From: Candidatus Aenigmatarchaeota archaeon | GTDB lineage: Archaea; Aenigmatarchaeota; Aenigmatarchaeia; Aenigmatarchaeales; JACQIB01 | Direction of reading: 5' to 3' | Assembly: GCA_043799675.1 (NCBI GenBank) | Contig: JAZDNN010000027.1 | Coordinates: 2,589 to 66,588 of the forward strand | DNA length: 64,000 nt | In this document: in pieces, positions 1-64,000 of the stretch | Layout: each line of letters starts with the position of its first letter | Numbering within the stretch: position 1 is the stretch's first letter | Translations under genes and position numbers: made by a program | The notes under the pieces: generated by a model | Database searches by the model: none | The model's input: only the letters and a program-made list of their open reading frames with translations | What the model was told of the DNA's origin: nothing

Positions 1-1
1 G

Positions 2-1288
2 AAGCTCGGCGCCGACGATGTGGTTGCCCAGTTGATGACATCGAACAACATGCAGGTCAAGTTCGCGAACTCCGCCATAGCCATAACACAGAACTGGTCG
101 AGCATGGCATTGGAGGTCTTTGTCGCTTACAAGAAACGGACGGCAGGTGTCACGCTGGAAAATCTGGACCACGCCGTCGTAAGGTCATCGATTGAAAGGT
201 TGCTAAAGATTGCCAGGAATTCCCAGCCGAACAAGGATTGGGCCGGTTTGGCTCACGGCCCGTTCAAGTATGCAAAGCCGAAGGACACATACGATGCTTC
301 CTTGGTTGCCAACGAGGACAAGGCGATTGACTGGGTGAATGCGGCCATAGCGGCCACGAAGACGCCCAAGACCGCCGGCGTTCTTTATATCACCGACGAA
401 GGGAAGACCGTCGCGACCAGCGAGGGAGTGGGCGCTCAGGACCGTTCAACGTCCGCCCAGTTCTCCATCCGCGCCTTCTTTGAACACGACGAGTCCGGAC
501 ATGCTGTCACGGCTTCTTGCAACTCGGCCGGTTTCAATCCCGAGGCGGCCGGAGTGAAGGCGGGGGAGCTTGCAAAGGCCGCAAGGAAGCCCCAGCCGGG
601 CCGGTCCGGTAAGTATGATGTTATTTTCGACCCGCTTGCGTTTGCGGGCCTGCTTGCCAGCGTCTCAACCAGCGCTTCCGCTTACAGCGTCGATGCCGGT
701 TACAGCTTCCTTGCCGACAAGATAGGCAAGAAAGTGGCCGGGCCGCATGTCACTATCTTGGATGACCCTACGGCGGCAGGCGGCCTCGGCAGCGTTGCGT
801 TTGATGATGAGGGAAGACCCACCCAACGCGTTCCAGTAATCGAGAACGGCCTGCTCAAGACGTATTTGCATAATACCCTGACCGCTAAGAAGTTCAATGC
901 CGCCTCTACTGCGAGTGCCGGTCTCATCAGCCCGCATCCGCGCAACGCGATGCTCCAGCCCGGCAATCAGTCAAGGGACGAGCTTTTCAGTCAGGTCAAG
1001 AACGGAATCTATGTGACCAACATCTGGTATACCCGTTTCCAGAATTATCGTACTGGTGATTTTTCAACCATACCCCGCGACGGCCTGTTCATAATCAGGA
1101 ATGGCGAGCTCTGGCAGCCGGTGAAGGGCCTGCGCATAACAGACAACCTGCAGCGCCTTCTCGAGAACATCGTTGCCCTTTCGAATAAACCCGAGACCAT
1201 CTTGTGGTGGGGCATGGACGACCAGATCCCTTCTACAACCCCGTACGTTTTGGTGAAGGACCTCAATCTCACGCTGCCGACGATGTGA
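2..1288 (+). CDS. TldD/PmbA-family metallopeptidase; the 5' end is probably off-window
   Basis: The reading frame is open to the window edge (track start at GTG 20). The C-terminal block NGIYVTNIWYTRFQNYRTGDFSTIPRDGLFIIRNGEL is characteristic of PmbA/TldD. Confidence 0.8.
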   Translation, partial: KLGADDVVAQLMTSNNMQVKFANSAIAITQNWSSMALEVFVAYKKRTAGVTLENLDHAVVRSSIERLLKIARNSQPNKDWAGLAHGPFKYAKPKDTYDASLVANEDKAIDWVNAAIAATKTPKTAGVLYITDEGKTVATSEGVGAQDRSTSAQFSIRAFFEHDESGHAVTASCNSAGFNPEAAGVKAGELAKAARKPQPGRSGKYDVIFDPLAFAGLLASVSTSASAYSVDAGYSFLADKIGKKVAGPHVTILDDPTAAGGLGSVAFDDEGRPTQRVPVIENGLLKTYLHNTLTAKKFNAASTASAGLISPHPRNAMLQPGNQSRDELFSQVKNGIYVTNIWYTRFQNYRTGDFSTIPRDGLFIIRNGELWQPVKGLRITDNLQRLLENIVALSNKPETILWWGMDDQIPSTTPYVLVKDLNLTLPTM

Positions 1289-1292
1289 TGCC

Positions 1293-2045
1293 ATGGACAT
1301 CCTGATGTTGGTCGCGACATTTTTCATCGGTGTTGCGTCTCTTTTTCTTGGTAGTGTGGCGGGAGGCGGCGGCGGTCTGCTCTCGCTACCGTTCTTGATT
1401 TTCATGGGCCTGCCTCCGCAGATTGCAATCGGAACCAATCGTTTCGGTACTTTAGGCCATTTATCGACGTCTTACAAGTTCTACAAGGAAAAGAAAATCA
1501 TTTTCAAGCACGCTCTGCCGTTGGCGGCCGTTGGCATAGTAGGTGCATTTCTGGGTGCCCAACTGCTTCTGCAAATAAATGAAGCTTTGCTGTCAAAACT
1601 GGTTGGGGGTTTGATCCTCCTCATGGTACCGACTCTTTTCCTCGGCCTTGGAAAGGGCAGAGGACTTGAACGGAAGAATGTACCGGAAAAGAGGAGGCTG
1701 GCGGGTTATGCAGGTTATTTCTTTGTCGCGATTTATGACGGTTTCTTTGGTGCGGCCGCCGGTTTGATAGCGGTTTATACGTTGGTGCTTTCGCTTGGCT
1801 ACACATTCATAGAAGCCAACGCCCTCGATAAGTTTGCTTTTCTGTTCGCTCTCATACCGAGCCTCGGGTTGTTCATGCTTAGCGGTATTGTCAATTATGA
1901 GGTCGGTCTGGTGTTGCTTGCGGGCATGCTGGTCGGCGGTTATCTCGGCGCGCATGTTGCAATCAAGAAGGGCAACAAGTTCGTCAAACTCATGTTCAGT
2001 GTGGTTGTGATTGCCTCAGCGCTGAAGTTGCTGTTCTTCAGCTGA
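1293..2045 (+). CDS. TauE/SafE (TSUP, DUF81) family membrane permease
   Basis: The 250-aa product is polytopic and hydrophobic. It has the GSVAGGGGGLLSLPFL N-terminal motif and an internal repeat typical of TSUP transporters. The gene starts 4 nt after the upstream stop. Confidence 0.8.
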   Translation: MDILMLVATFFIGVASLFLGSVAGGGGGLLSLPFLIFMGLPPQIAIGTNRFGTLGHLSTSYKFYKEKKIIFKHALPLAAVGIVGAFLGAQLLLQINEALLSKLVGGLILLMVPTLFLGLGKGRGLERKNVPEKRRLAGYAGYFFVAIYDGFFGAAAGLIAVYTLVLSLGYTFIEANALDKFAFLFALIPSLGLFMLSGIVNYEVGLVLLAGMLVGGYLGAHVAIKKGNKFVKLMFSVVVIASALKLLFFS

Positions 2046-2083
2046 GTGTGATGTGATTTATCCTTTTCTGCCGATAGTCTCGG

Positions 2084-2782
2084 ATGGTCGGCTGGAAGAA
2101 CGCGGGAAAGCGGCGGGTGAGTACCGGGGCGTATGTCGAGGATGCCGTCAGGGCACTTCTCGGCGTCGAGAAGAAATCGCTGACGCACCAGTCCAGGAAA
2201 CGGCCCGACATCTATACCGGCTCCATCGTCGGTGAGATAAAGGCAATTGAAAAGAAGGAGTCGCGCGTTACGCTGACGCTGGAACAGGTGAGACGGTATT
2301 GTGATATTGCGAGGGGCCTGAACGGTTCTTCGCTCGACGGAAGACACGAGCCGGTTTCTCTGACGTATTATTTTGCCGTGTACGACGGCAGCGGTGTGAC
2401 GCCGTTGGTTACCGACGTGTATGTCCTCGGTGAGAGGAACCTGATGCGGCTGAACAGGCAGAGGAAGGTCTACGGCAATTATTACATCAAGGACCGCGTC
2501 CTGATGCGGACTAAGGCGGCGACCGATCCGAACCAGACGGTCTTTTCGGACGGCCGGATAGAATTGCCGGGACAGGAGGAACGCGATGCCATACGGAAGA
2601 ACGCCTATGAACACAATAAGAAGGGCCTTTGCATCCGCTTTGCTGCCAGGCATCTTAAGAGGCTCTGCCGCAACGACGTGCAGCTGAAGGAGGTCATGTT
2701 CCATTACGACAACGAGTCTTTCAAGTCTTCCAGTGCTTCAGGCAAAGAGAGCGGGTTCTTCTCGTCCTTGATCTTCTCGTAA
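2084..2782 (+). CDS. hypothetical protein with a PD-(D/E)xK nuclease-like core
   Basis: The composition is balanced. RPDIYTGSIVGEIKA resembles the D...ExK core. The last ~26 codons overlap the 3' end of the convergent gene at 2704..3987, so the exact extent is uncertain. Confidence 0.5.
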   Translation: MVGWKNAGKRRVSTGAYVEDAVRALLGVEKKSLTHQSRKRPDIYTGSIVGEIKAIEKKESRVTLTLEQVRRYCDIARGLNGSSLDGRHEPVSLTYYFAVYDGSGVTPLVTDVYVLGERNLMRLNRQRKVYGNYYIKDRVLMRTKAATDPNQTVFSDGRIELPGQEERDAIRKNAYEHNKKGLCIRFAARHLKRLCRNDVQLKEVMFHYDNESFKSSSASGKESGFFSSLIFS

Positions 2783-3987
2783 GTGCTTTCCTTCAGACAA
2801 TCAGTCAGTTTGATTCCGAGCTTTGCACATGCCTGTTTCAGCGCAATGTAGCTCTCCGAGCTTGGCTTGAAGTAACAACAGATGTGTTTGTAGTTACTTC
2901 CGTGTGCCTGCAGGAAATTCTCGATCCTTGCCTGGGTGACCTCGGTGTACTTCTTCTTTATCTCGGGCGTTTCTTCCCATTCCGGCCAATCATAGCGGTT
3001 GAACGGGTAGAAGTTCACGAATTCATACGGTATGACGCCCGGAGAGCTGATGGCACATATTTGAAGTTTTTCCATTATCGGAAGCTTGTCCAGCACGCTG
3101 AAAATCGCTTTGTGCAGCTGAGAGCAAAAGTACGGTTTCCTGAACGAGCACGGAATGAACAGCAGCATGTCCTTCGATTTGTCCTTCTTCCAGAATCCGT
3201 TGATGTATTCCTGCCAGATCTCGTAGTACGGGTGCAGGAGCTCCTTCTCAGTTGCCCCCTTTATCGGTAATTGCTTGTCAATCGGCCATTTGGGTGTGAA
3301 CGAGAACTCATCGAAGTACTTCTCAACCTTCCTGTCCGTGAATTCCGCAGTCCATTCGTTGAATTCCTTCTCGGTCAGCATCTTCCATTTTCTTTCCGCC
3401 CACAGGTCGAAGGCTTTGCTTGCCCCGTGCGGGAACCAGTTCATCATGCAGATGCTGTCCGCATGCTCCATTGCGGTTTTCATGGTCCTGCGCAGGCTCT
3501 CGCGGTCGGTGTAGGGTGCATTGACCATCACATATGCTCTCATCTGGAAGCCGTTCTTGTGTAAAAAATCTGAAGCTTTGACAAAGTCTGCAGCGGTCGT
3601 TCCTTTCTGCAGTTTCTTGAGCATCTCATCGTCGGCCACTTCGAGCCCGTAACCTATCGACACTTTCACTCTGTCGCTTTTCATATCGTCGACGAATTCC
3701 TTGGTGAAGTATTCCCCGCGGCTTTCAACCACCAGTTCCTTCACACCGGCTGCCTCGCATTTCCTGACCACGTAGCTCCTGAACGCCCTCGGGACCTGTC
3801 TCTCATCGAGGAAGCTGCCGGAGTTGAATATCTTCAGTCTGTCGAACTTCTCGGTCAGGAAAATCTCGTCCAGCATCCGCTTGAGCTCGTGGATGCTCTT
3901 GACCCTGCTTTCCTTAGCCCCCCATCCGCAGAAGATGCACTTCCCCCAGCCGCATTTTCCCGAGTTAAGGTAGATTACCTTGTCCAT
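2704..3987 (-). CDS. arcS: radical-SAM (RaSEA-like) domain fused to a DUF5591/ArcS catalytic domain; putative archaeosine synthase fusion
   Basis: The product is 427 aa. The N-terminus has the Cys cluster C12-x4-C17-x2-C20 (GKCGWGKCIFCGWG) and a TIM-barrel-like radical SAM body. The C-terminal half carries P279-C-SFR-KPY-FC-S-QL-H292, an exact match to the ArcS PC-X3-KPY-X2-S-X2-H motif. The gene is divergent from arcTGT. Confidence 0.75.
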   Translation of the reverse strand: MDKVIYLNSGKCGWGKCIFCGWGAKESRVKSIHELKRMLDEIFLTEKFDRLKIFNSGSFLDERQVPRAFRSYVVRKCEAAGVKELVVESRGEYFTKEFVDDMKSDRVKVSIGYGLEVADDEMLKKLQKGTTAADFVKASDFLHKNGFQMRAYVMVNAPYTDRESLRRTMKTAMEHADSICMMNWFPHGASKAFDLWAERKWKMLTEKEFNEWTAEFTDRKVEKYFDEFSFTPKWPIDKQLPIKGATEKELLHPYYEIWQEYINGFWKKDKSKDMLLFIPCSFRKPYFCSQLHKAIFSVLDKLPIMEKLQICAISSPGVIPYEFVNFYPFNRYDWPEWEETPEIKKKYTEVTQARIENFLQAHGSNYKHICCYFKPSSESYIALKQACAKLGIKLTDCLKESTYEKIKDEKNPLSLPEALEDLKDSLS

Positions 3988-3998
3988 ACTATCGCTTC

Positions 3999-4205
3999 CT
4001 ATTTTTCTTTCGGCTTATACATGGCTATCTCATTCGGTTTGAACGCTCTTCCGTCAGTCGTGATTACCAGAAGGGTTTCCTGTCCTACCTTGCCTACGGT
4101 CTTGACTTCGCTTATCTCATACCACGCCCGCCTGGTTGTTACTATTATGCCGCCCGGTTGCATTTGCCTGCATTCTTCCGGCTCCATGCTGCCATACATC
4201 AGCAT
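3999..4205 (-). CDS. small hypothetical protein (68 aa) upstream of the arcS-like gene
   Basis: The ORF fills the tgtA/arcS divergent spacer and stops 11 nt before the arcS-like ATG on the same strand. The sequence looks beta-rich (GGIIVTTRRAWYEISEVKTVGKV...LLVITTDGRAF). I recognise no family. Confidence 0.4.
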   Translation of the reverse strand: MLMYGSMEPEECRQMQPGGIIVTTRRAWYEISEVKTVGKVGQETLLVITTDGRAFKPNEIAMYKPKEK

Positions 4206-4257
4206 GCCTAGCAGTCATAGCTGTGACTTTAAAATGCTATGCCAGTCATCTATCCCC

Positions 4258-5970
4258 ATGTTCGAACTCCTTGACCGTGATGCCGCAGCCAGGCTCGGCA
4301 AGTGGACCGTCGGGAAGCATACCATAAGCACGCCGAACATCGCGATAGTGGTGAATCCGAACAAGATGGTGGTCTCTCCCGCAGAGCTGAAGAAGGATTT
4401 CAAAGCCGATTTGATAATCACCAACGCTTACATCATTTCGCGCTCTGCTCAGAAGGAACGGTTCGAGCAGGAAGGTCTGCACAAGGTGCTTGCATGGGAC
4501 GGGCCGATTTACACCGACAGCGGCACTTTCCAGATGTTCAGCCAGAACATCACCCCGGAGTTCGGCCCGGAAGGCACCCTGAAGTTCCAGAAGGCCATAC
4601 GCAGCGACATCATTACTCCATTGGACGTTTTCACCACCCCGAAGGACGAGCGAGGACAGGCAAAGAAGAACCTGACTGAGACAATCAAGCGCATCAAGCA
4701 GGCCAGAGGCATGATTACTGAAAATGCTTTGGTCGGCCCGATTCAGGGCGGCAGATTCCTGGATATGAGGATTGCCGCCTGCAAGCAGGTTGCCAAGCTC
4801 CAGCCCGACGTGTTTGCGATCGGGGGTATTGTCCCGTTCATGGAAAGTTACAGGTTCTCCGAGCTTGTCGACATCCTGTTGACCTGCAAGGGAAATCTGC
4901 CCGCTAACACCCCGATTCACGCCTTCGGGGCGGGCCATCCGATGGTTTTTGGGTTGCTTGCGGCCTTCGGTGCCGATGTTTTCGACAGTGCGATGTACGG
5001 CCTGGCTGCTGAGAGAGGCGCTTATCTGACCGTCAGCGGCACGCTTCAGTTGGATGAGCTTGCCGAATTGCCGTGTACCTGCCCGGAGTGTGTGAACGCA
5101 AGCATAAAGGAACTCAAATCGCAACCCGTTGAAAACCGTACGAAGTTCCTGACCAGGCATAATCTCTACGTCACCATGGCCGAAATGCGCGAGGTCAGGA
5201 CTGCAATCAGGCAGGGCTGGCTCTGGGAGCTGGTTCAGCAGCGGGCAAGGGCCCATCCCGCCCTTCTTCTGGCATTCGCAAGCGGCCTGAAGAAGCATGC
5301 AAAGCTCTTGCAGAAGCTCGACCCCGTGAGCAAGCCTTCCGCTTTCCTCTGGTCCGGCGAGGAGAGCTGGTCGCGGCCCGAAATCTTGAGGGCGCAGGAA
5401 TGGGTGCGTCGTGTCCGGGTCAAGCGTTACTTCAATCTGGAGCCGTTCGGGAAAGTGCCTGTCGGCCTGAAGTCCTGCTACCCGTTCGGCCAGTCCGTGC
5501 TGCCGAACAAGCCGCATAAGGTGAAGGCTTCTGCATCCGAAAGAGCTTTGCAGACCATCGATTATCAGTTCGGGAAGGGCGCGAGCAAGACATTCAGGAA
5601 GGTTGATATTGAAAGTTCCAGAAAGACCGGCCGCTTGAGGCGGCTCTGGACTGCCGATAAGCAGCTTCTAGGCACTTTCAGGCCCTCCGACGGCTTCTTC
5701 CTGCCTACTTTGGATGGGGCAAGGCTGCTTGGCAGGGCCATCAAGAAGGTCAAAATCAAGGATGCCGATGTAGCCGAGCTGGTTTCAGAAGGGAAGGCGG
5801 TGTTCGCCAAGTTCGCCGTGCCTTCGGCCGGGATATTGCCGAGCGAGGAAGTGGCTGTAGTCCATAACGGAAAGCTGCTGGGCGTGGGCAGGGCATTCCT
5901 GAACAGCGACGAGATGAAGCAGATGAAGCGCGGGGTCGCGGTTGAAGTTCGCACACGCCGTGAGAGTTAG
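4258..5970 (+). CDS. tgtA: archaeosine tRNA-guanine transglycosylase (ArcTGT) with a C-terminal PUA domain
   Basis: The product is 570 aa starting from ATG 4258 (MFELLDRDAAARLG...). It has the TGT TIM-barrel blocks (LIITNAY, PIQGG, FAIGG), the zinc motif CTCPEC and a PUA-like C-terminus. The track ORF start at 3889 overlaps the divergent gene and was not used. Confidence 0.9.
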   Translation: MFELLDRDAAARLGKWTVGKHTISTPNIAIVVNPNKMVVSPAELKKDFKADLIITNAYIISRSAQKERFEQEGLHKVLAWDGPIYTDSGTFQMFSQNITPEFGPEGTLKFQKAIRSDIITPLDVFTTPKDERGQAKKNLTETIKRIKQARGMITENALVGPIQGGRFLDMRIAACKQVAKLQPDVFAIGGIVPFMESYRFSELVDILLTCKGNLPANTPIHAFGAGHPMVFGLLAAFGADVFDSAMYGLAAERGAYLTVSGTLQLDELAELPCTCPECVNASIKELKSQPVENRTKFLTRHNLYVTMAEMREVRTAIRQGWLWELVQQRARAHPALLLAFASGLKKHAKLLQKLDPVSKPSAFLWSGEESWSRPEILRAQEWVRRVRVKRYFNLEPFGKVPVGLKSCYPFGQSVLPNKPHKVKASASERALQTIDYQFGKGASKTFRKVDIESSRKTGRLRRLWTADKQLLGTFRPSDGFFLPTLDGARLLGRAIKKVKIKDADVAELVSEGKAVFAKFAVPSAGILPSEEVAVVHNGKLLGVGRAFLNSDEMKQMKRGVAVEVRTRRES

Positions 5971-6073
5971 TTTTCTTTTACAACCCTGACGACAGAAAGA
6001 AGCCGTTTTACGGCTCTTCTAAACTGGAATCTTTAAATAATACTGATATAGTAACCCTTGGTTGGTAATAGAG

Positions 6074-6703
6074 ATGAGCGAGGAATTTGAAAGACGAGTT
6101 GAAGTAGTTCTACAGGGTTTAGGCTATAAGACTAATCATCCGAGGAAAGGTGTAGATTTCATTGCCGAGAAGGGTGATGTTAAAGTTGCTGTCGAAGTAA
6201 AGGAGGATACGGAACTTAAGGCCGTATTAGGAAAGGCATTGGGTCAATTACTGGCAGCAAAGACTTTGAATGAAACCTCGGAAGAGTGGCTCGTCCTGCG
6301 CCCGCAAAAGCTCTTTGAATCGCCTTATTTTGATGCTATGCGAGAGAACGGTATTAAGGTCTTCATTCTTAATGGTCAAGATTTGATCGAGGTTAAGCAG
6401 TTTTTGTCGTACAAACACGACCGAAAAATGAGGCGAGGTGTCGATAAAGATAAGCTTGTCCGTATCTGGCGTGCTTTGGAAGGTGGGGAATGGCTCCATA
6501 TAGCTGAAATCGCTCGTAGAACGGGCATCCATGAATGTACTGTCCGCTGGTATCTGAATCGACATTTGAATCAGGCCATCGACGAACAGAATGTGCTTCC
6601 GGCCGGTATCAGGCTGAGACTTGTTAGGTTGAAACAGGGAACGGACTTGGTCGGTTATATGAAAGCCAGGAAAGCAATCGAGGAAATCAAGAAGTCGAAA
6701 TAG
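6074..6703 (+). CDS. PD-(D/E)xK nuclease-like domain fused to a winged-helix DNA-binding domain
   Basis: The N-terminus has GVDFIAEKGDVKVAVEVKE (D...ExK). The C-terminus has LHIAEIARRTGIHECTVRWYLNRHL (HTH). ATG 6074 lies ~25-30 nt downstream of a TTTAAATAATA box, so the transcript looks leaderless. The gene is visibly more AT-rich than its flanks. Confidence 0.6.
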   Translation: MSEEFERRVEVVLQGLGYKTNHPRKGVDFIAEKGDVKVAVEVKEDTELKAVLGKALGQLLAAKTLNETSEEWLVLRPQKLFESPYFDAMRENGIKVFILNGQDLIEVKQFLSYKHDRKMRRGVDKDKLVRIWRALEGGEWLHIAEIARRTGIHECTVRWYLNRHLNQAIDEQNVLPAGIRLRLVRLKQGTDLVGYMKARKAIEEIKKSK

Positions 6704-7040
6704 CTTCCGCCACTATCTCCAGTTTACCGTTGTACTCCTGAAGTCTGCCTTTGACGGTCACCACGCAGGTTCCGTTGGGCGGTTGCAGTTTTGAGCCGGC
6801 AAAGGCCACCACGCTTATCTTGCCGGTGTCATCCGTCAGTGTGAAGAAGGTATGGCCTGCAGAGCTGGTCCTGATTGAGCTTGAGGTCCCGGTGACCTGC
6901 ACCTTCTGGTCCAGGATGTCCCCGTTGAGCTGGGCCACTGCCATGACGTTAGGCTGGATGCTTCCGCTGAGCAGGAACAGGAAAATCAGGCCGATTGCCG
7001 CTATAATCAGAGAGACCTTGAGTAGGGTTTCGTCCTTCAC
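6687..7040 (-). CDS. membrane-anchored OB-fold (tRNA_anti-like) protein
   Basis: The product has an N-terminal TM helix followed by VQVTGTSSSIRTSSAGHTFFTLTDDTGKISVVAF...VTVKGRLQEYNGKLEI, a typical OB-fold nucleic-acid-binding pattern. Confidence 0.65.
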   Translation of the reverse strand: MKDETLLKVSLIIAAIGLIFLFLLSGSIQPNVMAVAQLNGDILDQKVQVTGTSSSIRTSSAGHTFFTLTDDTGKISVVAFAGSKLQPPNGTCVVTVKGRLQEYNGKLEIVAEAISTS

Positions 7041-7049
7041 AGCATCACT

Positions 7050-7607
7050 TCACGAAAGCTTCACGCGATACATCGGCGTGTATACCGGCCCGTTCGGTGT
7101 CAGTTCGCTCTTGAACAGAACCACTTCATGCACGCGTACAGTGCCTATGTCGACGTCTGACTTATCTTTCAATAAGGCTATCAGCTCGGTTTTTTGCTGC
7201 CCGCCGTTTATTCTGGCCAGGGTAAGGTGTGGTGTGAACGGCCGTTCTTCGGCGCCGAAACCGGCATCCGAAAGGGCAAGTTCGACGGATTCTGCTATGG
7301 CGGAGAGCTGGTTGGCACCTTCTTTGGCTCCGAGCCAGACCACCTTGGCATACGTCAGCTGCGGGAATGCCCCTAGGCCGGTCACGTGAAGGTCAAATGC
7401 GCGGTACTGGGGCACAACGCGGTCCAGGACGGTCTTCACCCTGTTCACGTCGTCTTCATTCAGTTCACCGAGGAACTTGAGATTGTAGTGTAGGTTCTCC
7501 GGCTCGACCAGTTTTACATCGATGTCAAGCAGGTCGATGCTTTCCTGGACCTTTTCTATCCGTGTTTTCAGTCCTTCCGACACCAGAACAGCTATGAACG
7601 CGCGCAT
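7050..7607 (-). CDS. thpR: RNA 2',3'-cyclic phosphodiesterase (2H phosphoesterase, ThpR/LigT)
   Basis: The start MRAFIAV matches the family's usual N-terminus. There are two H-x-(T/S)-x type motifs (HYNLKF, HLTLAR). The length of 185 aa fits the family. Confidence 0.8.
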   Translation of the reverse strand: MRAFIAVLVSEGLKTRIEKVQESIDLLDIDVKLVEPENLHYNLKFLGELNEDDVNRVKTVLDRVVPQYRAFDLHVTGLGAFPQLTYAKVVWLGAKEGANQLSAIAESVELALSDAGFGAEERPFTPHLTLARINGGQQKTELIALLKDKSDVDIGTVRVHEVVLFKSELTPNGPVYTPMYRVKLS

Positions 7608-7699
7608 GTGAGGTATTCGGGCCACCGAAATTTAAGCCTAAAGCATTCCAATAACAACGTTATAATATAGAGTCTAATCGGCAAAGCGAAAGTTAGCCC

Positions 7700-8105
7700 A
7701 GTATAGCAACAATGTTCACGTGAACTACACGTGAACTTCACATGAACATCGCTCTTTTGGGCTCACTTATGTAAACAAATCATTAATCTTCACGTGAACT
7801 TCACGGCGTTCACGCGTGAAGGTAACGTGAACATAAACGTCCGCGTGAACAAAACGTGAACATCCCGTGAACATTTCTAATACCATTCCGTTTCCAGTTA
7901 TCTAACTATCACAAACGGCAAAAAACGCGAAAATACGACCAAGTCGGCCATCTGTTTACAGGAACCTATATTCTGAAGTATAGAAATTGCTTGGAAGCGG
8001 CAAGATGTTCACGTGAACGTCCGGAATACACTTAAATACTTGAAAGTGTGATAGATGTTCACGCAAGAACCTTCACGAAATGTTCACGCGGTTCACGTCC
8101 AGAGG
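7700..8105. promoter_or_regulatory. origin-like or operator array of inverted GTGAAC / GTTCAC boxes, including two perfect GTTCACGTGAAC palindromes
   Basis: Seven exact GTGAAC boxes lie at 7720, 7731, 7794, 7827, 7845, 7856 and 7867, mostly as CGTGAACA, and the last three spacings are 18, 11 and 11 bp. Four exact GTTCAC boxes lie at 8007, 8057, 8082 and 8091, three of them as ATGTTCACG. The 12-bp palindrome occurs at 7714-7725 and 8007-8018. The two clusters flank a ~130-bp more AT-rich core. Confidence 0.6.
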
Positions 8106-8115
8106 AAATCAAGGT

Positions 8116-9204
8116 ATGTCGTACGAAAAATGGGATTGGTCCGGGAATCCGTTCGTCCTTAAGATTGAGCCGAAGCTATTTGTGGGTTATGAGGAGCAGG
8201 TGAAGGCTCTTCTCAAGCACATCGAGGACAAGCATAAGATAGCCGTTTTAACAGGTCCTACGGGTGCAGGCAAGAGCCATACCCTCAAATGGCTGGAAAG
8301 CTTCATCGACGGTGACGTTGTTAAGTTGTATCTCACGAAGCCGCCCAAGGAGCCGGATGAGCTTGTTCGTATTTTTACCGATCATTTCGGCACCAGCCTG
8401 CTTGCACGTCTCCTGGGACGGGAACCCTCACTTTACACCCTTGCCGGCTGGATCAACGGCCGTCTCAAAGGGTACCCTTTCTTGCTGCTGGTCGATGAAG
8501 CCCACGAGACCAACCGGGATGTCCTTGAATGGATGCGGGTGCTCGTGGACCAGATAGATTCGGTCAGCATGGTTATGGCCGGCCTGCCCGGACTCGAGCA
8601 GAAAGTGAGAGATGAGCTGCCTACGTTGGACCAACGCATCACGAGCAGGGTGACGCTCACCGCCCTCACAAAGGAAGATACCCGCGCACTAATGCAGAAA
8701 CGCATCGAGGCGGTCGGAGGCCAGGGAATCAAGCCTTTCACGGATGGCGCATTGGATATGATTTACCAGAGGACCGGTGGATTCCCCAGGGAAGTCCTGA
8801 AAATGTGTGATAGATTAGTGGGTGAAGCATCCGAGAAAGGGTGGGATGTGATAGAAGCCACCAATATAACAGATATGCGTTCGATTCCCGAATCGGAAAT
8901 AAAGTCTGACGAGCCCGTGGTCACTTTCAGCCCGAAGCCGCCGAACGAGGAGCAGATAGCAAATCTTCCCTACAGGCAGAAGCAGCTCCTCGAGATGTTG
9001 AGCAAGACGGACTGGCTCACTCCCACCGCTTTGGCAGAGCAGATTGACATGGCTGCCTATACTAGCAAGTCCCACGCCATCCGTTCGGTCAACAACATCC
9101 TTCACCGGCTTATGATAGATGGGTTTGTGCAGAGGGAGAGCAGGGGAAAGGCGTTCATGTATGCTCTCACACCAAGAATGAGGACCCTGTTCGTGAAAAG
9201 TTAG
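8116..9204 (+). CDS. ORC/Cdc6-clade AAA+ ATPase (ExeA/TniB-like) with a C-terminal winged helix
   Basis: Walker A is GPTGAGKSHT and Walker B is FLLLVDEAHE. GGFPREVLKMCDRL is an ExeA-like sensor region. The C-terminal wHTH is LTPTALAEQI...ILHRLMIDGFVQRESRGKAFMYALTP. I prefer the start at ATG 8116 because 8080-8100 is occupied by repeat boxes. Confidence 0.7.
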   Translation: MSYEKWDWSGNPFVLKIEPKLFVGYEEQVKALLKHIEDKHKIAVLTGPTGAGKSHTLKWLESFIDGDVVKLYLTKPPKEPDELVRIFTDHFGTSLLARLLGREPSLYTLAGWINGRLKGYPFLLLVDEAHETNRDVLEWMRVLVDQIDSVSMVMAGLPGLEQKVRDELPTLDQRITSRVTLTALTKEDTRALMQKRIEAVGGQGIKPFTDGALDMIYQRTGGFPREVLKMCDRLVGEASEKGWDVIEATNITDMRSIPESEIKSDEPVVTFSPKPPNEEQIANLPYRQKQLLEMLSKTDWLTPTALAEQIDMAAYTSKSHAIRSVNNILHRLMIDGFVQRESRGKAFMYALTPRMRTLFVKS

Positions 9205-9288
9205 GCGAAACGAAAACGTTTCTGCTTGGGTGAACGGTCAGACATTTCTTTTATATGCCGCAGTGCTACACTAAAGCGTGGTAATGCG

Positions 9289-9819
9289 ATGGGATTATTA
9301 TCGCCGTTGAGGTGGAAGGCGGCGGCAGCTTTGTTCGGCAGATACGTCTCGGCCAAGGACAATGTTCTTGATATAGGATGCGGGAACGGTTGGATATTGC
9401 GGCAGGTCGCCCGGCGCGGGACCGGCGTCGACAAGAACGGCAAGACGCTGCCGAAAGATACGGACGCCTTTAAGTTTGTCTGTGGGGATGCGACCTCACG
9501 GCTCCCGCTTCCGGCGGCCCATTTCGACGTATGCATCATGTCGCAGATTATCGAGCATCTGACAGAACCGGAAAAGGCGCTGACAGAGTGCCGAAGGCTG
9601 CTGCGTCCCGGAGGCCGTATTTTGATAACGACACCGAAGCCGTGGGCCGATCCCGTGTTGTCCGTTCTGGCAGGATTGCACGTTTTCGGGAAATTTTATC
9701 ACGTTGTCTATTACACCCCCCATGGCCTCGCAGATATGGTGAAGCGCGCCGGCTTCAAATCGGTAGAAATTCACTCATACAATCTTGGCCTGGACACGCT
9801 GCTGGTCGCGCGCAGGTGA
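9289..9819 (+). CDS. class I SAM-dependent methyltransferase
   Basis: Motif I is VLDIGCGNGW. The RLLRPGGRILITTP post-I region is typical of the Methyltransf_11 type. ATG 9289 lies ~35 nt after a TTTATAT box. Confidence 0.75.
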   Translation: MGLLSPLRWKAAAALFGRYVSAKDNVLDIGCGNGWILRQVARRGTGVDKNGKTLPKDTDAFKFVCGDATSRLPLPAAHFDVCIMSQIIEHLTEPEKALTECRRLLRPGGRILITTPKPWADPVLSVLAGLHVFGKFYHVVYYTPHGLADMVKRAGFKSVEIHSYNLGLDTLLVARR

Positions 9820-9896
9820 AATAATTTTCGCTCGGATGTAAACAAACTTTATAAGAAAGTTCTGACAACTACCTTAGACCGATTTCAGGTGAATAT

Positions 9897-10823
9897 ATGG
9901 AACAAACCAAGCTGCTGGCATTGACCGTTCTTGTCGTGTTCCTGCTTTCGATGATTCCGGCAATGGCATCGGTGGCTGGAAATGCGCCCAATCCGACAAA
10001 GGCAACCATCACAACGAAGCTCCAGACTTTCACCGAAGCGAAGGCGGGTTTTGTCCAGGCAAAGCAGGACTACCTCCAGGCAAAGACCAACTTCATTGCG
10101 TATCGGTTGCAGTTCGCGGAGCGCGACCGCACCGCCTTCCTGAAGGGTCAGGCTATGATAGCGAAGGGTATCGAACAACTGTTAATGTATATCGATGTGC
10201 TGAGCGGCAAAGTGAACGAGACGCAGGGTTTTGATGCCTCAAAGAAAGCCGACCTGACGGCCGAGCTCGCCGGCTACAGGACCACATTGCAGGCAGACCT
10301 TACAACCATCAATTCGACCAGCAACGTTGATGATATACATCTCGCCCTGAACCAAACCAGAAAGGATTGGATGACAATTCAGCCGCAACTGAAGCGGATT
10401 GCCGGAGAAATAATCATTGCCAGGGCCGATGCTGCAGTCGCGAAAGCAGAAGCTGCCGTCATCAAGCTTGATTCCAAGATAGCCGAGCTGAAGGCGTCGG
10501 GCAACGACACGACCAAGCTTGAGCGGATCAGCGCGCAGGTGAAGATCAAGATAATCGCAGCCAAGGAAAAGATGGCCTTGGCAAAGGACAGGCTCTCGGG
10601 AGTCAAATCCAGCGGCAACGCACAGGGCCTCCTTACTGCGGCCGACCAGTTCGTCAAGCAGGCGAACCGTTGGATGCAGGAAATGCAGTACCTGCTCGGC
10701 CAGGCGGTCCGCGAGATTAATCGCATCGAGACCGGCCACGAGGGACCTGAACACACCAACGCCACGCTGATGTCATCAACGCCGATGGGATTCGACGATA
10801 ACCAGACGGAGGAATCAGGATGA
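9897..10823 (+). CDS. secreted or membrane-anchored coiled-coil protein
   Basis: The gene has an SD (AGGTGA) and a signal-peptide-like N-terminus. Long heptad-like A/K/E/Q-rich stretches follow. I recognise no family. Confidence 0.6.
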   Translation: MEQTKLLALTVLVVFLLSMIPAMASVAGNAPNPTKATITTKLQTFTEAKAGFVQAKQDYLQAKTNFIAYRLQFAERDRTAFLKGQAMIAKGIEQLLMYIDVLSGKVNETQGFDASKKADLTAELAGYRTTLQADLTTINSTSNVDDIHLALNQTRKDWMTIQPQLKRIAGEIIIARADAAVAKAEAAVIKLDSKIAELKASGNDTTKLERISAQVKIKIIAAKEKMALAKDRLSGVKSSGNAQGLLTAADQFVKQANRWMQEMQYLLGQAVREINRIETGHEGPEHTNATLMSSTPMGFDDNQTEESG

Positions 10824-11020
10824 AAATACTGATTGCCGCCCTGGTGCTTGTGCTGCTTGTCGCCGGCTGCGTCGGACAGGGTGAGACACAGCAGCCTACC
10901 GGCGGAGCATCCACGAGCGCTTTGGACGGCAGCTTGCAGGGCATAACCGCCGACATCAATGCCATGAACACGGACAGCTCTGACTTGTCTCCCCCGAGCG
11001 TTGATTTGAGTCTGCCTTAA
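10820..11020 (+). CDS. small putative lipoprotein
   Basis: The start overlaps the upstream stop in an ATGA arrangement, with GGAGGA upstream. The signal peptide ends in the lipobox-like LVAGC. Confidence 0.55.
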   Translation: MKILIAALVLVLLVAGCVGQGETQQPTGGASTSALDGSLQGITADINAMNTDSSDLSPPSVDLSLP

Positions 11021-11091
11021 ATCGGAAATAAGGCGGCGGACAGTTGCGAATTTTTATTTATGCAGTATCAGAAAAAAAGAATGAAAAATGT

Positions 11092-11808
11092 TTAATCTCG
11101 TTTCCAGAGCCAGCCGAACAAGCCGATGTCCGCTTTTTCATTGTTCACAAGCAGGCGGAGCCTCGTTTGTTCCTGCTCCATTTCCTGTATCTGTTCCTGG
11201 ATTATGGCTTTCACTTCAGCCGAGCATTCGCATCGCTCCCTCAGTGTTCTGAGTTGCTGCAGCCTTTCCTGGGTCATGTTCAGGTCCTGGGCAAGCTGTT
11301 CTGCAGCCACCTCATCGCCGCCAAGAAGTACTCTCATTATTCCGTTGCGGTTTTGGATGCGCTCCTCTTGCTGCTCCCTTGTGCGGACGGAGTTGTTGAA
11401 TTCCCGCGCTATGGTGGAAACATCCTTCCCTATGCCGCCGGTGAGGTTCTCCATCGCAAGCAAAGCATGGACGGCGAGTCTGACCCTGTTCCTGTTCTCT
11501 TCCATTTCCCTGAGTTCCGTCCTGAGGCCGGCTATTTCATTATTGAGTGCCTCTCGCCTCTCGGCTATCATCGACCTTAGCTCGGTCTCATTGCGGGCCG
11601 TGACACGTTCCCTTATCTGGGCCGGTGCGACGACAACGGGTGCCCCGGAACCTTCGTCTTCCTGTCCTGTCATATCGGTGCTGTTTCCGTCGCCCTGCCC
11701 CTCCTGGGGACCTGCTTGCTGCCCTCCTTCATTGACGGCAAGAACGGGTGCGCCAAGCAGGAGCACGGCCACGATCAGTACCGTTGTTATTTGCATCATT
11801 CTTTTCAC
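11092..11808 (-). CDS. secreted coiled-coil protein
   Basis: A signal peptide is followed by a G/Q/E-rich linker and then an E/R/L-rich coiled coil. It is convergent with the previous two genes, and T-rich tracts lie between them. Confidence 0.6.
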   Translation of the reverse strand: MKRMMQITTVLIVAVLLLGAPVLAVNEGGQQAGPQEGQGDGNSTDMTGQEDEGSGAPVVVAPAQIRERVTARNETELRSMIAERREALNNEIAGLRTELREMEENRNRVRLAVHALLAMENLTGGIGKDVSTIAREFNNSVRTREQQEERIQNRNGIMRVLLGGDEVAAEQLAQDLNMTQERLQQLRTLRERCECSAEVKAIIQEQIQEMEQEQTRLRLLVNNEKADIGLFGWLWKRD

Positions 11809-11956
11809 CGTACATTACATGAAAGACCTAGATTTAAAACAAACCCTTTCCATGGAAAAAGGCACTGGTCGTGGGCACAGACGGCTCTCATCGGGCTTTG
11901 TGAATATCTATTTATGTGTGAATGGTGCAACTTCCTATACATTTGGAGGTGCTGTC

Positions 11957-12220
11957 ATGGCAATCGAAAAGGCTAATACAAAGGAGATGCTCGGCAAGAC
12001 CATAGTTTCTGAGGAAACCGGACGCAGATACGGTGTAGTTGGCGACGTCGCCTTCATCACCGAGTCCGGCGAGCTGATGAACATCATAGTGGCCGAGCCG
12101 ACGAAGAGCGCAGCCGACCTCGGTCTGCAGGAGGACGAGAAAGGTAGAGTAATGGTCCCCTTCAGCGCGGTCAAGAGCGTGGGCGACTTCGTCATCATCA
12201 GCGAAAAGGACATCATTTGA
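11957..12220 (+). CDS. PRC-barrel domain protein
   Basis: The 87-aa product follows a GGAGGT SD at 11945. LGKTIVSEETGRRYGVVGDVAFITESGELMNIIV...VPFSAVKSVGDFVIIS is a typical PRC-barrel pattern. The longer track ORF (11126..) is antisense to a real gene. Confidence 0.75.
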   Translation: MAIEKANTKEMLGKTIVSEETGRRYGVVGDVAFITESGELMNIIVAEPTKSAADLGLQEDEKGRVMVPFSAVKSVGDFVIISEKDII

Positions 12221-12292
12221 GCGCGGCTGATTTTTTCATCCGCTTTCTCACTCCTATCTTTACTGCTGTAGTCGGCAGAAGGTCAATTAAGG

Positions 12293-13258
12293 TTATTCTT
12301 TCTCTTCAGGGTCGCCGAGGCCGTCGGTGTTGACGATGAACACGCATTCGCCTTCCGGTAGGTTGGGCGCGTCTATCATTCGCGCTATCCTGTTCTCCCC
12401 CTTGCTTTTCCTGAGGTAAAGCCTGATTCCGGCGAAGTGGCCCATGACATGCCCTCCTATCGGTGCCGTCGGGTCCCCGAACATCATGTCCGGCCTTGAC
12501 ATCACCTGGTTGGTCATGTAAATTGCCACCCCGTACACGTCTGCCAATCGCTGGAGTGCGTGCAGATGCCTGTTGAGCTTCTGCTGCCTCGATGCCAGCT
12601 CCCCTCTTCCGGTGTAATCCGCCCTGAACAGCGCGGTAACGCTGTCCACCACGATGAGCTTGATGTTCTTCGGCTTGATGAAATCCGCCGCCTTGTCCAC
12701 CAGTACGCACTGGTGGTCTGCGTTGTATGCTCTTGCTACGAGTATGTTTTCCAGCGCCTTCTTCGGGTCAAGTTTGACCGCCTTTGCCATCTGCTCAATC
12801 CTGCTCGGAGAGAACGTGTTCTCGGTGTCTATGAACAGGCACCCGCCAGCGGCTCCGCCCTTATCGACCGGTAGCTGGACTGTGACCGCAAACTCATGGG
12901 CGAGCTGGCTCTTTCCGGAGCCGAATCCCCCGTGGGCCTCTAGCGTCCCTCCGGTCTCAATCCCGCCGCCTATCAGGGCGTTCAGGTTCTTGCTCCGCGT
13001 GGTGATCTTTAACGCTTTCGTCCTTCTCTCAAGCACCTTGGTCGCGCTCTCAAACCCGATGTTCAGCGCATCCCTGGCCGCCTCGATGATCTTGGAAGCT
13101 GTCTGGTCCCCGAGTTCCGCGACCTCGATCAGCTCCTTCGGGCTGGCTGCGGCGACCGACATCAAATCCACGAATCCTGCGGAATCCAGCTTCGCCGCTA
13201 TCTTCTCCCCTACGCCCGGCAGGTCCGCCACCGTTTTGATTTCCTTTTTCTCAGCCAT
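12293..13258 (-). CDS. radA: DNA repair and recombination protein RadA
   Basis: The 321-aa product has an N-terminal HhH (LPGVGEKIAAKL), Walker A GGFGSGKSQ and Walker B IKLIVVDS. The start MAEKKEIK lies 2 nt after the upstream stop. Confidence 0.95.
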   Translation of the reverse strand: MAEKKEIKTVADLPGVGEKIAAKLDSAGFVDLMSVAAASPKELIEVAELGDQTASKIIEAARDALNIGFESATKVLERRTKALKITTRSKNLNALIGGGIETGGTLEAHGGFGSGKSQLAHEFAVTVQLPVDKGGAAGGCLFIDTENTFSPSRIEQMAKAVKLDPKKALENILVARAYNADHQCVLVDKAADFIKPKNIKLIVVDSVTALFRADYTGRGELASRQQKLNRHLHALQRLADVYGVAIYMTNQVMSRPDMMFGDPTAPIGGHVMGHFAGIRLYLRKSKGENRIARMIDAPNLPEGECVFIVNTDGLGDPEEKE

Positions 13259-13260
13259 GG

Positions 13261-13602
13261 TTATAGCCCCTTCGCCGCGGTCTGCATCATGATGGCTGCG
13301 ATGTCCGCCATCACGTCGGCGTCGCAGCCGGTCCAACCGGAACCATAGGGTCGGGTTAATACGAACTCGCCGCCGTCCTTCTTTGGAAATTTCACATTCA
13401 CCTTGCGGCCGGTATATACGAACTGGTCCGGGTCCGCAATTCTTACTACCATACACTCGCCTTCCTTGGCGTATGCATATGACCACGCCTCGCCGTCGGA
13501 TGGATATCTTAATTGATATCCTCTTTTTAGCAAGCCCTGCTCAAACCGGAATGCCAGCCGCTCCCCGACAGGTATTTTTGATTTTTCAGCCATGATTTTC
13601 AC
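13261..13602 (-). CDS. small uncharacterised protein, paralogue of 13909..14277 (rpa-radA operon member 3)
   Basis: The 113-aa product aligns by eye with the 122-aa ORF at RLAFRFEQGLLKRGYQLRYP / KMAYDLEQVLLNGGFERKYP, VVRIADPDQFVY / IVRLANADAFDY and DADVMADIAAIM / EIDLAATIGTVL. Confidence 0.6.
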   Translation of the reverse strand: MKIMAEKSKIPVGERLAFRFEQGLLKRGYQLRYPSDGEAWSYAYAKEGECMVVRIADPDQFVYTGRKVNVKFPKKDGGEFVLTRPYGSGWTGCDADVMADIAAIMMQTAAKGL

Positions 13603-13906
13603 CTGCTTTCGCTCTCCTTTTCAGCACTTCAAGTTCGGCTGATGTCAAGTAACGTCCAATTTCTTGCAGCACGTCAGCGGCGTGCGATGTTATGGACCTG
13701 CCGTCAGGAGAAATCGCCACGGCATCGAACACTTTTATTTCATAATGAATTCGGCCGTCGGCTGCATACGAATCGTGCCTGAATATCTGATCGCCACCGT
13801 AATTCTGGTGCAATTCGGTTCCTAACGGTCGCCAACCGTTCTTCTCGGCTATCTGTTCGAACGTCTTTGCGACATCGAGGTCTATTCTGTCTTCAGGTTT
13901 TCCCAT
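13586..13906 (-). CDS. small uncharacterised protein (rpa-radA operon member 2), possibly a divergent paralogue
   Basis: The 106-aa product shares the N-terminal helix motif (VAKTFEQIAEKNGW) and FRHDS / VKHDS with its neighbours. It overlaps the downstream ORF by 17 nt. Confidence 0.55.
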   Translation of the reverse strand: MGKPEDRIDLDVAKTFEQIAEKNGWRPLGTELHQNYGGDQIFRHDSYAADGRIHYEIKVFDAVAISPDGRSITSHAADVLQEIGRYLTSAELEVLKRRAKAGENHG

Positions 13907-13908
13907 GA

Positions 13909-14277
13909 TTATGGCCTCTTTGATATGCGATGCACCAGAACGGTCCCTATCGTTGCCGCAAGGTCAATTTCGGATGCAATCAAATGCTGGCTATTTCTCT
14001 CCGGTATGACGATATCGACCTTTGGGTTTGATTTCGAAAAACTTATGTGGGCATGGCCGCCTTCGTAGTCGAACGCGTCCGCGTTTGCCAACCTTACTAT
14101 GATAGAGTCATGCTTGACAAATCCGTATGACGTGCGTGCTTTCATGTCGGGACTGGTGGGGTATTTCCGTTCGAACCCGCCGTTGAGAAGCACCTGCTCA
14201 AGATCGTACGCCATCTTCTCACAGTCCTCTTTTTTCGGAAGTGTCAGCGTTCCCGATATATCATTGCTCATTTGCAT
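13909..14277 (-). CDS. small uncharacterised protein (rpa-radA operon member 1)
   Basis: The 122-aa ORF overlaps the rpa stop by 10 nt. It is a paralogue of 13261..13602. Confidence 0.6.
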   Translation of the reverse strand: MQMSNDISGTLTLPKKEDCEKMAYDLEQVLLNGGFERKYPTSPDMKARTSYGFVKHDSIIVRLANADAFDYEGGHAHISFSKSNPKVDIVIPERNSQHLIASEIDLAATIGTVLVHRISKRP

Positions 14278-15293
14278 GCCCCCGCATCATTGGAGGCAAA
14301 AAGATTTAAGAGCCTGTTTGACTCCTCGACAGGATCGACCTCTTTGATGTCCGTCGCAATGAATTCCAGCCGCTCGAACATCCTGTTTTTCCTGACCCTC
14401 CCCATGATAATGAGTTCCTTGCTGACCACGTCCAGGTCCTCGTACAGCTTCCCCTTTTTTGCCGCCATCTCTTCCGCGCTCATCCCCAGCAGCTTCGCAC
14501 CCATGTCCCTGAAGAACACGGCCCGGATGCTTCCCGTACCGTCGTCTATGACCCCGCTCACCACCGCCGTGAGCAGGGGTTTGACCATCCCGTGCTGCGT
14601 GCATTTCCATACGGTGGCCTCAATGCCGGGCTGTATCTCCATCTTCTCCTGCTTCAGCCTGCTCCCGTCCTCGGGACATATCTCATAGAACTGTTCCGTT
14701 TCGAACAGCTGCACCACTGAAGCTCTCACTTCCGCCATCTGCCCTTCCTTGAGTGCCATGACATCCGTCCTTGTCGGCGAGCCGTTCTGGACCTGGCTGA
14801 CATCCGGCAGGTCGCTGTTCTCCAGCAACTTCATGTGCCCGTAGCGCCCAAGCCTTATCTCGACACCTCCGCGTCCGTCATCCTTGCTGTATCCGTCCCC
14901 GATTTCAATTGCCTGCCCGGGCTGCAGTTTTTCCAGGAGGGCGGTCTGCTCGTCCCACAGCGAAAGTCTGCAGCTTGCCGTTCCGTCGCTGATTATGACG
15001 TTCGCCACCTTGCCTTTCTTTCCTTCCCTTTCGAATTCCCGCGGCTCGAACACCCTCACAATCCGTGCCTGCACCTTCAGGCTCCTTATACCGGGAACTA
15101 TGCTCTTCATTTCCACCTTGGTGTTCTGCTTGATTGTGAGGTCCAGTCCCAGTTCTTTGGCGACAATGTATGCCGCCCCCTCGCGGCTGACAAGGTTGCT
15201 CAGTTCCCGTTGCTTGTCCGCTATGCGCTTGTCAACCTCTTCTACGCTCAGCCCGGTTGCAGAAATTATCCGCGGAATGATGTCTTCGGACAT
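14268..15293 (-). CDS. rpa: replication protein A-like single-stranded DNA-binding protein
   Basis: The 341-aa product has an N-terminal helical domain (REGAAYIVAKELG) followed by OB-fold blocks (KVANVIISDGTASCRLSLWDEQ...; VSGVIDDGTGSIRAVFF), as in euryarchaeal RPA41-type proteins. Confidence 0.8.
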   Translation of the reverse strand: MSEDIIPRIISATGLSVEEVDKRIADKQRELSNLVSREGAAYIVAKELGLDLTIKQNTKVEMKSIVPGIRSLKVQARIVRVFEPREFEREGKKGKVANVIISDGTASCRLSLWDEQTALLEKLQPGQAIEIGDGYSKDDGRGGVEIRLGRYGHMKLLENSDLPDVSQVQNGSPTRTDVMALKEGQMAEVRASVVQLFETEQFYEICPEDGSRLKQEKMEIQPGIEATVWKCTQHGMVKPLLTAVVSGVIDDGTGSIRAVFFRDMGAKLLGMSAEEMAAKKGKLYEDLDVVSKELIIMGRVRKNRMFERLEFIATDIKEVDPVEESNRLLNLFASNDAGACK

Positions 15294-15369
15294 GTTAGCA
15301 CCATATGTGACGCCCTGAGGTCGTCGCTGCAACATGTCGTCGTAAGGATAAATGTATGCGGAAGTTCTC

Positions 15370-15573
15370 TCACAGTATTTTTTTCTTTGCCGCGACCACG
15401 TCAGAGGACTCTATCGCCTTCTTTCCGGCCCTCTTTGAGATTGCGTCCGCCTCGCTGGAGATGTCCGTCGTTATTTCCTCAAGCAGCTGCCCGAATTCCT
15501 TCACGGCCCCCTCGTCGGCCTTCATCTTCGGCTTCTCGAGCAGCTTCCTGACCTCGGCGACAGGGTATTCCAT
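15370..15573 (-). CDS. archaeal histone (HMf family histone fold)
   Basis: The 67-aa product follows the histone-fold pattern: PVAEVRKLL...ADEGAVKEFGQLLEEITTDISSEADAISKRAGKKAIESSDVVAAKK. Confidence 0.8.
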   Translation of the reverse strand: MEYPVAEVRKLLEKPKMKADEGAVKEFGQLLEEITTDISSEADAISKRAGKKAIESSDVVAAKKKIL

Positions 15574-15847
15574 ACGTTTTTTCCGCGTTCTTTGTTCTTA
15601 AATTCACCCGCCGGGCCCGTTCTGGAGGCTGCAATGTGAGGGTTCCCATGGATATCCCATAACCTATTTGAGCCAACGTCTATGTTAGCATCATCTGTTG
15701 GTAAACAATAGTGCCCAACCTATAGTAAATAGAATAACTTACCGCAAGGTTGTTACATAAGATATATCTTGAAAACTTTGTATGGGCTTTAAATGCATAT
15801 TTTGCACAAAAGGTGTTGGGTGTGTTGCAGTGAAAGTGAGAGATGAG

Positions 15848-16168
15848 ATGCGCGATGCGGTTGAAGGCATATTCTTGCATTCAAAACCGGTCAGAATGCT
15901 CACGATGCTCAACGGTGACGGGGTCAGATACGCTACCCAGGTGTCAAAAACGGTCGATTGCACCTACTCCCACACCGTAAAGGTGCTCGAGATGTTCAGG
16001 AAGATGAATCTTGTGACCTTCGAGAAGAAAGGAAGGGTGAAGATAATCAAGCTTACAAGCGACGGCGAGGATTTGGCGAATGGTTTCGAGGGCGTGAGGA
16101 AGAAGTTCCACCGCATTTCCACCGGCGTGAAGGAACCGTTGATTGAGAAGCCGGCGAAGGCGAAGTAA
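15848..16168 (+). CDS. winged-helix transcriptional regulator
   Basis: SKPVRMLTMLNGDGVRYATQVSKTVDCTYSHTVKVLEMFRKMNLVTFEKKGRVKIIKLT is an ArsR/MarR-like wHTH. The start could be ATG 15848 or GTG 15830, both downstream of a TTTAAATGCATATTTT box. Confidence 0.6.
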   Translation: MRDAVEGIFLHSKPVRMLTMLNGDGVRYATQVSKTVDCTYSHTVKVLEMFRKMNLVTFEKKGRVKIIKLTSDGEDLANGFEGVRKKFHRISTGVKEPLIEKPAKAK

Positions 16169-16333
16169 GGACAGTTGTCGCCTACTTTTTTTGCACGGGA
16201 ATCCGTTCGGCCTGTCATCCGCATCACGGGGCGAGATATATCGCCCATGCACACACCTGCCGGCACCCTTTTTTCGTTTTCACCAAGCACGGACACTTGA
16301 GATTAATCTATTTATGTCGGCTCTGCAACAGCT

Positions 16334-16681
16334 TTGATTATGAAAGAATTCCTTACCTGGCTCTATGGACGCAGCGCAAGGAATGCGCACATCCGGGGCA
16401 TGGCCGAGAAGACGATAATGCTGTTGAAGAAAGAGCCGATGGAATACCAGCAGCTGTGCCGTGCTCTTGGTATAGGCTTTGACAACTACCAGAAGCCCCG
16501 CAGGACCTTTTATTTCGTCGTTAACCCCCTGAAAGCGGTCCAATTGATCAAGGAAAAGCGGATTAAGGACCAGGTCGACCCCAAGAAGTACCAGACCTTC
16601 TATATGCTGAATCCCGGCGCGTTCCAGGGCTACATGACGCGAGCCGTTGAGGAAGCTGTCACCGGCATGCAGGCCGGCTGA
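16334..16681 (+). CDS. hypothetical protein (115 aa)
   Basis: Its composition is more plausible than that of the overlapping minus-strand ORF. I recognise no family. Confidence 0.4.
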   Translation: MIMKEFLTWLYGRSARNAHIRGMAEKTIMLLKKEPMEYQQLCRALGIGFDNYQKPRRTFYFVVNPLKAVQLIKEKRIKDQVDPKKYQTFYMLNPGAFQGYMTRAVEEAVTGMQAG

Positions 16682-16840
16682 GCCGCGTTTTCCCGTTTCC
16701 AATTCAGCGCATACTATTTGTTGCATTAGCTAGCTTTCCAGAGATATTTTTCCAAAGATAGGACGTAAGAGCTAGCACATAACGTATAGTTTTCAGTAAA
16801 CAGATGGTCCGGGAACCCAAACTAAAATGTGAGAGTTCGA

Positions 16841-16886
16841 GAAAATCCTAAGGGATTTTCGAGACGCGTGAACAGCGAGTTCACGC
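16841..16886. repeat. bipartite hairpin element, copy A
   Basis: The element reads GAAAATCC-taag-GGATTTTC, GAGAC, GCGTGAAC-agcga-GTTCACGC. The core TCGAGACGCGTGAAC...GAGTTCACGC is identical to the copy at 30516..30557. Confidence 0.6.
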
Positions 16887-16977
16887 AGTCCGTGAGGGAC
16901 GAATAGTAAATAGCCGTTTTCAATCATTTGAAAGACTTACTTAATATTTCGGATATACAAGTTACGGATGGATTGGA

Positions 16978-17895
16978 ATGAAGCGTTTAATGATATTATC
17001 GGTTTTGGTTCTAGTTGTTGCTATTTCGCTGATATTTGTTAAATTGTCTCATACCGCAGAGTCGCCACCGCAAAGAACGGAATCCGTATCATCGTCGGTG
17101 CCTGTTTCAGTGCCCAATACAAGCGCATGTGCAATCACCTCACCCCCGTCGAGCATGGAAGGCGCCAATACCCATCCGGAAGTATACGGCACTGGCGCGG
17201 ACCCAAACATCATCACGCTCGGCCCGAAGACGGGCGCCCACCCGGATTGGCCTACCTACCCGAACAAGCTTGGCATGGAGTTCGAACTTCAACGCGGAAC
17301 GCCCGTGCTTGCGCCCATCGATATGGTACTGGTGGGCGTCAACAACAGGGGCGCCGCCTATCGTATCCAGAACGGAGAAAAAGTGAGTCCGTTCGATGAT
17401 TTGGGATTATACTTTGAGTCTGCCAGCCCCGATTGGCCAAACATGATAATATTTACCTATCACCTAATGAGTTCGCCGCTGGTGCTCAAGGACAATCAAA
17501 GCGATGTTCAAGAATGGGGGACAGTTCTCCGTGCCCAGGGTCACCTGTTCTATGATGTCAGTGATTACATGGCACCGGAAAATGCAGTTTCATGCGATGC
17601 CATGATCGGGCGCTTGGTAAGACGCGGCGAACTGATAGGGTTCGCCGGTAGTGTCGGCAATCACTCCATGGCCCCTTTTTGTTTCAAGGTATCATCTGCG
17701 TCGGAAAATCCGACCATTCAAAACGGGAACCGCTACCTTCATTGGGTGCAACCAAGCTCGTTCTTTTACTGGAAATGTTACAGTTCTGATGCGGATTTTC
17801 CCGGTGGCGTGCTCGCTTATCCGTTCGAATGTGATGGGTATCAACTTCCTGCTGAACAGCGTGATGTGAATTTCAAATACACATCAACGAAATGA
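16978..17895 (+). CDS. secreted protein with distant, degenerate M23/LytM-like similarity
   Basis: A signal anchor is followed by a S/P-rich linker. GMEFELQRGTPVLAPIDMVLVGV and GELIGFAGSVGNHSMAPFCFKV resemble M23 blocks, but the HxxxD and HxH metal ligands are not intact. Confidence 0.35.
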   Translation: MKRLMILSVLVLVVAISLIFVKLSHTAESPPQRTESVSSSVPVSVPNTSACAITSPPSSMEGANTHPEVYGTGADPNIITLGPKTGAHPDWPTYPNKLGMEFELQRGTPVLAPIDMVLVGVNNRGAAYRIQNGEKVSPFDDLGLYFESASPDWPNMIIFTYHLMSSPLVLKDNQSDVQEWGTVLRAQGHLFYDVSDYMAPENAVSCDAMIGRLVRRGELIGFAGSVGNHSMAPFCFKVSSASENPTIQNGNRYLHWVQPSSFFYWKCYSSDADFPGGVLAYPFECDGYQLPAEQRDVNFKYTSTK

Positions 17896-18010
17896 TATCG
17901 AATGGAAGCCAGCTGAGAGGGAAACGGGTCGAAAGCTCCCGCTAAGGTCACTCAAAATCGTAAGAATTAAACGAATTTGTCTGACTAGTATGATCGCTAG
18001 ATGTATCTAC

Positions 18011-18169
18011 TCAGAACCTCTTGTGTTTCTGAAAGCACGCGCTGCAGAAGACTGGCTTGCCCTCGGTCGGCTTGAACGGAACTTCGCATTCCTGCTTGCA
18101 TTCCGAACAAACGGCCTTGTGCATCTCTCTTGGTCCTCTGTTGAACGGCCTTCGTTCTCCAAATCCCAT
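18011..18169 (-). CDS. CxxC-x17-CxxC zinc-ribbon small protein (52 aa; below the ORF-track cutoff)
   Basis: My translation is MGFGERRPFNRGPREMHKAVCSECKQECEVPFKPTEGKPVFCSACFQKHKRF. A GGAGAG SD lies upstream and a TTTATAAG box further upstream. The spacing C24-x17-C42 is exact. Confidence 0.7.
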   Translation of the reverse strand: MGFGERRPFNRGPREMHKAVCSECKQECEVPFKPTEGKPVFCSACFQKHKRF

Positions 18170-18245
18170 TTTTATCTCTCCTATTTTTTATGTGTGCAAT
18201 CCGGTGTGCGTATTGTTGCAGCAGAGCTTATAAACGCGTTCAGAA

Positions 18246-18686
18246 TCAACCGATGTACCTGCTGTCCTGCGGGTGCTCTTCCTTCTTCTGGGCGAACGGC
18301 AGCGGGATCGGAGGCGGAAGATTGAGGTCTTCTGAAAGGGTCAGCGCCTTTATCATGCATTTTCTCAGCACCGAATTGACCGCCTGCAGGTTCAGGTCCT
18401 CGGGCAGCTTCTTGTCCTTCTTCCAGTTCTTCAATAGCTCAACGGAATTGTCCGCCATTATCAGTACGTCCCCGCTGATGGTGATTTCCGCGAACGGCAC
18501 CTTCTTCTCGGTGACATAATCGCTCTTGAATTCGAAACTCACGGACAGCCCCTTCTTCCCGAGGGCCGTAAGGTCCGTCTCGGTCACGTCAATTATCCGC
18601 GCGTTGTTGTTCACGCCGGCAGGCCCCTGATATTCCCCTATCCGCTTGGCCGCCATGTTCTTTACCGTCAATCCTACGACTGGCAT
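18246..18686 (-). CDS. hypothetical protein (146 aa)
   Basis: This is a clean ORF with balanced composition. I recognise no family. Confidence 0.5.
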   Translation of the reverse strand: MPVVGLTVKNMAAKRIGEYQGPAGVNNNARIIDVTETDLTALGKKGLSVSFEFKSDYVTEKKVPFAEITISGDVLIMADNSVELLKNWKKDKKLPEDLNLQAVNSVLRKCMIKALTLSEDLNLPPPIPLPFAQKKEEHPQDSRYIG

Positions 18687-18764
18687 GGCTCTCCATGCAC
18701 TCGAAGGTTTAAAAGCTTGCCGGGTTTTGGCAAACTATTTGAGTGACTTCAACCTGCTATTGGC

Positions 18765-19301
18765 ATGCCAAAAGCAGCAATACTGATTGCGGACGGTTTC
18801 GAGGAGATCGAGGCCATAGCGGTTGCCGACATCCTGCGCCGTGCCGGCATAACGGCCGCGCTGGTCGGGATGAGCGGAAACCAGGTCATGGGCAGGACGG
18901 GCATAAGGGTGAATTCCGACGCCCGCCTGATTGACAGTGACATCTCCGGCTTCGATTGCATCGTACTGCCCGGCGGTTCACAGGCTGTCGATACCATATC
19001 AAAGCATTCGACCGCTCTGAGAATCATCGAGGATTTCGCGAGGAAGGGGAAGCTTGTGGCAGCCATCTGCGCCGCACCGAAGATACTGGCGCAGCAGGGT
19101 CTGTTGAAGGACAAGCGTGCTACAGCCTATCCCGGTCTGGAGAAGATACTGGACAGGCCGCGCTCGGACAGGGTCGTGGTCGACGGCAACATAATAACCA
19201 GCCAGGGACCCGGGACGAGCATCGATTTCGCCCTCGCGATAGTCGAGCAGCTCGCAGGAAAGGCCACCGCAGCCAGGGTAAGACAAGAGATAGTCGCTTG
19301 A
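18765..19301 (+). CDS. DJ-1/PfpI family protein
   Basis: ILIADGFEEIEA, the nucleophile-elbow AAICAAP and DGNIITSQGPGTSIDFAL are typical of DJ-1/ThiJ/YajL. Confidence 0.85.
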   Translation: MPKAAILIADGFEEIEAIAVADILRRAGITAALVGMSGNQVMGRTGIRVNSDARLIDSDISGFDCIVLPGGSQAVDTISKHSTALRIIEDFARKGKLVAAICAAPKILAQQGLLKDKRATAYPGLEKILDRPRSDRVVVDGNIITSQGPGTSIDFALAIVEQLAGKATAARVRQEIVA

Positions 19302-19342
19302 GAAGCGAAAACGATTATATCTAATAGTGTTAACTGTAACGC

Positions 19343-20002
19343 GTGAAGCTGGAGCATTCTGAGGAACTTGCCGAGCTGGTCGGAATCATGTTAGGCGATG
19401 GAAATATCTACGAGAGGAGGATACCACCAAAGATTTCTGCTTATCAGGTCCGCATTTGCGGTAGCCTCAAGGATGAAAAGGTATACATGCTGCATTATGT
19501 TGCACCATTAGTCGAAAGGGTTTTTGGGATCAGACCTTCAATCAAGTTTTTCAGAAACAACGGTCTGTACGTATGTCTGCATAGAAAGGAAGTTGTCGAG
19601 GCGCTAAAGGATGTCGGTCTTAAATCTGGCAGCAAGATTGAAAACAGATTAGGTATACCTATTTGGATAAAAGAAAATCCGGATTATCTCCGCGTCTGTT
19701 TACGCGGTTTAATCGATACTGATGGGTCGGTTTATCGACTTTCCAATCGCGATGCAAAATACGGTTATATGAGAATAAGTTTCAAAAACGGAAATCCGCA
19801 GTTGCTTGCGGATGTAAAAGAGGCCCTTGCAAAGTTGGGTATCAGTGCAAGTAAAGTGATTCATTATAATATTTTCATTACTGCGCAAAGCCATGTGCGG
19901 AAATATCAAACCGAAATAGGATTTAAGAACCCTAAACACTTACACCGATTAGCCCCGTCGTCTAGTGGCCAAGAGAGCGCGAAAAACGTTCTGGTAAGAT
20001 AG
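19343..20002 (+). CDS. free-standing double-motif LAGLIDADG homing endonuclease (copy 1)
   Basis: The two LAGLIDADG motifs are LVGIMLGDGNI and LRGLIDTDGSV. The gene has a GTG start and is a homologue of 50649..51299. Its last 17 codons are read from the tRNA-Gln 5' exon and intron 1. The gene is AT-rich relative to its flanks. Confidence 0.8.
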   Translation: MKLEHSEELAELVGIMLGDGNIYERRIPPKISAYQVRICGSLKDEKVYMLHYVAPLVERVFGIRPSIKFFRNNGLYVCLHRKEVVEALKDVGLKSGSKIENRLGIPIWIKENPDYLRVCLRGLIDTDGSVYRLSNRDAKYGYMRISFKNGNPQLLADVKEALAKLGISASKVIHYNIFITAQSHVRKYQTEIGFKNPKHLHRLAPSSSGQESAKNVLVR

Positions 20003-20094
20003 CAGGCTCTGAACCTGTGGACGGAGGTTCGAAACGAACTGCTGTTCGTTTGACTGTGAACGGCAGTTCACTGGAAATCCTCCCGGGGCTACCA
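19951..20094 (+). tRNA. tRNA-Gln(CUG) with two putative non-canonical introns (D-arm ~19975..19999; T-loop ~20034..20077); CCA encoded
   Basis: The acceptor is AGCCCCG/CGGGGCT (A1-U72) and the D-arm is GTCT-AGTGGCCA-AGAT. The anticodon arm is GCAGG-CTCTGAA-CCTGT and the T-arm is GGAGG-TTCGAAT-CCTCC. The fold only forms after removing 25 nt and 44 nt, giving a 75-nt mature tRNA. The exact junctions are ambiguous because AAGA and GAAA repeat at the boundaries. Confidence 0.65.
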
Positions 20095-20484
20095 TCTGTT
20101 TCCCTTCTTTGCCTTCTCGATGTTTGCCAGGATGTAGACCGTGTAATCGTCCTTGTAGCATGGCGGGCAACCCCCGTTGATTGCAATAAGCCTGCTCGGC
20201 ACCTCTTCCTTTGCGTTCAATGCGTTGACCTGGCCGTCATACTTCCAGACCTTGCCGCCCTGCTCCCAGAACATGGGTCTTACAAGGTCTACCGCTATCC
20301 GACTGTCTGGTATGCAGCCCCAGAACCCGGCCGCCACCCTTTGCATCTTCTTCCACCAGTCGTCATACAGGATTTCCTTGCCGCCGACAAGTTCTGCTCC
20401 TCTCTTCCAGCCGTATTCCAGCCATTCCTTAGCTTTCGCTGTTTCGGTTTGTTCCAAGAAACCCTCAAGAGCTATGGGCTGCAT
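20089..20484 (-). CDS. hypothetical protein (131 aa) with a C-terminal CPPC motif
   Basis: This is a clean Trp-rich ORF with GGCPPCYKD near the C-terminus. I recognise no family. The stop overlaps the tRNA-Gln 3' end by 6 nt (convergent). Confidence 0.5.
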   Translation of the reverse strand: MQPIALEGFLEQTETAKAKEWLEYGWKRGAELVGGKEILYDDWWKKMQRVAAGFWGCIPDSRIAVDLVRPMFWEQGGKVWKYDGQVNALNAKEEVPSRLIAINGGCPPCYKDDYTVYILANIEKAKKGNRW

Positions 20485-20514
20485 GTATAAATCCTTTTTC
20501 GGCGATGTTTGCGG

Positions 20515-21051
20515 ATGCCAGAATTGTCTGCAAAGAAAATACTGTTCATGTCAGGTTCGGGCTCCGACAAGCCGGTAGTCGGGGCTTATCAGAGAAAGCT
20601 TAAGGAAAAGTTCGGCGTGCAGAGCGACTGGCGTGTTACCTCCGCGCATCGCACTCCGGACGAAGCATGGGACATTTCCGCGCATCTCACTCTGAACGAA
20701 TATGCCGCCTGCGGTTGCATAGCGGGTTACCAGAACGCCCTTGCCCCCTTGGTTGCGCACGCTAGCACAAAACCCGTCTACGCCCTGAAACCGGAGGTAA
20801 GGGAATTCGTCAAGGAGTTCGGGATGGATCCGCCGGATCTGGTCCTTTACAATGCGGAAATATTCGGAACGCTCTTCCTACCGCCCGGAGTTTCAGTCCC
20901 CCTGGTTATCGATTTGGAGAACGGCGCGGTCGCGATGGCCAAGGAAGTCGCTCATTTCGATTCTGAAGTGAAAAAGCGCGTCACACAGTATTTCCAGGAC
21001 AAACGCGGCAAGGTCATCGATGCCGACAGGGAAGCGATGAAGGGAAATTAA
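20515..21051 (+). CDS. purE: PurE-like (AIR carboxylase / N5-CAIR mutase family) protein, divergent
   Basis: ILFMSGSGSDKPVV, SAHRTPDE and IAGYQNALAPLVA are PurE blocks, but the central glycine-rich loop is diverged. ATG 20515 follows a TATAAAT box, so the transcript looks leaderless. The gene is followed by purC with an ATGA-type junction. Confidence 0.6.
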   Translation: MPELSAKKILFMSGSGSDKPVVGAYQRKLKEKFGVQSDWRVTSAHRTPDEAWDISAHLTLNEYAACGCIAGYQNALAPLVAHASTKPVYALKPEVREFVKEFGMDPPDLVLYNAEIFGTLFLPPGVSVPLVIDLENGAVAMAKEVAHFDSEVKKRVTQYFQDKRGKVIDADREAMKGN

Positions 21052-22085
21052 TGACAGCCTACGACCTCGCTGCTTTGAAGTTCGTGAAGCGGGGTAAGGT
21101 CAAGGAGGTCTACGAGGCCGGCGATGATTTCCTGTTCCAGTTCAGCAACCGGGTATCGGTGTTCGATCAGGTCATCCCGTCGCTGATTCCCCGGAAGGGC
21201 GAGAGCCTGAACAGATGCTCAACGCATTGGTTCAAGGCGGCCAAGAACCTTGGAATCAACACCCATTTCATTGACATGCCGGCCCCAGACCAGATGCTTG
21301 TTCGCAGGGCAGGTTCGTTCCCTCTCAGGGGCGAGCACGACCCCGATTATGAGAAGGTCGGAGAATTGAGGAATAATTACCAGATACCTCTCGAAGTGAT
21401 AGGCCGCGATTACATTGTGGGCTCGATGTTTGACAGGGTGCAGCGCGGCGAGGTCAAGCCGGAAGAGCTCGGTTATCCTGCCGGGTATGACCCGAAGAAA
21501 ATAAGGAAAGGTGAGGAGCTTCCCGAACGGCTCATCGAAGTGACCACAAAGTTCGAGAAGTTCGACAGGCCCGTCCGGATTGACGAGGCATACACGATAG
21601 CCGGAATGATGCCTGCGGAGTACAACGAGATGAAGGAGATAGTCAACACGATGTTCGACAGGATGGCGGACGAGGTGGAACCGCGCGGTCTCATACACAT
21701 GGACGGCAAGATGGAATTCGCGTTCGGCCCGCACCGCGAGCTGATGCTGATTGACACGCTCGGCACCGGTGACGAGGACAGGTTCGTTCACAAGGCGATT
21801 TATGATGCTTCCGAAGGGCAGCCTCAGTATAAGATTGTGGAGGTAAGCAAGGAGTTCGTGCGGCAATATTACAGGAAGATGGGGCATCATGCCGCGCTGG
21901 AGGCCGCTCGCAAGGCGAAGAGAAGGGAGCCACTGATTCCGCCGCTGCCTGACCCTGAGATAGCCGAGACCAGCAGGCTGTATCTGAAGCTCATGGAAAT
22001 GATCACGGGCGAACAGGCGGACGGACCGTTCAGCCCGATAGATCAGACAATCTGGGACGAGATGGGAAAGCAGCAGAACAGGTAA
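21051..22085 (+). CDS. purC: SAICAR synthetase
   Basis: RGKVKEVYE...FQFSNRVSVFD and a later DGKMEF block are the SAICAR synthase signature. Confidence 0.85.
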   Translation: MTAYDLAALKFVKRGKVKEVYEAGDDFLFQFSNRVSVFDQVIPSLIPRKGESLNRCSTHWFKAAKNLGINTHFIDMPAPDQMLVRRAGSFPLRGEHDPDYEKVGELRNNYQIPLEVIGRDYIVGSMFDRVQRGEVKPEELGYPAGYDPKKIRKGEELPERLIEVTTKFEKFDRPVRIDEAYTIAGMMPAEYNEMKEIVNTMFDRMADEVEPRGLIHMDGKMEFAFGPHRELMLIDTLGTGDEDRFVHKAIYDASEGQPQYKIVEVSKEFVRQYYRKMGHHAALEAARKAKRREPLIPPLPDPEIAETSRLYLKLMEMITGEQADGPFSPIDQTIWDEMGKQQNR

Positions 22086-22087
22086 AA

Positions 22088-23563
22088 TCAGGGCGTCTTC
22101 TCTGGGAATGTCTTCTTCGCGTGGCAGACTTTGTAGACCTTTTCGATTATGTCCTTGCTGCGGCCGATGTATCCCGTCGGGTCGGTAAGCCGTCTTATCT
22201 CTGCCTCCGGTATCCTTGATGTTATTTCCGGTTTCGTCAGCAGCACATTCGCGAATTCCGTCTTCGTAGTGTATGCCTCGGTTGCCGCCTTCCCGAGCAG
22301 GTCGTGTGCCTCGCTCCTTTTCATCGGATTGCCCACTTTTCTGGGATCGGTTATGCGGGTCAGTATGCGCGGGGACGTTATCACGTCGAACGAGCGCTTA
22401 ACCCTTTCCTTGGAGCGATCCTCGTTGACCTGCAACTTGAGCATGACCTCTGCCATCCCGCGTATCGCATGGTCGGCGCACTTGAATGCGCCCTCGAATA
22501 TTATCCTGTCCGAAGCGGAGCCAGTCAGGTCGCGTGCGTACCTCATGTTGCAGGTTGCCATCGAGGTGGCGAGACATCCGTTTATGTAGCTCTCGAAAGA
22601 TTCCGCCTGTTCCTCAGTGGTCGGGTTGCCCCCTTTCGCATCCTTGTGCGGCATCCCGGACGAGCCCTTCTTGCCGAGAGGGAACCTGAATATGTTCACA
22701 TCGTCGCTCCTTCCCCACGCCACATATTGCGCAAGGTTACCGACCGTTTCCATCGTCCTGGCCAGCGAATACATCACGTCCGCGGAAAATTCCCGTCCCG
22801 GGACCTGGGCGGAGGCTGTCATGTGCCCTATCTCGAGTTCTCTGCAGAGCGCTTCCTCGAGTTCCATCCCGTCGATGTCGGCATCGGTTGCCGAGTGGTG
22901 GTTGCCGGTTATGTCGGACCATTTCCCGACGAGCGAATGGTTGTAGACGAATCTGATCACGTCAAGGTCGTCGTGGAGCATCTCAGCGTAATGTACGAAC
23001 GGCCTCCCTACCACCGTCGGTACCGCGTCGTAAAGGTGTGTCCCGTCCATGTGCGATATATTGATCCAGTCGAGCGCGGCCCTTTCTAGGGTGATGTCTC
23101 TGAGGTTCTCCACTGAGCCGGCTATTATCTTGAGTCCCTTACTGAACTGCAGCGCATTGGTCGGTTCCGACGTGTCCGCCGTGGTCTTGAGTGCGTTGGT
23201 GTGCGCACCGGCGCCGGGGCATGCCTTCTCCGCCTCTTCTTCCCAGACGGTGTTTATCGCTATCTGGTCGTGCCCTTTGGCCGCCTCGATTGCGCGCACC
23301 CTGTCAGGGTTCACCGGAGGGACGTTTGCCGTCCTTATCAGGGCCGCGGCCTTTTCCGGTGTGACATAATCAGGATGCAATCTGCTGAGCACTTCTATGG
23401 ACTTGCCCTGCACGTACAGGTTGTATTTGATTTTTTGTACCGGCCCGAAAACCTCCCCCATCTCCAGCGTCCCGTACCTTCCCACGTAAAGGATGCTCGG
23501 GTCGATTTCAGGTCCCGCCCCTTTTGGTCTTGGTTGTGTCCTTTCCTTCGGCGGCTCTATCAT
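22088..23563 (-). CDS. purB: adenylosuccinate lyase
   Basis: The product has the lyase-1 fold and the signature loop GKKGSSGMPHKDAKGGNPTTEE (GSSxMPxKxN). The length of 491 aa fits. Confidence 0.85.
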   Translation of the reverse strand: MIEPPKERTQPRPKGAGPEIDPSILYVGRYGTLEMGEVFGPVQKIKYNLYVQGKSIEVLSRLHPDYVTPEKAAALIRTANVPPVNPDRVRAIEAAKGHDQIAINTVWEEEAEKACPGAGAHTNALKTTADTSEPTNALQFSKGLKIIAGSVENLRDITLERAALDWINISHMDGTHLYDAVPTVVGRPFVHYAEMLHDDLDVIRFVYNHSLVGKWSDITGNHHSATDADIDGMELEEALCRELEIGHMTASAQVPGREFSADVMYSLARTMETVGNLAQYVAWGRSDDVNIFRFPLGKKGSSGMPHKDAKGGNPTTEEQAESFESYINGCLATSMATCNMRYARDLTGSASDRIIFEGAFKCADHAIRGMAEVMLKLQVNEDRSKERVKRSFDVITSPRILTRITDPRKVGNPMKRSEAHDLLGKAATEAYTTKTEFANVLLTKPEITSRIPEAEIRRLTDPTGYIGRSKDIIEKVYKVCHAKKTFPEKTP

Positions 23564-23614
23564 GTCCCCACCATCGTATCAAAAGGATTTATATCTGGGA
23601 AGGCTAGCTTAGTC

Positions 23615-23956
23615 ATGCCACGGATTGACAACGCGTTCTTCGGGAGCATCCTTGTCGATGGCAGGAAGTACGAGAATGATTTGTATGTGCATTGGGACGG
23701 AGAGATAAGGGAGCGGCAGAAGACGCACAACTTCACCAAGACGGAGTTCGAGGATCTGTCCTTGAAGGACCCCGAAATCATCGTGGTCGGCACGGGCATG
23801 AGCGGCATGGTTACGATAGATCCTGCAGCCGCCACGGCCGCAAGCGTGCACGGAATCCAGTTGCTTGCGGCAAAGACTCCCGAGGCCGTCCAGCGATTCA
23901 ACGCTTTGGCGCGGATGAAGAAACGGGTCATAGCGGTGTTGCACGCGACTTGCTAG
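23615..23956 (+). CDS. Mth938-like (DUF498) domain protein
   Basis: The 113-aa product has FGSILVDGRKYENDLYVHWDG...PEIIVVGTGMSGM...LLAAKTPEAVQRFN. ATG 23615 lies ~22 nt after a TTTATAT box. Confidence 0.7.
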   Translation: MPRIDNAFFGSILVDGRKYENDLYVHWDGEIRERQKTHNFTKTEFEDLSLKDPEIIVVGTGMSGMVTIDPAAATAASVHGIQLLAAKTPEAVQRFNALARMKKRVIAVLHATC

Positions 23957-24717
23957 AGATATTTCTTGAACCAGTCTGTTGCCAGCTTGAAGAACGTATC
24001 CTCGTGCTCTTCGAAGCCGTGCGAAGCGCCCTCTATCGCTTCGAACTTCTTCATGCATTTCAATGAGTTGAAGACGAGTTTCCCGTGCTGAATCGGGACG
24101 TATTCATCTGCAGTGCCATGGATGACAAGTGCCGGTGCGGCGACGGAAGCGGCGTATTTTGCTATACCAAAATCAGCTGCTGTTTTCCAGTACTTCCAGC
24201 CGAAGAACTTCACGTTGAAGTGCTCCTCCCAGTCCTTCGGTATCGTTATCTCCCCTTTCTTCTTGAGCATGGTGATTTCTTCTCCTGTGAACAGGGTCTT
24301 CATCACTTCACTCGGAACGGCAACGGTCGCGGAAGCCACTACGGCCTTCGGCATTGTCTTGGCTGCCAGCATCACTGCCAATGCGCCGCCCATGCTTTGT
24401 CCGGCAATTCCGATTGTCCCGCATTTCTCTTTTAGAAAATTATATGCGGCGATGCAATCGCCCAGCTCGGTTTCCATCGTACAATCCGCGAATTCGCCTT
24501 CGCTCTCGCCGATTCCGGCCCGATCGAACCTGAGTGTGAGGAATCCTGCCTTGTTCAGTGCCGCGGCATAGCGTATCATGAAGCCGCCCCACTCGTCCTT
24601 TCCGCTCGCGTACCCGGAGATGAGGAGCACCCCGGCCTTCGGCTTGTCCGGCCCCTCGAGCATCCCGCATAATTTCAATCCCTTGGGGGTCCTGAAGAAG
24701 ACCTTTTCTTTCATCAT
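23953..24717 (-). CDS. alpha/beta hydrolase
   Basis: The product has the GxSxG elbow (GQSMGG), an alpha/beta-fold pattern and C-terminal His context (GASHGF). Confidence 0.8.
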   Translation of the reverse strand: MMKEKVFFRTPKGLKLCGMLEGPDKPKAGVLLISGYASGKDEWGGFMIRYAAALNKAGFLTLRFDRAGIGESEGEFADCTMETELGDCIAAYNFLKEKCGTIGIAGQSMGGALAVMLAAKTMPKAVVASATVAVPSEVMKTLFTGEEITMLKKKGEITIPKDWEEHFNVKFFGWKYWKTAADFGIAKYAASVAAPALVIHGTADEYVPIQHGKLVFNSLKCMKKFEAIEGASHGFEEHEDTFFKLATDWFKKYL

Positions 24718-24752
24718 GTATTCTTTTTATTCAGGCTCATTTAAAACACAGC

Positions 24753-25592
24753 ATGCCCAGGAAGCTTTTCGTCACAAAAGCCGATGGTTCCAGGGAGCCC
24801 TTTGACGTCGAGAAGGTCAAGCGGACCGCCCTGCGCGCCGGGGCCGATGACGCCCTTGCAGACAATGTGGCCGAAGAGGTCGAGAAGAGGGCATACGACG
24901 GGATTTCCACGCATATCATACTTGAGATAGCGCTGAAGATGCTGGATAAGATGGAGCCCTCGGTCGCGGCCCGCTATGATTTGAAAGGTGCGATAATGAG
25001 GCTCGGACCGGCCGGTTTTATTTTCGAGCAGCTCCTCGCCGAGATGCTGCGCGCCTGGGGCTGGAAAACGAAGGTGCACAGCATGCTGAAAGGCAAGTGC
25101 GTGTCCCACGAGGTCGATGTCGTCGCGGAAAAGGGCGATGAGAGGGCCATGATTGAGGCGAAGTATCACAACCAGCCCGGAATATTCACCGGCATAAAGG
25201 ACGCCCTGTATGTCGTGGCGAGGTTCGAGGACCTCGTGGCTGCGAAGACGAAGGAATCCTTTTTCACGGAGCCGTGGCTTGCGACCAACACCAAGTTCAG
25301 CGGGGACGTCATCCAGTATGCGGAGTGCCGGGGGTTGAAACTGCTCGGTTGGAAGTATCCCGTGAAGGAAAATATCCAGTTCATGCTTGAGAGGAAGATG
25401 CTGTATCCCGTCACCGTGATACGGAACATCGACAAGCTGACGTTGCAGAAGCTTGCGGATGCCGAGCTCATGTTCTGTTCCGACTTGCTGGTCTCAACAA
25501 AGGAACTTTTCAGGAAGACGGGCATCAAGGAGAACAGGCTTGCCCAGTTGCAGCAGATTGCGAAGAGTGTTTGCCAGAAGCAAAGTGCTTAA
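24753..25592 (+). CDS. ATP-cone domain fused to a restriction-endonuclease-like (Mrr-type) domain
   Basis: The N-terminal VTKADGSREPFDVEKVKRTALRAG is an ATP-cone. The central HEVDVVAEKGDERAMIEAKYH is a PD-(D/E)xK core. Confidence 0.75.
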   Translation: MPRKLFVTKADGSREPFDVEKVKRTALRAGADDALADNVAEEVEKRAYDGISTHIILEIALKMLDKMEPSVAARYDLKGAIMRLGPAGFIFEQLLAEMLRAWGWKTKVHSMLKGKCVSHEVDVVAEKGDERAMIEAKYHNQPGIFTGIKDALYVVARFEDLVAAKTKESFFTEPWLATNTKFSGDVIQYAECRGLKLLGWKYPVKENIQFMLERKMLYPVTVIRNIDKLTLQKLADAELMFCSDLLVSTKELFRKTGIKENRLAQLQQIAKSVCQKQSA

Positions 25593-25619
25593 ATAGGTCT
25601 TCCAGCAATTCTGGAGTCT

Positions 25620-26522
25620 ATGGGCGAGGAAGTTTTTGATTGCATTATCATCGGCGGCGGGCCCGCCGGCTGCTCCGCCGGAATATACGCGTCGCGTTTC
25701 GGTCTCAAGACGTTGTTGCTCAGCAGTCCCGAGACGCTTTCGCAGGCCGAGCATGCGGCCGAGATTGAAAACTATCCAGGTTTCAGGAAGATTCATGGTG
25801 CCGAGCTGGTCGCGAAGATGCGGGAGCAGGCTGCTGGATCCGGGGTCAAGATAGTGGACGCAAAAGCAACGTCCATCGTTGACGGCAAGCCGAAGACCGT
25901 TCATACTGAGGGTGAAAAGTACGCTGCAAAGTCGGTCATACTTGCCACGGGAGCCGCCCATCGGAAGGGAGGGGTTCCGGGCGAGGAGGAGTTCGCCGGA
26001 AAAGGCGTAAGTTATTGCGCGCCCTGCGACGGGCCGCTGTTCAAGGGCAAGCCCGTGATAGTCTGGGGCGGCGGGGACTCTGCCCTGAGCTATGCGGTCT
26101 ATCTCCAGAGCATCGGATGCAAGGTCACTCTTGTCCACAGGAGGAACGAGTTCAGGGCGGCGGCAGCCGTGATTGAGCAGGCCAGGAAGTCCGGAGTCAA
26201 ATTCGTTCTTGAGCGGACGGTGACGGAAATCAAAGGAAAGAAATTCGTCGAATCTGTGATATTGGATGACAAGAGCGTGATAAAGGCGTCTGCGGTCTTC
26301 ATCGCGATAGGCGAAGTGCCTGCGGTCGAGCTCGCGCGCTCGGCTGGCGTTACCGTTGACGCTTCAGGTTTCATCCCGGTGGATGTGACAAAGGCTACCA
26401 ACGTGAAGGGTATTTTTGCGGCAGGCGATGTCACGGCCACGCCTTTCCGCCAGATTGCGACTGCTACAGGGGACGGAACGATAGCGGCGTTGAGCGCGTT
26501 CAAGTTTGTAAAGGGCGGTTGA
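25620..26522 (+). CDS. trxB: thioredoxin reductase
   Basis: The product has the FAD motif IIIGGGPAGCSAG, the redox CAPC in SYCAPCDG, the NADPH motif VWGGGDSA and GDV near the C-terminus. Confidence 0.9.
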   Translation: MGEEVFDCIIIGGGPAGCSAGIYASRFGLKTLLLSSPETLSQAEHAAEIENYPGFRKIHGAELVAKMREQAAGSGVKIVDAKATSIVDGKPKTVHTEGEKYAAKSVILATGAAHRKGGVPGEEEFAGKGVSYCAPCDGPLFKGKPVIVWGGGDSALSYAVYLQSIGCKVTLVHRRNEFRAAAAVIEQARKSGVKFVLERTVTEIKGKKFVESVILDDKSVIKASAVFIAIGEVPAVELARSAGVTVDASGFIPVDVTKATNVKGIFAAGDVTATPFRQIATATGDGTIAALSAFKFVKGG

Positions 26523-26783
26523 ATGGCGGAAATCCATATACTGAAGACAAAGGCCTGCCCTTCCTGTCCGAAGGCCGTCCTGATGGTCAGAAAGGTTGTT
26601 GACGGGATGAAGGGAATCACCATCAGGGAGACCTACGTGGACAGTCCCGAGGGTCAGAAGCTCGCGCACAAGTACCACATGACGGCCGCCCCTACCATAC
26701 TCGTGGGGGAAAAGGTCGTTTCCGTCGGCGTCCCGAGCGAGACCTCCCTCCGGACGGCAATAGAGAAGGCGTTACGTTCTTAA
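26523..26783 (+). CDS. thioredoxin/glutaredoxin-like small redox protein (CPSC)
   Basis: The 86-aa product starts 1 nt after the trxB stop. It has the CPSCP active site at the start of helix 1 and a cis-Pro context (APTILVG). Confidence 0.8.
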   Translation: MAEIHILKTKACPSCPKAVLMVRKVVDGMKGITIRETYVDSPEGQKLAHKYHMTAAPTILVGEKVVSVGVPSETSLRTAIEKALRS

Positions 26784-26806
26784 GCTGTGCCGATGCTTTT
26801 TTGGGC

Positions 26807-27274
26807 ATGGAGCAGCAGAAGAAGCGGATAATCTTTGCCCTTGTGATAATTTTCGCGTTCGCCGGCAGTTCCGTCGCCCTGGCGTTTGACTCGGCCATGC
26901 AATTTGTGACTGGCAACAGCAAACAAACGCAGCCCGATGAGGTGGACAGGCCCCTGGCCGACAGCGAAGAGGCCCCCTACTTGCAAAACAATTACCTGAT
27001 AGTCCGGTACTACTATTCCGCCAACTGCCCGAATTGCGCGCGAGCGGAGGATGCGATAAGCGGCCTGCGGAGCGAGCTCGCCCCGATCCTGCTTGAGCGG
27101 ATTTCGGTCGATGAGTTTGCCAACGAGACGGAGTCCATGGGTCTTACACAGATACCCTCGGTCTACCTGAAGGGTTCAAGCACGATGATGTTCAGCGGTG
27201 CGCCGACTTATGACCGCCTGTTCACGGAGGCCTGCAGGCTTTATTTCGACCCGCCAATGGCCTGCCCGATCTGA
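26807..27274 (+). CDS. membrane-anchored thioredoxin-fold protein (CPNC)
   Basis: An N-terminal TM helix is followed by the YYYSANCPNCA active-site motif and IPSVYL (cis-Pro). Confidence 0.65.
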   Translation: MEQQKKRIIFALVIIFAFAGSSVALAFDSAMQFVTGNSKQTQPDEVDRPLADSEEAPYLQNNYLIVRYYYSANCPNCARAEDAISGLRSELAPILLERISVDEFANETESMGLTQIPSVYLKGSSTMMFSGAPTYDRLFTEACRLYFDPPMACPI

Positions 27275-27277
27275 GAA

Positions 27278-27436
27278 TCAGTCCTTCAGTTCCTTCTTCA
27301 GCTTTGTTATTTCCGATTCGGTCTCGTTCAGCTCGTGCCGGAACTTTTCTATGACCGCGCACAGCTGTTCCGGTTCGGTATGCAATGCTTCTGCGGCTTC
27401 CCTGAGCGTTTTTTCCTTTTCCCGTTTGTCCGTCAT
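27278..27436 (-). CDS. 52-aa coiled-coil ORF translationally coupled to alaS (below the ORF-track cutoff)
   Basis: My translation is MTDKREKEKTLREAAEALHTEPEQLCAVIEKFRHELNETESEITKLKKELKD. Its ATG overlaps the alaS TGA (ATGA). It resembles the AlaRS segment TLKKAAGLLKTSEARVPKAAEELLEKWKEANKELETLRGK. Confidence 0.5.
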   Translation of the reverse strand: MTDKREKEKTLREAAEALHTEPEQLCAVIEKFRHELNETESEITKLKKELKD

Positions 27437-30150
27437 TTCAGCAGCTCCTTCCTGAGTTTTTGTATCGTTTTGTCCGCTTCCTTTTTGTCCGGTGCGGCAC
27501 CTTGTGCCAGGATTGGAGTGCCTCCGCCCCTTCCTCCGAGTTCGGCAGCAAGCCTTGCCACCAGTTGTCCCGTATTGACATTTCCCGCCCTTGCTCCCGC
27601 GGAACCGAACAGGTAGGCTTTGTCCGTTGTCCCGATCAGTATTATCACTGTATCTTCCGCGCTGAGCTTCCTGCTTATTTCCCGCAGTTGTTCCGCATTT
27701 GCACCGGGCACATGCTCGACCAGCCAGCGCAGTCCGTCCTTCTTTGTCAGGTGGAGATTGCTTATGCGCTTTTCCGCCGCCTTGCCCCGCAGAGTTTCAA
27801 GCTCCTTGTTGGCTTCCTTCCATTTTTCCAGCAGTTCCTCCGCCGCCTTCGGGACCCTGGCTTCGCTTGTCTTCAGAAGTCCGGCCGCCTTTTTCAGCGT
27901 CCTTCCCGACTCTTCCAGATATTTTTCCGCTGCAGGGCCTGCCCGGAATATCAGTCTGACGGTCCCGTCGGCCGGCCTCTCCGTCTTGGTTATCACTATC
28001 GGCACGAGGTCCGCGGTGTTGTCCCCGTGCGTACCGCCGCACGCCTCCGTGTCGAAGTTTCCTATCGAAAGTATCCTGAGATTCTTTGCAGGGACCGCCG
28101 CCCCCTGGTAGATACCGAAACCGAATTTCTTTTCGGCTTCCGGTCTCGGGAGGACCAGCTTTTCTATCTTCAGTTTTTTCGCTGCCGTGTCGTTCGCAAG
28201 CTTCTCTATCTTCTCCACCTGCTCGGGCGTAAGGCTCGCATAATGCGTTATGTCCAGGTGCGCCTTGTCGGCGTCCTTCTTGGAACCGGCCTGCCACACC
28301 CACGGACCAAGGACTCTTCTGGCGGCACCGTTGACGATATGTGTCGCATCGTGATTGATTGTTATCTGTTCCCTCCGTGTCCTGTCAATGGCGCCTTTGA
28401 CCGTGCTTCCTTCCTTGAAGTGCGGGCTCTCGGCGGCATGCACGATGACCCCGTCGACCTTTTCAACATCGTAAACTTTTTTTCCTCCGATCGTTCCGTG
28501 GTCGGGTTCCTGCCCGCCGCCTCGCGGATAGAAGGCCGTCCTGTCAAGCACGACGAACTTGTCCTCAATGACTTTGAGCACCTTTGCCTCGAACGTGCGG
28601 ACGTCCCCATAATATAGCGGCTCCGTCTTCGGGATGCCAGACACGTCCAGCTTGAACTTCCCCTTCTGTTGCGCCTCCTTCTCGTGCAGCTTGGTGACCT
28701 TCGTCCAGAAGTCGCCGGGTATCTCGACCCTGATGCCTTTCTGCTCCGCGACCTCCTCCATGAGTTCCGGGGTGATGCCCTGGGTATCGTACAGTTCTAC
28801 CAGCCTGCTGTCAGTGAGCTTTTCCTTTTTCTCCAGGACGGTCTCCACGTATTTCTTCGCGCTTTCCATGCTTCCCCGGTACCGCTTCTCCTCGGCCTGT
28901 ATCACTTCGGTGAAGCGGTCCATGTTTGCGAGCATTTCAGGGTACAGGGGCTTGAAGTATTCCGATACCTGTCCTGCGACCCATATCAGGTCGAAGCCGA
29001 GCCTGTGCCTGTCGATGAACGATAATGCCCTCCTGAGAAGGACCCGCAGGTTGTACCCGCCCCCGATGTTGCTCGGAATTCCGCCGTCCGCTATTGCCGT
29101 CACCAGCGTCCTCGCGTGGTCGGCTATGGCATAGATCGCCTGCATCGGTTCGGTCTTTCTCAGCATGGTCTCGGTGTCCGTGCCGAGCTTCTTCGCTATT
29201 TCCTCCCTTACCTTCGCGATGTCCCCGACCTCGTCGAGGTTCAGCATTCCGGACAATCTCGAGTAGCGTGAAAAGAATTCCTTGTCATAGCTTATTCCGC
29301 CCTTCGCTATCATCTTTTCTATGACCGGCCCGAGGACCGCATCATACACGGTCGGTGTCCGTTGGCTGGCCCAGACGAACCTCTCCAGCCCCGCCCCCAT
29401 GTCTATGACCTTCTTCGGCATGACCCTGAAATTATCGGGCGTGCCCTCGAACTCGGTGAATACCGCGTTCCCCATCTCCAGTCCACCCGCGAAATACTCG
29501 AGCGAATAGCCGAACGCACCCGCTCCCAGCCATGCATCCTCTATCCAGTTTATCCTGTCCGGTTTGATGCCGAACACTTCCGTCAGCATCCTGTAATCAA
29601 GCTCTATGCATTTGTCTTTCCAGTATCCGGTCTTGTTGACCGGATCGAACAGTGAAGCCTGCTCCACGTGGCCGTGGGTCGTCCAGTGCCTGCCGCTCAC
29701 TCCGACCTGCGGTATGTCGTTGAACCTCAGGCTCGGCTGGAGGAGTATCGCCTTGTCCACGCCCGGCGGGAACTCGAACACGAACTTTGATTCATCCATC
29801 CGGTAGAAGTCCACTATTCCTGCGATGGTGAAGTTGAGGTTCGGAAACCATCTTGCCATCACGGGGTATCTCTCGAGGGGCGTGTGTCCTTCCTTGACGA
29901 AGAACTTCTGTATCGCGTCCCAAGCGGAAAAGTAGTCCCACTTTTTCGGCATGAGGGGGTTGTCAATGAATTCATACGGCCTGCAGCTGCTGTCGTTGCA
30001 GAGCTCCTGCTGTGCGGTTGACCAGAACCATTTGCCGCAGTTCCTGCATTTGCCTCGCTTGAAACCTAACCTGTGAAGTGCTTCTAGGTCCCAGTACCGC
30101 TGCCAGTCGCGCTGCAGCTGCCCAAGTAGAGCGGCCTTGTCTCCGGCCAT
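27433..30150 (-). CDS. alaS: alanine--tRNA ligase (archaeal type)
   Basis: The 905-aa product has the archaeal N-terminal zinc-containing catalytic domain, the editing-domain HxxxH/CGGTH motifs (THIVNGAARR..., EACGGTHG) and a DHHA1-like C-terminus. Confidence 0.95.
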   Translation of the reverse strand: MAGDKAALLGQLQRDWQRYWDLEALHRLGFKRGKCRNCGKWFWSTAQQELCNDSSCRPYEFIDNPLMPKKWDYFSAWDAIQKFFVKEGHTPLERYPVMARWFPNLNFTIAGIVDFYRMDESKFVFEFPPGVDKAILLQPSLRFNDIPQVGVSGRHWTTHGHVEQASLFDPVNKTGYWKDKCIELDYRMLTEVFGIKPDRINWIEDAWLGAGAFGYSLEYFAGGLEMGNAVFTEFEGTPDNFRVMPKKVIDMGAGLERFVWASQRTPTVYDAVLGPVIEKMIAKGGISYDKEFFSRYSRLSGMLNLDEVGDIAKVREEIAKKLGTDTETMLRKTEPMQAIYAIADHARTLVTAIADGGIPSNIGGGYNLRVLLRRALSFIDRHRLGFDLIWVAGQVSEYFKPLYPEMLANMDRFTEVIQAEEKRYRGSMESAKKYVETVLEKKEKLTDSRLVELYDTQGITPELMEEVAEQKGIRVEIPGDFWTKVTKLHEKEAQQKGKFKLDVSGIPKTEPLYYGDVRTFEAKVLKVIEDKFVVLDRTAFYPRGGGQEPDHGTIGGKKVYDVEKVDGVIVHAAESPHFKEGSTVKGAIDRTRREQITINHDATHIVNGAARRVLGPWVWQAGSKKDADKAHLDITHYASLTPEQVEKIEKLANDTAAKKLKIEKLVLPRPEAEKKFGFGIYQGAAVPAKNLRILSIGNFDTEACGGTHGDNTADLVPIVITKTERPADGTVRLIFRAGPAAEKYLEESGRTLKKAAGLLKTSEARVPKAAEELLEKWKEANKELETLRGKAAEKRISNLHLTKKDGLRWLVEHVPGANAEQLREISRKLSAEDTVIILIGTTDKAYLFGSAGARAGNVNTGQLVARLAAELGGRGGGTPILAQGAAPDKKEADKTIQKLRKELLK

Positions 30151-30162
30151 AATTTTTCTGCC

Positions 30163-30465
30163 TTAACCGAACAGTGCGCCTAGACCGGCCGCTGCCTCTT
30201 CGGCCTTTTTGGCCTCTTCTTCTGGTTTCTTCTCATCCTTCTTCTCAGCCGCTGCAGGGGCTGCCACAGCCACCGGAGCTGACGGGGCTATTGCCGCTTT
30301 GGCTATCGCCTCGTCTATGTTCACTCCCTCGAGGCTCGCTACCAGCGCCTTGACCTTCGCCTGGTCGACGTGTGCGCCGGTCGCTGACAGTACCTTGGTC
30401 ACGTTTGCCTCGTTCACCGGTTGCTTGGCGGCATGTAACAGCAGTGCTGCGTATACCATTTCCAT
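30163..30465 (-). CDS. rpl12: 50S ribosomal stalk protein P1 (aL12)
   Basis: The start is [13 protein letters not shown]. An Ala/Pro hinge is followed by the acidic tail [21 protein letters not shown] lies upstream. Confidence 0.95.
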
Positions 30466-30515
30466 TTTTCATACCTCCATGCTCATGATTCGTTCTGTGG
30501 ACGACCGAAGGTCAA

Positions 30516-30557
30516 GAGGAACATCGTTCCTCGAGACGCGTGAACGTGAGTTCACGC
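30516..30557. repeat. bipartite hairpin element, copy B (in the P0-P1 intergenic spacer)
   Basis: The element reads GAGGAAC-atc-GTTCCTC, GAGAC, GCGTGAAC-gtga-GTTCACGC. The second hairpin and spacer are identical to copy A. The first hairpin differs in sequence but keeps its pairing. Confidence 0.6.
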
Positions 30558-30562
30558 TGTCG

Positions 30563-31423
30563 TCATGCTCCTCCGCTGGCTGCCGTAAGCGCTTCGGCCT
30601 GCGCCTTGGCCCTTGCCATCAGTTCTTCAATTATGCCCTTATCGAGTATTTCCGCTTCCATTCCCAGCGTCTTTGCTTCGCGGAATCCCTTCGCGAGCAT
30701 CGTGCCCATTGTAAGCTTGGTCGGCCAACCCGCGTTCACGGACAGGTTGAAAGCGCCCGTTATCGCTTTCATCAGGTTAGCCATCGTCTTGACATCGTCT
30801 ATCGCCAGCACGTTCTTGTCGTAGAGCGTGCCCGCCTCCCACATGCTCACGATGTCCAGCCCTATTGACATCGGTCTTATTTTCAGCATCGACAGCGCGC
30901 CTGCGAGGTCGGCAGTTATGACGTCCCCCGCCTTTGCGACACGGCTGTCCTTGGAGACGGCTATCTTGCCTCCTTCCACTTTCGCCGCAATCTTGACTTT
31001 CGTGAGCGTGCTTATCGCCGGCCCGGGCGGGATGTCCGTCGGTCCTGCCGGAACCGTGATGTCTTCTGGAGCTATGTCCCCGGCCTTGGCCGACGCGGGG
31101 CTCTTGTTCATGCTGACCGTCCTGTACAGCTTGAACGGGTTGCCGGAGCTCAGCATCACCGCCGGCTGGCTGCCCAGCAGCTTCACCAGGTCCGCCCTGC
31201 CCGCCTTCTCCAGTGCCAGGCGTAGCACGCATTTCTTGACCACCCTGATGTGCGCCTGTCCGGTCAGTGTTCCCTTTATTTTCTGCAGTGCCGAGGCCGG
31301 CATCTTATGCAGGTTGAGTATCGCTATGACGGTAGATTTGTCCATCTCGTGCGCGAGTTTCAAGACCTGCTCGGTCTTTTCCTTTCTCGGGGCCGCCCTT
31401 CCTTTCTTTATGTTTTGCTTCAT
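30563..31423 (-). CDS. rplP0: 50S ribosomal protein uL10 (P0)
   Basis: The 286-aa product has a uL10 N-terminal domain and a C-terminal stalk-helix region. It sits in the conserved uL1-uL10-P1 order. Confidence 0.9.
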   Translation of the reverse strand: MKQNIKKGRAAPRKEKTEQVLKLAHEMDKSTVIAILNLHKMPASALQKIKGTLTGQAHIRVVKKCVLRLALEKAGRADLVKLLGSQPAVMLSSGNPFKLYRTVSMNKSPASAKAGDIAPEDITVPAGPTDIPPGPAISTLTKVKIAAKVEGGKIAVSKDSRVAKAGDVITADLAGALSMLKIRPMSIGLDIVSMWEAGTLYDKNVLAIDDVKTMANLMKAITGAFNLSVNAGWPTKLTMGTMLAKGFREAKTLGMEAEILDKGIIEELMARAKAQAEALTAASGGA

Positions 31424-32070
31424 ACGGGCGCCTCCATCTTGACCGGCTTCCCCATCGTGAGCTTGATTATTCCGTTCTTCACTTGCTCCCTTCCCTTCGG
31501 CAGCGCTGCAATCACGGATTTGAACACGGCCTCGATGTTGACCGCCACGTGCTCGTCGGTCATGTCCTCCGTGCCCACCCGCAGGTGCACCACCGGACTG
31601 TCCTTCACCGCCACTCTGACGGTTGCGGCCGCGTTGTCAACCGCCTGGCTGAAATCGGGCAACGTCGGTGGCACCGGCTTCGGCATCTTCCCCCTCACTG
31701 CAAGCACCGGACCGAGCGCCTTCGCGACCTGAGGCATCAGCGGTGCCTCGGCGAGGAAGCCGCCGACCGAGATCGCAAGGTTCTTCGCCGCCTTCTTGTT
31801 CTTTGACAGGCCTTCGAGCTGGTCCTTGCTTACAAGTATCACCCTGTCCCCGAGTTTCTTTACCAGCGGTATCGCGCTGTCCGCGAAGAATCCTATCTTG
31901 ACTCCCGCCGGCGGGTGAGGCAGCCTTACCTCCGCCTTGATCTTTCCCTCCGGTTTCTTCGGGTCCAGATTCTTGAAATTAATGGCCATGTCGAAGCTCT
32001 GCTTGAAGTTCCTTTTCGGAGAGCCCTCTCTGGCTGACTTGACTGCCGTTAGTACCTTTTCGTTAACCAT
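31420..32070 (-). CDS. rpl1: 50S ribosomal protein uL1
   Basis: The 216-aa product shows the uL1 pattern (NFKQSFDMAINFK...). It overlaps the P0 start by 4 nt. Confidence 0.9.
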   Translation of the reverse strand: MVNEKVLTAVKSAREGSPKRNFKQSFDMAINFKNLDPKKPEGKIKAEVRLPHPPAGVKIGFFADSAIPLVKKLGDRVILVSKDQLEGLSKNKKAAKNLAISVGGFLAEAPLMPQVAKALGPVLAVRGKMPKPVPPTLPDFSQAVDNAAATVRVAVKDSPVVHLRVGTEDMTDEHVAVNIEAVFKSVIAALPKGREQVKNGIIKLTMGKPVKMEAPV

Positions 32071-32129
32071 GTTCGCACCATCGCTACTGCCTAAGCAGTG
32101 ACCAAAGAGCTGCTGCAGACTATATAATG

Positions 32130-32603
32130 TTATCGGATGAGCCTGTTGACTTCCTCTATCTGTTCGCGTATCCCTTCAATCAGGTCGTACCTTTTTGCTT
32201 CTTCGGCCGTCACCCAGGCATGCTCGGTAAGGTCCTTGCAAAGCTTGACGTCTCCTCCCTTGTGGTCCGCGAACAGGCTGATAACAAGGGATGACACTCC
32301 GTCCGGCCGGATGAATGCCAGATTGGTGAGGTAACGGATGTTGCTTATTTCGAGCCCCACCTCTTCCATGGCTTCCCTCTCCAGCAATCTTTCCAGGACG
32401 CCGAACCAATGGTACGGGGTATCCTTCTCTCTGTTGCTGTAGTCCTTCGGTTCCAGCTTCCCGCCAGGAACCGTCCACCTGTTCGGGAACGCTATCTCAT
32501 GCGGGGCCCGTTTGACAATCAGGAACTTCCCGTCCCTGATTATGATTCCGGTGGCCACCACGTAATGCATCTTCTCCATGCTTGGCATGCAAAGCTTTTG
32601 CAA
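32130..32603 (-). CDS. Nudix hydrolase (copy 1)
   Basis: The Nudix box is GGKLEPKD...x...LEREAMEEVGLEI. The true start may be an internal Met (MEKMHYVV). Confidence 0.8.
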   Translation of the reverse strand: MQKLCMPSMEKMHYVVATGIIIRDGKFLIVKRAPHEIAFPNRWTVPGGKLEPKDYSNREKDTPYHWFGVLERLLEREAMEEVGLEISNIRYLTNLAFIRPDGVSSLVISLFADHKGGDVKLCKDLTEHAWVTAEEAKRYDLIEGIREQIEEVNRLIR

Positions 32604-32620
32604 TCAGAATGATAAATAGT

Positions 32621-33157
32621 CTACTGCGCCGACGGCTTGTCAAGCTCGATGTACTCTTCCACTTCCGGCATCATGTTCTCGTTCGGTTGCATGCTCGGTC
32701 CGATGGGTGCGCCGTCCGCCGACATCCTCGGTTCCATCGCTCTCACCCTGTCGTCCAGGCTTGCCACGGCAGCTGAGAAGGTCCTTTTCATCTGGTTCAT
32801 GCCGTTCTCGAAATCAATCAGCCTTTCCGCCATCCGGTCGATCCCGCCCTTAAACTCGGTCTGCATCTCGCACTTGATGCTGTCCAGCGCGCCAAGGGTA
32901 AGGTCCCTTGCACCCTTCTCTTCCTCGAGCCTCTGTGTCAGACCGCTCATGCTCGATTCCATGGAACCTATCCTGCTGCTGAGCTCCATCCTCAGGTTGT
33001 CCACGAACTTCGAGGGGCTGCCGGAGGCTTTCAGTAGCACCATCGTCACGAACATCAGCGTCACTGCCACAGGCAATGTGGTGTACCCAAGCAGCGTTCC
33101 CGCCAGCGCTCCGAGCGACAGCACGGCAAACAACCAGAAGAATGTGGCCGATTTCAT
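32621..33157 (-). CDS. membrane-anchored coiled-coil protein
   Basis: Two N-terminal TM helices are followed by a coiled coil rich in M, E, R and L. I recognise no family. Confidence 0.55.
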   Translation of the reverse strand: MKSATFFWLFAVLSLGALAGTLLGYTTLPVAVTLMFVTMVLLKASGSPSKFVDNLRMELSSRIGSMESSMSGLTQRLEEEKGARDLTLGALDSIKCEMQTEFKGGIDRMAERLIDFENGMNQMKRTFSAAVASLDDRVRAMEPRMSADGAPIGPSMQPNENMMPEVEEYIELDKPSAQ

Positions 33158-33207
33158 GGGCTATAGATTACAGAACAAAGATTTAAAGACAGACTTTCGA
33201 GCACCCA

Positions 33208-33699
33208 TTACTTGATCTGATGGTCCCACTTGCCCTCGGCTATCTCCTTTATCATTTCCTTGGGGTTCTTCCCCTCGACCGTCACCCCTAGGCTCACGCA
33301 GGTCGCGACTATCTCCTTTGTCGCCTTCTTCAGGTCGTTCGTGCCGAGCACGGGCAGCTTTGCCTTGGCAATCTTGACCGCCGCGTGCAAGGTAAGGTTC
33401 CCGACAGCCGGTTCCTTCCATGCGGCCTTGGCAAGCTTTTCCAGCTTGAGCTCCTTCTTTATCAGCTGGCTTGTCGGCGGGCTGCCGACCTTTATTTCGA
33501 ACTGCTTGGTGTCCGTGTTGACTATGACTTCCACGGGTATGCTTATTCCCGAGAATTCCCTGGTCGCCTCGTTTATCTTTGCCACGACGTTCGGTATGTT
33601 TATCTTGTGCACGGCAAGAGCGGGTCCGAGCGGCGGCCCGGCAGTGGCTTTGCCACCTTCCACCATCAGCTTGATCGTTATGCTTCCCATATCATTCAC
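33208..33699 (-). CDS. rpl11: 50S ribosomal protein uL11
   Basis: KLMVEGGKATAGPPLGPALA is the uL11 N-terminal signature. The length of 163 aa fits. Confidence 0.95.
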   Translation of the reverse strand: MNDMGSITIKLMVEGGKATAGPPLGPALAVHKINIPNVVAKINEATREFSGISIPVEVIVNTDTKQFEIKVGSPPTSQLIKKELKLEKLAKAAWKEPAVGNLTLHAAVKIAKAKLPVLGTNDLKKATKEIVATCVSLGVTVEGKNPKEMIKEIAEGKWDHQIK

Positions 33700-34160
33700 T
33701 GTTTCTTTTCCTCGGCCAGTTTGGCCTCCGCGCTCTGGACCAGCCGGATGTTGCTTATCGGGACCGTCACCGGAATCGGTATCGCCGCTTCCAGCAGTTC
33801 GACCGTGATTTCCTCTTTTGATTCGTCCACTCTTGTTATCTTCCCTTTCTCGTTCTTGAACGGCCCGCCGGTGATTTCAATTATATCCCCGCGGTTGACC
33901 TTTATCTCGACCTTCCTTGTTTCCAGGAACTTGCGTATGTCGCCCATTTTCACTTCCTTTCGTATCAGTCCGCGGACGTGAGGCACCCCCTGGATGGCGT
34001 GCTCGATCCCCGACGTCTCGCCCTCGATGAACAGGTAGCCTTTGAGCTCGTCCGGATGAAGGACCGCATACACCGAACTTCCCGTGTTGCGTATCTTGTT
34101 CGTCAGGGTCTCTATCACCGCATTTTCTCTTCCCACCGTCGTCCTGATTGTCCACATCAT
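33696..34160 (-). CDS. spt5: transcription elongation factor Spt5 (NusG)
   Basis: An NGN domain (IRTTVGRENAV...YLFIEG) is followed by a KOW domain (RGDIIEITGGPFKNEKGKITRVD). It overlaps the uL11 start. Confidence 0.9.
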   Translation of the reverse strand: MMWTIRTTVGRENAVIETLTNKIRNTGSSVYAVLHPDELKGYLFIEGETSGIEHAIQGVPHVRGLIRKEVKMGDIRKFLETRKVEIKVNRGDIIEITGGPFKNEKGKITRVDESKEEITVELLEAAIPIPVTVPISNIRLVQSAEAKLAEEKKQ

Positions 34161-34161
34161 T

Positions 34162-34374
34162 CTAAGCGACCCCCACGACAGCGTTGATTATGAAATGGTA
34201 TGCCAGGAATATCACGAATCCGATCGCCCCTATGAGGGCTATTCCGGCGCCGGTGACCTTGGCCGTGTTCATCCATTCCTCGCGGTCCGGCTTTCTGGCT
34301 ATCTCGATGGTCCGCCTGTACTGCTGGAACCGTTCCTTCATGGCCTGCGGCGACAGCTTGCTCAATATTCCCAT
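34162..34374 (-). CDS. secE: preprotein translocase subunit SecE (Sec61 gamma)
   Basis: FQQYRRTIEIARKPDREEW is followed by a single C-terminal TM helix. The gene sits in the conserved position upstream of spt5. I prefer the start at Met 34374 over the track start at 34407. Confidence 0.8.
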   Translation of the reverse strand: MGILSKLSPQAMKERFQQYRRTIEIARKPDREEWMNTAKVTGAGIALIGAIGFVIFLAYHFIINAVVGVA

Positions 34375-34431
34375 TAAACCACTCAGAATAGTTGTAGCTC
34401 GCCCCAAGAGTATTTAAATCCATGTCTGCGC

Positions 34432-35511
34432 TCAGACAAAATCGATACCGAGAATCTTCTCGAATTCCCTGCTCTTTGCCTTGTTGAACGGCTTGATGGG
34501 TCCCGTGAGCTGGCCGGACTTAACTCCGGTTATGATAAGCATCGCGCGCACGTTGTCGCCCATCTCCTTGTCTATCTGCGCGCCCCAGATTATCTTGGCG
34601 TCCGTGCTGAGCTTGCAGCTGACCGCCTCGACTATCTGCTGGCACTCCTTGATTGTCACGTCCGAGCCGCCGCAGACGTTGATCAGTGCCCCGGTCGCCC
34701 CGTCTATTTCCACGTCCAGCAGCGGATTGTTCAATGCTTTCTCCACCGCCTCAAGCGCCCTGTTCTCCGAATCAGATTCGCCGAGACCAATCATCGCTAT
34801 CCCGCCCGCTCCCATCACGGCCTTGATGTCCGCGAAGTCCAGATTGACCAGCCCGGGTTTCGTGACCAGCTCGGCCACCCCTTTGACAGCATTGACCAGA
34901 ATTTCATCGCATACTTTGAACGCGGTGGCTATGGAAACGTCCGGGACTATCTCGAGCAGCTTGTCGTTCGGTATGACTATCAGGGTATCCACCACGTTCT
35001 GCAACTTCTCCAGTCCGGCCTTGGCGTTGTCCATCCTGCCCTTCCCTTCCATCATGAACGGCAGTGTAACAACCCCGACGGTCAGCGCCCCCGCTTTCTT
35101 GGCAACTTCCGCCACCACCGGCGCGGCTCCGGTCCCTGTTCCGCCCCCGAGTCCGCATGTAATGAAAACCATGTCCGAACCGGCCATCGCCTCCTTCAGG
35201 TCGTCCCTGCTTTCCTTGGCTGCCTCTTCCCCGACGTGCGGGTCCGCCCCTGCACCAAGTCCGCGGGTCAGTTCCTTCCCGATGAGTATCTTCTGGTCCG
35301 CATCGGTGTAGAGCAGGTCCTGCGCATCGGTGTTGACTGCGACCACTTCCGCCCCGATGATGCCGACCTGCATCATCCTGCTGATGGTGTTGTTGCCAGC
35401 GCCGCCCACTCCGGCGACCTTGATTACCGCCCTTCTCGCCTCAAGCAGCTTCCTCAGGTCCTCGTCTGCAGAACTTCTTCCCTTTTCCCCGTGTTCGGCC
35501 TTTACCGCCAT
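34432..35511 (-). CDS. ftsZ: cell division GTPase FtsZ
   Basis: The tubulin signature GGGTGTGAAPVVA is present, together with AGVGGAGNN and NTDAQ. The start follows a GGTGA SD. Confidence 0.95.
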   Translation of the reverse strand: MAVKAEHGEKGRSSADEDLRKLLEARRAVIKVAGVGGAGNNTISRMMQVGIIGAEVVAVNTDAQDLLYTDADQKILIGKELTRGLGAGADPHVGEEAAKESRDDLKEAMAGSDMVFITCGLGGGTGTGAAPVVAEVAKKAGALTVGVVTLPFMMEGKGRMDNAKAGLEKLQNVVDTLIVIPNDKLLEIVPDVSIATAFKVCDEILVNAVKGVAELVTKPGLVNLDFADIKAVMGAGGIAMIGLGESDSENRALEAVEKALNNPLLDVEIDGATGALINVCGGSDVTIKECQQIVEAVSCKLSTDAKIIWGAQIDKEMGDNVRAMLIITGVKSGQLTGPIKPFNKAKSREFEKILGIDFV

Positions 35512-35569
35512 ATTTTCACCATCGGATTTAATGGCAATAAAGAGCATTTAATCGATTTAAAGATGTGAT

Positions 35570-36205
35570 TCAGGCACCGTGATCGGCCTTGTCGACCTCG
35601 GCCTTCGGCTTTTCGAATATCTCGGAGAACTTCACCCTGTTCAGGTTCGTGTACTTCCGTATCTCATCGGCCAGCCTCTTCTTCACCACCGGGTGAAGCA
35701 ACGGCGGCAGTATTATTTCCACCATGTCGCCTGTGATTGTTACCGATGTCGGCTCCAGGCTTGAGAATCCCTTGACCAGCGCGGAAATCTTCTGCTCCCT
35801 TCCCTCTATCTTGCCGATTATTTCCACGTCATAAACGAGTGCCTTGCCCGCGAGCGGGTGGTTGAAGTCTATCGTGACCCTTCCGTTGGTCACGCTGACC
35901 ACGCGCCCCCTTCTTCCGTCGGCTTCCACAGGCATCCCTACCTGCGGCTGGACGTTGTGCCTCTTCATCTCCGTTTCAGGCACTACCTTGACCAGCTCTT
36001 GCGTCCTTTCGCCGAACCCCTTCTCGGGCTCCACTTCGACGGTCTTTTTCTCCCCGACCTTCATCTGCTCGAGCGCGTGCTCCAGACCGGTAATGATGAA
36101 TCCGGCCCCCAGCACCACCGGAACCTTCTCCGCCTTCTCAAAAGTGTGTCCACCCTCTTTGAGCTTGCCTGTGTAGGTGATGGTTATGAAATCGCCCTTT
36201 TGCAT
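35570..36205 (-). CDS. FKBP-type peptidyl-prolyl cis-trans isomerase (long archaeal type with IF insert)
   Basis: GDFITITYTGKL..., the IF-domain insert and VTIDFNHPLAGKALVYDVEI are typical of SlyD/FKBP proteins. Confidence 0.85.
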   Translation of the reverse strand: MQKGDFITITYTGKLKEGGHTFEKAEKVPVVLGAGFIITGLEHALEQMKVGEKKTVEVEPEKGFGERTQELVKVVPETEMKRHNVQPQVGMPVEADGRRGRVVSVTNGRVTIDFNHPLAGKALVYDVEIIGKIEGREQKISALVKGFSSLEPTSVTITGDMVEIILPPLLHPVVKKRLADEIRKYTNLNRVKFSEIFEKPKAEVDKADHGA

Positions 36206-36257
36206 ACGTTCTCATCGGCAACACATCTTATAAATCCCAGTCCTGCTCAAGCAAGTT

Positions 36258-36743
36258 ATGCGTCTCGCCGCCCTGCTGGTCGCATGTGCCATCCTTCTGG
36301 TAGGCGCTTTTTTCACTCTCAGCTCTTCTGGCTCCCCGACAGGCGCCGCCGTGGCGACTTCCGGAGGTGAGAAACTGATAGTCACCAAGATAATCGACGG
36401 CGACACCATAGTTGTTGAGGGCGGTGAGCATGTCCGCCTCCTCGGAATCGATACCGACGAGAAGGGGCAGCCTTGCTTTGCGGCCGCGAAGCAGAGGTTG
36501 TATGACCTTGTTCTCAACCGGGAAGTGACGCTTGAGCGCGAGGGTGATGACAGGGACATGTACGACCGGCTGTTGCGCTGGATATGGCTCGACGATGTCA
36601 ACATAAACCAGCAGATGGTCGCGGAGGGATTGGCCGTGGCAAGGTTCGATCAGAAGTCCAAGTACCAGGAAAAGGTCGCAGCGGTCGAGCATGCCGCCAT
36701 CGTGAACAAGCTCGGCTGCAAGTGGGCGAACATCACTCGATGA
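36258..36743 (+). CDS. secreted thermonuclease (SNase) family nuclease
   Basis: A signal anchor is followed by VTKIIDGDTIVV...VRLLGIDTDE...DRDMYDRLLRWIW...N..MV..G.A, the staphylococcal nuclease pattern. Confidence 0.8.
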   Translation: MRLAALLVACAILLVGAFFTLSSSGSPTGAAVATSGGEKLIVTKIIDGDTIVVEGGEHVRLLGIDTDEKGQPCFAAAKQRLYDLVLNREVTLEREGDDRDMYDRLLRWIWLDDVNINQQMVAEGLAVARFDQKSKYQEKVAAVEHAAIVNKLGCKWANITR

Positions 36744-39495
36744 GTATCCCGGGCTTGCACGGCTCTGCTGCGGCCGCCTTCTTGTCTGTGCCGGTCTTCG
36801 GCTGCGTTTGTTTCAGGACGTCGTCCGCCTTGAGAAGCTCGACCTTCGAGCCGGTCTCGCGGGTGAGAAATCCCTGCGCCTCCCGCAATGCCGCCCATTC
36901 GCTGCCCGCATCCAGGAACAGCTCGTCCAGATGGCCCCTCTTGATGAGCCGGTTCGCATAATCCACCGCCCTATTTCCAAGCTCGCGGTACTTCTGTACT
37001 TTCATCAGCTCCGGCAGCTTCTTTCCCTGCATCACGTCATTGTACATCTCGTACTTCCACGGCTGCGATGCCACAAGTGTGATGCAGGAAGGCTTCACTA
37101 TCTTGGATATCTTCCGTATCTCGCTGATGTCCGCCAGTACTTGTCTTAGCAGGCATTCGCCCGCTTCCAGTCCGATGTGCACCTTGCTTCCGTCATAATC
37201 CGGCCAGCCGGCCTCATGTATGAATTGCTTGTTCCCGAGTCTTGCCCACCATTCCTCGGCCGTGTGCGGAATGAAGGGTGCGAGGAGCCTGAGCCATACG
37301 GAAAGGGTGGTATCGATGTTGCAACTGCTTGTTCGTTTGATGTACCAGTTGAGGTCGTTCATCACGCCGAAGAACCCAAGGTCTATTGCTTTCCGTATCT
37401 CGTTCCTTTCCATCGCCACGGTCACGCCGTTGATGGTGTGATTCAGTCTGGATGCCATCCATTTGTCCATTTCGGTGGTCTTGCCGCTTTTCTTGGCAAG
37501 CAAGGTGTCTATCATCCGGTTGAACTCGTCCAGCTTTTCCGCATACCTGTCCGCCGCCTCGTTGGTCCAGTCGAAGTCCATCCACTGGTTCGCCCCGTGC
37601 GAGATGTAGAACCGCACGGCATCCGCACCCCACTTGTCGACGGCCTCGTTCCAGAACACGACATTCCCCACGTGCTTCGACATCTTCTTGCCGTAGGCTA
37701 TCAGGTGCCAGTTGACGAAAATTCCCAGAGGCCCGAGCTGCTCCGGGAAAACGGCCGCATGATTCATGATGAAGAACGGGAAGTGCACGGTCTTGTGCTC
37801 TTTCCCGCTCATGTTCAGGTCGAGCGGGTACCAGTACAGGAACTCCTCCCTGATTTTCTGCCAATTCTCCGTTTTGGGCTTGCCTTTTCCAAGGAAAACA
37901 AAATCGAACATATCATCCGTCAGTTCCTCTTCCTTCAGCTTTCCGTTGTTCAGCCACTTGCTGACTATGAAGAACGCCATGTAGATGGTGCTGTCCGAGA
38001 GCGCCTCTATCACCCATCCCTTCTCGAACGGGAAGGGGGTGCCCAGCCCTCTTCTCCGCACGCACGGCCTAGCTTCCAGCCAGTCGATTATTCCCGGAAG
38101 CTCGTTCTTGTAATCGGGCGGGAATATGTTCATTTTCTCGATGTGTCTTTTTGCCGTCTCTTTCAGTTGCTGGTTGCCGTAGTCCAGGAACCACTGGCCC
38201 CTGACCTTCTTGATTATTATCTCCGCCCCGCACCGGCAGTGCACCGGTTTTACGGACAGCTCATAGATGGAGTCTGCGCTTCCCCTTTCCTTCAGCCAGG
38301 ATGCTATCTGGATTTTTGCCTTGGACACCGGAAGTCCGCCGAACTTCGGAATATTTGCCCGCATCATTCCCCCGAACTCCATCTTGTACAGTTCCTTGAC
38401 TACCCCCTCGATGCGCGGATCCTTCGGGTCGGTTATTCCGTGCTTCTCCAGCAATTCTCCCGCTGGCGCTTCCCCGTATCCGGTTATGTCCACCACGTGT
38501 ATCGGTTTGGTCTGCGGGGAGATTTTCCTGAGGTAGATGAAATCGAACGGGTCATGCGAAGGTACGGACATCACCACGCCTGTCGCCTCGCTAAGGTCGA
38601 CGAATTCCCCGGGCAGTATCGGGACGTTCGCCCCGTTTGCCGGGTTCTTCGCCGTGAGTTTCAGTATGTCTGCCACTTTGGCCGCTTTGATTATTTCTAC
38701 CTTCTTTTCAAGGTCCTGCAGTTTCTTTACGGCCTCCTTCGATAACAGCCATTCCTCGCCGTCGACCTTTGCCGTGACATACTTCCCTTTCGGATTCACC
38801 CACACGTTGGTGACCCCGAAAATCGTTTCCGGCCGCATGGTTGCGGCAGGTAGCACCAGCTTGCCGGCCCTGAACTTGATGATGGTGTAATCCTTGATTT
38901 GCGCCCCTTTCCATTCCTTTATGTCGGCCTCGGCCGGGTCTAGACTGACCGGGTGGTCCTCCACCGGACACCACGCCAGCCTGTGGTCGCGCTGGATGAG
39001 GTATCCCTTCTCCTTCAGTTTCCTGAACTGCCATTGGATGAACTTGCCGTATTTCGGGTCGATGGTGCTTATCACCGGCCTGAAATCAAGGCTCAGACCG
39101 AGCCTCTTGAAATCAACGATTATCCTGTCCTGCAGGTAGTCGGCCACGTCAAGCGGGTCAGTGAAAGTTTTTGCCTTCTCCATCGGTATTCCGTATTTTA
39201 TGAGCTCCAGCGGGTCGCTTTTGCCGAGTTCGCATATTTTGCTGCAATCCCCCCCGGTCGCATGGAAGCCCAGCGGGAAGAACACGTTGAAGCCCCTTGC
39301 CCTCTTGTAGCGTGCTATGACGTCCGGAATCGTGTATGAGCGCGCGTGTCCGGCGTGCAACGTCCCCGAAACGGTGGGATAGGCGAACAGCATGTAGTAC
39401 TTCCGTTTCTTCTTGTCCGGCTCGGTCTCGAACACTTTTTTGCCGTACCAGGCGTCCTGCCACTTTGTCTGCATGTCCGGGTTTTTCCCCTGCAT
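36733..39495 (-). CDS. leuS: leucine--tRNA ligase (archaeal type)
   Basis: The 920-aa product has HIGH as TLHAGHARSY, a CP1 editing insert and a KMSKS-type KMSKHVGN motif. Confidence 0.95.
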   Translation of the reverse strand: MQGKNPDMQTKWQDAWYGKKVFETEPDKKKRKYYMLFAYPTVSGTLHAGHARSYTIPDVIARYKRARGFNVFFPLGFHATGGDCSKICELGKSDPLELIKYGIPMEKAKTFTDPLDVADYLQDRIIVDFKRLGLSLDFRPVISTIDPKYGKFIQWQFRKLKEKGYLIQRDHRLAWCPVEDHPVSLDPAEADIKEWKGAQIKDYTIIKFRAGKLVLPAATMRPETIFGVTNVWVNPKGKYVTAKVDGEEWLLSKEAVKKLQDLEKKVEIIKAAKVADILKLTAKNPANGANVPILPGEFVDLSEATGVVMSVPSHDPFDFIYLRKISPQTKPIHVVDITGYGEAPAGELLEKHGITDPKDPRIEGVVKELYKMEFGGMMRANIPKFGGLPVSKAKIQIASWLKERGSADSIYELSVKPVHCRCGAEIIIKKVRGQWFLDYGNQQLKETAKRHIEKMNIFPPDYKNELPGIIDWLEARPCVRRRGLGTPFPFEKGWVIEALSDSTIYMAFFIVSKWLNNGKLKEEELTDDMFDFVFLGKGKPKTENWQKIREEFLYWYPLDLNMSGKEHKTVHFPFFIMNHAAVFPEQLGPLGIFVNWHLIAYGKKMSKHVGNVVFWNEAVDKWGADAVRFYISHGANQWMDFDWTNEAADRYAEKLDEFNRMIDTLLAKKSGKTTEMDKWMASRLNHTINGVTVAMERNEIRKAIDLGFFGVMNDLNWYIKRTSSCNIDTTLSVWLRLLAPFIPHTAEEWWARLGNKQFIHEAGWPDYDGSKVHIGLEAGECLLRQVLADISEIRKISKIVKPSCITLVASQPWKYEMYNDVMQGKKLPELMKVQKYRELGNRAVDYANRLIKRGHLDELFLDAGSEWAALREAQGFLTRETGSKVELLKADDVLKQTQPKTGTDKKAAAAEPCKPGILIE

Positions 39496-39547
39496 AACCC
39501 CAAAATTGCTGTCACGCTTTATAAGTTCTGCGGCGCAAATTCCGTTT

Positions 39548-39669
39548 GCCCCTGTAGCTCAGCATGGATAGAGCGCCTGACTTCTATCTCTCGATAGAAG
39601 AGACGAGGCTTAGGCCGATGAAAGGAAGAAATCAGGAGGTCGAGGGTCCGAATCCCTTCAGGGGCGCCA
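39548..39669 (+). tRNA. tRNA-Arg(UCU) with a 44-nt intron at the canonical 37/38 position; CCA encoded
   Basis: The acceptor is GCCCCTG/CAGGGGC and the D-arm is GCTC-AGCATGGATA-GAGC. The anticodon arm is CCTGA-CTTCTA[intron]A-TCAGG and the T-arm is GAGGG-TCCGAAT-CCCTT. The discriminator is G. Confidence 0.85.
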
Positions 39670-39670
39670 T

Positions 39671-40093
39671 ATGTCGGAGCAGAAGTATCCGGAGCCGACA
39701 ACAGGGGCCGTGATATTGAACAAGAAAGGTGAGGTCCTGCTCTGCCGCTCGTACAAGTGGTTCAACAAGCTCACCCTGCCTGGCGGCCACATCGAGCTCG
39801 GCGAGACCGCAAAGGAGGCGACGAAGAGGGAGACCAGGGAGGAGGCTGGTATAGAAGTCGATGTCGGCCCGTTGCTGCTTGTCCAGGAATTTATCTTCGG
39901 TCCCGAATTCTGCAAACGGAAGCATTTCATCGAGTTCGATTATCTCTGCTACGCAAGGACCGATGAAGTGAAGCTTGACAATGATGAGTTACAGTCTTTT
40001 GAGTGGGTTAATCCCGAGGAAGCGCTGAAGAAGGACATAGACCCTTACACGAGAAAGGCGATAGAATCCTACCTGAAAACGAAGCACGCTTAA
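39671..40093 (+). CDS. Nudix hydrolase (copy 2)
   Basis: The Nudix box is GGHIELGETAKEATKRETREEAGI. The ATG begins 2 nt after the tRNA-Arg CCA. Confidence 0.85.
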   Translation: MSEQKYPEPTTGAVILNKKGEVLLCRSYKWFNKLTLPGGHIELGETAKEATKRETREEAGIEVDVGPLLLVQEFIFGPEFCKRKHFIEFDYLCYARTDEVKLDNDELQSFEWVNPEEALKKDIDPYTRKAIESYLKTKHA

Positions 40094-40108
40094 ATGTGCG
40101 ACAGCTGA

Positions 40109-40876
40109 ATGCTTTTCATGTCGACCGTGCTTTCGGTGATTTCGGCTAAAGGTGGCGTCGGAAAAACCACAACCACCGCCAATCTCGCGGCCGCCCTTGC
40201 GAAAAGGGGGCGTCAGGTGACCGCATTGGATGGCAACATAACCACCCCGAACCTCAGCATCCACCTTGGTTGTGCCCTCTATCCCGTTACCTTGCATGAC
40301 GTTCTTGCTGGAAGGGCCACGATTGCCGAGGCAACGTACCGGCATCCCGCAGGTTTTCACGTGGTTCCTGCATCCCTTTCCGTTGATGATTTATCTATAG
40401 TTGAGCCTGACCAGCTTCTGGCCGCGGTGCGCAGCCTTGGAACGGGACGGGGGCTGATACTGGTCGACGGTGCCGCCGGCCTGGGAAGGGAGGCAAAGGC
40501 GGCGATGGAATGTGCCGACAGCCTGCTGATAGTCACGAATCCTGAACTTCCTGCGGTCACTGATGCCCTCAAAGCCATCAGGGTCGCGCAACGGATGGGA
40601 AGGCCGGTTGCCGGTGTTGTCATCAACCGTGCCGGCGCGCATTCCAGCGAGCTTTCGGCCGCGGAAATATCCGCCATGCTCGAGGTCCCTGTCCTTGCCA
40701 CTGTTCCCGAGGACAAGTGGGTTCACGCCTCCATAGCCGAGCACATGCCCGTTGTCACCTTCAAGCCGAGAAGCAAATCGGCACGGGCATTCACCCGGCT
40801 AGCCGCCACGGTATGCGGGGAAGCGGAGCCCGAGGCCGGTCTTTTTTCAACCCTGCTCGGACTTCTGGGGCGCTAG
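40109..40876 (+). CDS. minD: MinD/ParA-family P-loop ATPase
   Basis: The product has the deviant Walker A SAKGGVGKTT and LILVDGAAG, the pattern of archaeal MinD-like proteins. Confidence 0.85.
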   Translation: MLFMSTVLSVISAKGGVGKTTTTANLAAALAKRGRQVTALDGNITTPNLSIHLGCALYPVTLHDVLAGRATIAEATYRHPAGFHVVPASLSVDDLSIVEPDQLLAAVRSLGTGRGLILVDGAAGLGREAKAAMECADSLLIVTNPELPAVTDALKAIRVAQRMGRPVAGVVINRAGAHSSELSAAEISAMLEVPVLATVPEDKWVHASIAEHMPVVTFKPRSKSARAFTRLAATVCGEAEPEAGLFSTLLGLLGR

Positions 40877-42544
40877 CTGGTCCAAGTCTATCTCTGCCGC
40901 TATTACGGGCATTTCAATTCCCCAGTTTGCAAGCACTTCCGGTCTTATTTCGCCGAGAAAACCTGCCGGTTTTCCTTTCACCTTGATTTCGCCGCATCTG
41001 GATTCTATGAACGATGGATGGCTGCACGGGGAAATTGACCATTCTATCCCCATGTTCCTAAGGAGGGCTTCAATCTTGGATTTCGCTTCCGTGAAGTTCA
41101 CCTTGTCATGCGCCACCGCAAAGGCGACTTTTCTCATTGTCCTGCTCCGCTCAGCCGCCAGCGCATCCGTCACGACGCAGTCGCCGACCTCGAATATCTT
41201 CTGCGGATATTCATGGATGCGGTTTGATGCAAGGAACCTTAGCAGGCCTGGAAGCAGCCAGTTCCTCAGCACCGCATATTCGCTGCTTACGGGATTCTCA
41301 AGCTCAATCAATCTCTCCTGCGTCATGTTCATCTTTGCCAGCAGGTCGTTCGTGTTGGTAAGCGTGAAGTTCAGGACTTCTTGCATCTTCAGTCCTATCA
41401 GCAGCTCCCGTATCCGGTCACTGTACTTCTCCCGAGGTGCAGATGCTCCTACCGTCGGAAGGGCCGGTGGTATCGGTTCGAACTTCTGGTAGCCATGGTG
41501 GATTGCGATGTCTTCCGCTATGTCCACCCAGTGCATGACGTCGGTCCTCCACGCAGGGACCTGGACGTCAAGCGTGCTTCCTTTCGCCTGGGCCTTGCAA
41601 TGTGCCTTTGCCAGGAGCGTCACCATCTGCGCCCCGCTCAGTTCCGTCCCGAGAAGACAGTTTATTTCCTCGACCTTCGCCCTGATTTTCCGCGGCTCGA
41701 AGTCCGGAGTGATTATTTTTCTGCTCCCCGCGACCGAGTAGGGATATTCGACTGTGACCGGAATCACCTGTCCCCCGCGCTCTGTCAGGGCGATCGTCAT
41801 TATCCTGAGGGCATTGCTTACCGTAGCCCAGTCCGTTCCGGTCACTTCGATAAGGATGTTGGTCGTCTGCTCCGTAATCCTGCCCAGATCGGCCGAGTTG
41901 GTTATCGGCGGCAGGCTGAGCATCTTTCCTTCGGCATCCTTGAATATCGGCCACCTGGACGCTCCTGCAAGAAGTTTTCCGTATTCCTGCCCTTTCGGAT
42001 GTTTTTTGATGATGTCGGCCGGCAGCATCTTCTCACCGAAACCGAGCGGCACGAACGGATTTTCCTGGGGGCTGCCTGATTCGTAGGTCAGCGGCCAGGA
42101 CAGCAGGTCGAAGTTGTACAGTCCTATGCTGCTCTTCCTTCTGCTCCTTCCGTACGTTCCGTCAATCTTGTCCTGTGTCTGCATCAGCCCTTTGATGATG
42201 TCGTCCGTGAGCCTGACCCCTTTGATTATCGCGGCCGCAATGTACGGTCTTATTTCCTTCAGGTTCGCATCCACTTTGATTGTGAAGTTAGATTTCTTGA
42301 ACGGGAATGCCGGAAGCCCCCTCTCCGCTCCGAGCGCCCCGCGCATTTCCATGGCAAACCCTTCGACGGACCACAGGTCGGGCCGGTTAGCATCCTCGAT
42401 TGAAAGCGTGAGCCTGTCTCCTTCCAGTCTTTCAGCCTCGCCCTTCGCTGCCTGCAGGACATCATTAAGCTCTTCGATGTCGCGCGGCAGCTTCTTTCCG
42501 GTAAGCTCCTCCAAGTCATTGATGCTGACTTCTATCGTCGGCAT
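40847..42544 (-). CDS. pheT: phenylalanine--tRNA ligase beta subunit
   Basis: The 565-aa product has archaeal PheT architecture (B3/4 and B5 domains). Its start overlaps the pheS stop by 1 nt. Confidence 0.9.
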   Translation of the reverse strand: MPTIEVSINDLEELTGKKLPRDIEELNDVLQAAKGEAERLEGDRLTLSIEDANRPDLWSVEGFAMEMRGALGAERGLPAFPFKKSNFTIKVDANLKEIRPYIAAAIIKGVRLTDDIIKGLMQTQDKIDGTYGRSRRKSSIGLYNFDLLSWPLTYESGSPQENPFVPLGFGEKMLPADIIKKHPKGQEYGKLLAGASRWPIFKDAEGKMLSLPPITNSADLGRITEQTTNILIEVTGTDWATVSNALRIMTIALTERGGQVIPVTVEYPYSVAGSRKIITPDFEPRKIRAKVEEINCLLGTELSGAQMVTLLAKAHCKAQAKGSTLDVQVPAWRTDVMHWVDIAEDIAIHHGYQKFEPIPPALPTVGASAPREKYSDRIRELLIGLKMQEVLNFTLTNTNDLLAKMNMTQERLIELENPVSSEYAVLRNWLLPGLLRFLASNRIHEYPQKIFEVGDCVVTDALAAERSRTMRKVAFAVAHDKVNFTEAKSKIEALLRNMGIEWSISPCSHPSFIESRCGEIKVKGKPAGFLGEIRPEVLANWGIEMPVIAAEIDLDQLAPQKSEQG

Positions 42545-43794
42545 TAACTTACCTCCTGATTTCTCAGCCAGTCAATGTCCTGGCTGAACAGCTGGCGGAT
42601 GTCGGTGATGTTCTCCCTTATCATGAACAGCCTGTCGATTCCTATCCCCCACGCCATCACAGGAACCTTGATTCCCAGCGGCGCGGTGAGTTCCGGCCTG
42701 AACATCCCTGCCGGCAGCATTTCCAGCCACTTCTTTATTCCCGGGTGCCAGACCATGCCCTGTACGCTCGGCTCGGTGAACGGGAAGTATGCCGGCCTGA
42801 ACTTCACCTTATCCGTTCCCGCAATGCGCTTTGCGAATTCGGAAAGCAGTCCCAGTATCTTCCTGAAGTTCCCATGCTCATCCAGCACTATCCCTTCCAG
42901 CTGGTTGAACTCCGGCATGTGCGTCGCGTCCATCCTGTCCGGTCTGAACGTCCGTGCAATCGCGAAATAAGCGCCGGGCGACCTGATGTTTTCCTTCATC
43001 AGCCATCGTGCGCTAAGGGAGGTTCCGTGGCTCCTCAACAGCAGCCTTGCCGATTCCCTGTCGGAGAACGGCACTCTCCATCCGGTGCTCCCGGTACTTC
43101 CGCCGTTCTCGTGCGCCGCCCTTATTTTTGGCAGGAAGCCCGAATGGATTTTCGGTATTCCGCCGTACTTCGGGTCCTTCACGTAGTAGATGTCGTGCAC
43201 CCCTCTTGCGGTGTGGTCCTGCGGGACGAACAGCGCGTCGAGGTCGTAGAACGCGAGCTCGACCAGCGGTCCGGTCATTTCCTCGAAACCCAGTGCCACC
43301 AGCTCTTCCCTCACCTCATCCAGGAATGCCCGGTATGCCTGCTTCTTTCCCGGATGGATGACCGGCGCCGGTGCGGTCGGGTCGTACTGCCTGAATCCAG
43401 CGGTCTTCCATGCGCCGCTCTTTAACATATCGGGGGTCAGTTGCGTTATCTGTGCTATCTCCGCCCTGGTCAGTTCCTCCGTGGCCAGCTTTCTCGTGAC
43501 AATGATTCTCAGTATCTCTTCAGACGCCCTGCCGTTCCTTTCTATCTCGTTTATCGCACCGTGAAGCGGATCGTTCTCGTTTATCGCCTTCGAGCCTGCA
43601 CGTGTGAGACTGACCTCGCCGTTGGTCACCTCGATCCAGCCGTTCTTCTTTGCCCACTGTATGGCGATTGACGAGTCGGGATGGTTGACAAGTTCCTCCA
43701 TCCGGTGCGGTCTTTCCTTCAGTACCTTCAACAGCCGCCTTTCCGGCAGGCCTTCACTGAGGTACTTTCTCCCCTCCGAAGTCAGTTTCCACAT
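42544..43794 (-). CDS. pheS: phenylalanine--tRNA ligase alpha subunit
   Basis: Class II motifs are present (FRPD..D..H..EFNQLEG; GIGIDRL). An N-terminal wHTH-like repeat precedes them. The gene starts directly after the trpS stop. Confidence 0.9.
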   Translation of the reverse strand: MWKLTSEGRKYLSEGLPERRLLKVLKERPHRMEELVNHPDSSIAIQWAKKNGWIEVTNGEVSLTRAGSKAINENDPLHGAINEIERNGRASEEILRIIVTRKLATEELTRAEIAQITQLTPDMLKSGAWKTAGFRQYDPTAPAPVIHPGKKQAYRAFLDEVREELVALGFEEMTGPLVELAFYDLDALFVPQDHTARGVHDIYYVKDPKYGGIPKIHSGFLPKIRAAHENGGSTGSTGWRVPFSDRESARLLLRSHGTSLSARWLMKENIRSPGAYFAIARTFRPDRMDATHMPEFNQLEGIVLDEHGNFRKILGLLSEFAKRIAGTDKVKFRPAYFPFTEPSVQGMVWHPGIKKWLEMLPAGMFRPELTAPLGIKVPVMAWGIGIDRLFMIRENITDIRQLFSQDIDWLRNQEVS

Positions 43795-43795
43795 G

Positions 43796-44911
43796 TCAAT
43801 CCTTCAGTAGCCATTTGTCCAGGCCCTTTCTCGCTTGTTCTCTTTTCTTCTGGTGCTCCTTGAGGAATGCGTTTATCCTCACGGTGAGGTCGGCTTTGTG
43901 CTCGCCGGCGAGCAGGCTCCCGTCCCTTTCGCTCTCGAGTATCTTCTCGAGCTTCTTGTCGTCCTGTTCGAAGAAGAACCTGTAGAACTGGCATATCGAG
44001 CAGACGTCCGGATTGCCGCCCAGCTTTTGTTGGAGTTCCCTTGTTGCCTGCTGGCCGGTGAACGCCCTGTTTATCTTTACCTTGACCGTCTCCGGCGTGT
44101 CGGTGGTGTAGATGGTGCTGTTCGGGTCGCTGGCCGACATCTTGCCGCCGGGCCCGAGACCGGGCATGAACTTGCTGTGGATTATGGCCGGCTTGTAGTA
44201 GCCGAGCTTCGGAAGCACATCCCTCGCGACCCTGAAGTGCGGGTCCTGATCGACACCCAGCGGTATCAGGCACGGTATGTTTCTTTTGGCAAGTACGGAC
44301 GGAAGGAATGCCGGTACCGCCTGCACGCTCGTGAAGAATATGCTTCCGACGTTCGTCTCGTTCGTGAAACCGAACACCGCCTTTGCCGTGCTGAACGTGA
44401 TGTGCTTCGCCACCCTAACCGCCTGCGGATACAGTTTGCCCGCATAATTCGTGTCTATGAATATCTTGGTCTTTTTCTTGTCAAAGCCGAGCGCTATCAG
44501 GTCGAGCGCGTTCTCGAGCGCGTAATTATGCGTTTCCTCTGCACTCAGTTTGTCCTTGAACAGGAATTTCTCGTCATCGGTCATCTGGAACCACAGTTCC
44601 ACACCGAACTTGTCCTGCAGCCACTTTGCGAACATCCACGGTATCAGGTGCCCGAGGTGGGTGTCCCCGGACGGGCCCCTTCCGGTGTAGAGGAAGAACT
44701 TGTTCCCCTTCTCATACTCGTCCAGCAGCCAGTTCATGTCCCTGTGCGCGAAAAATATGCCCCTTCTGAGCATGTAATGGAGCTCGCCCGTGTGCTTCCT
44801 TATCCTGTCCAGCAGCGGCTGTTCTATCCTGTCCAGCCCGAAATCGCGCCTCAGCTTTTCGTAATCCACGTCCCCGATGACTTCCCAGGGCGTTACCTTC
44901 ATGTCCGCCAT
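43796..44911 (-). CDS. trpS: tryptophan--tRNA ligase (archaeal/eukaryotic type)
   Basis: YTGRGPSGDTHLGHLIPW is the HIGH region. KMSAS is the archaeal/eukaryotic TrpRS-type KMSKS variant. The length is 371 aa. Confidence 0.85.
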   Translation of the reverse strand: MADMKVTPWEVIGDVDYEKLRRDFGLDRIEQPLLDRIRKHTGELHYMLRRGIFFAHRDMNWLLDEYEKGNKFFLYTGRGPSGDTHLGHLIPWMFAKWLQDKFGVELWFQMTDDEKFLFKDKLSAEETHNYALENALDLIALGFDKKKTKIFIDTNYAGKLYPQAVRVAKHITFSTAKAVFGFTNETNVGSIFFTSVQAVPAFLPSVLAKRNIPCLIPLGVDQDPHFRVARDVLPKLGYYKPAIIHSKFMPGLGPGGKMSASDPNSTIYTTDTPETVKVKINRAFTGQQATRELQQKLGGNPDVCSICQFYRFFFEQDDKKLEKILESERDGSLLAGEHKADLTVRINAFLKEHQKKREQARKGLDKWLLKD

Positions 44912-44974
44912 AGCAATACCTAGAGCGGGCTATTATAAATTACGCGATATAAGGATTGGTCGGAGTATTGTTGT

Positions 44975-46426
44975 ATGCCAAGCATAGAGGACGTTGAGGC
45001 CCTCGCGAAGCGCAGGGGATTCTTCTGGGTATCTTCCGAGCTCTACGGCGGCGCATCCGGTTTCTACGATTACGGTCCGGTAGGGACCCTGTTGAAGAGG
45101 AAGCTCGAGCGGGCGTGGAAGGGGTATTTCCTCGGCCTGGATCCGAACTTTTTCGAGATTGATGCGACCAACATAATGCCGGAAAAGGTGTTCAAGGCAT
45201 CCGGCCACCTTGAGAGTTTTGTTGATCCCGTTGCAAAGTGCAGGAAGTGCGGGACCCCGCACCGGGCGGACCAGATGATGGAGGACCTCCTGCACGAGAA
45301 GTTCGAGGGCATGACGCCGGAGCAGCTCTCGGAGCTGATAAGGAAGCACAAGATAAGATGCCCGAAATGCAAGGGCGAGCTCGGGGACGTTTCCGTGTTC
45401 AATATGATGTTCAGGCTGGGTGTCGGCCCGACCGGGGAGACCGTCGCCTATCTCCGTCCCGAGACCGCGCAGGGCGCATATGTGAACTTCCAGCAGTGCT
45501 TTGAGGTGCTGAGAAAGAGGCTCCCTCTCGGCCTCGCGATCGTGGGAAGGGCCTACAGGAACGAGATATCGCCCCGCCAGCTGACCAGCAGGCAGCGCGA
45601 ATTCACGCAGGCCGAACTCCAGATTTTCTTCGATCCCGAAAAAATAAGCGACCATCCTGATTGGAACTCGGTGAAGGATTACAGGCTCCTTGCGATGCAC
45701 GTTGGCGGGTCCGTGAAGGAGCTTGCATGCGAGCAGCTCCTGAAGGACGTTCCGAAGTTCTACGTTTACCACATGGCCATGGTCCAGAAGTTCTTCCTGG
45801 ATGTCCTGAAGGTCCCGCGCGAGAAGTTCAGGTTCAGACAGCTCTCGGACGAGGAGAAGGCGTTCTACAACAAGTATCATTGGGATATGGAAATGGATTG
45901 CTCGGCTCTGGGCGGATTCAGGGAGGTCGGCGGTGTGCATTATCGTACCGACCATGACCTCGCCGGGCACCAGAAGGTTTCGGGAAAGAACCAGGAAGTG
46001 TTCTTTGACGGCAAGAGGTTCATCCCCCATGTGCTGGAGCTTTCGTTCGGTGTTGACAGGATCATCCTCTGCCTCCTTGACGTCCACAACGCGAAGGAAG
46101 GCGACAGGACGTTCATAACGCTCCCGCATTCGATTTCCCCGTTTTCGGTTGCCGTCTTTCCGCTCCTGAACAAGGACGGGTTGCCGGAGAAGGCGATGGA
46201 GGTCTATCGTCTGCTGAAGAAGTCCGTTGATTGTTTCTATGACGATTCCGGAAGCATAGGAAAGCGCTATTACAGGCAGGACGAGATAGGAACTTTCGCC
46301 TGCGTCACCATAGACCATGACACGCTCAAGGACGGTTCGGTGACTGTGAGGGACCGTGACACCACCAAGCAGGTGCGCGTGAAGATAACCGAGCTTGAGA
46401 AATGGCTCCGCGAGCGAATGAAATGA
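44975..46426 (+). CDS. glyS: glycine--tRNA ligase (alpha2 type)
   Basis: RRGFFWVSSELYGGASGFYDYGPVG is the GlyRS N-terminal signature. Class II motifs and an anticodon-binding C-terminus follow. Confidence 0.9.
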   Translation: MPSIEDVEALAKRRGFFWVSSELYGGASGFYDYGPVGTLLKRKLERAWKGYFLGLDPNFFEIDATNIMPEKVFKASGHLESFVDPVAKCRKCGTPHRADQMMEDLLHEKFEGMTPEQLSELIRKHKIRCPKCKGELGDVSVFNMMFRLGVGPTGETVAYLRPETAQGAYVNFQQCFEVLRKRLPLGLAIVGRAYRNEISPRQLTSRQREFTQAELQIFFDPEKISDHPDWNSVKDYRLLAMHVGGSVKELACEQLLKDVPKFYVYHMAMVQKFFLDVLKVPREKFRFRQLSDEEKAFYNKYHWDMEMDCSALGGFREVGGVHYRTDHDLAGHQKVSGKNQEVFFDGKRFIPHVLELSFGVDRIILCLLDVHNAKEGDRTFITLPHSISPFSVAVFPLLNKDGLPEKAMEVYRLLKKSVDCFYDDSGSIGKRYYRQDEIGTFACVTIDHDTLKDGSVTVRDRDTTKQVRVKITELEKWLRERMK

Positions 46427-47052
46427 TATTCGATTTTTGGACCGTCCGCATAGTGGTTGTTTGTACCCTCGTGTTTCTGTTGCAGGTGGCCTATCCGCCG
46501 CTCACCGATTATCTCGTTCTTTCCTCCTCAACGGTCCTTTACCAGCCGTGGACGTTGGTGACTTCGATTTTTGCTCATGCGAGCTTCGAGCATATTTTCT
46601 TCAACATGTTCGGTCTTTTCTTGTTCGGAATGCTGCTTGAGAACATCATAGGCGGCAGGCGATGGCTGCAGATTTTCTTTGCGGCCGGCCTGCTTGGCGG
46701 ACTGGTAGGCCTCCCGTTCTACGATGCGACTCTCGGCGCGAGCGGGGCGATATTCGGAATAATAGGCGCGCTGGGGATGCTCCGTCCGCGCATGACCGTT
46801 TATCTCGGCTATGTCCCGATGCCGATGGCCATTGCGGTCATCATCTGGGCAGCCAGCGATATTTTCGGTTTCTTTTTCCCGTCTGACATAGCGAACGTCG
46901 CACATCTGGCCGGTTTGGTTGTAGGCTTGGCTGCGGGATGGAAACTGAGGGAAAGGTTCGGGGAGGTCGCTTCGGCGGTCAGAAGATATTCGGATGGTAT
47001 TCCGGAATCGGCATGGCAGAGATGGGAAGACCGCTATCTCAGGCGCCAATGA
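46423..47052 (+). CDS. rhomboid family intramembrane serine protease
   Basis: The product is polytopic with GASGAIFGIIGA (catalytic Ser) and AHLAGLVVG (catalytic His). Its start overlaps the glyS stop in an ATGA arrangement. Confidence 0.85.
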   Translation: MIFDFWTVRIVVVCTLVFLLQVAYPPLTDYLVLSSSTVLYQPWTLVTSIFAHASFEHIFFNMFGLFLFGMLLENIIGGRRWLQIFFAAGLLGGLVGLPFYDATLGASGAIFGIIGALGMLRPRMTVYLGYVPMPMAIAVIIWAASDIFGFFFPSDIANVAHLAGLVVGLAAGWKLRERFGEVASAVRRYSDGIPESAWQRWEDRYLRRQ

Positions 47053-47170
47053 GTTTCTGCCTTTTCCGGCAATCTTTGCAAAGCATCTGCGACAGGCCGC
47101 GCCGTATTATCTTGCTGAGCCTGCCGACTTTTTTGACGGACCTGTCGCAGCCGTCACATACCGTCTGCAA
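47039..47170 (-). CDS. candidate 43-aa CxxC...CxxC zinc-ribbon ORF with a TTG start, in frame immediately after the TGA of the CBS gene
   Basis: My translation is (L/M)QTVCDGCDRSVKKVGRLSKIIRRGLSQMLCKDCRKRQKLIGA. No ATG start keeps both CxxC pairs. The ORF overlaps the rhomboid 3' end by 14 nt. Confidence 0.35.
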   Translation of the reverse strand: MQTVCDGCDRSVKKVGRLSKIIRRGLSQMLCKDCRKRQKLIGA

Positions 47171-48331
47171 TCAACCTGACCCCGTTTTGAGCATTTCTTT
47201 TAGCTTCCGCGCGTTTTCCCTGGATTTGTCCCTTACGGTCCCCCTTTTCTTCAGGAGCTCCCTTTCAATGTTGTCCATCGCATGACCGGTCGCGTCCCGC
47301 GAATCCCATGCCCATGCTTTTGACATGATGGTTCCCCGGGCCGTCCTGAACCTGGCCCTTACCGACCATTTCACCTTCATGCCGCCGAAATCGTGCCGCT
47401 TGAAATGGATGACCGCGAATTGTACGGGGACGATCGCGGATATCTTCTGTATGGAGTCGCCTATCATCCGGTGCACGGTCTCCATCACCGTCTCGTCCTC
47501 CCCTTCCAGCCCGATGGTCTGGTAGTACATGCCTTTCAGGACCATGCCGGCCGCATACACGTCGAGAAGGTCCTTTACGGTTATCACGCCGACAGGCACC
47601 CCGTTTTCGGTTATCGTTATCCCGGACGATTTCATTTCTACAAGTCGGCGGACCACGTCACTGAGGCTGTCGTTCTTGCTTGCGGTCGGGGGGCGGTCGT
47701 TCATGATGTTGCTCACGGGGAGGCTGGTCATCCGTTCCATTTCCGCAGCCATCCCGTACCACGTCATTTTTTCCCTCGGCGTCCTGAACGCCTTAAGCAG
47801 GTCATTTACGGCAACTATTCCCACAAGCTTTCCCGAATCATCGACTACCGGAAGCCTGCTGAAGCCGTGCTCCCTCATCCTTACTCTTGCCGCCCCTATG
47901 TCGGCGTCCTTGGATATGACTTCCGCGACGGACATCACGCTTTCGGCCCTGGTCTGCCTGAACGGCTTGGTCTGCGCTGCCACCTCGAGAATGTGCCAGA
48001 CTGAAAGCGTGCCGATGACTTTCTTCCCTTCGCACACTGGAAGCGATCTCATCCCGCTCTTCCACAGCAGGTCGACCGCCTCTTCCACCGTGTTTTCCGG
48101 TATCAACGTTGCCGGAACCGGTTCCATCACGTTGCCTATCTTCTGCTTGGTCGGGTCCGTTACCCCTTTTTTCAGCAACCCGTCAAACCTCACCATGCCG
48201 ACCAGTTTCTTGTTTTCTATGACCGCTGCCTCGTGCACGTGTTCCTTCTCCATCATCGAAATGAAAATCGAAACCGGGTCGGACGGAGAGACCTCATCAA
48301 TCTCGTTTGACATGATTTCAGAAACCAGCAT
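47171..48331 (-). CDS. CBS-domain protein (four CBS repeats) with an unassigned C-terminal domain
   Basis: The CBS pattern repeats four times (e.g. VSPSDPV...MMEKEHVHEAAVIENKKLVGMV). The ~110-aa C-terminal extension is not assigned. Confidence 0.8.
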   Translation of the reverse strand: MLVSEIMSNEIDEVSPSDPVSIFISMMEKEHVHEAAVIENKKLVGMVRFDGLLKKGVTDPTKQKIGNVMEPVPATLIPENTVEEAVDLLWKSGMRSLPVCEGKKVIGTLSVWHILEVAAQTKPFRQTRAESVMSVAEVISKDADIGAARVRMREHGFSRLPVVDDSGKLVGIVAVNDLLKAFRTPREKMTWYGMAAEMERMTSLPVSNIMNDRPPTASKNDSLSDVVRRLVEMKSSGITITENGVPVGVITVKDLLDVYAAGMVLKGMYYQTIGLEGEDETVMETVHRMIGDSIQKISAIVPVQFAVIHFKRHDFGGMKVKWSVRARFRTARGTIMSKAWAWDSRDATGHAMDNIERELLKKRGTVRDKSRENARKLKEMLKTGSG

Positions 48332-48384
48332 GAACCTTCTTTCTCCAAAGAGGAATATAAAGGCGCACGAATCGCATTCTGTTC

Positions 48385-48864
48385 ATGAAATACCGTGTTC
48401 GCAGCGGTGTGCTCATCCTCAAGGACGGAAAAATCCTGCTCTACCAGAGGCCCGCCGGATACTGGTATTTTCCCGGAGGCGGCATCGAGCATGGCGAGAC
48501 CGCCGAGAGGTGTGCCGTCCGCGAAACGATGGAAGAGACCGGCCTGAAAATAAAGGTCGGGCGCCTTCTGTACGTGCGAAAGTGGAAGCACCCGAACAGA
48601 TGGAAACACGGCGAGAAAAGGGATTTTGACACGACAGTGGAACTTGTTCATCTGGCACGACCGGTCGGAGGAAAGCTCCGGCCCGGTGTGACCAAAGAAG
48701 ATATTGACAGGACAGCATGCATCCGCTGGCTCGGCTTGGAGGAAGCGTCCCGGGTCTGGTTCCTTTCACCCGACCTGTTGAAGATTTTCAGACGTGACTT
48801 GAAATCGCGTTTCAAGGGTTGCCCCCGTTGGCTGGGCGAAACAAGGTTGCATTTCAGGGCTTGA
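48385..48864 (+). CDS. Nudix hydrolase (copy 3)
   Basis: The Nudix box is GGGIEHGETAERCAVRETMEETGL. Confidence 0.85.
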   Translation: MKYRVRSGVLILKDGKILLYQRPAGYWYFPGGGIEHGETAERCAVRETMEETGLKIKVGRLLYVRKWKHPNRWKHGEKRDFDTTVELVHLARPVGGKLRPGVTKEDIDRTACIRWLGLEEASRVWFLSPDLLKIFRRDLKSRFKGCPRWLGETRLHFRA

Positions 48865-49423
48865 AGAAAGTGACCTGGTAGTACTTGACTTCCTTGCTTT
48901 CGCTGACTACCGCCCAGAGCATGTTCGCGCGGATGTTGTGCGCGAGCCTGACCGCCCTGCTCAGCTCCGGGAAGCTGAACGTGTAACCTTCCTGCACGGA
49001 AAACACTATCCATTTGGTATGTTCCTTGGCGGCCTTGGGTCCGCGCTTGAGCGGCTTGACGCCCCTGTCGTAAACCCTGAAATCGCAGCCGAACTTGAAT
49101 CCGGTCCTGGTGGGCAGCTCCCTCTTCCTCAGGTCCCTGTACACCGTGTAGCGCACATCGAACCGCTGGTCGGCCTTCCTGCAGATTTCCTTCATCTCAT
49201 CGATGCCCAGCCGCTTTCCGTCGGCATCGATTATCTCTATCCTTCCTTCCTCAAGCAGGAGCGTCGCCTCAACCAGGGCAAGCTCAAGCCTGTCTTCCAT
49301 GAATTTCCCGTAGTAATCGCTCTCGAAAATTTTCTTCCCTTCCTCCGCGTCCCAGATTATGGCCCTGTCCTCTATCAGCCGCGCCTCGACCTTTCCATCC
49401 CTAGTTGTTTTGCTTTTGCTCAT
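48854..49423 (-). CDS. endA: tRNA-splicing endonuclease, catalytic-type subunit
   Basis: YTVYRDLRKRELPTRTGFKFGCDFRVYDRG...AKEHTKWIVF retains the Tyr and His of the EndA active-site region. ATG 49423 overlaps the upstream paralogue's TGA (ATGA). Confidence 0.8.
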   Translation of the reverse strand: MSKSKTTRDGKVEARLIEDRAIIWDAEEGKKIFESDYYGKFMEDRLELALVEATLLLEEGRIEIIDADGKRLGIDEMKEICRKADQRFDVRYTVYRDLRKRELPTRTGFKFGCDFRVYDRGVKPLKRGPKAAKEHTKWIVFSVQEGYTFSFPELSRAVRLAHNIRANMLWAVVSESKEVKYYQVTFFKP

Positions 49424-49932
49424 GGAACCAGCTCGTTGATTATGTAGTAGGTCACATCCAGGTCGTTGTCCGCAACGGCCCACAGTGCCAAGGCGCGAAT
49501 GTTTGCTGCCAGTCTTATGGCCTTTCCGAGCTGTTCAAGTGCGGCCGGCCAGTCTTCGGCCGAAGCGAACACTATCCATTTTGCAACAGCCGCGGAACCG
49601 GGCTTTGCTCCCCTGTCGTACACCCTGAAATCGCTTCCCTTGAAACCCAGCCTGACAGGCAGGCCTCTTTCCCTGAGGTCCCTGTAAATAGCGTATCTGG
49701 CTGCAAACTTGGAATCGGACTTTGCCGCGAGGTGATACAGCTCGTTGAAACTGAATTTCCTGCTTCCGTCCGTCACTTCAAGCCTGGCCCTTTCGGACAG
49801 CAGGACCGCCTCAATCATGTCAAGGACCACGTTCTCCCCCTCGAGCTCCCCGTACCAGACCGTATCGTAAAGCTCGCGCCCTGCCGGGCCGCTCATTGTG
49901 ACCCTGTTTTCCTTGATGATTCCCTCGACCAT
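49420..49932 (-). CDS. tRNA-splicing endonuclease paralogue, probable structural (non-catalytic) subunit
   Basis: The sequence aligns along its length with the downstream subunit (YAIYRDLRERGLPVRLGFKGSDFRVYDRG...). It reads AAVAKWIVF where the partner reads AKEHTKWIVF, so the His is missing. Confidence 0.75.
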   Translation of the reverse strand: MVEGIIKENRVTMSGPAGRELYDTVWYGELEGENVVLDMIEAVLLSERARLEVTDGSRKFSFNELYHLAAKSDSKFAARYAIYRDLRERGLPVRLGFKGSDFRVYDRGAKPGSAAVAKWIVFASAEDWPAALEQLGKAIRLAANIRALALWAVADNDLDVTYYIINELVP

Positions 49933-49963
49933 AACCGCAATTCGCTGCGCACTTAATAAATCA

Positions 49964-50515
49964 CTATTCGAGAGCGACGCCGCGGATGCTTGCTTTCAGC
50001 TGGCAGTCCTGGCAGAATTCCGTCTTCTTTGCATCCACGTCGGCTATTGACGGGCTGAACGCCATCACGCATGACGGATGCCTGCAGTGTTCTATTCCGA
50101 GCATGTGTCCGACCTCATGCACCGCCTCTTTTACCGCGCGCTCCGTCAACGCGCCGATGTCCGGCACCCTGTCATAGAATTCCTGGCGCAGCCTTGCAAG
50201 CGAGACGATACAGGAGGCAAGGGTGGGGTCCTCCAGGCCGAACACGAAGTTCAGGCCGTCGTAGTAGATGTCCACATCGGTCACGAACAGGCTGGGAACG
50301 CTCCTGTCTATGAAGGTTGCCGCGCCCGTCCCGTTCAGGGAGGACAGCATGCCCTCCGCGTTGTATTGTTTTCTCCACTGGTTCCAGCTTTCCTTCGGGA
50401 CAACCAGCGCCGGCAATATTCTGGTCTTTACCGAAGTCCTCAATGAAAGTTCGTTCGCTATCGTCTCAACTATGGACTGAGGAGGCCGTCCGACGGGGAT
50501 GACCCGGACCAGCAT
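49964..50515 (-). CDS. amzA: archaemetzincin (peptidase M54)
   Basis: HEVGHMLGIEHC....C is followed by the second zinc site CQDC. The length of 183 aa fits. Confidence 0.9.
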   Translation of the reverse strand: MLVRVIPVGRPPQSIVETIANELSLRTSVKTRILPALVVPKESWNQWRKQYNAEGMLSSLNGTGAATFIDRSVPSLFVTDVDIYYDGLNFVFGLEDPTLASCIVSLARLRQEFYDRVPDIGALTERAVKEAVHEVGHMLGIEHCRHPSCVMAFSPSIADVDAKKTEFCQDCQLKASIRGVALE

Positions 50516-50648
50516 AACATCAATTATAATATAGAGGTTAAAAGCGTGAATTCGAGTGACGTCAACTGCCTAACTGCATCTTCGATAGTTCGCAAAGGTT
50601 GTTCTCGAGTAGATAAAAGAATTAGAATACGGACGCTCATTTCTGGAT

Positions 50649-51299
50649 ATGAAGTTAATGGTTTTTCCATCCAAATCAGAGAAACTTGCTGAATTCTTAG
50701 GAATAATGGCTGGTGATGGCTCCATGGCAGTTTATCGACGAGGTACGAAGACAGATTATCGTGTTATAGTATCCGGCGATAGTAGAGATGATGCCGTATA
50801 CCTGACCAAACATGTACATTCGCTCGTCAAAGAGCTGTTTGGTTTGGAACCGACTTACTGGTATCAGAAATCGCAACATACGATGCACCTTGTCATCAGA
50901 TCCAAGCTTCTCTTGGAATATCTTTCAAGTATTGGGGTTAATGTTGGCAGAAAAATTAATATGTCGATACCAGAGTGGATTCTGGAGAAACGTATTTTCA
51001 TTTTAGCATATCTGAAAGGTCTTTTCGATACAGATGGCGGCATCTACCTCAGAAACGGAACATATCCGGTGGTTTCATTAGCGCAGAAAAGTAGGAAGCT
51101 TGTAGAATCGGTCGAGAAACAATTAAAGGCAAACGGGTTCACCGTTTGGGTAGATTACGATATTGTCAGGAAAGACCCAAGAGGTTTCGTTTCTACAGGA
51201 CACCGATTGTATATATCCGGAAAGAAGAATCTCGGATTGTGGAATAAACACATTGGTTTCAGCAACCCGAAGCATGCAAGCAAGCTGATGGTGGGGTAG
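50649..51299 (+). CDS. free-standing double-motif LAGLIDADG homing endonuclease (copy 2)
   Basis: The two LAGLIDADG motifs are FLGIMAGDGSM and LKGLFDTDGGI. It is a homologue of 19343..20002, and both end in IGF(K/S)NPKH. Its last four codons (ATG GTG GGG TAG) are the complement of the tRNA-Phe 3' end. The gene is AT-rich. Confidence 0.8.
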   Translation: MKLMVFPSKSEKLAEFLGIMAGDGSMAVYRRGTKTDYRVIVSGDSRDDAVYLTKHVHSLVKELFGLEPTYWYQKSQHTMHLVIRSKLLLEYLSSIGVNVGRKINMSIPEWILEKRIFILAYLKGLFDTDGGIYLRNGTYPVVSLAQKSRKLVESVEKQLKANGFTVWVDYDIVRKDPRGFVSTGHRLYISGKKNLGLWNKHIGFSNPKHASKLMVG

Positions 51300-51377
51300 G
51301 GGCGATTTGAACGCCCGACATAGCGGTTCCTGCTTTTTGCTTCAGCCGCTCGCTCTCCCGTGCTGAGCTACTACCCC
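51289..51377 (-). tRNA. tRNA-Phe(GAA) with a 12-nt intron at 37/38; CCA encoded
   Basis: The reverse complement reads GGGGTAG-TA-GCTC-AGCACGGGA-GAGC-G-AGCGG-CTGAAG[CAAAAAGCAGGA]A-CCGCT-ATGTC-GGGCG-TTCAAAT-CGCCC-CTACCCC-A-CCA. Confidence 0.8.
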
Positions 51378-51397
51378 ATTGGCATAGGACCGCCGCT

Positions 51398-52027
51398 TTA
51401 TTTAAAACTCTTTATCTTTGAGACGACGAACTCGTACAGCTTGTTTGCCGTCTCTTTCTTCGTGTAATGGCTGTTGTCTAGGACAAGGTCGTACTTGGAT
51501 TTCAGTTTTTCCGGATCGATTCCGTATATCCGTTTGTATCTTGCCGCATCCTTCTTGTTCCTTTCCTTCCCTCTTTTCGTGAGCTCAGCGATCGGCATCT
51601 TGTATTCCTTCCGTTTCGGGTCTGAGCTGACTCTTTCAGCTATTATTTTTGGGTCGGTTTCTATCCAGACCTTTATCCCGTGCTCGCCTATCACTGCGGG
51701 TGCCATCCTTCCGACATAGATTCCGCCCTTGGTTAGCGCCATTTCCAGGGTGGTCCGGTCTATCCTGATGTCCAGCTCGTCCCCCTTAACTTCTGCCGAG
51801 AATTTTTCCAGTTCACGTTCACTGTAGCCGGCTTCTCTTGCAACCGCGCGGAATATGTCGCCTGCAACGTGCACGGTCATTTTTATTTTATTTTTCTTCT
51901 TCAGAAGCTTTTGCAGGTTGTATGCTGCGGTGTCCTTTCCCGTGCCCGCCCAGCCGCCGATGGCAATTATTGGCATGTCAGGCTCCCCGTGTTTCGCTAT
52001 TATTTCCTTCTCGACCTTTTCAAACAT
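51398..52027 (-). CDS. cmk: archaeal-type cytidylate kinase
   Basis: The P-loop is IGGWAGTGKDT. The length of 209 aa and the RYKRIYGID block fit archaeal Cmk. The longer track ORF start (52132) would overlap top6A. Confidence 0.75.
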   Translation of the reverse strand: MFEKVEKEIIAKHGEPDMPIIAIGGWAGTGKDTAAYNLQKLLKKKNKIKMTVHVAGDIFRAVAREAGYSERELEKFSAEVKGDELDIRIDRTTLEMALTKGGIYVGRMAPAVIGEHGIKVWIETDPKIIAERVSSDPKRKEYKMPIAELTKRGKERNKKDAARYKRIYGIDPEKLKSKYDLVLDNSHYTKKETANKLYEFVVSKIKSFK

Positions 52028-52043
52028 CTTCAGGTAAGTCAAA

Positions 52044-53126
52044 TCAAGCACCCATCCAGTCCTTGTTCTTGATTTTATCCGGGATGTACTTGTCCGACAG
52101 GAAAGTGATGCCCTTGCTGGTGAATGCCGCAAGTTCGACCTTACCCTTCAGTGCCAGCATCTTGTCGAAGAATAGCTGCCATTTCTTGTCCTCCTTGAAC
52201 CAAGGATAGTTACGTATCTGATCCAGCCTCTTCAGGTCCATGTCATTGAAGTGCACTAGATGCCTGCCGAGCTCGTATTTCTTTACGTCGTCCGGAGTGA
52301 GGCCCAGATACCGGATGTCCGGTATGGCCAGCCGTTCGCTGATATGGGCGAGCCCTATGCTTCCCGAACGCAGGACGCTGTAGATATATGTTCCCCACGG
52401 GTCGAGGTCCACCAGCACGTAGATAGGGAGCTTGTGTTCCTCGTGCAGCCTCTGCAGCAGCCTTCTTACCCCTCTTGTTGCCTGCCCCTGACTCGCAATG
52501 ATTATGCAGCTGAGCTTCTCCCAAACCTTGTCCTCATGCATCCTTTCCCACTCGGCCGCTTTCTCGGCGTAGATGACGAACTTAGCATTCACTTTCTTGA
52601 ACTGGATGTCCTCCACGTTGCTGGGTATGCTCCATCCGCCCGAGCCCAGCTTGGACCAGTCGATGATGTCTCCCTTGTCCTCGATTATTATTTTTCCCGC
52701 GGCGCTGCCGTTCTTGTTCGCGTTGATGTGCAATTGTTCACGGCTCACGCCCGTGATGAGTTCCAGGTCCTCGACCGCCTTGTTGCTCTCTTCCTGCTCG
52801 TCCACCACGTTTATCTGGGTTCCCGGTATCGTCCTCTTCATCCTGTAGAAAATTTCTCGGAGGCTGAGATGCTTGCCCGCTTCCAGCAGGTCCTTCGCGC
52901 TTGCCGCCGCCTCTATCGTCTGGACGAACTTGCGCACGTGAGCGACGTTGAAGAAGAAACGTTTCGCCGTCTTGTTTCCGAGGGTTATGAAGCCGCTCTT
53001 CTGGTCATAACTCACGTTGCTGAGTGCTCTCACAGGAACATCCAGCGTCGGGTTCTTAGCACCCTCTATGTCTTTCGCGAGCTTCGTTCCGACAAGCTTG
53101 ATCTTGCTTTTTGATTCGTCCTTCAT
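52044..53126 (-). CDS. top6A: DNA topoisomerase VI subunit A (Spo11 family)
   Basis: A winged-helix 5Y-CAP region (REIFYRMK with the catalytic Tyr context) is followed by a Toprim block (IIIASQGQATRG...LVDLDPWG). Confidence 0.9.
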   Translation of the reverse strand: MKDESKSKIKLVGTKLAKDIEGAKNPTLDVPVRALSNVSYDQKSGFITLGNKTAKRFFFNVAHVRKFVQTIEAAASAKDLLEAGKHLSLREIFYRMKRTIPGTQINVVDEQEESNKAVEDLELITGVSREQLHINANKNGSAAGKIIIEDKGDIIDWSKLGSGGWSIPSNVEDIQFKKVNAKFVIYAEKAAEWERMHEDKVWEKLSCIIIASQGQATRGVRRLLQRLHEEHKLPIYVLVDLDPWGTYIYSVLRSGSIGLAHISERLAIPDIRYLGLTPDDVKKYELGRHLVHFNDMDLKRLDQIRNYPWFKEDKKWQLFFDKMLALKGKVELAAFTSKGITFLSDKYIPDKIKNKDWMGA

Positions 53127-55021
53127 TATTCTCCCTCTTCCTCTTTCTTCTTCTCTGGTTCAGGCAACTTTTCCGCATCCGTTGACTGCTCCGCTTCCTT
53201 TATCGCGTCGCCTTTCTTTAGCATTCCCAGCAGGGCCGCCTCGAGCTTGCCCTGCTGCGTCTCCGCAAGCTTCGCTATGGCCTCGGCGGCAATCGGTATG
53301 TAACGTTCGAACAGGTTGGTCCGCTGCGCGGCGTCCTCCTTTCTCTTCCTGCCGGCCATGTAATGCTGCAGCCTCCTTCCGGCCTCCTGCAGCGCGAGCT
53401 TCATTTCCTTGATTATGACAGGGTAAGGGTCGATGGCCTCCTTTGCTTCGCTGATGTACGGTATCCAGACGCTGGCCATGTGCACGGCGACTATGACCGG
53501 TCCGCTCGGTATACCCGATTGCTGCTCCATCCCGTAATGCCGCCAGTCGACCTTCTGCACCGATTTGGTGGTCGCGCAGCTTGCCGCCTGGTAAAGCAAA
53601 GGCACTCTGTTTGCGAACCTCATTATTTTTGCCGAGTTCTGCTGTTTCAGCGCCTCTCCGCCGTAACCTATCACCACTTCTATCTGGAACGGGTTCCCCC
53701 TATACACCGACGGAGGTCTTGTCACGGCCGCAAGGAATTCCGGCTGGTATTCCTTTTTGATGCCTTCCATGAACGTTTCCTCGCCTATCGGGCTCAGGCA
53801 GTCCGTCGGCGGTTTCATGAACGCGTACGACTGCATCGTTCTCCACAGCCTTTCCACCTGTTCGTGGTCGAGCGTGTTCGGTTTGAGGTCCAGCTTCACC
53901 TTTGCAAGTTTACATACCTCCGCAGCCGCCTGTCCTCCGACCCTTACGAATTCGTTGCCCAGGAATCCGGAGAGGCTCCTGCTGTCGGTGAGTTTCAGCA
54001 TCCGTTCGAGCATCCCCATTTCCACGCCGTGCGGGTGGGGTTTGATTGACCGTGCCTGTGGCGGGAGCTGTTCGACAGCGCGCTTGTATTCGAACGTTTC
54101 CCCTTCGGGACTCCGGTAGATTATGTTTGCGAACGGGTTCACGGCGGCCGTCTGCTTGATGTATTCCTCGACGCTGTGGTGCCTCTGTATCCACTTGCCT
54201 TCCACTTCCAGTTCGATTCTTATTCCGTGTTCCTTGGTTCCCGACTCGCCGTTGAAGTGTTTCATCTGCTTCTCTTCGATTATGATGGGTTCGTTCTTTG
54301 TGGTGTCTATCCTCAGCTCGTAGTACCATATCGGTTTGTTGCTTGCTGTTCTCGACCATATCTTTGCCGGCTTCCCGGTCGTGAGCTGGCTGTACAGCAA
54401 GGCCGCACTGATGCCTATCCCCTGCTGCCCCCTCCCCTGCTTCCCGCCGGCGAACTTGCTGCCGTAAAGCAGCTTCCCGAAAACCCGCGGTATGTGCTCC
54501 TTCATTATTCCCGGCCCGTTGTCCTCCACCGCGATGAGGAACCTGTCCGCCGGCTGCTTGGCCACTTTCAGTTCCGTCCGGTTCCTGTAGGCTTCGTATG
54601 CCTCCTCCTCGTTTTTCCTGAAAATCTTGAGCTTGTAAGTTGCATCCCCGTGCTCGAAGATGAAGCTTATTTCGCCCTGTCTCGGTTCCTTGATTTCAAT
54701 TAGCTTTCCCTTCTCGTCCCCTATACTCAGTTCCGCCTTTCCTTCCTCCCGTATCATCTGTCCTATCTCCCCGGCCTTCTCGTCAATCAGCTTGAAGGTC
54801 TGCCTCGGTTCCTTGATGCTTATCCCGATTTCCGGCAGTATCCTCGCGTCCTCGCACGCGTCGAGGCTGTTGTCCACCGCCTCTTTTACCACGGTAAGCA
54901 GGGCTTTTGCCGGGTTGTCAAAGCCGAGAAGGTGCCGGTTCTTCTCGAAGAATTCGGCTATGCTTATCTCCCTGAGCTTCGATGCCAGTTCCTCCGCGCT
55001 TCTTATCTTGCTTTCAGCCAT
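53126..55021 (-). CDS. top6B: DNA topoisomerase VI subunit B
   Basis: The GHKL/Bergerat ATPase motifs are VKEAVDNSLDA, DNGPGI and GQQGIG, followed by a transducer domain. The gene is coupled to top6A by a 1-nt overlap. Confidence 0.9.
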   Translation of the reverse strand: MAESKIRSAEELASKLREISIAEFFEKNRHLLGFDNPAKALLTVVKEAVDNSLDACEDARILPEIGISIKEPRQTFKLIDEKAGEIGQMIREEGKAELSIGDEKGKLIEIKEPRQGEISFIFEHGDATYKLKIFRKNEEEAYEAYRNRTELKVAKQPADRFLIAVEDNGPGIMKEHIPRVFGKLLYGSKFAGGKQGRGQQGIGISAALLYSQLTTGKPAKIWSRTASNKPIWYYELRIDTTKNEPIIIEEKQMKHFNGESGTKEHGIRIELEVEGKWIQRHHSVEEYIKQTAAVNPFANIIYRSPEGETFEYKRAVEQLPPQARSIKPHPHGVEMGMLERMLKLTDSRSLSGFLGNEFVRVGGQAAAEVCKLAKVKLDLKPNTLDHEQVERLWRTMQSYAFMKPPTDCLSPIGEETFMEGIKKEYQPEFLAAVTRPPSVYRGNPFQIEVVIGYGGEALKQQNSAKIMRFANRVPLLYQAASCATTKSVQKVDWRHYGMEQQSGIPSGPVIVAVHMASVWIPYISEAKEAIDPYPVIIKEMKLALQEAGRRLQHYMAGRKRKEDAAQRTNLFERYIPIAAEAIAKLAETQQGKLEAALLGMLKKGDAIKEAEQSTDAEKLPEPEKKKEEEGE

Positions 55022-55024
55022 ATT

Positions 55025-55138
55025 CTAGCACCTGCTGCCTCGGGCAGCAAAATTATTTTTGGCAACTCTGTTGCTCATGCTAACCATGCATCTCCCGCCT
55101 CTGGCGGCAAATATTCTCTTGGCAAATTTTTTGCTCAT
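55025..55138 (-). CDS. 37-aa mini-ORF made of two tandem 17-aa repeats, ending 3 nt before the top6B ATG (uORF-like); alternatively two RNA hairpins
   Basis: My translation is MSKKFAKRIFAARGGRC-MVS-MSNRVAKNNFAARGSRC*. The DNA repeat has a ~60-nt period, each unit preceded by TAGCATGAGCAA. Each unit contains a hairpin: CCGCC-aga-GGCGG in one and GCTGCC-cga-GGCAGC in the other. Confidence 0.4.
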   Translation of the reverse strand: MSKKFAKRIFAARGGRCMVSMSNRVAKNNFAARGSRC

Positions 55139-55148
55139 GCTATTCCCC

Positions 55149-55625
55149 TTACTTCACTTTCTCAAGCCAGCGGTTCACCGTAGGTATCTCCGCGCCTTTT
55201 ATTATCATTTCTATCGCTTCCCTCGCATTGTGCGCTTCCTGCCAGCCACCTATCACGCTGACGGTCTTCCCGTACACGCTTATGCGGGTATTTGTTATTT
55301 CTTCCATCCGTTCCCTCATCCTTCCGCCGGTACCTATGATCCTTGCCTTGATTTCTTTCTGCCTTTTCTCGTTCAGACCGCCGAGCTCGATTATTTCCAG
55401 TGTCTGGTCCTCCCCGAGTAGCTTCCATGCCCTTTCGGGGCTGAAGCCGCGTCCGACCGCCTTGACGAAGTTCCTTGCGGTGAGCATCCCGAGCCCTTCG
55501 CCGTCCAGCATCACGCCGTTGCCTTCGATCCTTATTTTCACTCCGGTCTCCTTTTCCAGCCTGTTCAGGACCTCCTTCGTCAGGACGCCGACCCTTTCCT
55601 CCGGAACCAATAGCGCTTCCATCAT
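55149..55625 (-). CDS. KH-domain RNA-binding protein (Dim2/Pno1-like)
   Basis: There are two KH-like modules (GVKIRIEGNGVML...; IIGTGGRMRERMEEITNTRISVYG). The gene lies immediately downstream of a RIO kinase gene, which is a conserved archaeal pairing. Confidence 0.8.
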   Translation of the reverse strand: MMEALLVPEERVGVLTKEVLNRLEKETGVKIRIEGNGVMLDGEGLGMLTARNFVKAVGRGFSPERAWKLLGEDQTLEIIELGGLNEKRQKEIKARIIGTGGRMRERMEEITNTRISVYGKTVSVIGGWQEAHNAREAIEMIIKGAEIPTVNRWLEKVK

Positions 55626-55636
55626 GCTCTCACCCG

Positions 55637-56380
55637 TTAAAAAGGATTTATGACCTCCGCCATAGCCTTTTCAGCATCTGCTTCCGCTCCCGCTTTCCTG
55701 GCCCAGTTCACCACGTTCTTTATGTCCCGCTCGAGAAAAGCCGTTGCGGACGGGTGGTCTTTGACGACCGCCTGGCTGAAATCTATCAGCCACGGCTTTC
55801 CTTCCCAAATCAGGATGTTGTACGCGCTCAGGTCGCCGTGAACGATGTTCGCCCTGCCCCAAAGCAGGCGCATCTGCCGGATGATGTCATCGAAGATTTC
55901 CTGCGGATTTTCCGTTTCGGTATCGGTCAGTCGCGGGGCCGGCAGCGGAAGCTCGCCTATGAATCCGATGATAAGGACGTTGTTCTTGACCGCCACCGGT
56001 TCGGGACAGTTCACTCCCGCCGCCCTCGCCCTCTGGAGGTTCTTGAACTCCTTCATCGCCCAAACCCTGATTATGCACGCCCTGTCGTTCTTCACGCCCC
56101 TGAATCGCGGGTCCCCTTCCAGGTAGGGCTGCATCTTCCTGAAGTTCGCGGCTTCGACCGCATACACCTTTATCGCTATCGGCCCCTTCGCTCCCTTGCC
56201 CGCCAGGACCTTGCTCTCCTTTCCCTCCTTTATCACGCTGTCAATGCTCGCTATCTTCCCGTTCTGGAGCATCTTTGACAGCGTCTGTATCGTCCTTCCG
56301 TCAAAAACGCCGCCGAAGGTCTTCCTGAGCTCCTTCGGGTCCGCCAGGCTCTCCTTCCATTTCTGTCGCGTCATCGGCAA
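55637..56380 (-). CDS. rio1: RIO-type serine/threonine protein kinase (Rio1-like)
   Basis: SVIKEGKESKV..IAIKVY is the ATP-binding Lys region. IVHGDLSAYNIL is the catalytic loop and LIDFSQAV is the metal-binding D. No N-terminal wHTH is present. Confidence 0.85.
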   Translation of the reverse strand: MPMTRQKWKESLADPKELRKTFGGVFDGRTIQTLSKMLQNGKIASIDSVIKEGKESKVLAGKGAKGPIAIKVYAVEAANFRKMQPYLEGDPRFRGVKNDRACIIRVWAMKEFKNLQRARAAGVNCPEPVAVKNNVLIIGFIGELPLPAPRLTDTETENPQEIFDDIIRQMRLLWGRANIVHGDLSAYNILIWEGKPWLIDFSQAVVKDHPSATAFLERDIKNVVNWARKAGAEADAEKAMAEVINPF

Positions 56381-56474
56381 ACCGCCTGTTTGCCGGATGC
56401 TGGAAAGGATATTCCTTCACTCATTTCACCAATTCGGCTGCGGAGTTTATATCCCTTCCATGCATTTTGGTCCC

Positions 56475-56798
56475 ATGGGAAGGTGGGCGCGAAACAGCGG
56501 GCTGACTGACAACATGCTGGCTGTTCATGATTACGTCATGCAGAATCAGGGGGCGAGCTTCTCGCAGATAGCCAATACCCTCCTTCTGAAGAACGGAACG
56601 GCAAGGTACAGCATAGAAACACTCGAACATGAGGGTTTCATGTCGAGAAAACGCGACGCAGGCGACGACGGAAAGAAGTCGAATCAGCGCTACTTCGCGC
56701 ACGGGAATCCCGGTGCGGTGCAGGGAAGGCACGCCCGCGGTCAGGAGAAGAGGTGTGCAGATCATGTGGCCGAGGATGACTACGAAGGCACCTTCTGA
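56475..56798 (+). CDS. winged-helix (MarR/ArsR-like) DNA-binding protein
   Basis: MLAVHDYVMQNQGASFSQIANTLLLKNGTARYSIETLEHEGFMSRK is a wHTH. I chose ATG 56475 because it lies ~25 nt after a GTTTATATCC box. The upstream part of the track ORF overlaps rio1. Confidence 0.55.
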   Translation: MGRWARNSGLTDNMLAVHDYVMQNQGASFSQIANTLLLKNGTARYSIETLEHEGFMSRKRDAGDDGKKSNQRYFAHGNPGAVQGRHARGQEKRCADHVAEDDYEGTF

Positions 56799-56802
56799 AG
56801 GG

Positions 56803-56991
56803 TCATTCGTCACGGATGACGGAAAAGCTTACCGGCACCTGGGGGACTGCGAACGGCCTTATCGGTGCCTGGCAATGGTCGTGCTGCACCAGCCTCTCCG
56901 CGCAGTTCTGGCAGAAGTCCGCCCTGCATGAGCCGCATTCCCATCGCGGGAAGTCGGAGGTGCTGCCGCAGCCTGCGCAGGTGTATTTCAT
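56803..56991 (-). CDS. small Cys-rich zinc-finger protein (62 aa)
   Basis: MKYTCAGCGSTSDFPRWECGSCRADFCQNCAE has three CxxC pairs in the first 30 residues. Confidence 0.45.
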   Translation of the reverse strand: MKYTCAGCGSTSDFPRWECGSCRADFCQNCAERLVQHDHCQAPIRPFAVPQVPVSFSVIRDE

Positions 56992-57116
56992 ACATAATTA
57001 GTGTCCCTGGGTCTGTAAAACGGCTCCTTAACTGCGCCAGGCGGGTGACAGCGTTTTGCCGAATTCGGCAGGTGACGTAAAGTGCGGCATTTATTTGCGG
57101 CCTGTCTATCATTCTG

Positions 57117-57335
57117 ATGGAAGATGTCCTGCGGAAGGTCGTTGGGCTGTTCGAGGCGGACAGCGGGCTGAAGGTGCACAAGCTGGTTGATTTTCACGTC
57201 CCGTTCTTTTCCGAGAAGGACCTCACCATTGAGGTCGCGATAAAGGGAGACAAGAAGAACGTATTCATCCGCTTCACCGAGGACGGGAAGCTGCTGGATT
57301 GGGGCTGGATAATCCCTTCCGGTCACGCACAGTAG
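57117..57335 (+). CDS. hypothetical small protein (72 aa)
   Basis: This clean ORF lies directly upstream of the Cas4-like gene on the same strand. I recognise no family. Confidence 0.4.
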   Translation: MEDVLRKVVGLFEADSGLKVHKLVDFHVPFFSEKDLTIEVAIKGDKKNVFIRFTEDGKLLDWGWIIPSGHAQ

Positions 57336-57365
57336 CAATAAAACCTCCGAAAGCACTAACTGCAT

Positions 57366-58085
57366 GTGCTCGATTTCAACAAGCTGATTGAAAATCATCT
57401 GACGCGCGAGTTCAAACCGAAAACCGTCGGTCGCTACTATCCGAGCGAGATAGGGAAGTGCCTGAGGGAGACGTGGTATTCGTACAAGTTTCCGCTGCCC
57501 ACCCCTCTGGACAGGCTGATGATATTCGAGGCGGGCAACATCATGCACCATTTCGTGGCCGAGGTGATGAGGAGCGACAAGAACCCGCAGGTGAAGCTCC
57601 TCGAGAGCGAGCTGCCGTTCAAGATAAGCATCCGCGATTTCATAATTTCCGGCAGGATAGACGATCTGCTGCTGGTGGTTGCCGATAACCGGAGATTGCT
57701 GGTCGAGGTGAAGTCAACCTCCCGCATAGACCTGACCAACGAGCCTCAGCCGCAGCACATGGTCCAGCTCCAACTGTATCTTCATGCCCTGAAGGATTCC
57801 CATCAGGTAAGCGACGGAATCCTGCTTTATGTCGAAAAGAACACCCTGCAATCAAAGGCTTTCCACGTGAAGTATGACGAGAGGCTGGCCGCCGAGGCGC
57901 TTGACCGCTTCAGCAAGCTTCATAATTTCATTGCCGCGAATTCGCTTCCGTTCCCGGAGGCGAGGATAAGGGACGATCTTTCCTGGATGTGCAGGAAGTG
58001 CGACTTCAGGGAGCGCTGCTTCAAGGAGACGCCGGACACCTCGTTGAAGGATTTCACAAACGGCGGCCTGCAAAAGAAATTGTAA
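57366..58085 (+). CDS. Cas4-like PD-(D/E)xK exonuclease with a 4-Cys cluster (stand-alone)
   Basis: The N-terminal Cys is in YPSEIGKCLR. The nuclease core is GRIDD...LVEVKS, followed by the QLQLY motif. The C-terminal Cys cluster is CRKCDFRERC. This matches the DUF83/Cas4 architecture. No CRISPR array or other cas gene is in the window. Confidence 0.75.
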   Translation: MLDFNKLIENHLTREFKPKTVGRYYPSEIGKCLRETWYSYKFPLPTPLDRLMIFEAGNIMHHFVAEVMRSDKNPQVKLLESELPFKISIRDFIISGRIDDLLLVVADNRRLLVEVKSTSRIDLTNEPQPQHMVQLQLYLHALKDSHQVSDGILLYVEKNTLQSKAFHVKYDERLAAEALDRFSKLHNFIAANSLPFPEARIRDDLSWMCRKCDFRERCFKETPDTSLKDFTNGGLQKKL

Positions 58086-58221
58086 ACAGCCACAAAAGGC
58101 CTTCTTTAAGCGTGTAAAAACCTTTTGCGGCCTTTTCAGCGTATGGGAGTTCGTTAACCGTCGTTCCTTCAGCAACTTTATATCCTTCCACCGCCAGTTA
58201 GAGTGGAAGGCGGTCGATGAA

Positions 58222-58380
58222 TTGAAGTGTAATATCTGTAATACCCCTCTGAATCTCAAGAACATCGGTTACGTCAAAGCTGTCCACGGTGACAGGGAAT
58301 ACGAGTGCAGGCGCTGCCACGCGCACAGGCGCGGACCCAAGACCAAGAAATTATCCGGCAGCTGGATGCTGATAACATAA
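58222..58380 (+). CDS. candidate 52-aa zinc-ribbon ORF with a TTG start
   Basis: My translation is (L/M)KCNICNTPLNLKNIGYVKAVHGDREYECRRCHAHRRGPKTKKLSGSWMLIT, giving CxxC-x22-CxxC. A TTTATATCC box lies ~40 nt upstream. There is no in-frame ATG. Confidence 0.3.
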   Translation: MKCNICNTPLNLKNIGYVKAVHGDREYECRRCHAHRRGPKTKKLSGSWMLIT

Positions 58381-58423
58381 GCGTGACCGAACGGTCGCCG
58401 TTTTCTCTTTTTCCGCTTTTCAT

Positions 58424-58564
58424 CTATCTGGCTTTGCCGATGAACGGGGTCAGGAAAAACAGGAAGAACGCAAAAAAGGCATAGTACAGCGGCTCGTTCT
58501 GCGTCAGTCCCAGGAATCCCAGGCATCCCATCAGTCCCCAGTACCAGTTCTGTTTCATTTTCAT
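58424..58564 (-). CDS. candidate small membrane protein (46 aa)
   Basis: MKMKQNWYWGLMGCLGFLGLTQNEPLYYAFFAFFLFFLTPFIGKAR has two hydrophobic segments with a GFLG motif. The start was chosen at an internal Met of the 88-aa track ORF. Confidence 0.3.
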   Translation of the reverse strand: MKMKQNWYWGLMGCLGFLGLTQNEPLYYAFFAFFLFFLTPFIGKAR

Positions 58565-58731
58565 GCGAATAGCAAAGGCTGCTCCGTTTAAATATCCCTT
58601 TCGGACAGAGGCTATCGGAAATAACAGCCTCCGCAGGAGACAAATCATTTTAATACCGCTCGGGGAGAGTCTGGTTCGCGCGCAACACATGAACCACTGA
58701 AATTTAAGCGTGCGCCGCGAAATGCTGCCCT

Positions 58732-61700
58732 GTGATTCCCTTGGATGCCATAAAGACCAGAACGAGCGAGAACAGCGAACAGCATCTTGAGGCCAGTGCG
58801 GCCAGGCTCGCCGAGACTTCCCCCCAGTTGAAGAAGCCGCTCGTGACCGAGAACCAACTGAAGGTGATAAAGGACAAGTATTTGCGCGACGACCCGTCGG
58901 TGGATATCTGGCTGTGGAGGGTTGCCGAAAACATCGCCCTGTCCGAACTGCTCTATGATTCTCTTGTCCCGCGCGAGGACATCCTTGCCGGAGTGAGCCA
59001 CAGGCTCGAAAAGGTGGAGGCAGGCGATGCGCGGGGGAGCGAGCGCCTGCTGCTTCATGCGGGCATCGACGATCACAACACGCGGCTGGCCAACCACCGC
59101 CGCTTCATTGCGAACCTGTACAAACTGGCAAGGGAACATCCGCACGCGAAGGCCGTGGTGAGGGAGCAGGCCCTGCATTTCTACGAGCTGATGGCCGCAT
59201 GGGACTTTTTGCCGAACTCCCCGTGCCTGATGAATGCGGGGAGGGCCTTGCAGCAGCTGAGCGCCTGTTATGTCCTGCCGATCGAGGACAGCATCGAGGG
59301 CTGGGGCGATACCGTGAAGAACACCATGATAATTCATCAATGTCTGGTTCCGGAGACGTTGGTGATGACCGACGCCGGGCTGGCCGAGCTTGGCACGGTC
59401 ACGGATAATCATCATATCCTGACCCATCTAGGTCCGAGACAAGTGTCCGCCACCTATCGCAACGGCCGCCAGCCAATTTTCAAAGTAACCACCGAGCACG
59501 GCTACGGACTTACCGGCACCGCCGAGCACAAGCTGCTTGTGATTAATGAAACGGGGCTTCCGGCATGGCGACCCATCAGCGAGCTTCGGCCCAGTGATTG
59601 GTTGATGCTGTCTACCGGCGGCTGGCACGGCGGTGTCAGAGAATTGCCGCCGTTCGAATGGAAGCCGAAGGCCGGCAGGAATCGCACGAGTTTCAAGGCC
59701 CGGGACATCAGGCTGCCCACTGAGATGAGCGAAGAGTTTGCAGAACTCATCGGCCTGTATATCGGCGACGGCAGCAACCATCGCGACGGCATCCGTTTTT
59801 CAATCGGTTTCGATGATGCCGATTTGGTCGCGCGCATAACCGAGCTGAGCAAGAAGATGTTCGGAGTGGACCCCGTGGTCTCGAAGAAAAGGGATGGCAG
59901 GTGCTACGAGGTCGCCTTGCTCAGCGTCAAGCTCAAGGCATGGATGGCTGCTATCGGGGTGACCAAGAGTTCGGCCAATGATGCCAGCATACCTGGGATT
60001 GTACGGCGGGCCGATGAGCCGGTTATTTGCGCCTTCCTGCGCGGACTGTTCAGCGCCGATGGCTGCGTGCGGCAGAAGGGATATATAACCTTGGCGACAG
60101 TCTCGCACAAGTTGCTGGACCAGGCGCAGGTTGCCCTGCTACATCTGGGCATCCCTACGCGTAATCTCCGGCTCAGCACAGGGGTGTGGCAACTCAATGT
60201 CTGCAGCCGGCGGGGATTCGAGCTGTTCAGGGAGAAGATAGGTTTCATGGCTGCGCGCAAGCAGGGGCGCTTGCTTGCGGTCGACTCCAGCAAGATTTTC
60301 ACGCGCCGGGAATACCTGCCGCGACAGATTGAGCGGCTGCGCGAGTGGTATGACGGCCTACCCAAGCATGTCAAGGCAGATATTCGGACCAATCATTTGC
60401 TGGAGTTCCAGTATCAGGGCCGCGAGCTGACCGTACAGAAGTTGCAGCTCCTAGCTGATACCTATCCTGCTGAGGCGGTAGACTGGTTCGGGGAACTCCT
60501 GGACGGCCGATTCTTCTATTCCCGAGTCCGTGCTGTGGAGCCAGCCGGAAAGGCGGACGTTATTGACCTAACGGTGCCAGGTATTCATGCCTATCTGGCC
60601 AACGGTTTCATTTCCCACAACAGCGGAGGCGGCACCGGTTTTTCCGCCGGGCGCGTGAGGCATCGGGGCGACACCGTGAAGAGCACCGCCGGGATAGCGA
60701 GCGGCGCCTTGAGTCCGTTCATCCTCATCAATCAGGCGACCGGCCTGGTCAAGCAGGGAGGGACCAGAAGGGGCGCGAACATGGGAATCCTTCCCTGGTG
60801 GCATCCTGACATCGTCGAGTTCATAGATTCCAAGCAAGAGGAGGGCAAGCTCGAGAACTTCAACATCTCGGTCGCCCTTGACGCGCGCTTCATGACGGCC
60901 GCAGAAAACGACGAGGAGGTCGACCTTGTCAGCCCGCGGACGAAGCAACCGGTAAGAAAAATCAGGGCGAAGGACCTGTTCGACAAGATAATCAACAATG
61001 CGTGGAGGACCGGCGACCCGGGCGTGATTTTCATGGACAGGATAAACGACAGCCTGAGCAACCCGACGCCCGCCTTGGGCGAGATAGAGAGCACAAATCC
61101 TTGCGTGGCCGGCGACACGCTGGTGTACACCGGTTCCGGTCTCATGACCGCAGGGGAGCTTGCCGCGAATCCGATTCCGATGTCCCTCGGCATTACGGTC
61201 GATGGCAGGATGAGCCCTGATGCCATGCTGCCGGCTAGCAACGTGTTTTGGACAGGCAGGAAGCCGGTCTACCGTCTGGTAACACAGGAAGGTTATTCGA
61301 TAAGGCTCACCGGAAACCACCGCGTGATGACCGACCGTGGATGGGTTGAGGCCAGGGACCTTATGCCGGGCGACAGGATTCATATTTTATCCAGAAAGGG
61401 CGGATTCGGCACGAAGGGCGACCTCGATACCGGTCGGATAGCTGGACACGAATCGATGGAAACAATATCAGATGACATCATTGCAGCTTCAGAGGATTTC
61501 CAGCGTGGATTCTTGCAAGTGTTATTCACGGATTGCGGACAAATCGATGAAAATGGCATCCATCTCAGAAAGACAAACGTTATACATGAACGCATACAAC
61601 AGATGCTTCTGAATTTTGGTATATATTCAATAGTAAACAAGGATGAGCTCCATATACGGACGGAACAGACTAAAGATTTCCATCGTGAAATCGGATTCTT

Positions 61701-63453
61701 GAAGGATTCCCTGATTGATCGGCTGGAAGTTTGCCTCGCCAACGGAGCGCATGTCACATCACGGGAGCATTTCACGGTCTCATTCATTGAATTGAAATCC
61801 GAAGGCGAGGAAGACGTGTTTGACCTGAGCGAGCCGCGGACCCACAGCTTCGTGGCCAACGGCTTCGTGGTCCATAACTGCGGTGAACAGCCGTTATTGC
61901 CGTTCGAGAGCTGCAACCTCGGAAGCATCAACCTGCGCAACTTCACCTCGGGAAATGATTTCGACTGGCCGCGGCTGCGCTCCGCGATGCGCACCGCCGT
62001 CCGTTTCATGGACAACTGCATCGATGTGAACAACCTTCCGCTCGAGGAGATCGAGAGCATAACCAAGGGCAACCGCAGGCTGGGCATCGGCGTGATGGGC
62101 TGGGCCGAATCGCTTTCAGCTATGGGTATACCGTACGACTCCGAGGCCGCCCTGTCGAAGGCCGAGCAGACCGCGAAGTTCCTGGAAGACGTAGCTCTTG
62201 CAGCCAGCGAGGAGCTCGCCGCTGAGCGCGGTGTTTTCCCGAACTTTGTCGGCTCGATGTATGATCCTTCAAGCCCCTATCGCAAGGATTGGGCGGTCGG
62301 CAGGCCAAGAAATTGTGCCCGTACCACCATCGCCCCGACCGGGACCATAGCCATCACCGCCGGATTGCAGGGCGGCGGGATAGAGCCGTTCTTCGCGCTC
62401 GTTTATACGCGCTACAACGCAAAGGCGCTGGACGCCCTCAAGAAGGGCGAGAAGCCCGAGGAAGGCGACGTGTTCTATGAGGTCAACCCCGTGTTCAGGA
62501 AGGTCGCCGATTCAAATGCGTTCTGGGGGATGTCCGAGGCCGATTTGTGGAAAAGGATAGTGGAGAACCACGGCTCCGTCCGCGGGATCGAAGAGATACC
62601 GGAAGCAATCCAGCGTGCGTTCGCGACCGCACATGATATCGGCGTCCCGTGGCACGTGCGCATGCAGGCGGCCTGGCAGAAGTTCACCGACAACGCCGTG
62701 AGCAAGACCATCAACATGCCGAACAGCGCGACGCCCGAGGAAGTGCGCGCCACCTACCTGCTTGCTTGGAAGACCGGCTGCAAGGGGATTACCGTTTACA
62801 GGGACGGCTGCAAGTCGCAGCAGGTCCTCAATCTGTCCGCAAAGAAGCTCGAACCGAAAATAGAAATGATGGAGCCGCAGGTAAGGCCCCGCCCCCGCCC
62901 GAAGATGATGGAAGGGAAGACCCAGGAGGTAAGGACCGGCTGCGGCGACATGTACATAACTGTCAATCGCGATGAGAAGGGTCCGTTCGAACTGTTTGCG
63001 GCCATAGGCAAGAGCGGGGGCTGTATCTCAAGTTATTCCGAAGCCGTGGCAAGGCTGGTGAGCCTTGCTCTTCGCAGCGGCGTCGACCCGAAGCAGGTGG
63101 TCAAGCAGCTCAAAGGCATACGGTGCAGCCGGCCGGTGTTCGATACCGGAGGGGTCACCTACAGCTGCGCTGATTGCATCGCCAAGGCGTTCGAGAAGGT
63201 GATAGCCGGCGACACCAGCCAGCAGGCCCATCTTGCCGTGTTTGCCGAGGAGGCGATACCGCAGCATAAGGAGGAGAACGGAAAGAACATGACTCTGGAC
63301 GGGCGGGCAATAACCCCAGTGCAGGAACCGAACCAGATGGAGCAGCTCATCAAGGCCGGCGCGAGGCCTGAGTGCCCCGAGTGCGGCGGCCCCGTCAATT
63401 TCGTTGAAGGCTGTGTCACTTGCTCCGCCTGCGGTTACAGCGCCTGCGGGTAA
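58732..63453 (+). CDS. nrdJ: class II (adenosylcobalamin-dependent) ribonucleotide reductase NrdJ, interrupted by two inteins
   Basis: The N-terminal block is TENQLKVIKDKYL. The GGGTGFS and NPCGEQPL active-site blocks are each split by an intein. The C-terminal zinc ribbon is CPECGG...CVTCSACG. The extein is ~887 aa. The start (GTG 58732) is uncertain. Confidence 0.9.
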   Translation: MIPLDAIKTRTSENSEQHLEASAARLAETSPQLKKPLVTENQLKVIKDKYLRDDPSVDIWLWRVAENIALSELLYDSLVPREDILAGVSHRLEKVEAGDARGSERLLLHAGIDDHNTRLANHRRFIANLYKLAREHPHAKAVVREQALHFYELMAAWDFLPNSPCLMNAGRALQQLSACYVLPIEDSIEGWGDTVKNTMIIHQCLVPETLVMTDAGLAELGTVTDNHHILTHLGPRQVSATYRNGRQPIFKVTTEHGYGLTGTAEHKLLVINETGLPAWRPISELRPSDWLMLSTGGWHGGVRELPPFEWKPKAGRNRTSFKARDIRLPTEMSEEFAELIGLYIGDGSNHRDGIRFSIGFDDADLVARITELSKKMFGVDPVVSKKRDGRCYEVALLSVKLKAWMAAIGVTKSSANDASIPGIVRRADEPVICAFLRGLFSADGCVRQKGYITLATVSHKLLDQAQVALLHLGIPTRNLRLSTGVWQLNVCSRRGFELFREKIGFMAARKQGRLLAVDSSKIFTRREYLPRQIERLREWYDGLPKHVKADIRTNHLLEFQYQGRELTVQKLQLLADTYPAEAVDWFGELLDGRFFYSRVRAVEPAGKADVIDLTVPGIHAYLANGFISHNSGGGTGFSAGRVRHRGDTVKSTAGIASGALSPFILINQATGLVKQGGTRRGANMGILPWWHPDIVEFIDSKQEEGKLENFNISVALDARFMTAAENDEEVDLVSPRTKQPVRKIRAKDLFDKIINNAWRTGDPGVIFMDRINDSLSNPTPALGEIESTNPCVAGDTLVYTGSGLMTAGELAANPIPMSLGITVDGRMSPDAMLPASNVFWTGRKPVYRLVTQEGYSIRLTGNHRVMTDRGWVEARDLMPGDRIHILSRKGGFGTKGDLDTGRIAGHESMETISDDIIAASEDFQRGFLQVLFTDCGQIDENGIHLRKTNVIHERIQQMLLNFGIYSIVNKDELHIRTEQTKDFHREIGFLKDSLIDRLEVCLANGAHVTSREHFTVSFIELKSEGEEDVFDLSEPRTHSFVANGFVVHNCGEQPLLPFESCNLGSINLRNFTSGNDFDWPRLRSAMRTAVRFMDNCIDVNNLPLEEIESITKGNRRLGIGVMGWAESLSAMGIPYDSEAALSKAEQTAKFLEDVALAASEELAAERGVFPNFVGSMYDPSSPYRKDWAVGRPRNCARTTIAPTGTIAITAGLQGGGIEPFFALVYTRYNAKALDALKKGEKPEEGDVFYEVNPVFRKVADSNAFWGMSEADLWKRIVENHGSVRGIEEIPEAIQRAFATAHDIGVPWHVRMQAAWQKFTDNAVSKTINMPNSATPEEVRATYLLAWKTGCKGITVYRDGCKSQQVLNLSAKKLEPKIEMMEPQVRPRPRPKMMEGKTQEVRTGCGDMYITVNRDEKGPFELFAAIGKSGGCISSYSEAVARLVSLALRSGVDPKQVVKQLKGIRCSRPVFDTGGVTYSCADCIAKAFEKVIAGDTSQQAHLAVFAEEAIPQHKEENGKNMTLDGRAITPVQEPNQMEQLIKAGARPECPECGGPVNFVEGCVTCSACGYSACG
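59341..60621 (+). mobile_element. intein 1 (427 aa) with a LAGLIDADG homing-endonuclease domain
   Basis: It starts with Cys (CLVPETLV) immediately after ...TMIIHQ and ends ...NGFISHN, followed by the +1 Ser of SGGGTG. The internal LAGLIDADG motifs are LIGLYIGDGSN and LRGLFSADGCV. Confidence 0.85.
61102..61878 (+). mobile_element. intein 2 (259 aa) with a reduced or degenerate endonuclease region
   Basis: It starts CVAGDTLV after ...IESTNP and ends ...NGFVVHN, followed by the +1 Cys of CGEQPL. I see only one LAGLIDADG-like remnant (FLQVLFTDCGQI). Confidence 0.8.
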
Positions 63454-63485
63454 AGCAATAAGTATTCTTGCCGTCAATCGTTTGC

Positions 63486-64000
63486 ATGCCGTTTGCTCCA
63501 AAGAACTTCGAGCACTTGCTTGGAACAGCGGGCTTCAGCGAGCAGCTCCTGAAAAACCACTTCAAGCTGTACGAGGGCTACGTGAACAATATCAATGCCC
63601 TTGTGAGCAAGTTGGAGGGCCTGACACACGAAAAGAGGAATGACACCCCCGAGTTTGCCGAACTGCAGCGTCGCTTGGGGTGGGAGTTCAACGGCATGCG
63701 CTTGCACGAATACTATTTTGACAACATCTCGAAGACACCAACGTCGCTGGCGAGCAAAGATTTCCAGGCCCGCGTTGCCGGGATATACGGCAGTTGGGAT
63801 GCCTTTTTGGCCGACTTCAAGGCCGTCGGAAAGATGCGCGGCATCGGCTGGGTCATGACGGTCTGGGACCCGGTTTCGAAGGAGTTCTTCAACATCTGGG
63901 TCAATGAGCACGACGTCGGCCTGCTTGCCGGCTGCAACATTCTGCTGGTGATGGACGTGTTCGAGCACGCCTATATAACAGATTATGGGTTGAACCGCGC
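63486..64000 (+). CDS. sod: Fe/Mn superoxide dismutase family protein (3' end off-window)
   Basis: The frame is open from ATG 63486 to the window edge. NHFKLYEGYVNN, WEFNGMRLHEYYF and DVFEHAYITDYG (the D..EHAY metal-ligand block) are SOD signatures. Confidence 0.75.
   Translation, partial: MPFAPKNFEHLLGTAGFSEQLLKNHFKLYEGYVNNINALVSKLEGLTHEKRNDTPEFAELQRRLGWEFNGMRLHEYYFDNISKTPTSLASKDFQARVAGIYGSWDAFLADFKAVGKMRGIGWVMTVWDPVSKEFFNIWVNEHDVGLLAGCNILLVMDVFEHAYITDYGLNR

Follow-up and report, generated by a model that had tools for sequence, protein, structure and literature searches.

A conserved array of phased GTGAAC boxes beside an ExeA/MuB-type AAA+ winged-helix ATPase gene in Aenigmatarchaeota: a candidate protein–DNA assembly site

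What is known of how archaea replicate and segregate their chromosomes comes from a few cultivated lineages; the DPANN archaea are essentially unexplored. Elsewhere, several systems pair a DNA-binding protein with an array of short sites. The low-affinity sites of Escherichia coli oriC are same-oriented, phased by ~11 bp and arranged in two opposed arrays, while in the plasmid systems R1 parC/ParR and tubC/TubR two blocks of ~11-bp iterons bracket the promoter upstream of the operon, and when both are bound a higher-order complex forms and the operon is auto-repressed. In bacteria, parS sites are found near oriC, and WhiP/oriC3 is an extra origin with its own non-Orc1 initiator encoded beside it. 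Sulfolobus Orc1-2 is an archaeal AAA+ winged-helix protein that serves as a regulator rather than an initiator (PMC9738581). Orc1-2 is a genuine paralog of Orc1 whose sites are dispersed over promoters, WhiP lacks an ATPase, and neither has a phased array of 20–40 sites.

The present locus lies in a 64-kb window, the whole 64,000-nucleotide stretch that was analysed, from an archaeon of the Aenigmatarchaeota. We propose, at a rough probability of 40% for the reading as a whole, that the interval 7714–8097 is an iteron-type array and the cognate assembly site of the ATPase encoded directly downstream, with a lean towards an initiator site; a centromere-like site and an operator-only array are close rivals. 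The array and gene comprise:

7626–7713: distal AT-rich edge, 35% GC, with a conserved TTTAAG/TATA-like block
7652–7664: palindrome ATAAC-AAC-GTTAT, ~30–40 bp upstream of the divergent LigT gene
7714–7749: box cluster A, with exact GTTCACGTGAAC (7714–7725), CGTGAAC 11 bp later (7730) and the imperfect palindrome CTTCACATGAAC
7788–7872: box cluster B, with near-palindrome CTTCACGTGAAC (7788), TTCAC boxes at 7800 and 7809, and GTGAAG at 7816
7826, 7844, 7855, 7866 (+ strand): CGTGAAC boxes of cluster B, the last three exactly 11 bp apart
7873–8006: 134-bp spacer, 38.8% GC, with a degenerate box ATCACAAAC and a conserved ATATATTC block
8007–8018: second exact palindrome GTTCACGTGAAC, ~15 bp upstream of a TATA-like block
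8031–8043 (+ strand): invariant block CTTAAATACTTGA, identical in the window and in loci L088 and L090
8053–8097 (− strand): box cluster D, with GTTCAC at 8057, 8082 and 8091 and CTTCAC at 8071
8116–9204 (+ strand): gene for a 362-aa protein with an ExeA/MuB-type AAA+ module and a winged helix

The window contains 30 copies of CGTGAAC, 14 of them within 7714–8097; shuffled sequences give an expectation of 7.8 ± 2.9, and none had as many as 30. Counted by the 5-nt core GTGAA/TTCAC, positions 7715–8096 hold 19 boxes, 14 of them as CGTGAAC (~1.1 expected per 400 bp), and nowhere else in the window does core density exceed five per 400 bp. Much of what a sequence-only reading had described here holds: seven plus-strand GTGAAC boxes (starts 7720, 7731, 7794, 7827, 7845, 7856 and 7867), four of them as CGTGAACA and the final three (7845, 7856, 7867) in 11-bp steps; four GTTCAC boxes (starts 8007, 8057, 8082 and 8091), three of them as ATGTTCACG; and the palindrome GTTCACGTGAAC, exact at 7714 and 8007 only (~0.13 copies expected by chance), with a further copy bearing one mismatch at 7788. 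Its picture of inverted clusters around an AT-rich core needs tempering. Two opposed blocks are present around the spacer, but the clusters are of mixed orientation (GTTCAC also at 7714 and 7808, GTGAAC also at 8013), and the spacer, at 38.8% GC against 44–45% in the box clusters, is more AT-rich only modestly (whole window 54.6%, median intergenic gap 50%). The non-coding gap likewise exists, but it measures 490 bp (7626–8115) and not 455 bp, the shorter figure matching an in-frame upstream ATG at 8080. That ATG falls among the boxes, and in the relative L088 an indel just ahead of the start codon speaks against coding sequence upstream of 8116, where we place the ATPase start.

Footprinting against two relatives (80–82% protein identity) finds every box and the TTAAATACTTGA block kept and the spacer drifting. 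All boxes of cluster A are retained in L088 and L090, cluster B is conserved among close relatives, and the spacer (7873–8006), in which no strong unwinding element is evident, varies between them in both sequence and length. By archaeal promoter rules, the CTTAAATACTTGA block is a putative BRE/TATA element of the ATPase promoter, which puts cluster D, opposite in orientation to cluster B, downstream of the putative TATA box and upstream of the start codon. The palindrome at 7652–7664 is a regulatory element of its own, distinct from the GTGAA boxes. A structured RNA in the 5′ leader was considered and rejected, as its predicted folding is no stronger than that of shuffled sequences (z = −0.16) and Rfam has no match there.

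The arrangement recurs across most of the phylum. Among 75 usable Aenigmatarchaeota loci, all from different species, 69 have their densest box cluster directly upstream of the ATPase ortholog (scored as a whole-locus box-density peak within −1200 to +100 of the ortholog start), and this position holds across genomic GC contents from 25 to 52%. In 61 loci the peak is 10 or more boxes per 400 bp; the median is 18, which is 4.75 times the second peak, and TCACGTGA has 213 copies inside arrays versus 19 elsewhere in 1.3 Mb. The distance between boxes of like orientation has a sharp mode at 11 bp (351 cases) and harmonics at 21–22 and 31–32 bp, and the palindrome offset of +5 accounts for 194 cases. 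Arrays contain 18–39 phased sites over 300–600 bp, and their boxes come to 13–63 bp from the start codon in most mapped loci. The gene-plus-array module was found in at least 113 species-level genomes and is single-copy at every locus seen.

The GTGAA core and the recognition helix of the protein are both nearly invariant throughout the phylum, and because both partners barely vary, covariation of helix and box specificity could not be demonstrated across it; clades with H-to-N or S-to-A/G changes in the recognition helix have weak arrays. Several observations sit less comfortably with a dedicated assembly site. Arrays are weak or absent in roughly 10–20% of loci, the array of the L082 lineage is down to ~6 boxes flanking TATA-like promoter elements, which is the size of an operator, and remote full-length homologs in Asgard archaea (Lokiarchaeia) and Jingweiarchaeum have no box arrays beside them, the Jingweiarchaeum homolog having a small repeat adjoining its start. 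Recent tandem duplications are visible within arrays, as a 125-nt perfect repeat (L085) and a 79-nt repeat at 91% identity (L038). Literature searches on Aenigmarchaeota together with Orc1/Cdc6 or origins, on ExeA in archaea, and on COG3267 brought up no account of the module, and we regard the GTGAAC array and ATPase gene, on sequence grounds, as a conserved, hitherto undescribed candidate protein–DNA assembly site.

Helically phased direct repeats and inverted repeats at the presumed promoter of the binding protein are also found in iteron replicons and plasmid centromeres. Like iteron plasmids, the locus combines such repeats and promoter-overlapping palindromes with a winged-helix DNA-binding domain and an array that grows by duplication; unlike them, its protein carries an AAA+ module, which Rep proteins lack, and the module is chromosomal, vertically inherited and single-copy. 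With bacterial DnaA and oriC the resemblance is one of working only: an AAA+ protein with a C-terminal HTH, a gene adjoining clustered short boxes, apparently analogous ~11-bp phased same-orientation sites in two opposed arrays, a promoter that we propose is auto-repressed through its own boxes, and a box and recognition helix conserved across a phylum. There is no homology to DnaA beyond the AAA+ fold, the host is an archaeon with Orc1 and MCM, and no equivalent of a DUE or DnaA-trio was identified at the array.

The ATPase probably binds its own array and regulates its own gene, a pairing of protein and box that is suggested by their adjacency and co-conservation. In the assembly we propose, the winged helix would read the GTGAA core, as dimers on TTCACGTGAA palindromes and as single protomers on half-sites. 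Boxes of one orientation repeat at 11 bp, one helical turn, which would let ATP-bound AAA+ modules pack head-to-tail on a single face of the DNA, forming two opposed filaments on blocks B and D. Oligomerisation on the array would be ATP-dependent and would yield one large nucleoprotein complex at a unique place on the chromosome. The complex would also shut off the ATPase gene's own promoter, since boxes lie on both sides of the putative TATA box and occupy the 5′ leader.

Repression could also be the whole purpose of the array, as an auto-regulatory or titration operator only, in which case the real job of the ATPase would lie elsewhere and need not involve array DNA. The overlap of boxes with the putative TATA box and leader accords with this, as do the few boxes around the L082 promoter elements and the small repeat by the Jingweiarchaeum start, and AAA+ winged-helix proteins can be regulators, as is Sulfolobus Orc1-2 (PMC9738581). 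Yet arrays of the usual size far exceed the needs of repression and have been kept phylum-wide despite large shifts in GC content. Boxes are, moreover, virtually absent outside the arrays in the 1.3 Mb of flanks and in the window, which leaves such an operator almost no further targets and led us to reject a local regulon. Given also that the ATPase is conserved like core replication proteins, an operator-only role appears rather unlikely.

The protein itself has the following parts:

8254–8277 (+ strand): Walker A, GPTGAGKS
~8479–8508 (+ strand): Walker B, VDEAHE
~8629–8649 (+ strand): Arg-finger region, DQRITSR
8776–8793 (+ strand): Sensor 2, GGFPRE
8878–8946 (+ strand): linker, residues ~255–277, predicted disordered (pLDDT < 50 for residues 255–273)
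8947–9201 (+ strand): C-terminal wHTH of BlaI/MarR type, with recognition helix HAIRSVNNIL and wing RGKAFMYAL

The ATPase motifs and Arg finger are invariant among orthologs, and HAIRSVNNIL and RGKAFMYAL are nearly so throughout the phylum. The linker carries a conserved linear motif, (E)PVVTF-PKPP, with F271, P273, P275 and P276 invariant, which may be a partner-docking peptide. The sequence-only reading had judged the ATPase closer to ExeA/TniB than to canonical Orc1/Cdc6, and profile comparison bears this out: hhalign gives a probability of 99.95% to the ExeA type (E 1.8e-37, 265 columns, residues 3–269) versus 7.3% (E 0.005) to an Orc1/Cdc6 alignment. The protein matches TIGR03015 at 2.3e-25, below the equivalog cut-off of that model, AAA_22 at 6.5e-15, and PHROG 296, the MuB-type transposition ATPase family, at E 2.7e-20. 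Searches of Pfam and NCBIfam found no match to TIGR02928 or to the Cdc6 lid (PF22703/PF22606), which together with the 7.3% hhalign probability rules out a canonical Orc1/Cdc6 identity; nor was the Cdc6-type winged helix PF09079 found, the C-terminal domain matching BlaI, MarR and TrmB types weakly (PF03965 at 5.8e-8 in the L083 ortholog). A sequence search of solved structures returned no match. The AF2 model (pLDDT 81.8) has its best local superposition on the ATP–DNA–MuB filament 8xvb_A (TMt 0.72, rmsd 4.6 Å), and its best full-length Foldseek matches are archaeal Orc1/Cdc6 and eukaryotic ORC1/Cdc6 structures (1w5t, 7jgr, 2qby, 2v1u; E ~1e-11 to 1e-9, TM ~0.5). The overall AAA+ base, lid and winged-helix architecture of Orc1/Cdc6 is thus present in the predicted model. 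The model also shows three helices (82–91, 95–100, 109–117) between strands 69–73 and 122–126; Orc1/Cdc6 initiators have a helical insertion, the initiator-specific motif, between beta-2 and beta-3 of the AAA+ core.

With ExeA/GspA (AAA_22, COG3267) the protein shares a homologous ATPase module over residues 3–269, including the N-terminal 'G-x-x-E-x-PF ... DP' motif, but it lacks a transmembrane segment, a peptidoglycan-binding domain and any type II secretion context; PG_binding_1 was seen in distant bacterial relatives alone, P0248 among them. Its likeness to MuB/TniB consists of the PHROG 296 match and the filament superposition, and differs in having neither a transposase partner nor a mobile context. 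What sets it apart from all three families is a presumably sequence-specific winged helix in place of the C-terminal part, together with a dedicated site array. Its identity within the phylum is 57–82%, compared with 55–63% for canonical Orc1, and since it is therefore as conserved as Orc1, a place in core machinery fits better than a transcription factor, in line with the proposed assembly site.

The geometry of the locus had suggested an archaeal oriC, with ORB elements beside an initiator gene. There are real likenesses: an AAA+ module with a C-terminal winged helix, a gene abutting its presumed site array, opposed site blocks around a more AT-rich spacer, and the full-length fold matches to 1w5t, 2qby and 2v1u. 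The differences are an ATPase module of the ExeA family, without the Cdc6 lid and WHD Pfam domains or TIGR02928, and boxes that are not ORBs, are far more numerous and are packed at 11 bp; a genuine Orc1–ORB origin, moreover, coexists in the phylum. Canonical Orc1/Cdc6 with Cdc6 lid and WHD domains is widespread there, and we rejected its absence from the phylum, given the orc1 gene of L038 and numerous named Orc1 proteins from Aenigmatarchaeota. In relatives, inverted ORBs surround an AT-rich element directly upstream of orc1, with GINS or PolB genes alongside, and the oriC reading fails on this point. GC skew and gene orientation at 49 loci show no origin-like pattern at the array and no negative-to-positive GC-skew switch, the trend being if anything opposite; the measures are equally erratic at canonical oriC loci at such a scale, and we dropped them as an origin test. 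The array is not the primary oriC.

Could a non-canonical initiator have replaced Orc1/Cdc6 at a primary origin altogether? The gene-plus-array geometry, the full-length ORC-like fold of the predicted model and the lack of orc1 in the 64-kb window would fit, and with none in the window we infer the gene in the window's own genome from relatives. Against it stand the wide distribution of canonical Orc1/Cdc6, the ORB–DUE–ORB origins and GINS or PolB genes flanking orc1, the 7% hhalign probability to Orc1/Cdc6 and the missing skew switch, which make such a replacement very improbable.

Another protein might bind the boxes, with the ATPase a mere neighbour: canonical Orc1/Cdc6, the boxes then being mini-ORBs, or a small neighbouring wHTH. 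The TTCAC/GTGAA dyad loosely recalls the ORB dyad, and a gene for the small wHTH lies upstream in 63 of 81 loci. The array boxes, (T)TCACGTGAA, are however neither canonical ORBs nor mini-ORBs. Origins close to orc1 have an element of another kind, TTCCA/TTCTA-N3-GGAAA...GGGG (seen in L082 and L085–L087 on the upstream side of orc1, less clearly in L038), and GTGAA arrays never adjoin orc1, even with orc1 just 0.5–4 kb away. The small wHTH gene is missing from 18 loci, varies in distance and orientation, and has its own candidate operator, TATAAC-N3-GTTATA, ~140 bp upstream. Another binder is on these grounds quite improbable, and the ATPase remains the favoured partner.

Orc1 lies within 10 kb of the module in just one or two of 80 genome loci and farther away in most. 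In five loci from three lineages the module is 0.5–5 kb from orc1/oriC, beside GINS or PolB genes, and in L038 and L083–L085 the array is about 2–5 kb from canonical oriC. That proximity is odd for an independent second origin and weighs against the initiator lean, as does the finding that high-GC genomes have no clear AT-rich unwinding element in or beside the array and no sustained AT tract; the absence of a skew or orientation switch counts for less, skew being uninformative at canonical oriC too. The same proximity suits a centromere-like or chromosome-organising site on which the ATPase would load to form a partition or anchoring complex marking the origin-proximal chromosome. The mark would serve segregation or coupling to division, with auto-repression following as in plasmid par operons.

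The wider neighbourhood bears on this reading and on a mobile origin:

6062–6703 (+ strand): Mrr_cat-like domain fused to a small wHTH
6687–7040 (− strand): OB-fold protein, conserved neighbour in 63 loci
7050–7625 (− strand): LigT (2′-5′ RNA ligase-like phosphoesterase), divergent upstream neighbour in 67 of 81 loci
11960–12220 (+ strand): PRC-barrel protein, 86 aa, same-strand downstream neighbour in 53 loci
12293–13486 (− strand): RadA recombinase (ORF as listed), conserved neighbour in 64 loci
14268–15335 (− strand): RPA-like single-strand DNA-binding protein, conserved neighbour in 61 loci

A centromere would be consistent with the two 11-bp-phased blocks around the promoter of the presumed binding protein, by analogy with R1 parC/ParR and tubC/TubR, with a site that is unique in the sequence examined, with array size shifting fast by recent duplication (L085, L038), and with the downstream PRC-barrel gene. 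The PRC-barrel family is implicated in archaeal division, and the study in question found that most PRC neighbourhoods have no relation to it (10.1101/2023.03.28.534520). The adjacency seen here may be mere general synteny of small genomes. Unlike type II and III plasmid centromeres, moreover, the present binder has its own AAA+ ATPase, and no ParA-, ParM/actin- or TubZ/tubulin-type motor gene is linked to the module among the compared loci. We know of no AAA+ centromere-binding protein, and orc1 is more than 10 kb away in most genomes. A centromere-like site is accordingly doubtful, though a serious competitor of the initiator lean, to which the conserved RPA, RadA and often DnaG neighbours, together with Orc1-level conservation of the ATPase, lend support.

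The earlier suggestion that the array is the origin of an integrated element is ruled out by housekeeping synteny in 60-plus genomes and by the lack of close viral relatives in IMG/VR. Iteron-like repeats adjoining a DNA-binding ATPase gene and the Mrr-like nuclease domain close by might suggest that an integrated plasmid or virus contributed the locus as its replication or partition module, but LigT, OB-fold, RadA, RPA and PRC genes flank the module in 53–67 of 81 loci, and the conserved synteny of LigT, RadA and RPA argues against integration. The window is ordinary chromosome without a GC anomaly, its other genes including aminoacyl-tRNA synthetases, FtsZ, Topo VI and ribonucleotide reductase; no transposase occurs in the conserved neighbourhood, IMG/VR holds no close relatives, PADLOC gave no defence-system matches, and IMG/VR, PADLOC and PHROGs searches leave a mobile or defence origin unsupported. 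We consider an integrated element extremely improbable. Metagenome contigs were also scanned for exact matches to the first 53 nt of the window, which might have extended the source contig, and none was found.

Occurrence in at least 113 genomes, Orc1-level conservation and a box and recognition helix that are fixed from 25 to 55% GC point to core chromosome biology. The sequence-only reading had raised a non-canonical initiator, here one that would act at a secondary site, and an auto-regulated operator array, and both are still viable. An Orc1-independent initiator, auxiliary-origin or initiation-control role with DnaA/iteron logic is possible, and we put it forward tentatively. It would amount to a second initiator system, again a tentative proposal, in which an ExeA/MuB-derived AAA+ winged-helix protein polymerises on a DnaA-like box array and fires or licenses an auxiliary origin. 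If so, this would be a third independently evolved design of 'AAA+ plus DNA-binding domain plus box array', alongside DnaA and Orc1/Cdc6, and an initiator–origin pair of this kind would be a convergent reinvention of DnaA-style logic in archaea. The equally unprecedented alternative, a first AAA+-based centromere, would fill in the missing segregation system, but is again a doubtful one. The 11-bp unit and soluble 41-kDa protein make the proposal directly testable in vitro without culture, and the array offers a practical landmark for orienting Aenigmatarchaeota assemblies.

Two smaller observations concern the neighbours. The OB-fold protein has a seemingly hydrophobic N-terminus, possibly a membrane anchor, and the small wHTH is a stand-alone protein of ~100 aa in 62 other loci. 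The TATAAC-N3-GTTATA palindrome recurs ~40 bp upstream of LigT as well as before the small wHTH gene, and also lies inside the orc1-proximal canonical DUE of relatives; we considered it as an origin mark common to both loci, but a promoter operator for LigT, the small wHTH and orc1 fits better.

The GTGAA/TTCAC boxes of the window form a unique, phased and conserved site array that is strictly adjacent to the gene of a conserved AAA+ winged-helix protein, the 362-aa ExeA/MuB-type ATPase, whose ATPase and Arg-finger motifs are intact. The boxes and 12-mer palindromes claimed by the sequence-only reading are all present between two divergent genes:

7050-7625, minus strand: LigT gene, divergent from the ATPase gene, with the array between
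7714-8097: box array
8116-9204, plus strand: ATPase gene

The 12-mer GTTCACGTGAAC has exact copies at 7714 and 8007 only; a further copy, at 7788, differs at one position. The window contains 30 copies of CGTGAAC versus 7.8 +/- 2.9 in shuffles, and 14 of these copies fall within 7714-8097; the 5-nt core GTGAA/TTCAC makes 19 boxes in 7715-8096, where 1.1 are expected per 400 bp and the maximum elsewhere in the 64 kb is five. The GC content is 38.8% in the 134-bp spacer, 44-45% in the box clusters and 54.6% in the window. When aligned with two relatives (80-82% protein identity), every box is kept, as is a TTAAATACTTGA block between the 8007 palindrome and the 8053-8097 boxes, and the spacer accumulates substitutions and indels. 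The ATPase start codon is at 8116, with AGAGGAAAT in front; some gene callers choose an in-frame ATG at 8080, inside the boxes (protein P0001, 374 aa), and an indel just before the start codon in the related locus L088 argues that nothing upstream of 8116 is coding. Elsewhere in the window, two near-identical ~30-nt elements (16858-16888 and 30530-30560; TCGAGACGCGTGAAC-N4/5-GAGTTCACGC-N-GTC) are hairpins with the GTGAAC core of the array in divergent orientation, opposite to that of the array palindrome. One precedes the 16978 ORF by ~95 bp; the second sits directly 3' of the 30563-31423 gene, with AlaRS downstream of it. The pair may represent additional binding sites, terminators or a small family of repeats. 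The region 16169-16977 (~0.8 kb), which holds one GTGAAC hairpin, has no ORF of at least 50 aa and no Rfam match, and its last 250 bp are the lowest-GC gap of the window (40%).

The ATPase family is tightly conserved, with more than 400 proteins found and at least 113 GTDB species genomes encoding a member. The best 120 of these homologs are mostly ~360 aa long (347-413) and 56-99% identical, and the organism-named proteins among those 120 are labelled Aenigmarchaeota. Seeking the peak over the whole 10-21-kb locus in the 75 loci with enough upstream sequence, we found the densest GTGAA/TTCAC cluster within ~1.2 kb upstream of the ATPase ortholog in 69, with at least 10 boxes per 400 bp in 61 of those 69 (median 18, maximum 33), a linkage that persists at genomic GC of 25-52%. 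TCACGTGA is present in 213 copies inside arrays versus 19 in the other 1.3 Mb. Spacing between boxes of like orientation peaks at 11 bp (351 cases), and harmonics appear at 21-22 and 31-32 bp; among boxes of opposite orientation the palindrome TTCACGTGAA is the most frequent offset, so that the 11-mer TTCACGTGAAC is the unit that repeats. In several loci a plus-oriented box run opposes a minus-oriented run over a gap of ~60-140 bp. Array size evolves quickly, as recent tandem duplications inside two arrays indicate: a 125-nt perfect repeat (L085:1247-1371 and 1529-1653) and a 79-nt repeat of 91% identity (L038:9533-9611 and 9707-9785). In a close relative (L089, ATPase 75% identical), a 243-aa LAGLIDADG_1 ORF (4273-5004) separates array and ATPase gene and runs up to the start codon of the latter. 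A locus labelled ‘Candidatus Aminicenantia bacterium’ (L018, JBHIEE010000119.1) matches the Aenigmatarchaeota locus L017 in ATPase tail, k-mer profile and array position, and its bacterial label seems to stem from faulty binning or labelling; Nanoarchaeota, Nanohaloarchaea or Bathyarchaeota are the labels of a few further loci.

The earlier description of the ATPase as ExeA/TniB-like, not canonical Orc1, is correct, given the domain, profile, structure and motif results. Its sole Pfam match is AAA_22 (6.5e-15), its top NCBIfam match is the ExeA-like TIGR03015 (2.3e-25, far below the equivalog cut-off), the MuB-type transposition ATPase family PHROG 296 matches at 2.7e-20, and the Orc1/Cdc6 models of Pfam and NCBIfam do not match. 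A profile built from 25 ATPase orthologs matches genuine ExeA/GspA-type proteins over residues 3-269 (99.95% probability, E 1.8e-37), and a canonical Orc1/Cdc6 alignment at 7% probability. In the AlphaFold model (pLDDT 81.8) a disordered linker (255-273) connects the AAA+ base and lid to a winged helix (278-361) of BlaI/MarR, not Cdc6, type; by Foldseek the full-length protein best matches archaeal Orc1/Cdc6 (1w5t, 2qby, 2v1u) and eukaryotic ORC1/Cdc6, and for the ATPase part taken by itself a MuB-ATP-DNA filament gives the best superposition. Little or no variation is seen in Walker A, Walker B, DQRIT(T/S)R, GGFPRE, the wing and the recognition helix, HA(I/V)RS(V/I)NNIL. The ATPase is ORC-like by architecture and ExeA-like by descent. 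The linker region (residues 255-277, window 8878-8946), predicted to be disordered, holds an invariant short motif, VTF-PKPP, of a kind typical of docking peptides for partner proteins. Outside the family, the ATPase module is closest to P0160, P0168, P0172 and P0175 (E ~1e-50), uncharacterised proteins with TPR repeats and a zinc ribbon ahead of the same ExeA-like module.

DnaA and Orc1 likewise combine an AAA+ module, a DNA-binding domain and an array of boxes; here the box and the recognition helix are as well conserved as core machinery, and replication and recombination genes are among the neighbours. We tentatively favour an initiator-type role for ATPase and array, at a probability of about 0.3. 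Mechanistically, the winged helix would read GTGAA, as dimers on palindromes and protomers on half-sites, and the AAA+ modules would polymerise head-to-tail on boxes one helical turn apart, in the manner of MuB, DnaA and ORC-class ATPases. Occupancy of the boxes around the TATA-like block and leader would repress the ATPase gene; an array that serves purely as an operator, or for titration, is less likely but a close rival.

The array is not the primary oriC; the sequence-only reading had matched its geometry to archaeal oriC. A canonical orc1/cdc6 was sought and found in relatives, and none was found within the 64-kb window: a Haloferax Orc query detects the gene in locus L038 (E 1.9e-62), and the homologs of this L038 gene are 55-63% identical, have Cdc6 lid and WHD domains and in many cases bear the name ‘ORC1-type DNA replication protein’, from Candidatus Aenigmatarchaeota. 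In relatives GINS, or a DP1-like protein with PolB, is encoded downstream of orc1, and upstream of it inverted ORB-like elements (consensus TTCCA/TTCTA-N3-GGAAA-N4-6-GGGG; for example TTCTAAAGGAAATTAGGGGGT in L082) flank an AT-rich stretch. Canonical oriC candidates lie directly upstream of orc1 at:

L082:9820-9950
L085:2740-3125
L086:9740-9900
L087:9685-9825
L038:4900-5070, with less clear ORB-like elements

GTGAA arrays adjoin none of these orc1 genes, even where orc1 is 0.5-4 kb from the ExeA-like gene. There is no origin-type switch in GC skew or gene orientation at the array in the window and 49 loci, a result given little weight because the measure is erratic at canonical oriC loci too. 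Against the initiator-type role stand the lack of a clear DUE at the array, its position only ~2-5 kb from canonical oriC in L038 and L083-85, its reduction to operator size in L082, the ~10-20% of loci with a weak array or none, and remote homologs without arrays in Asgard archaea and Jingweiarchaeum. That same closeness to oriC, together with a parC-like layout, rapid array expansion and a neighbouring PRC-barrel protein, would suit a centromere-like role, which we consider nearly as likely as the initiator.

The suggestion that the array is the origin of an integrated element fails on its neighbourhood, which is shared by most genomes: LigT (67 loci), RadA (64), a small wHTH protein (63), an OB-fold protein with a hydrophobic N-terminus (63), RPA (61) and the PRC-barrel protein (53), with DnaG ~5.7 kb upstream in 29. 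IMG/VR holds only generic AAA_22 relatives of the ATPase, and a defence-system search gave no matches. A second palindrome, TATAAC-N3-GTTATA, distinct from the GTGAA boxes, lies at window 7652-7664; in relatives it precedes LigT by ~40 bp and the small wHTH gene by ~140 bp, and it also lies inside the canonical DUE (AT-rich core) upstream of orc1. Its loci are:

L010, L011, L021, L025, L028-30, L074 and L075
L038:5047
L082:9880
L085:2748-3073
L086:9836
L087:9759

We read this palindrome as a transcription-factor operator, with the small wHTH protein as the probable factor, which would speak against that protein as the GTGAA binder; the palindrome also suggests a small regulon linking orc1/oriC with the array neighbourhood. 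In the window the small wHTH forms the C-terminal part of a fusion with an Mrr_cat-like nuclease domain (6062-6703, 213 aa), and in the other 62 loci it stands alone (93-119 aa).

Full-text literature searches turned up no account of the ATPase family, of an Aenigmatarchaeota origin or of archaeal ExeA-like winged-helix proteins. We place the module among initiator-like or centromere-like pairings of a DNA-binding NTPase with its cognate array; it is based on an ExeA/MuB-type ATPase and exists alongside a standard Orc1 origin. The window is otherwise ordinary chromosome, with PmbA/TldD, TGT, RadA, RPA, six aminoacyl-tRNA synthetase genes, FtsZ, Topo VI and an intein-bearing ribonucleotide reductase, whose large subunit (58732-63453, a 1573-aa ORF) is broken by intein sequence with Intein_splicing in two stretches and a LAGLIDADG_3 domain. 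A 119-nt Rfam tRNA match (39548-39666, 53.9 bits), not called by ARAGORN, is probably an intron-containing archaeal tRNA.

Follow-up and report, generated by a model that had tools for sequence, protein, structure and literature searches.

Between the genes for the single-stranded DNA (ssDNA)-binding protein RPA and the recombinase RadA, the genome of an uncultivated DPANN archaeon (Candidatus Aenigmatarchaeota) carries a tandem array of three small genes, here called cassettes A, B and C, which on sequence evidence are real protein-coding genes and belong to a single orphan family, restricted to one clade, of soluble proteins roughly 100-130 aa long. This protein family is previously undescribed, and its predicted fold, modelled with moderate confidence (pLDDT 77 and 63), is neither OB nor RecA. 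The cassettes are swappable, in that their number and type change between near-identical strains, and they have been gained, lost and exchanged. Gene position and translational coupling suggest a role in ssDNA or recombination transactions, and the reading offered here, tentatively and at somewhat less than an even chance, is that the cassette proteins are exchangeable small partners of RPA or RadA.

Organisation and coding status of the array

The window, the whole 64,000-nucleotide stretch of DNA that was analysed, carries on its minus strand the genes for histone, rpa, A, B, C and radA in that order, with junctions from rpa to radA that are overlaps or 2-nt gaps. The cluster is headed by an archaeal histone-fold gene (15370..15573, minus strand; 67 aa; PF00808 CBFD_NFYB_HMF, E=4e-4), which also precedes rpa in the related loci L001, L081, L088 and L101. 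The rpa gene (14268..15293, minus strand; 341 aa) encodes an ssDNA-binding protein, RPA41/RPA1-like, whose OB fold is accompanied by a DBD-C-like zinc-finger domain at the C terminus (OB fold PF01336, 3.6e-11; Rep_fac-A_C PF08646, 1.4e-7; NF006255, 4e-42), and radA (12293..13258, minus strand; 321 aa) encodes an archaeal RecA/Rad51-family recombinase (Rad51 PF08423, 1.4e-90; NF003301, 448 bits against a cutoff of 259; TIGR02236, 431 bits). An earlier note on this DNA had described five same-strand ORFs here, and with the longest ORFs these are found exactly where it placed them, as are the four junctions, namely overlaps of 10 nt (rpa-A) and 17 nt (B-C) and gaps of 2 nt at A-B and at C-radA.

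Cassette A (A/C subgroup; 13909..14271, minus strand) encodes 120 aa if read from ATG 14271 and 122 aa if read from ATG 14277 (13909-14277). Cassette B (B/X subgroup; 13586..13906, minus strand) is an ORF of 106 aa, and cassette C (A/C subgroup; 13261..13593, minus strand) encodes 110 aa with ATG 13593 as its start or 113 aa with GTG 13602 (13261-13602). The likelier starts are judged to be ATG 14271 for A (MSNDI), where A and rpa overlap by 4 nt (ATGA), and, for C, ATG 13593 (MAEKS), where C and B overlap by 8 nt (ATGGCTGA). The gene calls of homologues use these two; with them the overlaps are 4 and 8 nt and the gaps remain 2 nt. Shine-Dalgarno-like motifs (GGTGA or GAGG) lie 7-12 nt 5' of each start.

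Two of these starts are marked by a junction repeat, ATGGCTGAAAAA at the C start (13582..13593, minus strand), where it overlaps the B stop (..CAT GGC TGA), and ATGGCTGAGAAA at the radA start (13247..13258, minus strand). The pattern ATGGCTGARAAA occurs twice in the 64 kb, at these two starts, against 0.02 occurrences expected; C, like several cassettes of related strains, opens with radA's own start. The C-type start junction recurs in L081, L085, L086, L088 and L001, and the likeness between cassettes and radA goes no further than the Shine-Dalgarno motif, the start codon and four initial codons (MAEK). The final cassette of L001, L085, L088, L090 and L098 extends into the start of radA.

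Orthologues of A are 94-95% identical in L084, L089, L101 and L103, that of C in L087 is 88% identical, and those of B are P0005, P0006 and P0015. Against orthologues in related strains, dN/dS is 0.22 for A, 0.21-0.32 for B and 0.15 for C; overall it is 0.15-0.35 for cassettes A, B, C and D and 0.50 for E, compared with 0.04-0.20 for rpa and radA. The family occurs, with its reading frames intact, in no fewer than 10 independent arrays drawn from 12 or more samples, and it is these two lines of evidence, dN/dS of 0.15-0.35 and recurrence across independent arrays, that mark A, B and C as real genes rather than products of chance.

The products of A and C, already recognised by eye as paralogues, match each other by BLASTP at E=7e-13 (25% identity across 102 residues). 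The relationship of B to both, which had also been proposed, does not appear in pairwise comparison (E=0.44 with A and 1.1 with C) and stands instead on transitive profile evidence and shared predicted topology. X-type cassettes match B at 1e-11, a profile from which all B/X members were left out still finds the X cassettes (2.7e-5 to 2e-3), a B/X-only profile has D cassettes as its best non-self matches among 10,173 ORFs (7e-4 to 1e-2), and the predicted topology of B is that of the C model. The '(R/K)HDS block' that A and B were thought to share falls in different alignment columns and is probably coincidental.

Family distribution and predicted fold

Only about 14 true family members emerged from 5.8 billion proteins, searched twice by word index, and 1.84 billion representatives, scanned exhaustively with HMMER. 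All members with known context sit between rpa and radA in one narrow DPANN clade; linkage to these two genes, set beforehand as a test of the idea, was thus seen in every context recovered. At least one cassette is present in every recovered clade member, from L001/L088 (RPA about 61% identical) to L089 (98-99%), and outgroups with RPA identity of 52% or less have none. Neither in the 64-kb window nor in some 950 kb of loci from relatives did the family HMM match anything else; 80 radA loci queried with A, B and C by tblastn gave no hit, and nothing was found in GTDB genomes scanned with C or in an IMG/VR viral scan with P0005. The L001 cassette was recognised only through reading the ORF in the gap. 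Six proteins from the exhaustive search (P0009, P0010, P0012, P0013, P0016 and P0017) were dropped, all being long and matching in 4-9 separate stretches; P0009 and P0013 proved on reading to be multi-repeat adhesin-like proteins. The contig end of L086 (MAEKKVGPYV) was likewise rejected as an extra cassette, since its sister contig L098 has radA there.

The family is unannotated, and sources naming any member say only 'hypothetical protein'. A, B and C have no match in Pfam or NCBIfam, 11 members compared with Pfam hit no OB or RPA family even at E<=10, and the family is without a match among PDB sequence profiles. In PHROGs the best E value was 0.11, in only one of 11 members, and no PADLOC defence model matched. 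These negative results from Pfam, NCBIfam, PHROGs and PADLOC agree with the expectation that the ORFs would fall in no well-known unrelated family.

In the AF2 model of C (pLDDT 76.8, pTM 0.73), a helix (H9-23) is followed by five strands and a second helix (H89-109), and the model of B (pLDDT 63) likewise has a helix, five strands and a C-terminal helix (H74-104). The N-terminal amphipathic helix bears A-x-x-F-E-x-x-L-x-x-x-G-[W/Y/F]; after it come a predicted antiparallel beta meander of four to five strands, which includes a conserved Tyr, and then the C-terminal helix. Both the helix motif and the predicted topology are kept across subgroups whose synonymous sites are saturated. In RPA small subunits, the OB fold closes five strands into a beta barrel and usually places a helix between the third and the fourth, whereas the strands in both models form hairpin-connected meanders without a helix between beta3 and beta4. 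Foldseek (the C model against PDB and BFVD, the B model against PDB) returned nothing below E=0.03 or above TM 0.44, the best match among BFVD viral structures being at E=0.037 and TM 0.32, and no OB-fold protein was among the matches of either model. By hhalign, the family has a probability of 0.2% against the local RPA profile and 0.07% against the RadA profile, and an origin from RPA OB folds or the RadA N-terminal domain was rejected on these values of 0.2% or less. Pfam, NCBIfam, hhalign, AF2 and Foldseek therefore concur with the view of the earlier note that the ORFs are neither OB-fold RPA14/RPA32-type subunits nor RadA paralogues. In their order of helix, antiparallel sheet and helix, the models resemble frataxin/CyaY-like and FP-domain-like alpha/beta sandwiches, which appear as weak, non-significant Foldseek matches (4hs5 at TM 0.38; 4l9h, 4ouh and 2vt8; E>=0.29, TM<0.4); with no sequence similarity either, membership in these families is not claimed.

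The isoelectric points of members range from 5.0 to 9.4 (6.5, 5.7 and 8.5 for A, B and C of the window) and net charges from -7 to +5.5, and neither long predicted hydrophobic segments nor enzyme motifs were found in the cassette proteins. In position and size alone, they are like RadB, aRadC, Rad55-type paralogues, BRC/FxxA peptides and the bacterial DinI and RecX, which are small and recombinase-linked, and by analogy an action on filament assembly would be plausible; no sequence or structure match to any of these was found. RadB, aRadC and Rad55-like proteins have a RecA-fold ATPase core with Walker A and B, whereas the cassette proteins (100-130 aa) have no RecA fold, no Walker motifs (GxxxxGK[ST] is absent) and no Rad51/RecA/KaiC/AAA match in Pfam. 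BRC-type mimics dock an F-x-x-A on the recombinase ATPase core; in the cassette family F-x-x-A is not conserved, the conserved motif being F-E-x-x in a predicted helix with G, I, V, A, E, Q or K at the +3 residue, and such mimicry was rejected. DinI-like regulators mimic DNA with a strongly acidic surface or C-terminal helix, and DNA mimicry was set aside too, as the cassette proteins are not acidic and have no sequence match to DinI.

Turnover and lateral exchange of the cassettes

One cassette is present in L001, L098 and L090, two in L085 and L089/L101, and three in the window, L081 and L088, one of those in L088 being an unrelated 58-aa ORF; no one subtype constantly adjoins rpa or radA. 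In strains whose flanking DNA is 96-98% identical, X-A replaces A-B-C. By blastn, 338 nt of L089 (4155-4492) are absent from the window and lie between blocks that are 98% and 96% identical, and the 3' end of the window's rpa (14268..14291, minus strand) is chimeric, its tail (...N-DAGACK and stop) together with the A start being identical to the 3' end of cassette X (L084/L089/L101), which marks X as deleted, or else replaced, in the lineage of the window. Lateral exchange is seen for B, whose DNA is 90% identical to the L085 copy while the flanks there are only 77-82% identical; dS between window and L085 is 0.32 for B, compared with 1.48 for rpa (Fisher p=5e-8) and 1.01 for radA (p=6e-6), and between window and L087 the discordance runs the other way (p=0.0016). 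At 0.49-0.61, the GC3 of the cassettes is below that of rpa and radA (0.73-0.76), and in high-GC genomes it lies about 0.15-0.35 under the flanks; codon adaptation is low as well. The cassettes diverge much faster than the highly conserved RPA and RadA that flank them.

Of 80 loci in relatives, 58 have rpa and radA on one strand with rpa upstream, in most cases directly abutting radA, and insert-free adjacency is the rule in DPANN archaea; other lineages hold unrelated genes at this junction (a His-phosphatase, YdjM, orphan ORFs). The earlier proposal that the three ORFs are subunits of one heteromeric mediator does not fit a copy number of one to three or the alternation of X-A and A-B-C in near-identical strains, and lateral exchange, atypical composition, the narrow clade and the insert-free rpa-radA of other DPANN also speak against a fixed mediator. 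An obligate heterotrimeric mediator is thus not supported.

Candidate roles of the cassette proteins

As partners, the cassette proteins would be interchangeable small adaptors or regulators that bind RPA or RadA and act where RPA-coated ssDNA is handed to the RadA filament. Docking might occur via the conserved N-terminal helix, or by bundling of the C-terminal helix with that of the DBD-C-like domain of RPA. The array is probably co-transcribed with rpa and radA, and the ATGA and ATGGCTGA start/stop overlaps would couple translation, so that synthesis of the cassette proteins would keep pace with that of RPA and RadA. Gain, loss and exchange probably take place by recombination at the short junction repeats, apparently duplicates of the translation-initiation region of radA itself, and via the strongly conserved flanks. 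The partner reading is favoured by the exclusive rpa-radA linkage, by copy number never falling to zero in the clade and by the geometry of translational coupling; terminal helices around a small sheet, as modelled, would also suit a protein-protein adaptor. In archaea, an RPA1-like gene often has small partner genes just downstream, namely RPA32/RPA14 in Thermococcales and COG3390/Rpap in Halobacteriales and Methanosarcinales (PMC2643942, PMC3376784), and RPA subunits join via a C-terminal helix bundle (PMC8329085). Against the partner reading, the cassettes are too variable for a core factor, they are laterally exchanged and atypical in composition, they diverge fast beside the slow proteins that they would have to bind, and the FxxA RadA-binding motif is not conserved. 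As the rpa-radA junction is permissive to unrelated genes, position alone is weak evidence for partnership.

The main rival, a real possibility to which we give roughly a third of the weight, is that these are passenger or conflict cassettes at a permissive, strongly expressed junction, with no part in RPA/RadA biochemistry. They would then be a fast-evolving accessory family, for example with virus, mobile-element, host-symbiont conflict or immunity-type functions, using the operon for expression and spreading by homologous recombination through its flanks. Strain-level presence/absence and cassette replacement, the incongruent history of B, the lowered GC3, relaxed constraint (dN/dS up to 0.5), the unrelated inserts in other DPANN lineages and the lack of similarity to any DNA-metabolism family are all as expected of passengers. 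The arrays also resemble bacterial poly- and orphan-immunity arrays and defence hot spots, as tandem diverged paralogues with strain-level variation, exchange via conserved flanks and atypical composition. Unlike those, they lie at a single locus inside a core DNA-metabolism operon, translationally coupled, accompanied by neither a toxin gene nor a defence gene and matching no known immunity or defence family. The passenger account is also opposed by the absence of any match to PADLOC defence models, PHROGs, viral contigs or viral structures, by the absence of the family elsewhere in every database searched, by the retention of at least one copy in every clade member and by the fact that cassettes took over the radA initiation region and overlap the radA start codon, tying radA translation to them.

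It is unlikely that the cassettes are highly diverged RPA small subunits (RPA14/RPA32/Rpap-like) which complete a multi-subunit RPA via a C-terminal helix bundle. All cassette arrays follow rpa on the same strand, directly 3' of an RPA41/RPA1-like gene with a DBD-C-like domain, as in RPA41-RPA14-RPA32 and Rpa-Rpap operons (PMC2643942, PMC3376784), with which they share probable co-expression with rpa, and their 100-130 aa, about five beta strands and C-terminal helix recall the OB-plus-helix arrangement of RPA14 and the RPA32 core (PMC8329085). The family nevertheless gives no OB-fold signal in sequence, profile or model and has no winged-helix domain, its meander lacks the beta3-beta4 helix, it is confined to one small clade in one to three laterally exchanged copies that are equally coupled to radA downstream, changing copy number misfits fixed stoichiometric subunits, and most DPANN relatives with the same RPA carry nothing at this junction. 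Non-functional or decaying ORFs, young or de novo frames open by chance in the operon spacer, would explain the orphan status, rapid turnover and weak codon adaptation (the coding frame of C scores no higher than the reverse strand), but are very improbable given dN/dS well under 1 in six independent orthologue comparisons, the intact frames, and a helix motif and predicted topology that outlast synonymous saturation. Toxin-antitoxin modules comprise two different partner families, always paired; such an addiction module inserted in the operon would account for small, tandem, overlapping, strain-variable genes, yet it is hardly credible, for the members are mutual paralogues, L001, L090 and L098 have single-copy arrays, Pfam, NCBIfam and PADLOC give no toxin or antitoxin match, and a DNA-binding antitoxin-type domain is absent.

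A bolder form of the partner reading, rated as a long shot, is an arms-race module within the core recombination machinery, in which a hypervariable, exchanged array of unseen fold would bind RPA or RadA directly and set strain-specific recombination properties, for example by guarding the RPA-to-RadA hand-over from virus-encoded inhibitors or by gating which incoming DNA recombines.

Little is known of recombination mediators in archaea, and the repair toolkits of DPANN archaea are minimal. On any of these accounts, the cassette proteins are small enough for direct biochemistry with their cognate RPA and RadA. If they are passengers, the locus would be a clean natural example of an essential operon serving as expression platform and recombination anchor for accessory genes. 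If they act on RPA or RadA, they would represent a new class of non-OB, non-RecA accessory factor, and their turnover would show that a core recombination operon can host fast-evolving, exchangeable modulators.

The cassette genes and their flanks

The gene cluster lies on the minus strand of the window, where a histone-fold gene (15370-15573) comes first, ahead of rpa (14268-15293), and is followed by the small ORFs A (13909-14277 in its longest form), B (13586-13906) and C (13261-13602, longest form) and finally by radA (12293-13258). The earlier note had named the flanking genes as rpa, for an ssDNA-binding protein, and radA, for a recombinase. Both names stand: the rpa product carries an OB fold (PF01336, 3.6e-11) and a Rep_fac-A_C zinc-finger domain (1.4e-7), with an RPA41-type likeness that falls under the equivalog cutoff (NF006255, 4e-42), and radA, with matches to Rad51 (1.4e-90) and NF003301 (448 bits, cutoff 259), is unambiguous.

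The junctions described earlier are exact when the longest ORFs are used; homologues and gene calls point to shorter forms of A and C. In these, A begins at ATG 14271 (MSNDI) and overlaps the rpa stop by ATGA, C begins at ATG 13593 (MAEKS) and overlaps the B stop by the 8-nt ATGGCTGA, and a GGTGA, GAGG or GGGG motif is found 7-13 nt 5' of each start. Such start/stop overlaps join the cassettes, as we call members of this family, to rpa, to one another and often to radA, and co-transcription with both genes is probable. The histone-fold gene also lies ahead of rpa within the clade that carries cassettes. Two small divergent genes with weak winged-helix matches (15782-16168 and 16334-16681, plus strand), syntenic in the related loci L001, L088 and L101, may regulate the histone-rpa-radA cluster locally.

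The three ORFs had been proposed to be mutually related. For A and C this is seen directly (BLASTP 7e-13, 25% identity), confirming their paralogy, whereas B shows no pairwise similarity to either (E=0.44 and 1.1) and is joined to them only through relatives and profiles. P0004, the sole ORF between rpa and radA in L001, the closest GTDB genome, is similar to A (2e-5), C (1e-3) and B (3e-3), and an all-against-all comparison of 17 members links the A/C, B/X, D and E groups by many weak matches, where X, D and E are further cassette types found in relatives. Membership was also assessed without circularity against 10,173 ORFs, using a profile lacking all B/X sequences, which recovered X cassettes at 2.7e-5 to 2e-3, and a B/X-only profile, which recovered D cassettes at 7e-4 to 1e-2, in both cases as the top non-self matches. 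The (R/K)HDS block said to be common to A and B occupies different alignment columns in each.

Elsewhere in the window, Rfam places a 119-nt tRNA at 39548-39666 on the plus strand (53.9 bits), its length leaving room for an intron; ARAGORN reports no tRNA in any part of the window. A very long plus-strand ORF (58732-63453, 1573 aa) lies close to the window end.

A clade-restricted family confined to one junction

RadA places the source organism among DPANN archaea, its best match being an uncultured archaeon (L001, 79%), followed by Aenigmatarchaeota MAGs at about 68%. Among 80 radA loci of GTDB genomes (L001-L080), 58 have rpa immediately upstream in the same orientation, mostly with a gap of about zero; the lineages include Aenigmatarchaeota, Micrarchaeota, Iainarchaeota and Woesearchaeota and, more loosely, Methanobacteriales. 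It follows that rpa and radA were neighbours ancestrally and are so in many lineages, the small ORFs having been inserted between them. In L092 (Ga0209541_10009389), a related DPANN archaeon, radA is a single 858-aa ORF (4597-7173). After GGHIMGHF it carries some 470 extra residues with C...VHN|S as boundaries, resembling an intein within the ATPase core of RadA.

Large protein searches, together with HMMER run exhaustively over 1.84 billion representatives, yielded only about 14 true family members, annotated at source, where at all, as 'hypothetical protein'. Six long multi-stretch matches were dropped as spurious, the two inspected (P0009, P0013) being repetitive adhesin-like proteins. All members with context lie between rpa and radA, so that the linkage sought in other genomes is present in every context recovered, and the family HMM, run over the window and some 950 kb of other loci, gave no further match. 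Every clade member recovered has at least one cassette; none was found in relatives with RPA identity at or below 52%. The arrays themselves differ: the window has A-B-C, L084, L089, L101 and L103 have X-A, L087 has B-C up to the contig end, L090 has X' only, L081 and L082 have B-C'-D, L083 and L085 have B-E, L088 has an unrelated 58-aa ORF followed by E-D, and L001 and L098 have D only. These one- and two-copy arrays in sister genomes conflict with the heteromeric mediator of three subunits suggested in the earlier note.

Gain, loss and exchange of cassettes

Rather than a stable set of three genes, the array is a locus of cassettes that are quickly gained, lost and laterally exchanged. Between the window and L089, flanking DNA is 98% identical on the rpa side and 96% on the radA side, with 98-99% protein identity for RPA and RadA, but a 338-nt block of L089 (cassette X) is missing from the window, which carries 654 nt (B and C) absent from L089. 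The last six rpa codons of the window (DAGACK; 14268-14291, minus strand) are those that end X in L084, L089 and L101, where RPA itself ends NTGV, and identity continues to the start of A; the 3' end of the window rpa is therefore a recombination chimera, with X deleted or replaced.

The initiation region of radA, GGTGAAA-N3-4-ATGGCTGA(G/A)AAA (MAEK), also opens several cassettes; in it, the 8-nt ATGGCTGA doubles as the xG-stop of the gene before. It is seen at C of the window, D of L081 and L086, and E of L088, and as GTG variants at E of L085 and C' of L081. Within the window, the start 12-mer occurs only at C and radA (0.02 expected). Such repeats would be natural sites of unequal crossing-over, by which whole cassettes may be gained or lost with coupling kept.

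Cassette history also disagrees with that of the flanks. Between the window and L085, B has a dS of 0.32 (90% DNA identity), against 1.48 for rpa and 1.01 for radA (Fisher p 5e-8 and 6e-6, respectively), while between the window and L087 the order is reversed (B 1.53, rpa 0.63; p 0.0016). A GC trough covers 13261-14277 (cassettes 0.47-0.51, rpa and radA 0.56-0.61), and GC3 is 0.49-0.61 in the cassettes as opposed to 0.73 in rpa and 0.76 in radA, with comparable deficits in L081, L087 and L089. In the low-GC relative L001, cassette GC3 (0.36) is near flank values.

The rpa-radA junction of other DPANN lineages now and then holds unrelated genes: a His_Phos_1 phosphatase in L003 (1261-1806, 2.8e-36), which may be compared with the phosphoesterase of haloarchaeal rpa operons; in L094 (1165-1614 and 1852-2115), a YdjM membrane protein (3.2e-27) and an 87-aa orphan; a possible winged-helix orphan in L051 (5657-5995); and a 149-aa orphan in L064 (5264-5713).

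Fold and possible roles

The family consists of small alpha/beta proteins with an N-terminal helix motif, A-x-x-F-E-x-x-L-x-x-x-G-[W/Y/F], of which the Glu and Gly are invariant, a conserved Tyr in the sheet and a conserved C-terminal helix. AlphaFold2, run on the family alignment, gave a model of C (pLDDT 76.8, pTM 0.73) with helices at 9-23 and 89-109 around five short strands, and one of B (pLDDT 63.4, pTM 0.56) with the same order of elements. The family has not been described before, and neither sequence nor structure reveals a relative: a PDB sequence search returned nothing (best E=0.08), and Foldseek against PDB and BFVD gave no significant neighbour (best E 0.23, 0.037 and 1.1; all TM 0.44 or below). 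Acidic DNA mimicry was rejected on the pI of 5-9.4 across the family (6.5, 5.7 and 8.5 for A, B and C of the window).

The best reading, which we hold tentatively, is that the cassettes encode small, exchangeable proteins that partner RPA or RadA and are produced in step with both. They would act at the RPA-to-RadA hand-over, making contact through the conserved N-terminal helix or by bundling C-terminal helices, as RPA subunits do (PMC8329085). RPA14/32 and Rpap, whose genes adjoin rpa (PMC2643942, PMC3376784), are precedents for small partners encoded in this position. That the cassettes are themselves diverged OB-fold RPA subunits is improbable: local RPA and RadA profiles align to the family with an hhalign probability of 0.2% or less and, within the limits of moderate-confidence models, the proteins have neither an OB nor a RecA fold, in agreement with what had been proposed from the sequence.

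A serious, though somewhat doubtful, competitor is that they are passenger or conflict-type cassettes using a permissive, highly expressed junction, which better fits the strain-level turnover, the lateral exchange, the low cassette GC3 and the unrelated inserts elsewhere, but accounts less well for a family seen only at this site, with at least one copy in every clade member recovered, and for the capture of the radA start. Non-functional ORFs are very unlikely, as dN/dS (Nei-Gojobori, against orthologues from related strains) is 0.22 for A, 0.21-0.32 for B, 0.15-0.34 for C, 0.17 for D and 0.50 for E, compared with 0.04-0.20 for rpa and radA, and these values indicate that the cassettes are translated and that purifying selection acts on them in relaxed form. 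The profile searches proposed earlier placed the cassettes in no known family, none of the models in Pfam, NCBIfam, PHROGs and PADLOC being matched by any member at cutoffs as loose as E<=10 or E<=1; toxin-antitoxin modules are the least probable of the readings considered.

The clade is narrow and uncultivated. From a non-exhaustive literature search, we know of no described precedent for the unusual trait of this locus, cassette-like hypervariability within a core recombination operon, in an arrangement that is otherwise a variant of a known theme, that of small partner genes beside archaeal rpa.

Follow-up and report, generated by a model that had tools for sequence, protein, structure and literature searches.

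Can a stretch of 144 nt that folds into a tRNA only after two internal segments have been taken out be a working tRNA gene? The question is raised by positions 19951..20094 of a 64,000-nt stretch of DNA (hereafter, the window) from a Candidatus Aenigmatarchaeota archaeon (contig JAZDNN010000027.1), which a sequence-only reading had taken for a tRNA-Gln(CUG) gene with one non-canonical intron in the D-arm and another in the T-loop. As it stands in the DNA, the locus is matched neither by ARAGORN (default settings) nor by Rfam, whether the gathering threshold or E<=10 is applied, as would be expected of a doubly interrupted tRNA. Upon removal of 19974..19997 and 20034..20077, ARAGORN calls a tRNA-Gln(ctg), and the resulting 76-nt cloverleaf has all four stems intact. 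We consider it very likely that 19951..20094 is a functional tRNA-Gln(CUG) gene with two protein-spliced introns, at positions 22/23 and 59/60, whose three exons are joined into a canonical tRNA. The gene, its parts and the open reading frame that runs into it are:

19343..20002, + strand: free-standing double-motif LAGLIDADG endonuclease gene (Pfam LAGLIDADG_3; motifs LVGIMLGDG and LRGLIDTDG)
19951..20094, + strand: tRNA-Gln(CUG) gene with two introns (144 nt; 76-nt tRNA after excision)
19951..19973, + strand: exon 1, tRNA positions 1-22 (from the sequence; contigs of relatives diverge or join right after 19973)
19974..19997, + strand: intron 1, 24 nt, D-arm, position 22/23 (HBh'-type relaxed bulge-helix-bulge, BHB)
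19998..20033, + strand: exon 2, positions 23-59 (full-length match to intron-less relatives, X4 record 8 and X7 record 6)
20034..20077, + strand: intron 2, 44 nt, T-loop, position 59/60, equally 57/58 or 58/59 (hBH-type relaxed BHB)
20078..20094, + strand: exon 3, positions 60-73 plus the encoded CCA (read from the sequence)

The acceptor halves (AGCCCCG at 19951-57 and CGGGGCT-A-CCA) and the anticodon arm (GCAGG-CTCTGAA-CCTGT) are present as first described. That is, exon 1 contributes the acceptor 5' strand AGCCCCG, U8 and C9, the D stem GUCU, the D loop AGUGGCCAA and G22; exon 2 the D stem 3' strand (G)GAU, A26, the anticodon arm GCAGG-CUCUGAA-CCUGU (20003-19, with the anticodon CUG at 20010-12), the variable loop GGAC, the T stem 5' strand GGAGG (20023-27) and the T loop UUCGAA; and exon 3 U60, the T stem CCUCC (20079-83), the acceptor CGGGGCU (20084-90), A73 and CCA (20092-94). 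The spliced molecule carries the conserved nucleotides U8, A14, G18G19, A21, U33, UUCGAAU, C61, A73 and CCA, together with identity features of tRNA-Gln, i.e., A19951-T20090 as A1-U72, the discriminator A20091 and a 4-nt variable loop, GGAC (class I). An A1-U72 first pair is typical of archaeal tRNA-Gln. The gene is alignable with 113 other tRNA-Gln genes.

A cloverleaf obtained by deletion could, in principle, be assembled from chance complementary segments in the last part of the LAGLIDADG gene and in the intergenic DNA that follows, with no tRNA gene present at all. The reading frame of that gene does overlie the first 52 nt of the locus, continuing through exon 1 and intron 1 and ending at a TAG in exon 2; however, the conserved core of the protein stops at 19950, and the tail beyond is not conserved in homologues. 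To control for chance, the identical two-deletion enumeration was run on the real 144-nt stretch and on 90 random 144-nt stretches of the window: a tRNA was called in 1859 of 5668 variants of the former, ARAGORN being tolerant of many neighbouring deletions here, and in none of the random stretches. Further, every relative examined has a tRNA-Gln orthologue in the corresponding position. A fortuitous cloverleaf is therefore scarcely conceivable, and is effectively refuted by the comparative data.

The exact joints can be read off relatives that lack one or both inserts. An intron-less tRNA-Gln (X4 record 8) reads ...AGCCCCGTAGTCTAGCGGCCAAG|GATAGCAGG...GGTTCGAA|TCTTCCCGGGGCTAC; other contigs join after 19973 (X5 record 3), join 20033|T (X7 record 6), or skip precisely 44 nt, from 20031 to 20076 with a 2-nt slide (X1 record 2). 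The predicted joints, 19973|19998 and 20033|20078, are those of the intron-less relatives. The T-loop insert was correctly delimited at the outset (20034..20077, 44 nt), although an A-run allows it to be placed equally at 20032..20075 or 20033..20076. For the D-arm, the existence of an insert was recognised but its size and place were not: it is 24 nt long at 19974..19997, not about 25 nt at 19975..19999.

How the two introns might be recognised was assessed by folding each junction, a check that the original claim had called for, and relaxed motifs were found at both. Neither intron shows the strict hBHBh' form (two 3-nt bulges, each with an outer helix): the only strict bulges are the 5' AGA of intron 1 and the 3' AAU of intron 2, and the other splice site of each (3' in intron 1, 5' in intron 2) falls in a 4x2 internal loop or a three-way junction. 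Having one strict bulge each, the motifs thus belong with the relaxed classes HBh' (intron 1) and hBH (intron 2), which are known for non-canonical introns (PMC4090602, PMC5829648); the sites 22/23 and 59/60 are themselves listed among known non-canonical ones (PMC4090602).

In intron 1, a 4-bp H helix pairs 19968-71 GCCA with 19992-95 UGGU, next to a 3-nt 5' bulge AG|A, an h' helix (19975-79 GAGCG with 19987-91 CGUUC) and the 3' site AA|G. The local minimum free energy fold retains H, the 3-nt bulge and h'; the full fold comprising the D stem, H and h' is, in isolation, disfavoured thermodynamically (+0.2 vs. -8.8 kcal/mol for the minimum). Cuts two nucleotides into each bulge give the joint 19973|19998, the same as in the intron-less relatives. 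Two other tRNA-Gln loci (L083 and L219) carry homologous 22/23 introns with bulges AG|A and AA|G identical to those of the window, and the H helix covaries in a compensatory manner (GCCA/UGGU in the window vs. GUCA/UGAU in L083). The 22/23 intron is probably the older and faster-diverging of the two and common to other tRNA-Gln genes.

These data also bear on the 25-nt version of intron 1, i.e., a real gene whose D-arm would be GTCT-AGTGGCCA-AGAT, 1 nt shorter, with a mature tRNA reading ...GGCCAAGAUAGC... rather than the ...GGCCAAGGAUAGC... that results from removal of 19974..19997. The product of the 19975..19999 cut folds too, and ARAGORN calls it tRNA-Gln; but the GCCA/UGGU helix with its two bulges sets the cuts at 19973/74 and 19997/98, the intron-less relatives have AAGGAT, not AAGAT, across the joint, and the two homologous introns share bulges and joints with the 24-nt version, all of which makes the longer excision very improbable. 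The mature D-arm is instead GTCT-AGTGGCCAA-GGAT, as follows from the BHB cleavage rule and from the intron-less relatives (...GGCCAAG|GATAGC...).

In intron 2, the T stem serves as the outer helix, the H helix pairs 20028-31 UUCG with 20072-75 UGGA (two of the four pairs being G-U), and the 3-nt 3' bulge is AA|U (20076-78). The core has two alternative folds, either two hairpins (20034-49 and 20056-71) or one 14-bp hairpin (20036-49 with 20056-69), and the T stem, bulge and H helix are compatible with both conformers. The GTGAAC-GGCA-GTTCAC hairpin noted in the initial description is present at 20056-71, and its arm pair (GTGAAC-N4-GTTCAC) does recur, once, in the window at 30540-55 (0.09 sites expected by chance). 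This second site is a double hairpin just 3' of the stop codon of a gene; we considered whether it marks another intron or tRNA, and a scan for acceptor and T-arm sequences gave no tRNA there. A C/D-box sRNA inside intron 2 was also considered and dismissed, no C or D boxes being visible in the 44 nt.

Alternatively, the locus might be a decaying tRNA-Gln pseudogene in which the two insertions are never removed, with the working tRNA-Gln(CUG) encoded elsewhere, as would agree with its going unrecognised by standard finders. Decay is, however, difficult to reconcile with the intactness of all four stems and the conserved tRNA positions after excision, or with BHB-type helices in both inserts that are placed for symmetric cleavage to the exact intron-less sequence of relatives. 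The strongest comparison is offered by a syntenic orthologue (L082), where the order DJ-1, LAGLIDADG gene, tRNA-Gln and the same downstream gene is kept and the flanks are 82-95% identical to the window. Its tRNA-Gln is without the T-loop intron and has an unrelated D-arm intron of 17 nt; relative to the window, pairs 27:43, 28:42 and 50:64 have changed in a compensatory manner with the cloverleaf kept, and the gene is therefore under tRNA-type selection. That the 22/23 intron of L083 covaries with the exon bases it pairs with in the H helix likewise argues against decay, as does the finding that both further tRNA genes detected in the window are also intron-bearing. Hence, a pseudogene appears highly unlikely, and we favor a functional, doubly interrupted gene. 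Of the five kinds of evidence called for by the sequence-only reading, four were covered here, and each is in favor. Such a combination of introns is not confined to the window: among public genomes, a scan turned up seven tRNA-Gln genes, from DPANN-type MAGs, with a D-region and a T-loop intron together.

If the introns are removed by protein enzymes, the genome should encode a suitable splicing endonuclease, and the two EndA-like genes that the sequence-only reading placed at 48854..49932 do hold up, with Pfam domains in both:

48854..49423, - strand: EndA catalytic-type subunit, 189 aa (Pfam tRNA_int_endo_N plus the C-terminal domain)
49420..49932, - strand: EndA structural-type paralogue, 170 aa (Pfam tRNA_int_endo N and C domains; catalytic His lost)

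The genes overlap, the ATG of the 189-aa subunit and the upstream stop forming ATGA. The catalytic-type subunit keeps Tyr and His, with a Lys-rich insert (VKPLKRGPKAAKEH) between them; around the catalytic His it reads AKEHTKW vs. AAVAKW in the 170-aa paralogue, which is also without the insert. With two paralogues and a catalytic His in one of them, the pair fits, as predicted from sequence, the heterotetrameric (alpha-beta)2 type. Among solved structures, the catalytic-type subunit comes closest to the alpha subunit of N. equitans (3IEY, E=7e-30), part of an alpha-beta EndA (PDB 3IEY) reportedly described by Randau et al. in 2005. The insert aligns with that of N. equitans and matches the description of the DPANN L3 loop (PMC5829648), an EndA insert linked to disrupted tRNA genes (Kaneta et al. 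2018, PMC5829648). The complete Tyr-His-Lys triad is absent: 31 residues after the His, at the position of M. jannaschii K156, the protein has Ala, as do 121 of 124 aligned sequences. That is, the 189-aa protein is an EndA by predicted fold and family, with an active site that appears to depart from the described triad, and the Ala in place of the canonical catalytic Lys counts against cleavage by EndA in our favored explanation.

Under this explanation, the steps that we infer are transcription, cleavage and ligation. The gene would be transcribed as a 144-nt precursor, the junctions of which would fold into relaxed BHB motifs, the final bases of the exon forming a 4-bp helix with the intron's 3' end; the two-subunit EndA (48854..49932) would cut two nucleotides into each bulge; and an RtcB-type ligase would join the three exons into the canonical 76-nt tRNA with its encoded CCA. 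A gene for RtcB was not found within the 64-kb window.

Intron 2 belongs to a family found in tRNA genes of several identities. The 44-nt intron, with 0-1 mismatch, occupies the same T-loop site in tRNA-Pro(GGG) (L003, L004 and L007), tRNA-Leu(GAG) (L005 and L006) and tRNA-Leu(CAG) (L008), and is found in at least five further tRNA contexts, as defined by acceptor and T stem, in Logan contigs. Its copies are almost invariant (0-1 mismatch over 55 nt) among samples from several studies, and the family thus looks like the product of a recent spread to one site of many tRNA genes in related organisms. Among public RNA runs, just one metatranscriptome (X14) shares words with the locus, and there the intron family is unspliced and in another tRNA. 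An exact 20-mer scan of species-representative genomes gave no match to the anticodon-arm word and two to the intron word, both on bacterial MAG contigs; the latter are chance matches and not tRNAs. Intron "transposition" between tRNA genes has already been described (2010 work cited in PMC4090602), and the present case is alike in that a near-identical intron sits at the same structural site of tRNAs that differ in identity (Gln, Pro, two Leu and at least five more contexts in this family), but differs in lineage and intron sequence and in the near-invariance of the copies.

For intron 1, a different route is conceivable, given the LAGLIDADG gene that abuts the tRNA. In each of the 15 contexts examined, a homologue of its product (40-74% identical; gathered through a protein database and contig look-ups) directly adjoins tRNA-Gln on the 5' side; a protein search of genome contigs found no relative, and the core gave no match among PDB sequences. 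A D-loop or D-arm intron is present in 11 of 15 tRNA-Gln genes with the endonuclease vs. 20 of 89 without it (p=2e-4), and in 11 of 15 vs. 8 of 24 (p=0.02) when only the same broad clades are compared, the loci being phylogenetically non-independent in both cases. It is possible, although rather doubtful, that the D-arm intron and the adjoining gene form one mobile unit through a kind of collaborative homing. The endonuclease would target the conserved 5' half of intron-less tRNA-Gln genes, the D-arm intron would disrupt the target and so protect the carrier allele, and repair of a cut allele would copy both endonuclease gene and intron into it. Against this idea, two endonuclease carriers are intron-free, the intron family at 22/23 is found also without the endonuclease, and the arrival of the endonuclease gene at the edge of the tRNA may be enough, on its own, to destroy the target. 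In known collaborative homing, i.e., F-CphI and the psbA intron of cyanophage S-PM2 (PMC6083498) and T4 mobE with I-TevIII (PMC2790892), a free-standing endonuclease gene likewise adjoins a conserved gene with a nearby ORF-less intron, a likeness relevant to the homing idea alone; those, however, are self-splicing group I introns of phages, as opposed to a BHB intron, predicted to be protein-spliced, in an archaeal tRNA gene known here from sequence. If true, homing would give BHB tRNA introns a DNA-level means of spread.

The closest precedents for the gene as a whole are the multi-intron tRNA genes of Thermoproteales (Pyrobaculum, Thermofilum, Caldivirga; Sugahara et al. 2007/2008 and Marck & Grosjean 2003, via PMC4090602). 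They share with the present gene introns that are short and lie at non-canonical sites (22/23 and 59/60 among them), relaxed hBH/HBh' motifs, multiple introns per gene (theirs two or three) and dependence on a heteromeric EndA (predicted here). Thermoproteales, however, are hyperthermophilic crenarchaea, whereas the host here is an uncultivated DPANN archaeon of mesophilic habitats, with relatives from groundwater, sediment and wetland; and their EndA has the crenarchaeal N-terminal loop, in place of which a DPANN-type insert lies between Tyr and His here. The DPANN L3-loop (PMC5829648) and N. equitans enzymes resemble the present EndA in being encoded by two genes, one for a catalytic and one for a structural subunit, in the Lys-rich insert that separates Tyr from His, and in their association with many disrupted tRNA genes; the Ala at the canonical catalytic Lys is a difference. 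ARMAN-2 (Micrarchaeota) is likewise an ultrasmall member of the DPANN whose tRNA introns are non-canonical and whose EndA has broad specificity (putative for the EndA here); its enzyme is a fused, three-unit epsilon2 protein (Fujishima et al. 2011, PMC3239211; Hirata et al. 2012, PMC3488258), in contrast to the two separate genes, for proteins of about 170-190 aa, of the window.

In conclusion, since the 22/23 and 59/60 sites, multi-intron tRNAs and intron "transposition" are already described, the locus is a well-supported further example and not a new type of element. Two side leads could open new questions, namely a clade-wide EndA without the canonical catalytic lysine and an endonuclease family tied to tRNA-Gln. 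As ARAGORN and Rfam both overlook the tRNA-Gln(CUG) gene, the genome would seem to be without a decoder of CAG codons; the same apparent tRNA gap was noted in DPANN genomes by Kaneta et al. 2018 (PMC5829648), whose genome set did not include Aenigmatarchaeota. A clean, comparatively validated case is hence added for Aenigmatarchaeota-like DPANN archaea as a second hot spot of tRNA gene disruption, the evidence including empty sites that match exactly, compensatory changes, and differences in presence/absence among close relatives.

The tRNA-Gln(CUG) locus (19951..20094, forward strand) reads, with its inserts in square brackets, AGCCCCG-TC-GTCT-AGTGGCCAAG-[AGAGCGCGAAAAACGTTCTGGTAA]-GAT-A-GCAGG-CTCTGAA-CCTGT-GGAC-GGAGG-TTCGAA-[ACGAACTGCTGTTCGTTTGACTGTGAACGGCAGTTCACTGGAAA]-T-CCTCC-CGGGGCT-A-CCA. 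Neither ARAGORN at default settings nor Rfam matched it, even at E<=10 (351-nt neighbourhood), and ARAGORN called tRNA-Gln(ctg) once two segments were removed, which bears out the sequence-only reading that the gene folds only without its two inserts. Enumeration of two-deletion variants of the real stretch gave a tRNA call by ARAGORN in 1859 of 5668 cases, while the identical enumeration on 90 stretches of 144 nt taken at random from the window, serving as a chance control, gave none. The predicted mature tRNA has 76 nt: AGCCCCG UC GUCU AGUGGCCAA GGAU A GCAGG CUCUGAA CCUGU GGAC GGAGG UUCGAAU CCUCC CGGGGCU A CCA. The two introns are:

19974..19997, forward strand: intron 1, 24 nt, position 22/23
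20034..20077, forward strand: intron 2, 44 nt, T-loop

When the joints were compared against Logan contigs of environmental metagenomes, the predicted positions were confirmed by intron-less relatives, amounting to comparative proof at the sequence level. Specifically, an intron-less tRNA-Gln(CUG) (X4 record 8, ...AGCCCCGTAGTCTAGCGGCCAAG|GATAGCAGG...GGTTCGAA|TCTTCCCGGGGCTAC) is joined exactly at 19973|19998 and 20033|20078, the latter in agreement with the 44-nt T-loop insert first proposed at about 20034..20077. Another contig (X1 record 2) keeps a D-arm intron and lacks the 44 nt (20031 to 20076, with a 2 nt slide), a Gln(UUG) gene (X5 record 3) joins directly after 19973, and a fourth contig (X7 record 6) joins at 20033|T. 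A D-arm insert had likewise been proposed, of ~25 nt at about 19975..19999 with an AGAT arm; the insert stands but its limits do not, since the bulge-helix-bulge (BHB) cuts and the intron-less relative place it at 19974..19997 (24 nt) with a GGAU arm, for a predicted D-arm of GUCU-AGUGGCCAA-GGAU after excision. The tRNA-Gln gene of a further relative (X4 record 7) is far more heavily interrupted: it is identical to the window in exon 1 as far as 19973 and agrees with it again in the last exon, from about 20075, but 392 other letters separate these parts vs. 101 in the window.

In archaeal BHB motifs, a 4-bp helix pairs exon bases before the 5' site with intron bases before the 3' site, cleavage falls two nucleotides into each 3-nt bulge, and the helix of canonical introns includes the first two anticodon bases (PMC4090602). 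Both junctions, which the sequence-only reading had singled out for such a check, carry relaxed forms of this motif. For intron 1, the central helix pairs GCCA (19968-71) with UGGU (19992-95), followed by the 5' bulge AG|A and an h' helix GAGCG/CGUUC, and the local minimum-energy fold consists of exactly the central helix, 3-nt bulge and h'; the 3' site (AA|G) has no adjoining outer helix, and the motif is therefore of the relaxed HBh' type. For intron 2, the T stem provides the outer helix, the 3' bulge (AA|U) is clean, and the central helix pairs UUCG (20028-31) with UGGA (20072-75), including two G-U pairs. Depending on the fold, its 5' site falls within a 4x2 internal loop beside a 14-bp hairpin (20036-49/20056-69; whole arm -26.5 kcal/mol) or at a three-way junction carrying two 6-bp hairpins (-21.1 kcal/mol), and the motif is of the hBH type. 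An A-run leaves the position of this joint ambiguous between 57/58, 58/59 and 59/60.

Related loci point to a working tRNA with changing introns. Two of them (L083 and L219) carry 22/23 introns homologous to that of the window, of 31 nt (AGAG...UUCUGAUAA) and 36 nt (...GCGUUGGUAA), respectively, and the bulges AG|A and AA|G are common to all three. The exon change GCCA to GUCA in L083 has its counterpart, UGGU to UGAU, within the intron. L082 shares synteny with the window across the DJ-1/PfpI gene, the LAGLIDADG gene, tRNA-Gln(CUG) and a common downstream gene, with flanks 82-95% identical, and its tRNA differs by compensatory changes at 27:43 (G-U to C-G), 28:42 (C-G to G-C) and 50:64 (G-C to U-A), the signature of a working tRNA. 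Its D-arm intron has 17 nt and is unrelated to that of the window, and the T-loop intron is absent, a comparison which shows, at the sequence level, a turnover of introns among close relatives.

The two tRNA splicing endonuclease (EndA) genes initially reported at 48854..49932 both match the Pfam domains of this enzyme and are coupled by an ATGA overlap:

49420..49932, reverse strand: upstream EndA paralogue, N- and C-terminal EndA domains
48854..49423, reverse strand: downstream EndA paralogue, N- and C-terminal EndA domains

The downstream paralogue keeps the catalytic Tyr and His with a Lys-rich insert, VKPLKRGPKAAKEH, between them, whereas the upstream one has lost both His and insert. The best solved relative of the downstream protein is the N. 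equitans alpha subunit (3IEY, E=7e-30), with whose insert its own aligns. This insert resembles the 'L3' insert in the C-terminal region of diverse DPANN EndAs, which has been linked to disrupted tRNA genes (Kaneta et al. 2018, PMC5829648). Unexpectedly, the catalytic-type EndA has Ala at the canonical catalytic Lys position (M. jannaschii K156, His +31 residues; HNIRANMLW vs. HSVRKKLL), as do 121 of 124 aligned EndA sequences.

The window otherwise holds ordinary archaeal housekeeping genes; the nearest relatives of its AlaRS are Candidatus Aenigmatarchaeota MAGs (47-51% identity) and the nearest named relatives of EndA are Aenigmatarchaeota (67-69%). Its two other tRNA genes both contain introns:

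39548..39666, forward strand: tRNA-Arg(UCU), ~45-nt intron at 37/38, encoded CCA
51289..51377, reverse strand: tRNA-Phe(GAA), 12-nt anticodon-loop intron, encoded CCA

The former is the sole Rfam tRNA match in the window and is mislabelled SeC(tca) by ARAGORN -i; the latter was missed by Rfam and default ARAGORN and found by ARAGORN -i, mislabelled Leu(gag). A scan for tRNA-Gln 5' ends in species-representative genomes returned 120 loci, mostly from DPANN. Among 114 parsed genes (107 from the scan, six from endonuclease look-ups, plus that of the window), 45 are intron-less with 73 nt, four more lack an intron, and the remainder have one to four. D-region and T-loop introns occur together in seven other genes, including those of two Aenigmatarchaeota MAGs (L122 and L147).

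Directly upstream of the tRNA lies a candidate homing partner:

19343..20002, forward strand: free-standing double-motif LAGLIDADG ORF, LVGIMLGDG and LRGLIDTDG both intact

The conserved core ends at 19950, and the frame continues into the tRNA gene until a TAG in exon 2 (20000..20002) closes it. The minus-strand ORF at 20089..20484 has its TAG stop at tRNA positions 71-73 (CTA, 20089..20091), so that the tRNA gene is the endpoint of both neighbouring frames, with similar packing in L082. Homologues of the LAGLIDADG protein are 40-74% identical and come from Aenigmat-, Woese- and Nanoarchaeal MAGs. In all 15 distinct contexts (12 homologues from contig look-up, two from the tRNA-Gln scan and the window; the 14 homologue loci are L082-L084, L087-L089, L170, L173, L210, L212, L214, L215, L217 and L219), a tRNA-Gln gene lies directly 3' of the endonuclease gene (13 CUG, 2 UUG), with a D-loop/D-arm intron in 11, an intron at about 26-32 in two and none in two. 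D-region introns are less frequent, at 20 of 89, in tRNA-Gln genes lacking such an endonuclease gene within 1.1 kb upstream (Fisher p=2e-4; 3e-5 when the automated calls are used; the samples are phylogenetically non-independent), and within matching broad clades the comparison is 11/15 vs. 8/24 (p=0.02, with the same non-independence). The 22/23 intron is also present without the endonuclease in X1 record 1. The pairing resembles collaborative homing in phages, where free-standing endonucleases act with ORF-less introns (PMC6083498, PMC2790892), and we treat the association, drawn from gene neighbourhoods, as a lead only. The codons of the conserved C-terminal motif IGFKNPKH spell an A/T-rich TTTAAGAA box (19919..19931, forward strand) that precedes the tRNA start by about 25-30 nt, the homologues having TTTAATAA or TTCAATAA at this position; this terminal part of the endonuclease gene may also serve as promoter for the tRNA.

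A 22-mer of intron 2 matched six JGI metagenome contigs, all with the intron sequence at the identical T-loop site, in three further tRNA species: tRNA-Pro(GGG) (in L003 and L007 together with D-loop and anticodon-loop introns, in L004 with no D-loop intron), tRNA-Leu(GAG) (L005, L006) and tRNA-Leu(CAG) (L008). Relative to the JGI copies, the window has A for U at 20034 and U for A at 20049; these two bases pair to close the first small hairpin, and the double change is therefore compensatory. Two adjoining hairpins with GAAC/GTTC arms and the arm design of the intron's own two hairpins (GAGGAAC-ATC-GTTCCTC and GCGTGAAC-GTGA-GTTCACGC) also stand at 30508..30558 (forward strand), within a 412-nt gap, immediately after the stop codon that ends the minus-strand gene 30563..31423, where no tRNA was found. 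The intron recurs in at least five further T-stem/acceptor contexts (0-1 mismatch in about 55 nt) among Logan contigs from studies of groundwater, river, wetland and sediment. This distribution indicates that the T-loop intron belongs to a family that is spreading, in a pattern like the intron transposition named in Thermoproteales, whose mechanism there is still unknown (PMC4090602). Both 22/23 and 59/60 are published non-canonical intron sites (PMC4090602), and the tRNA-Gln(CUG) gene is therefore a new, well-documented case of a known kind of disruption.
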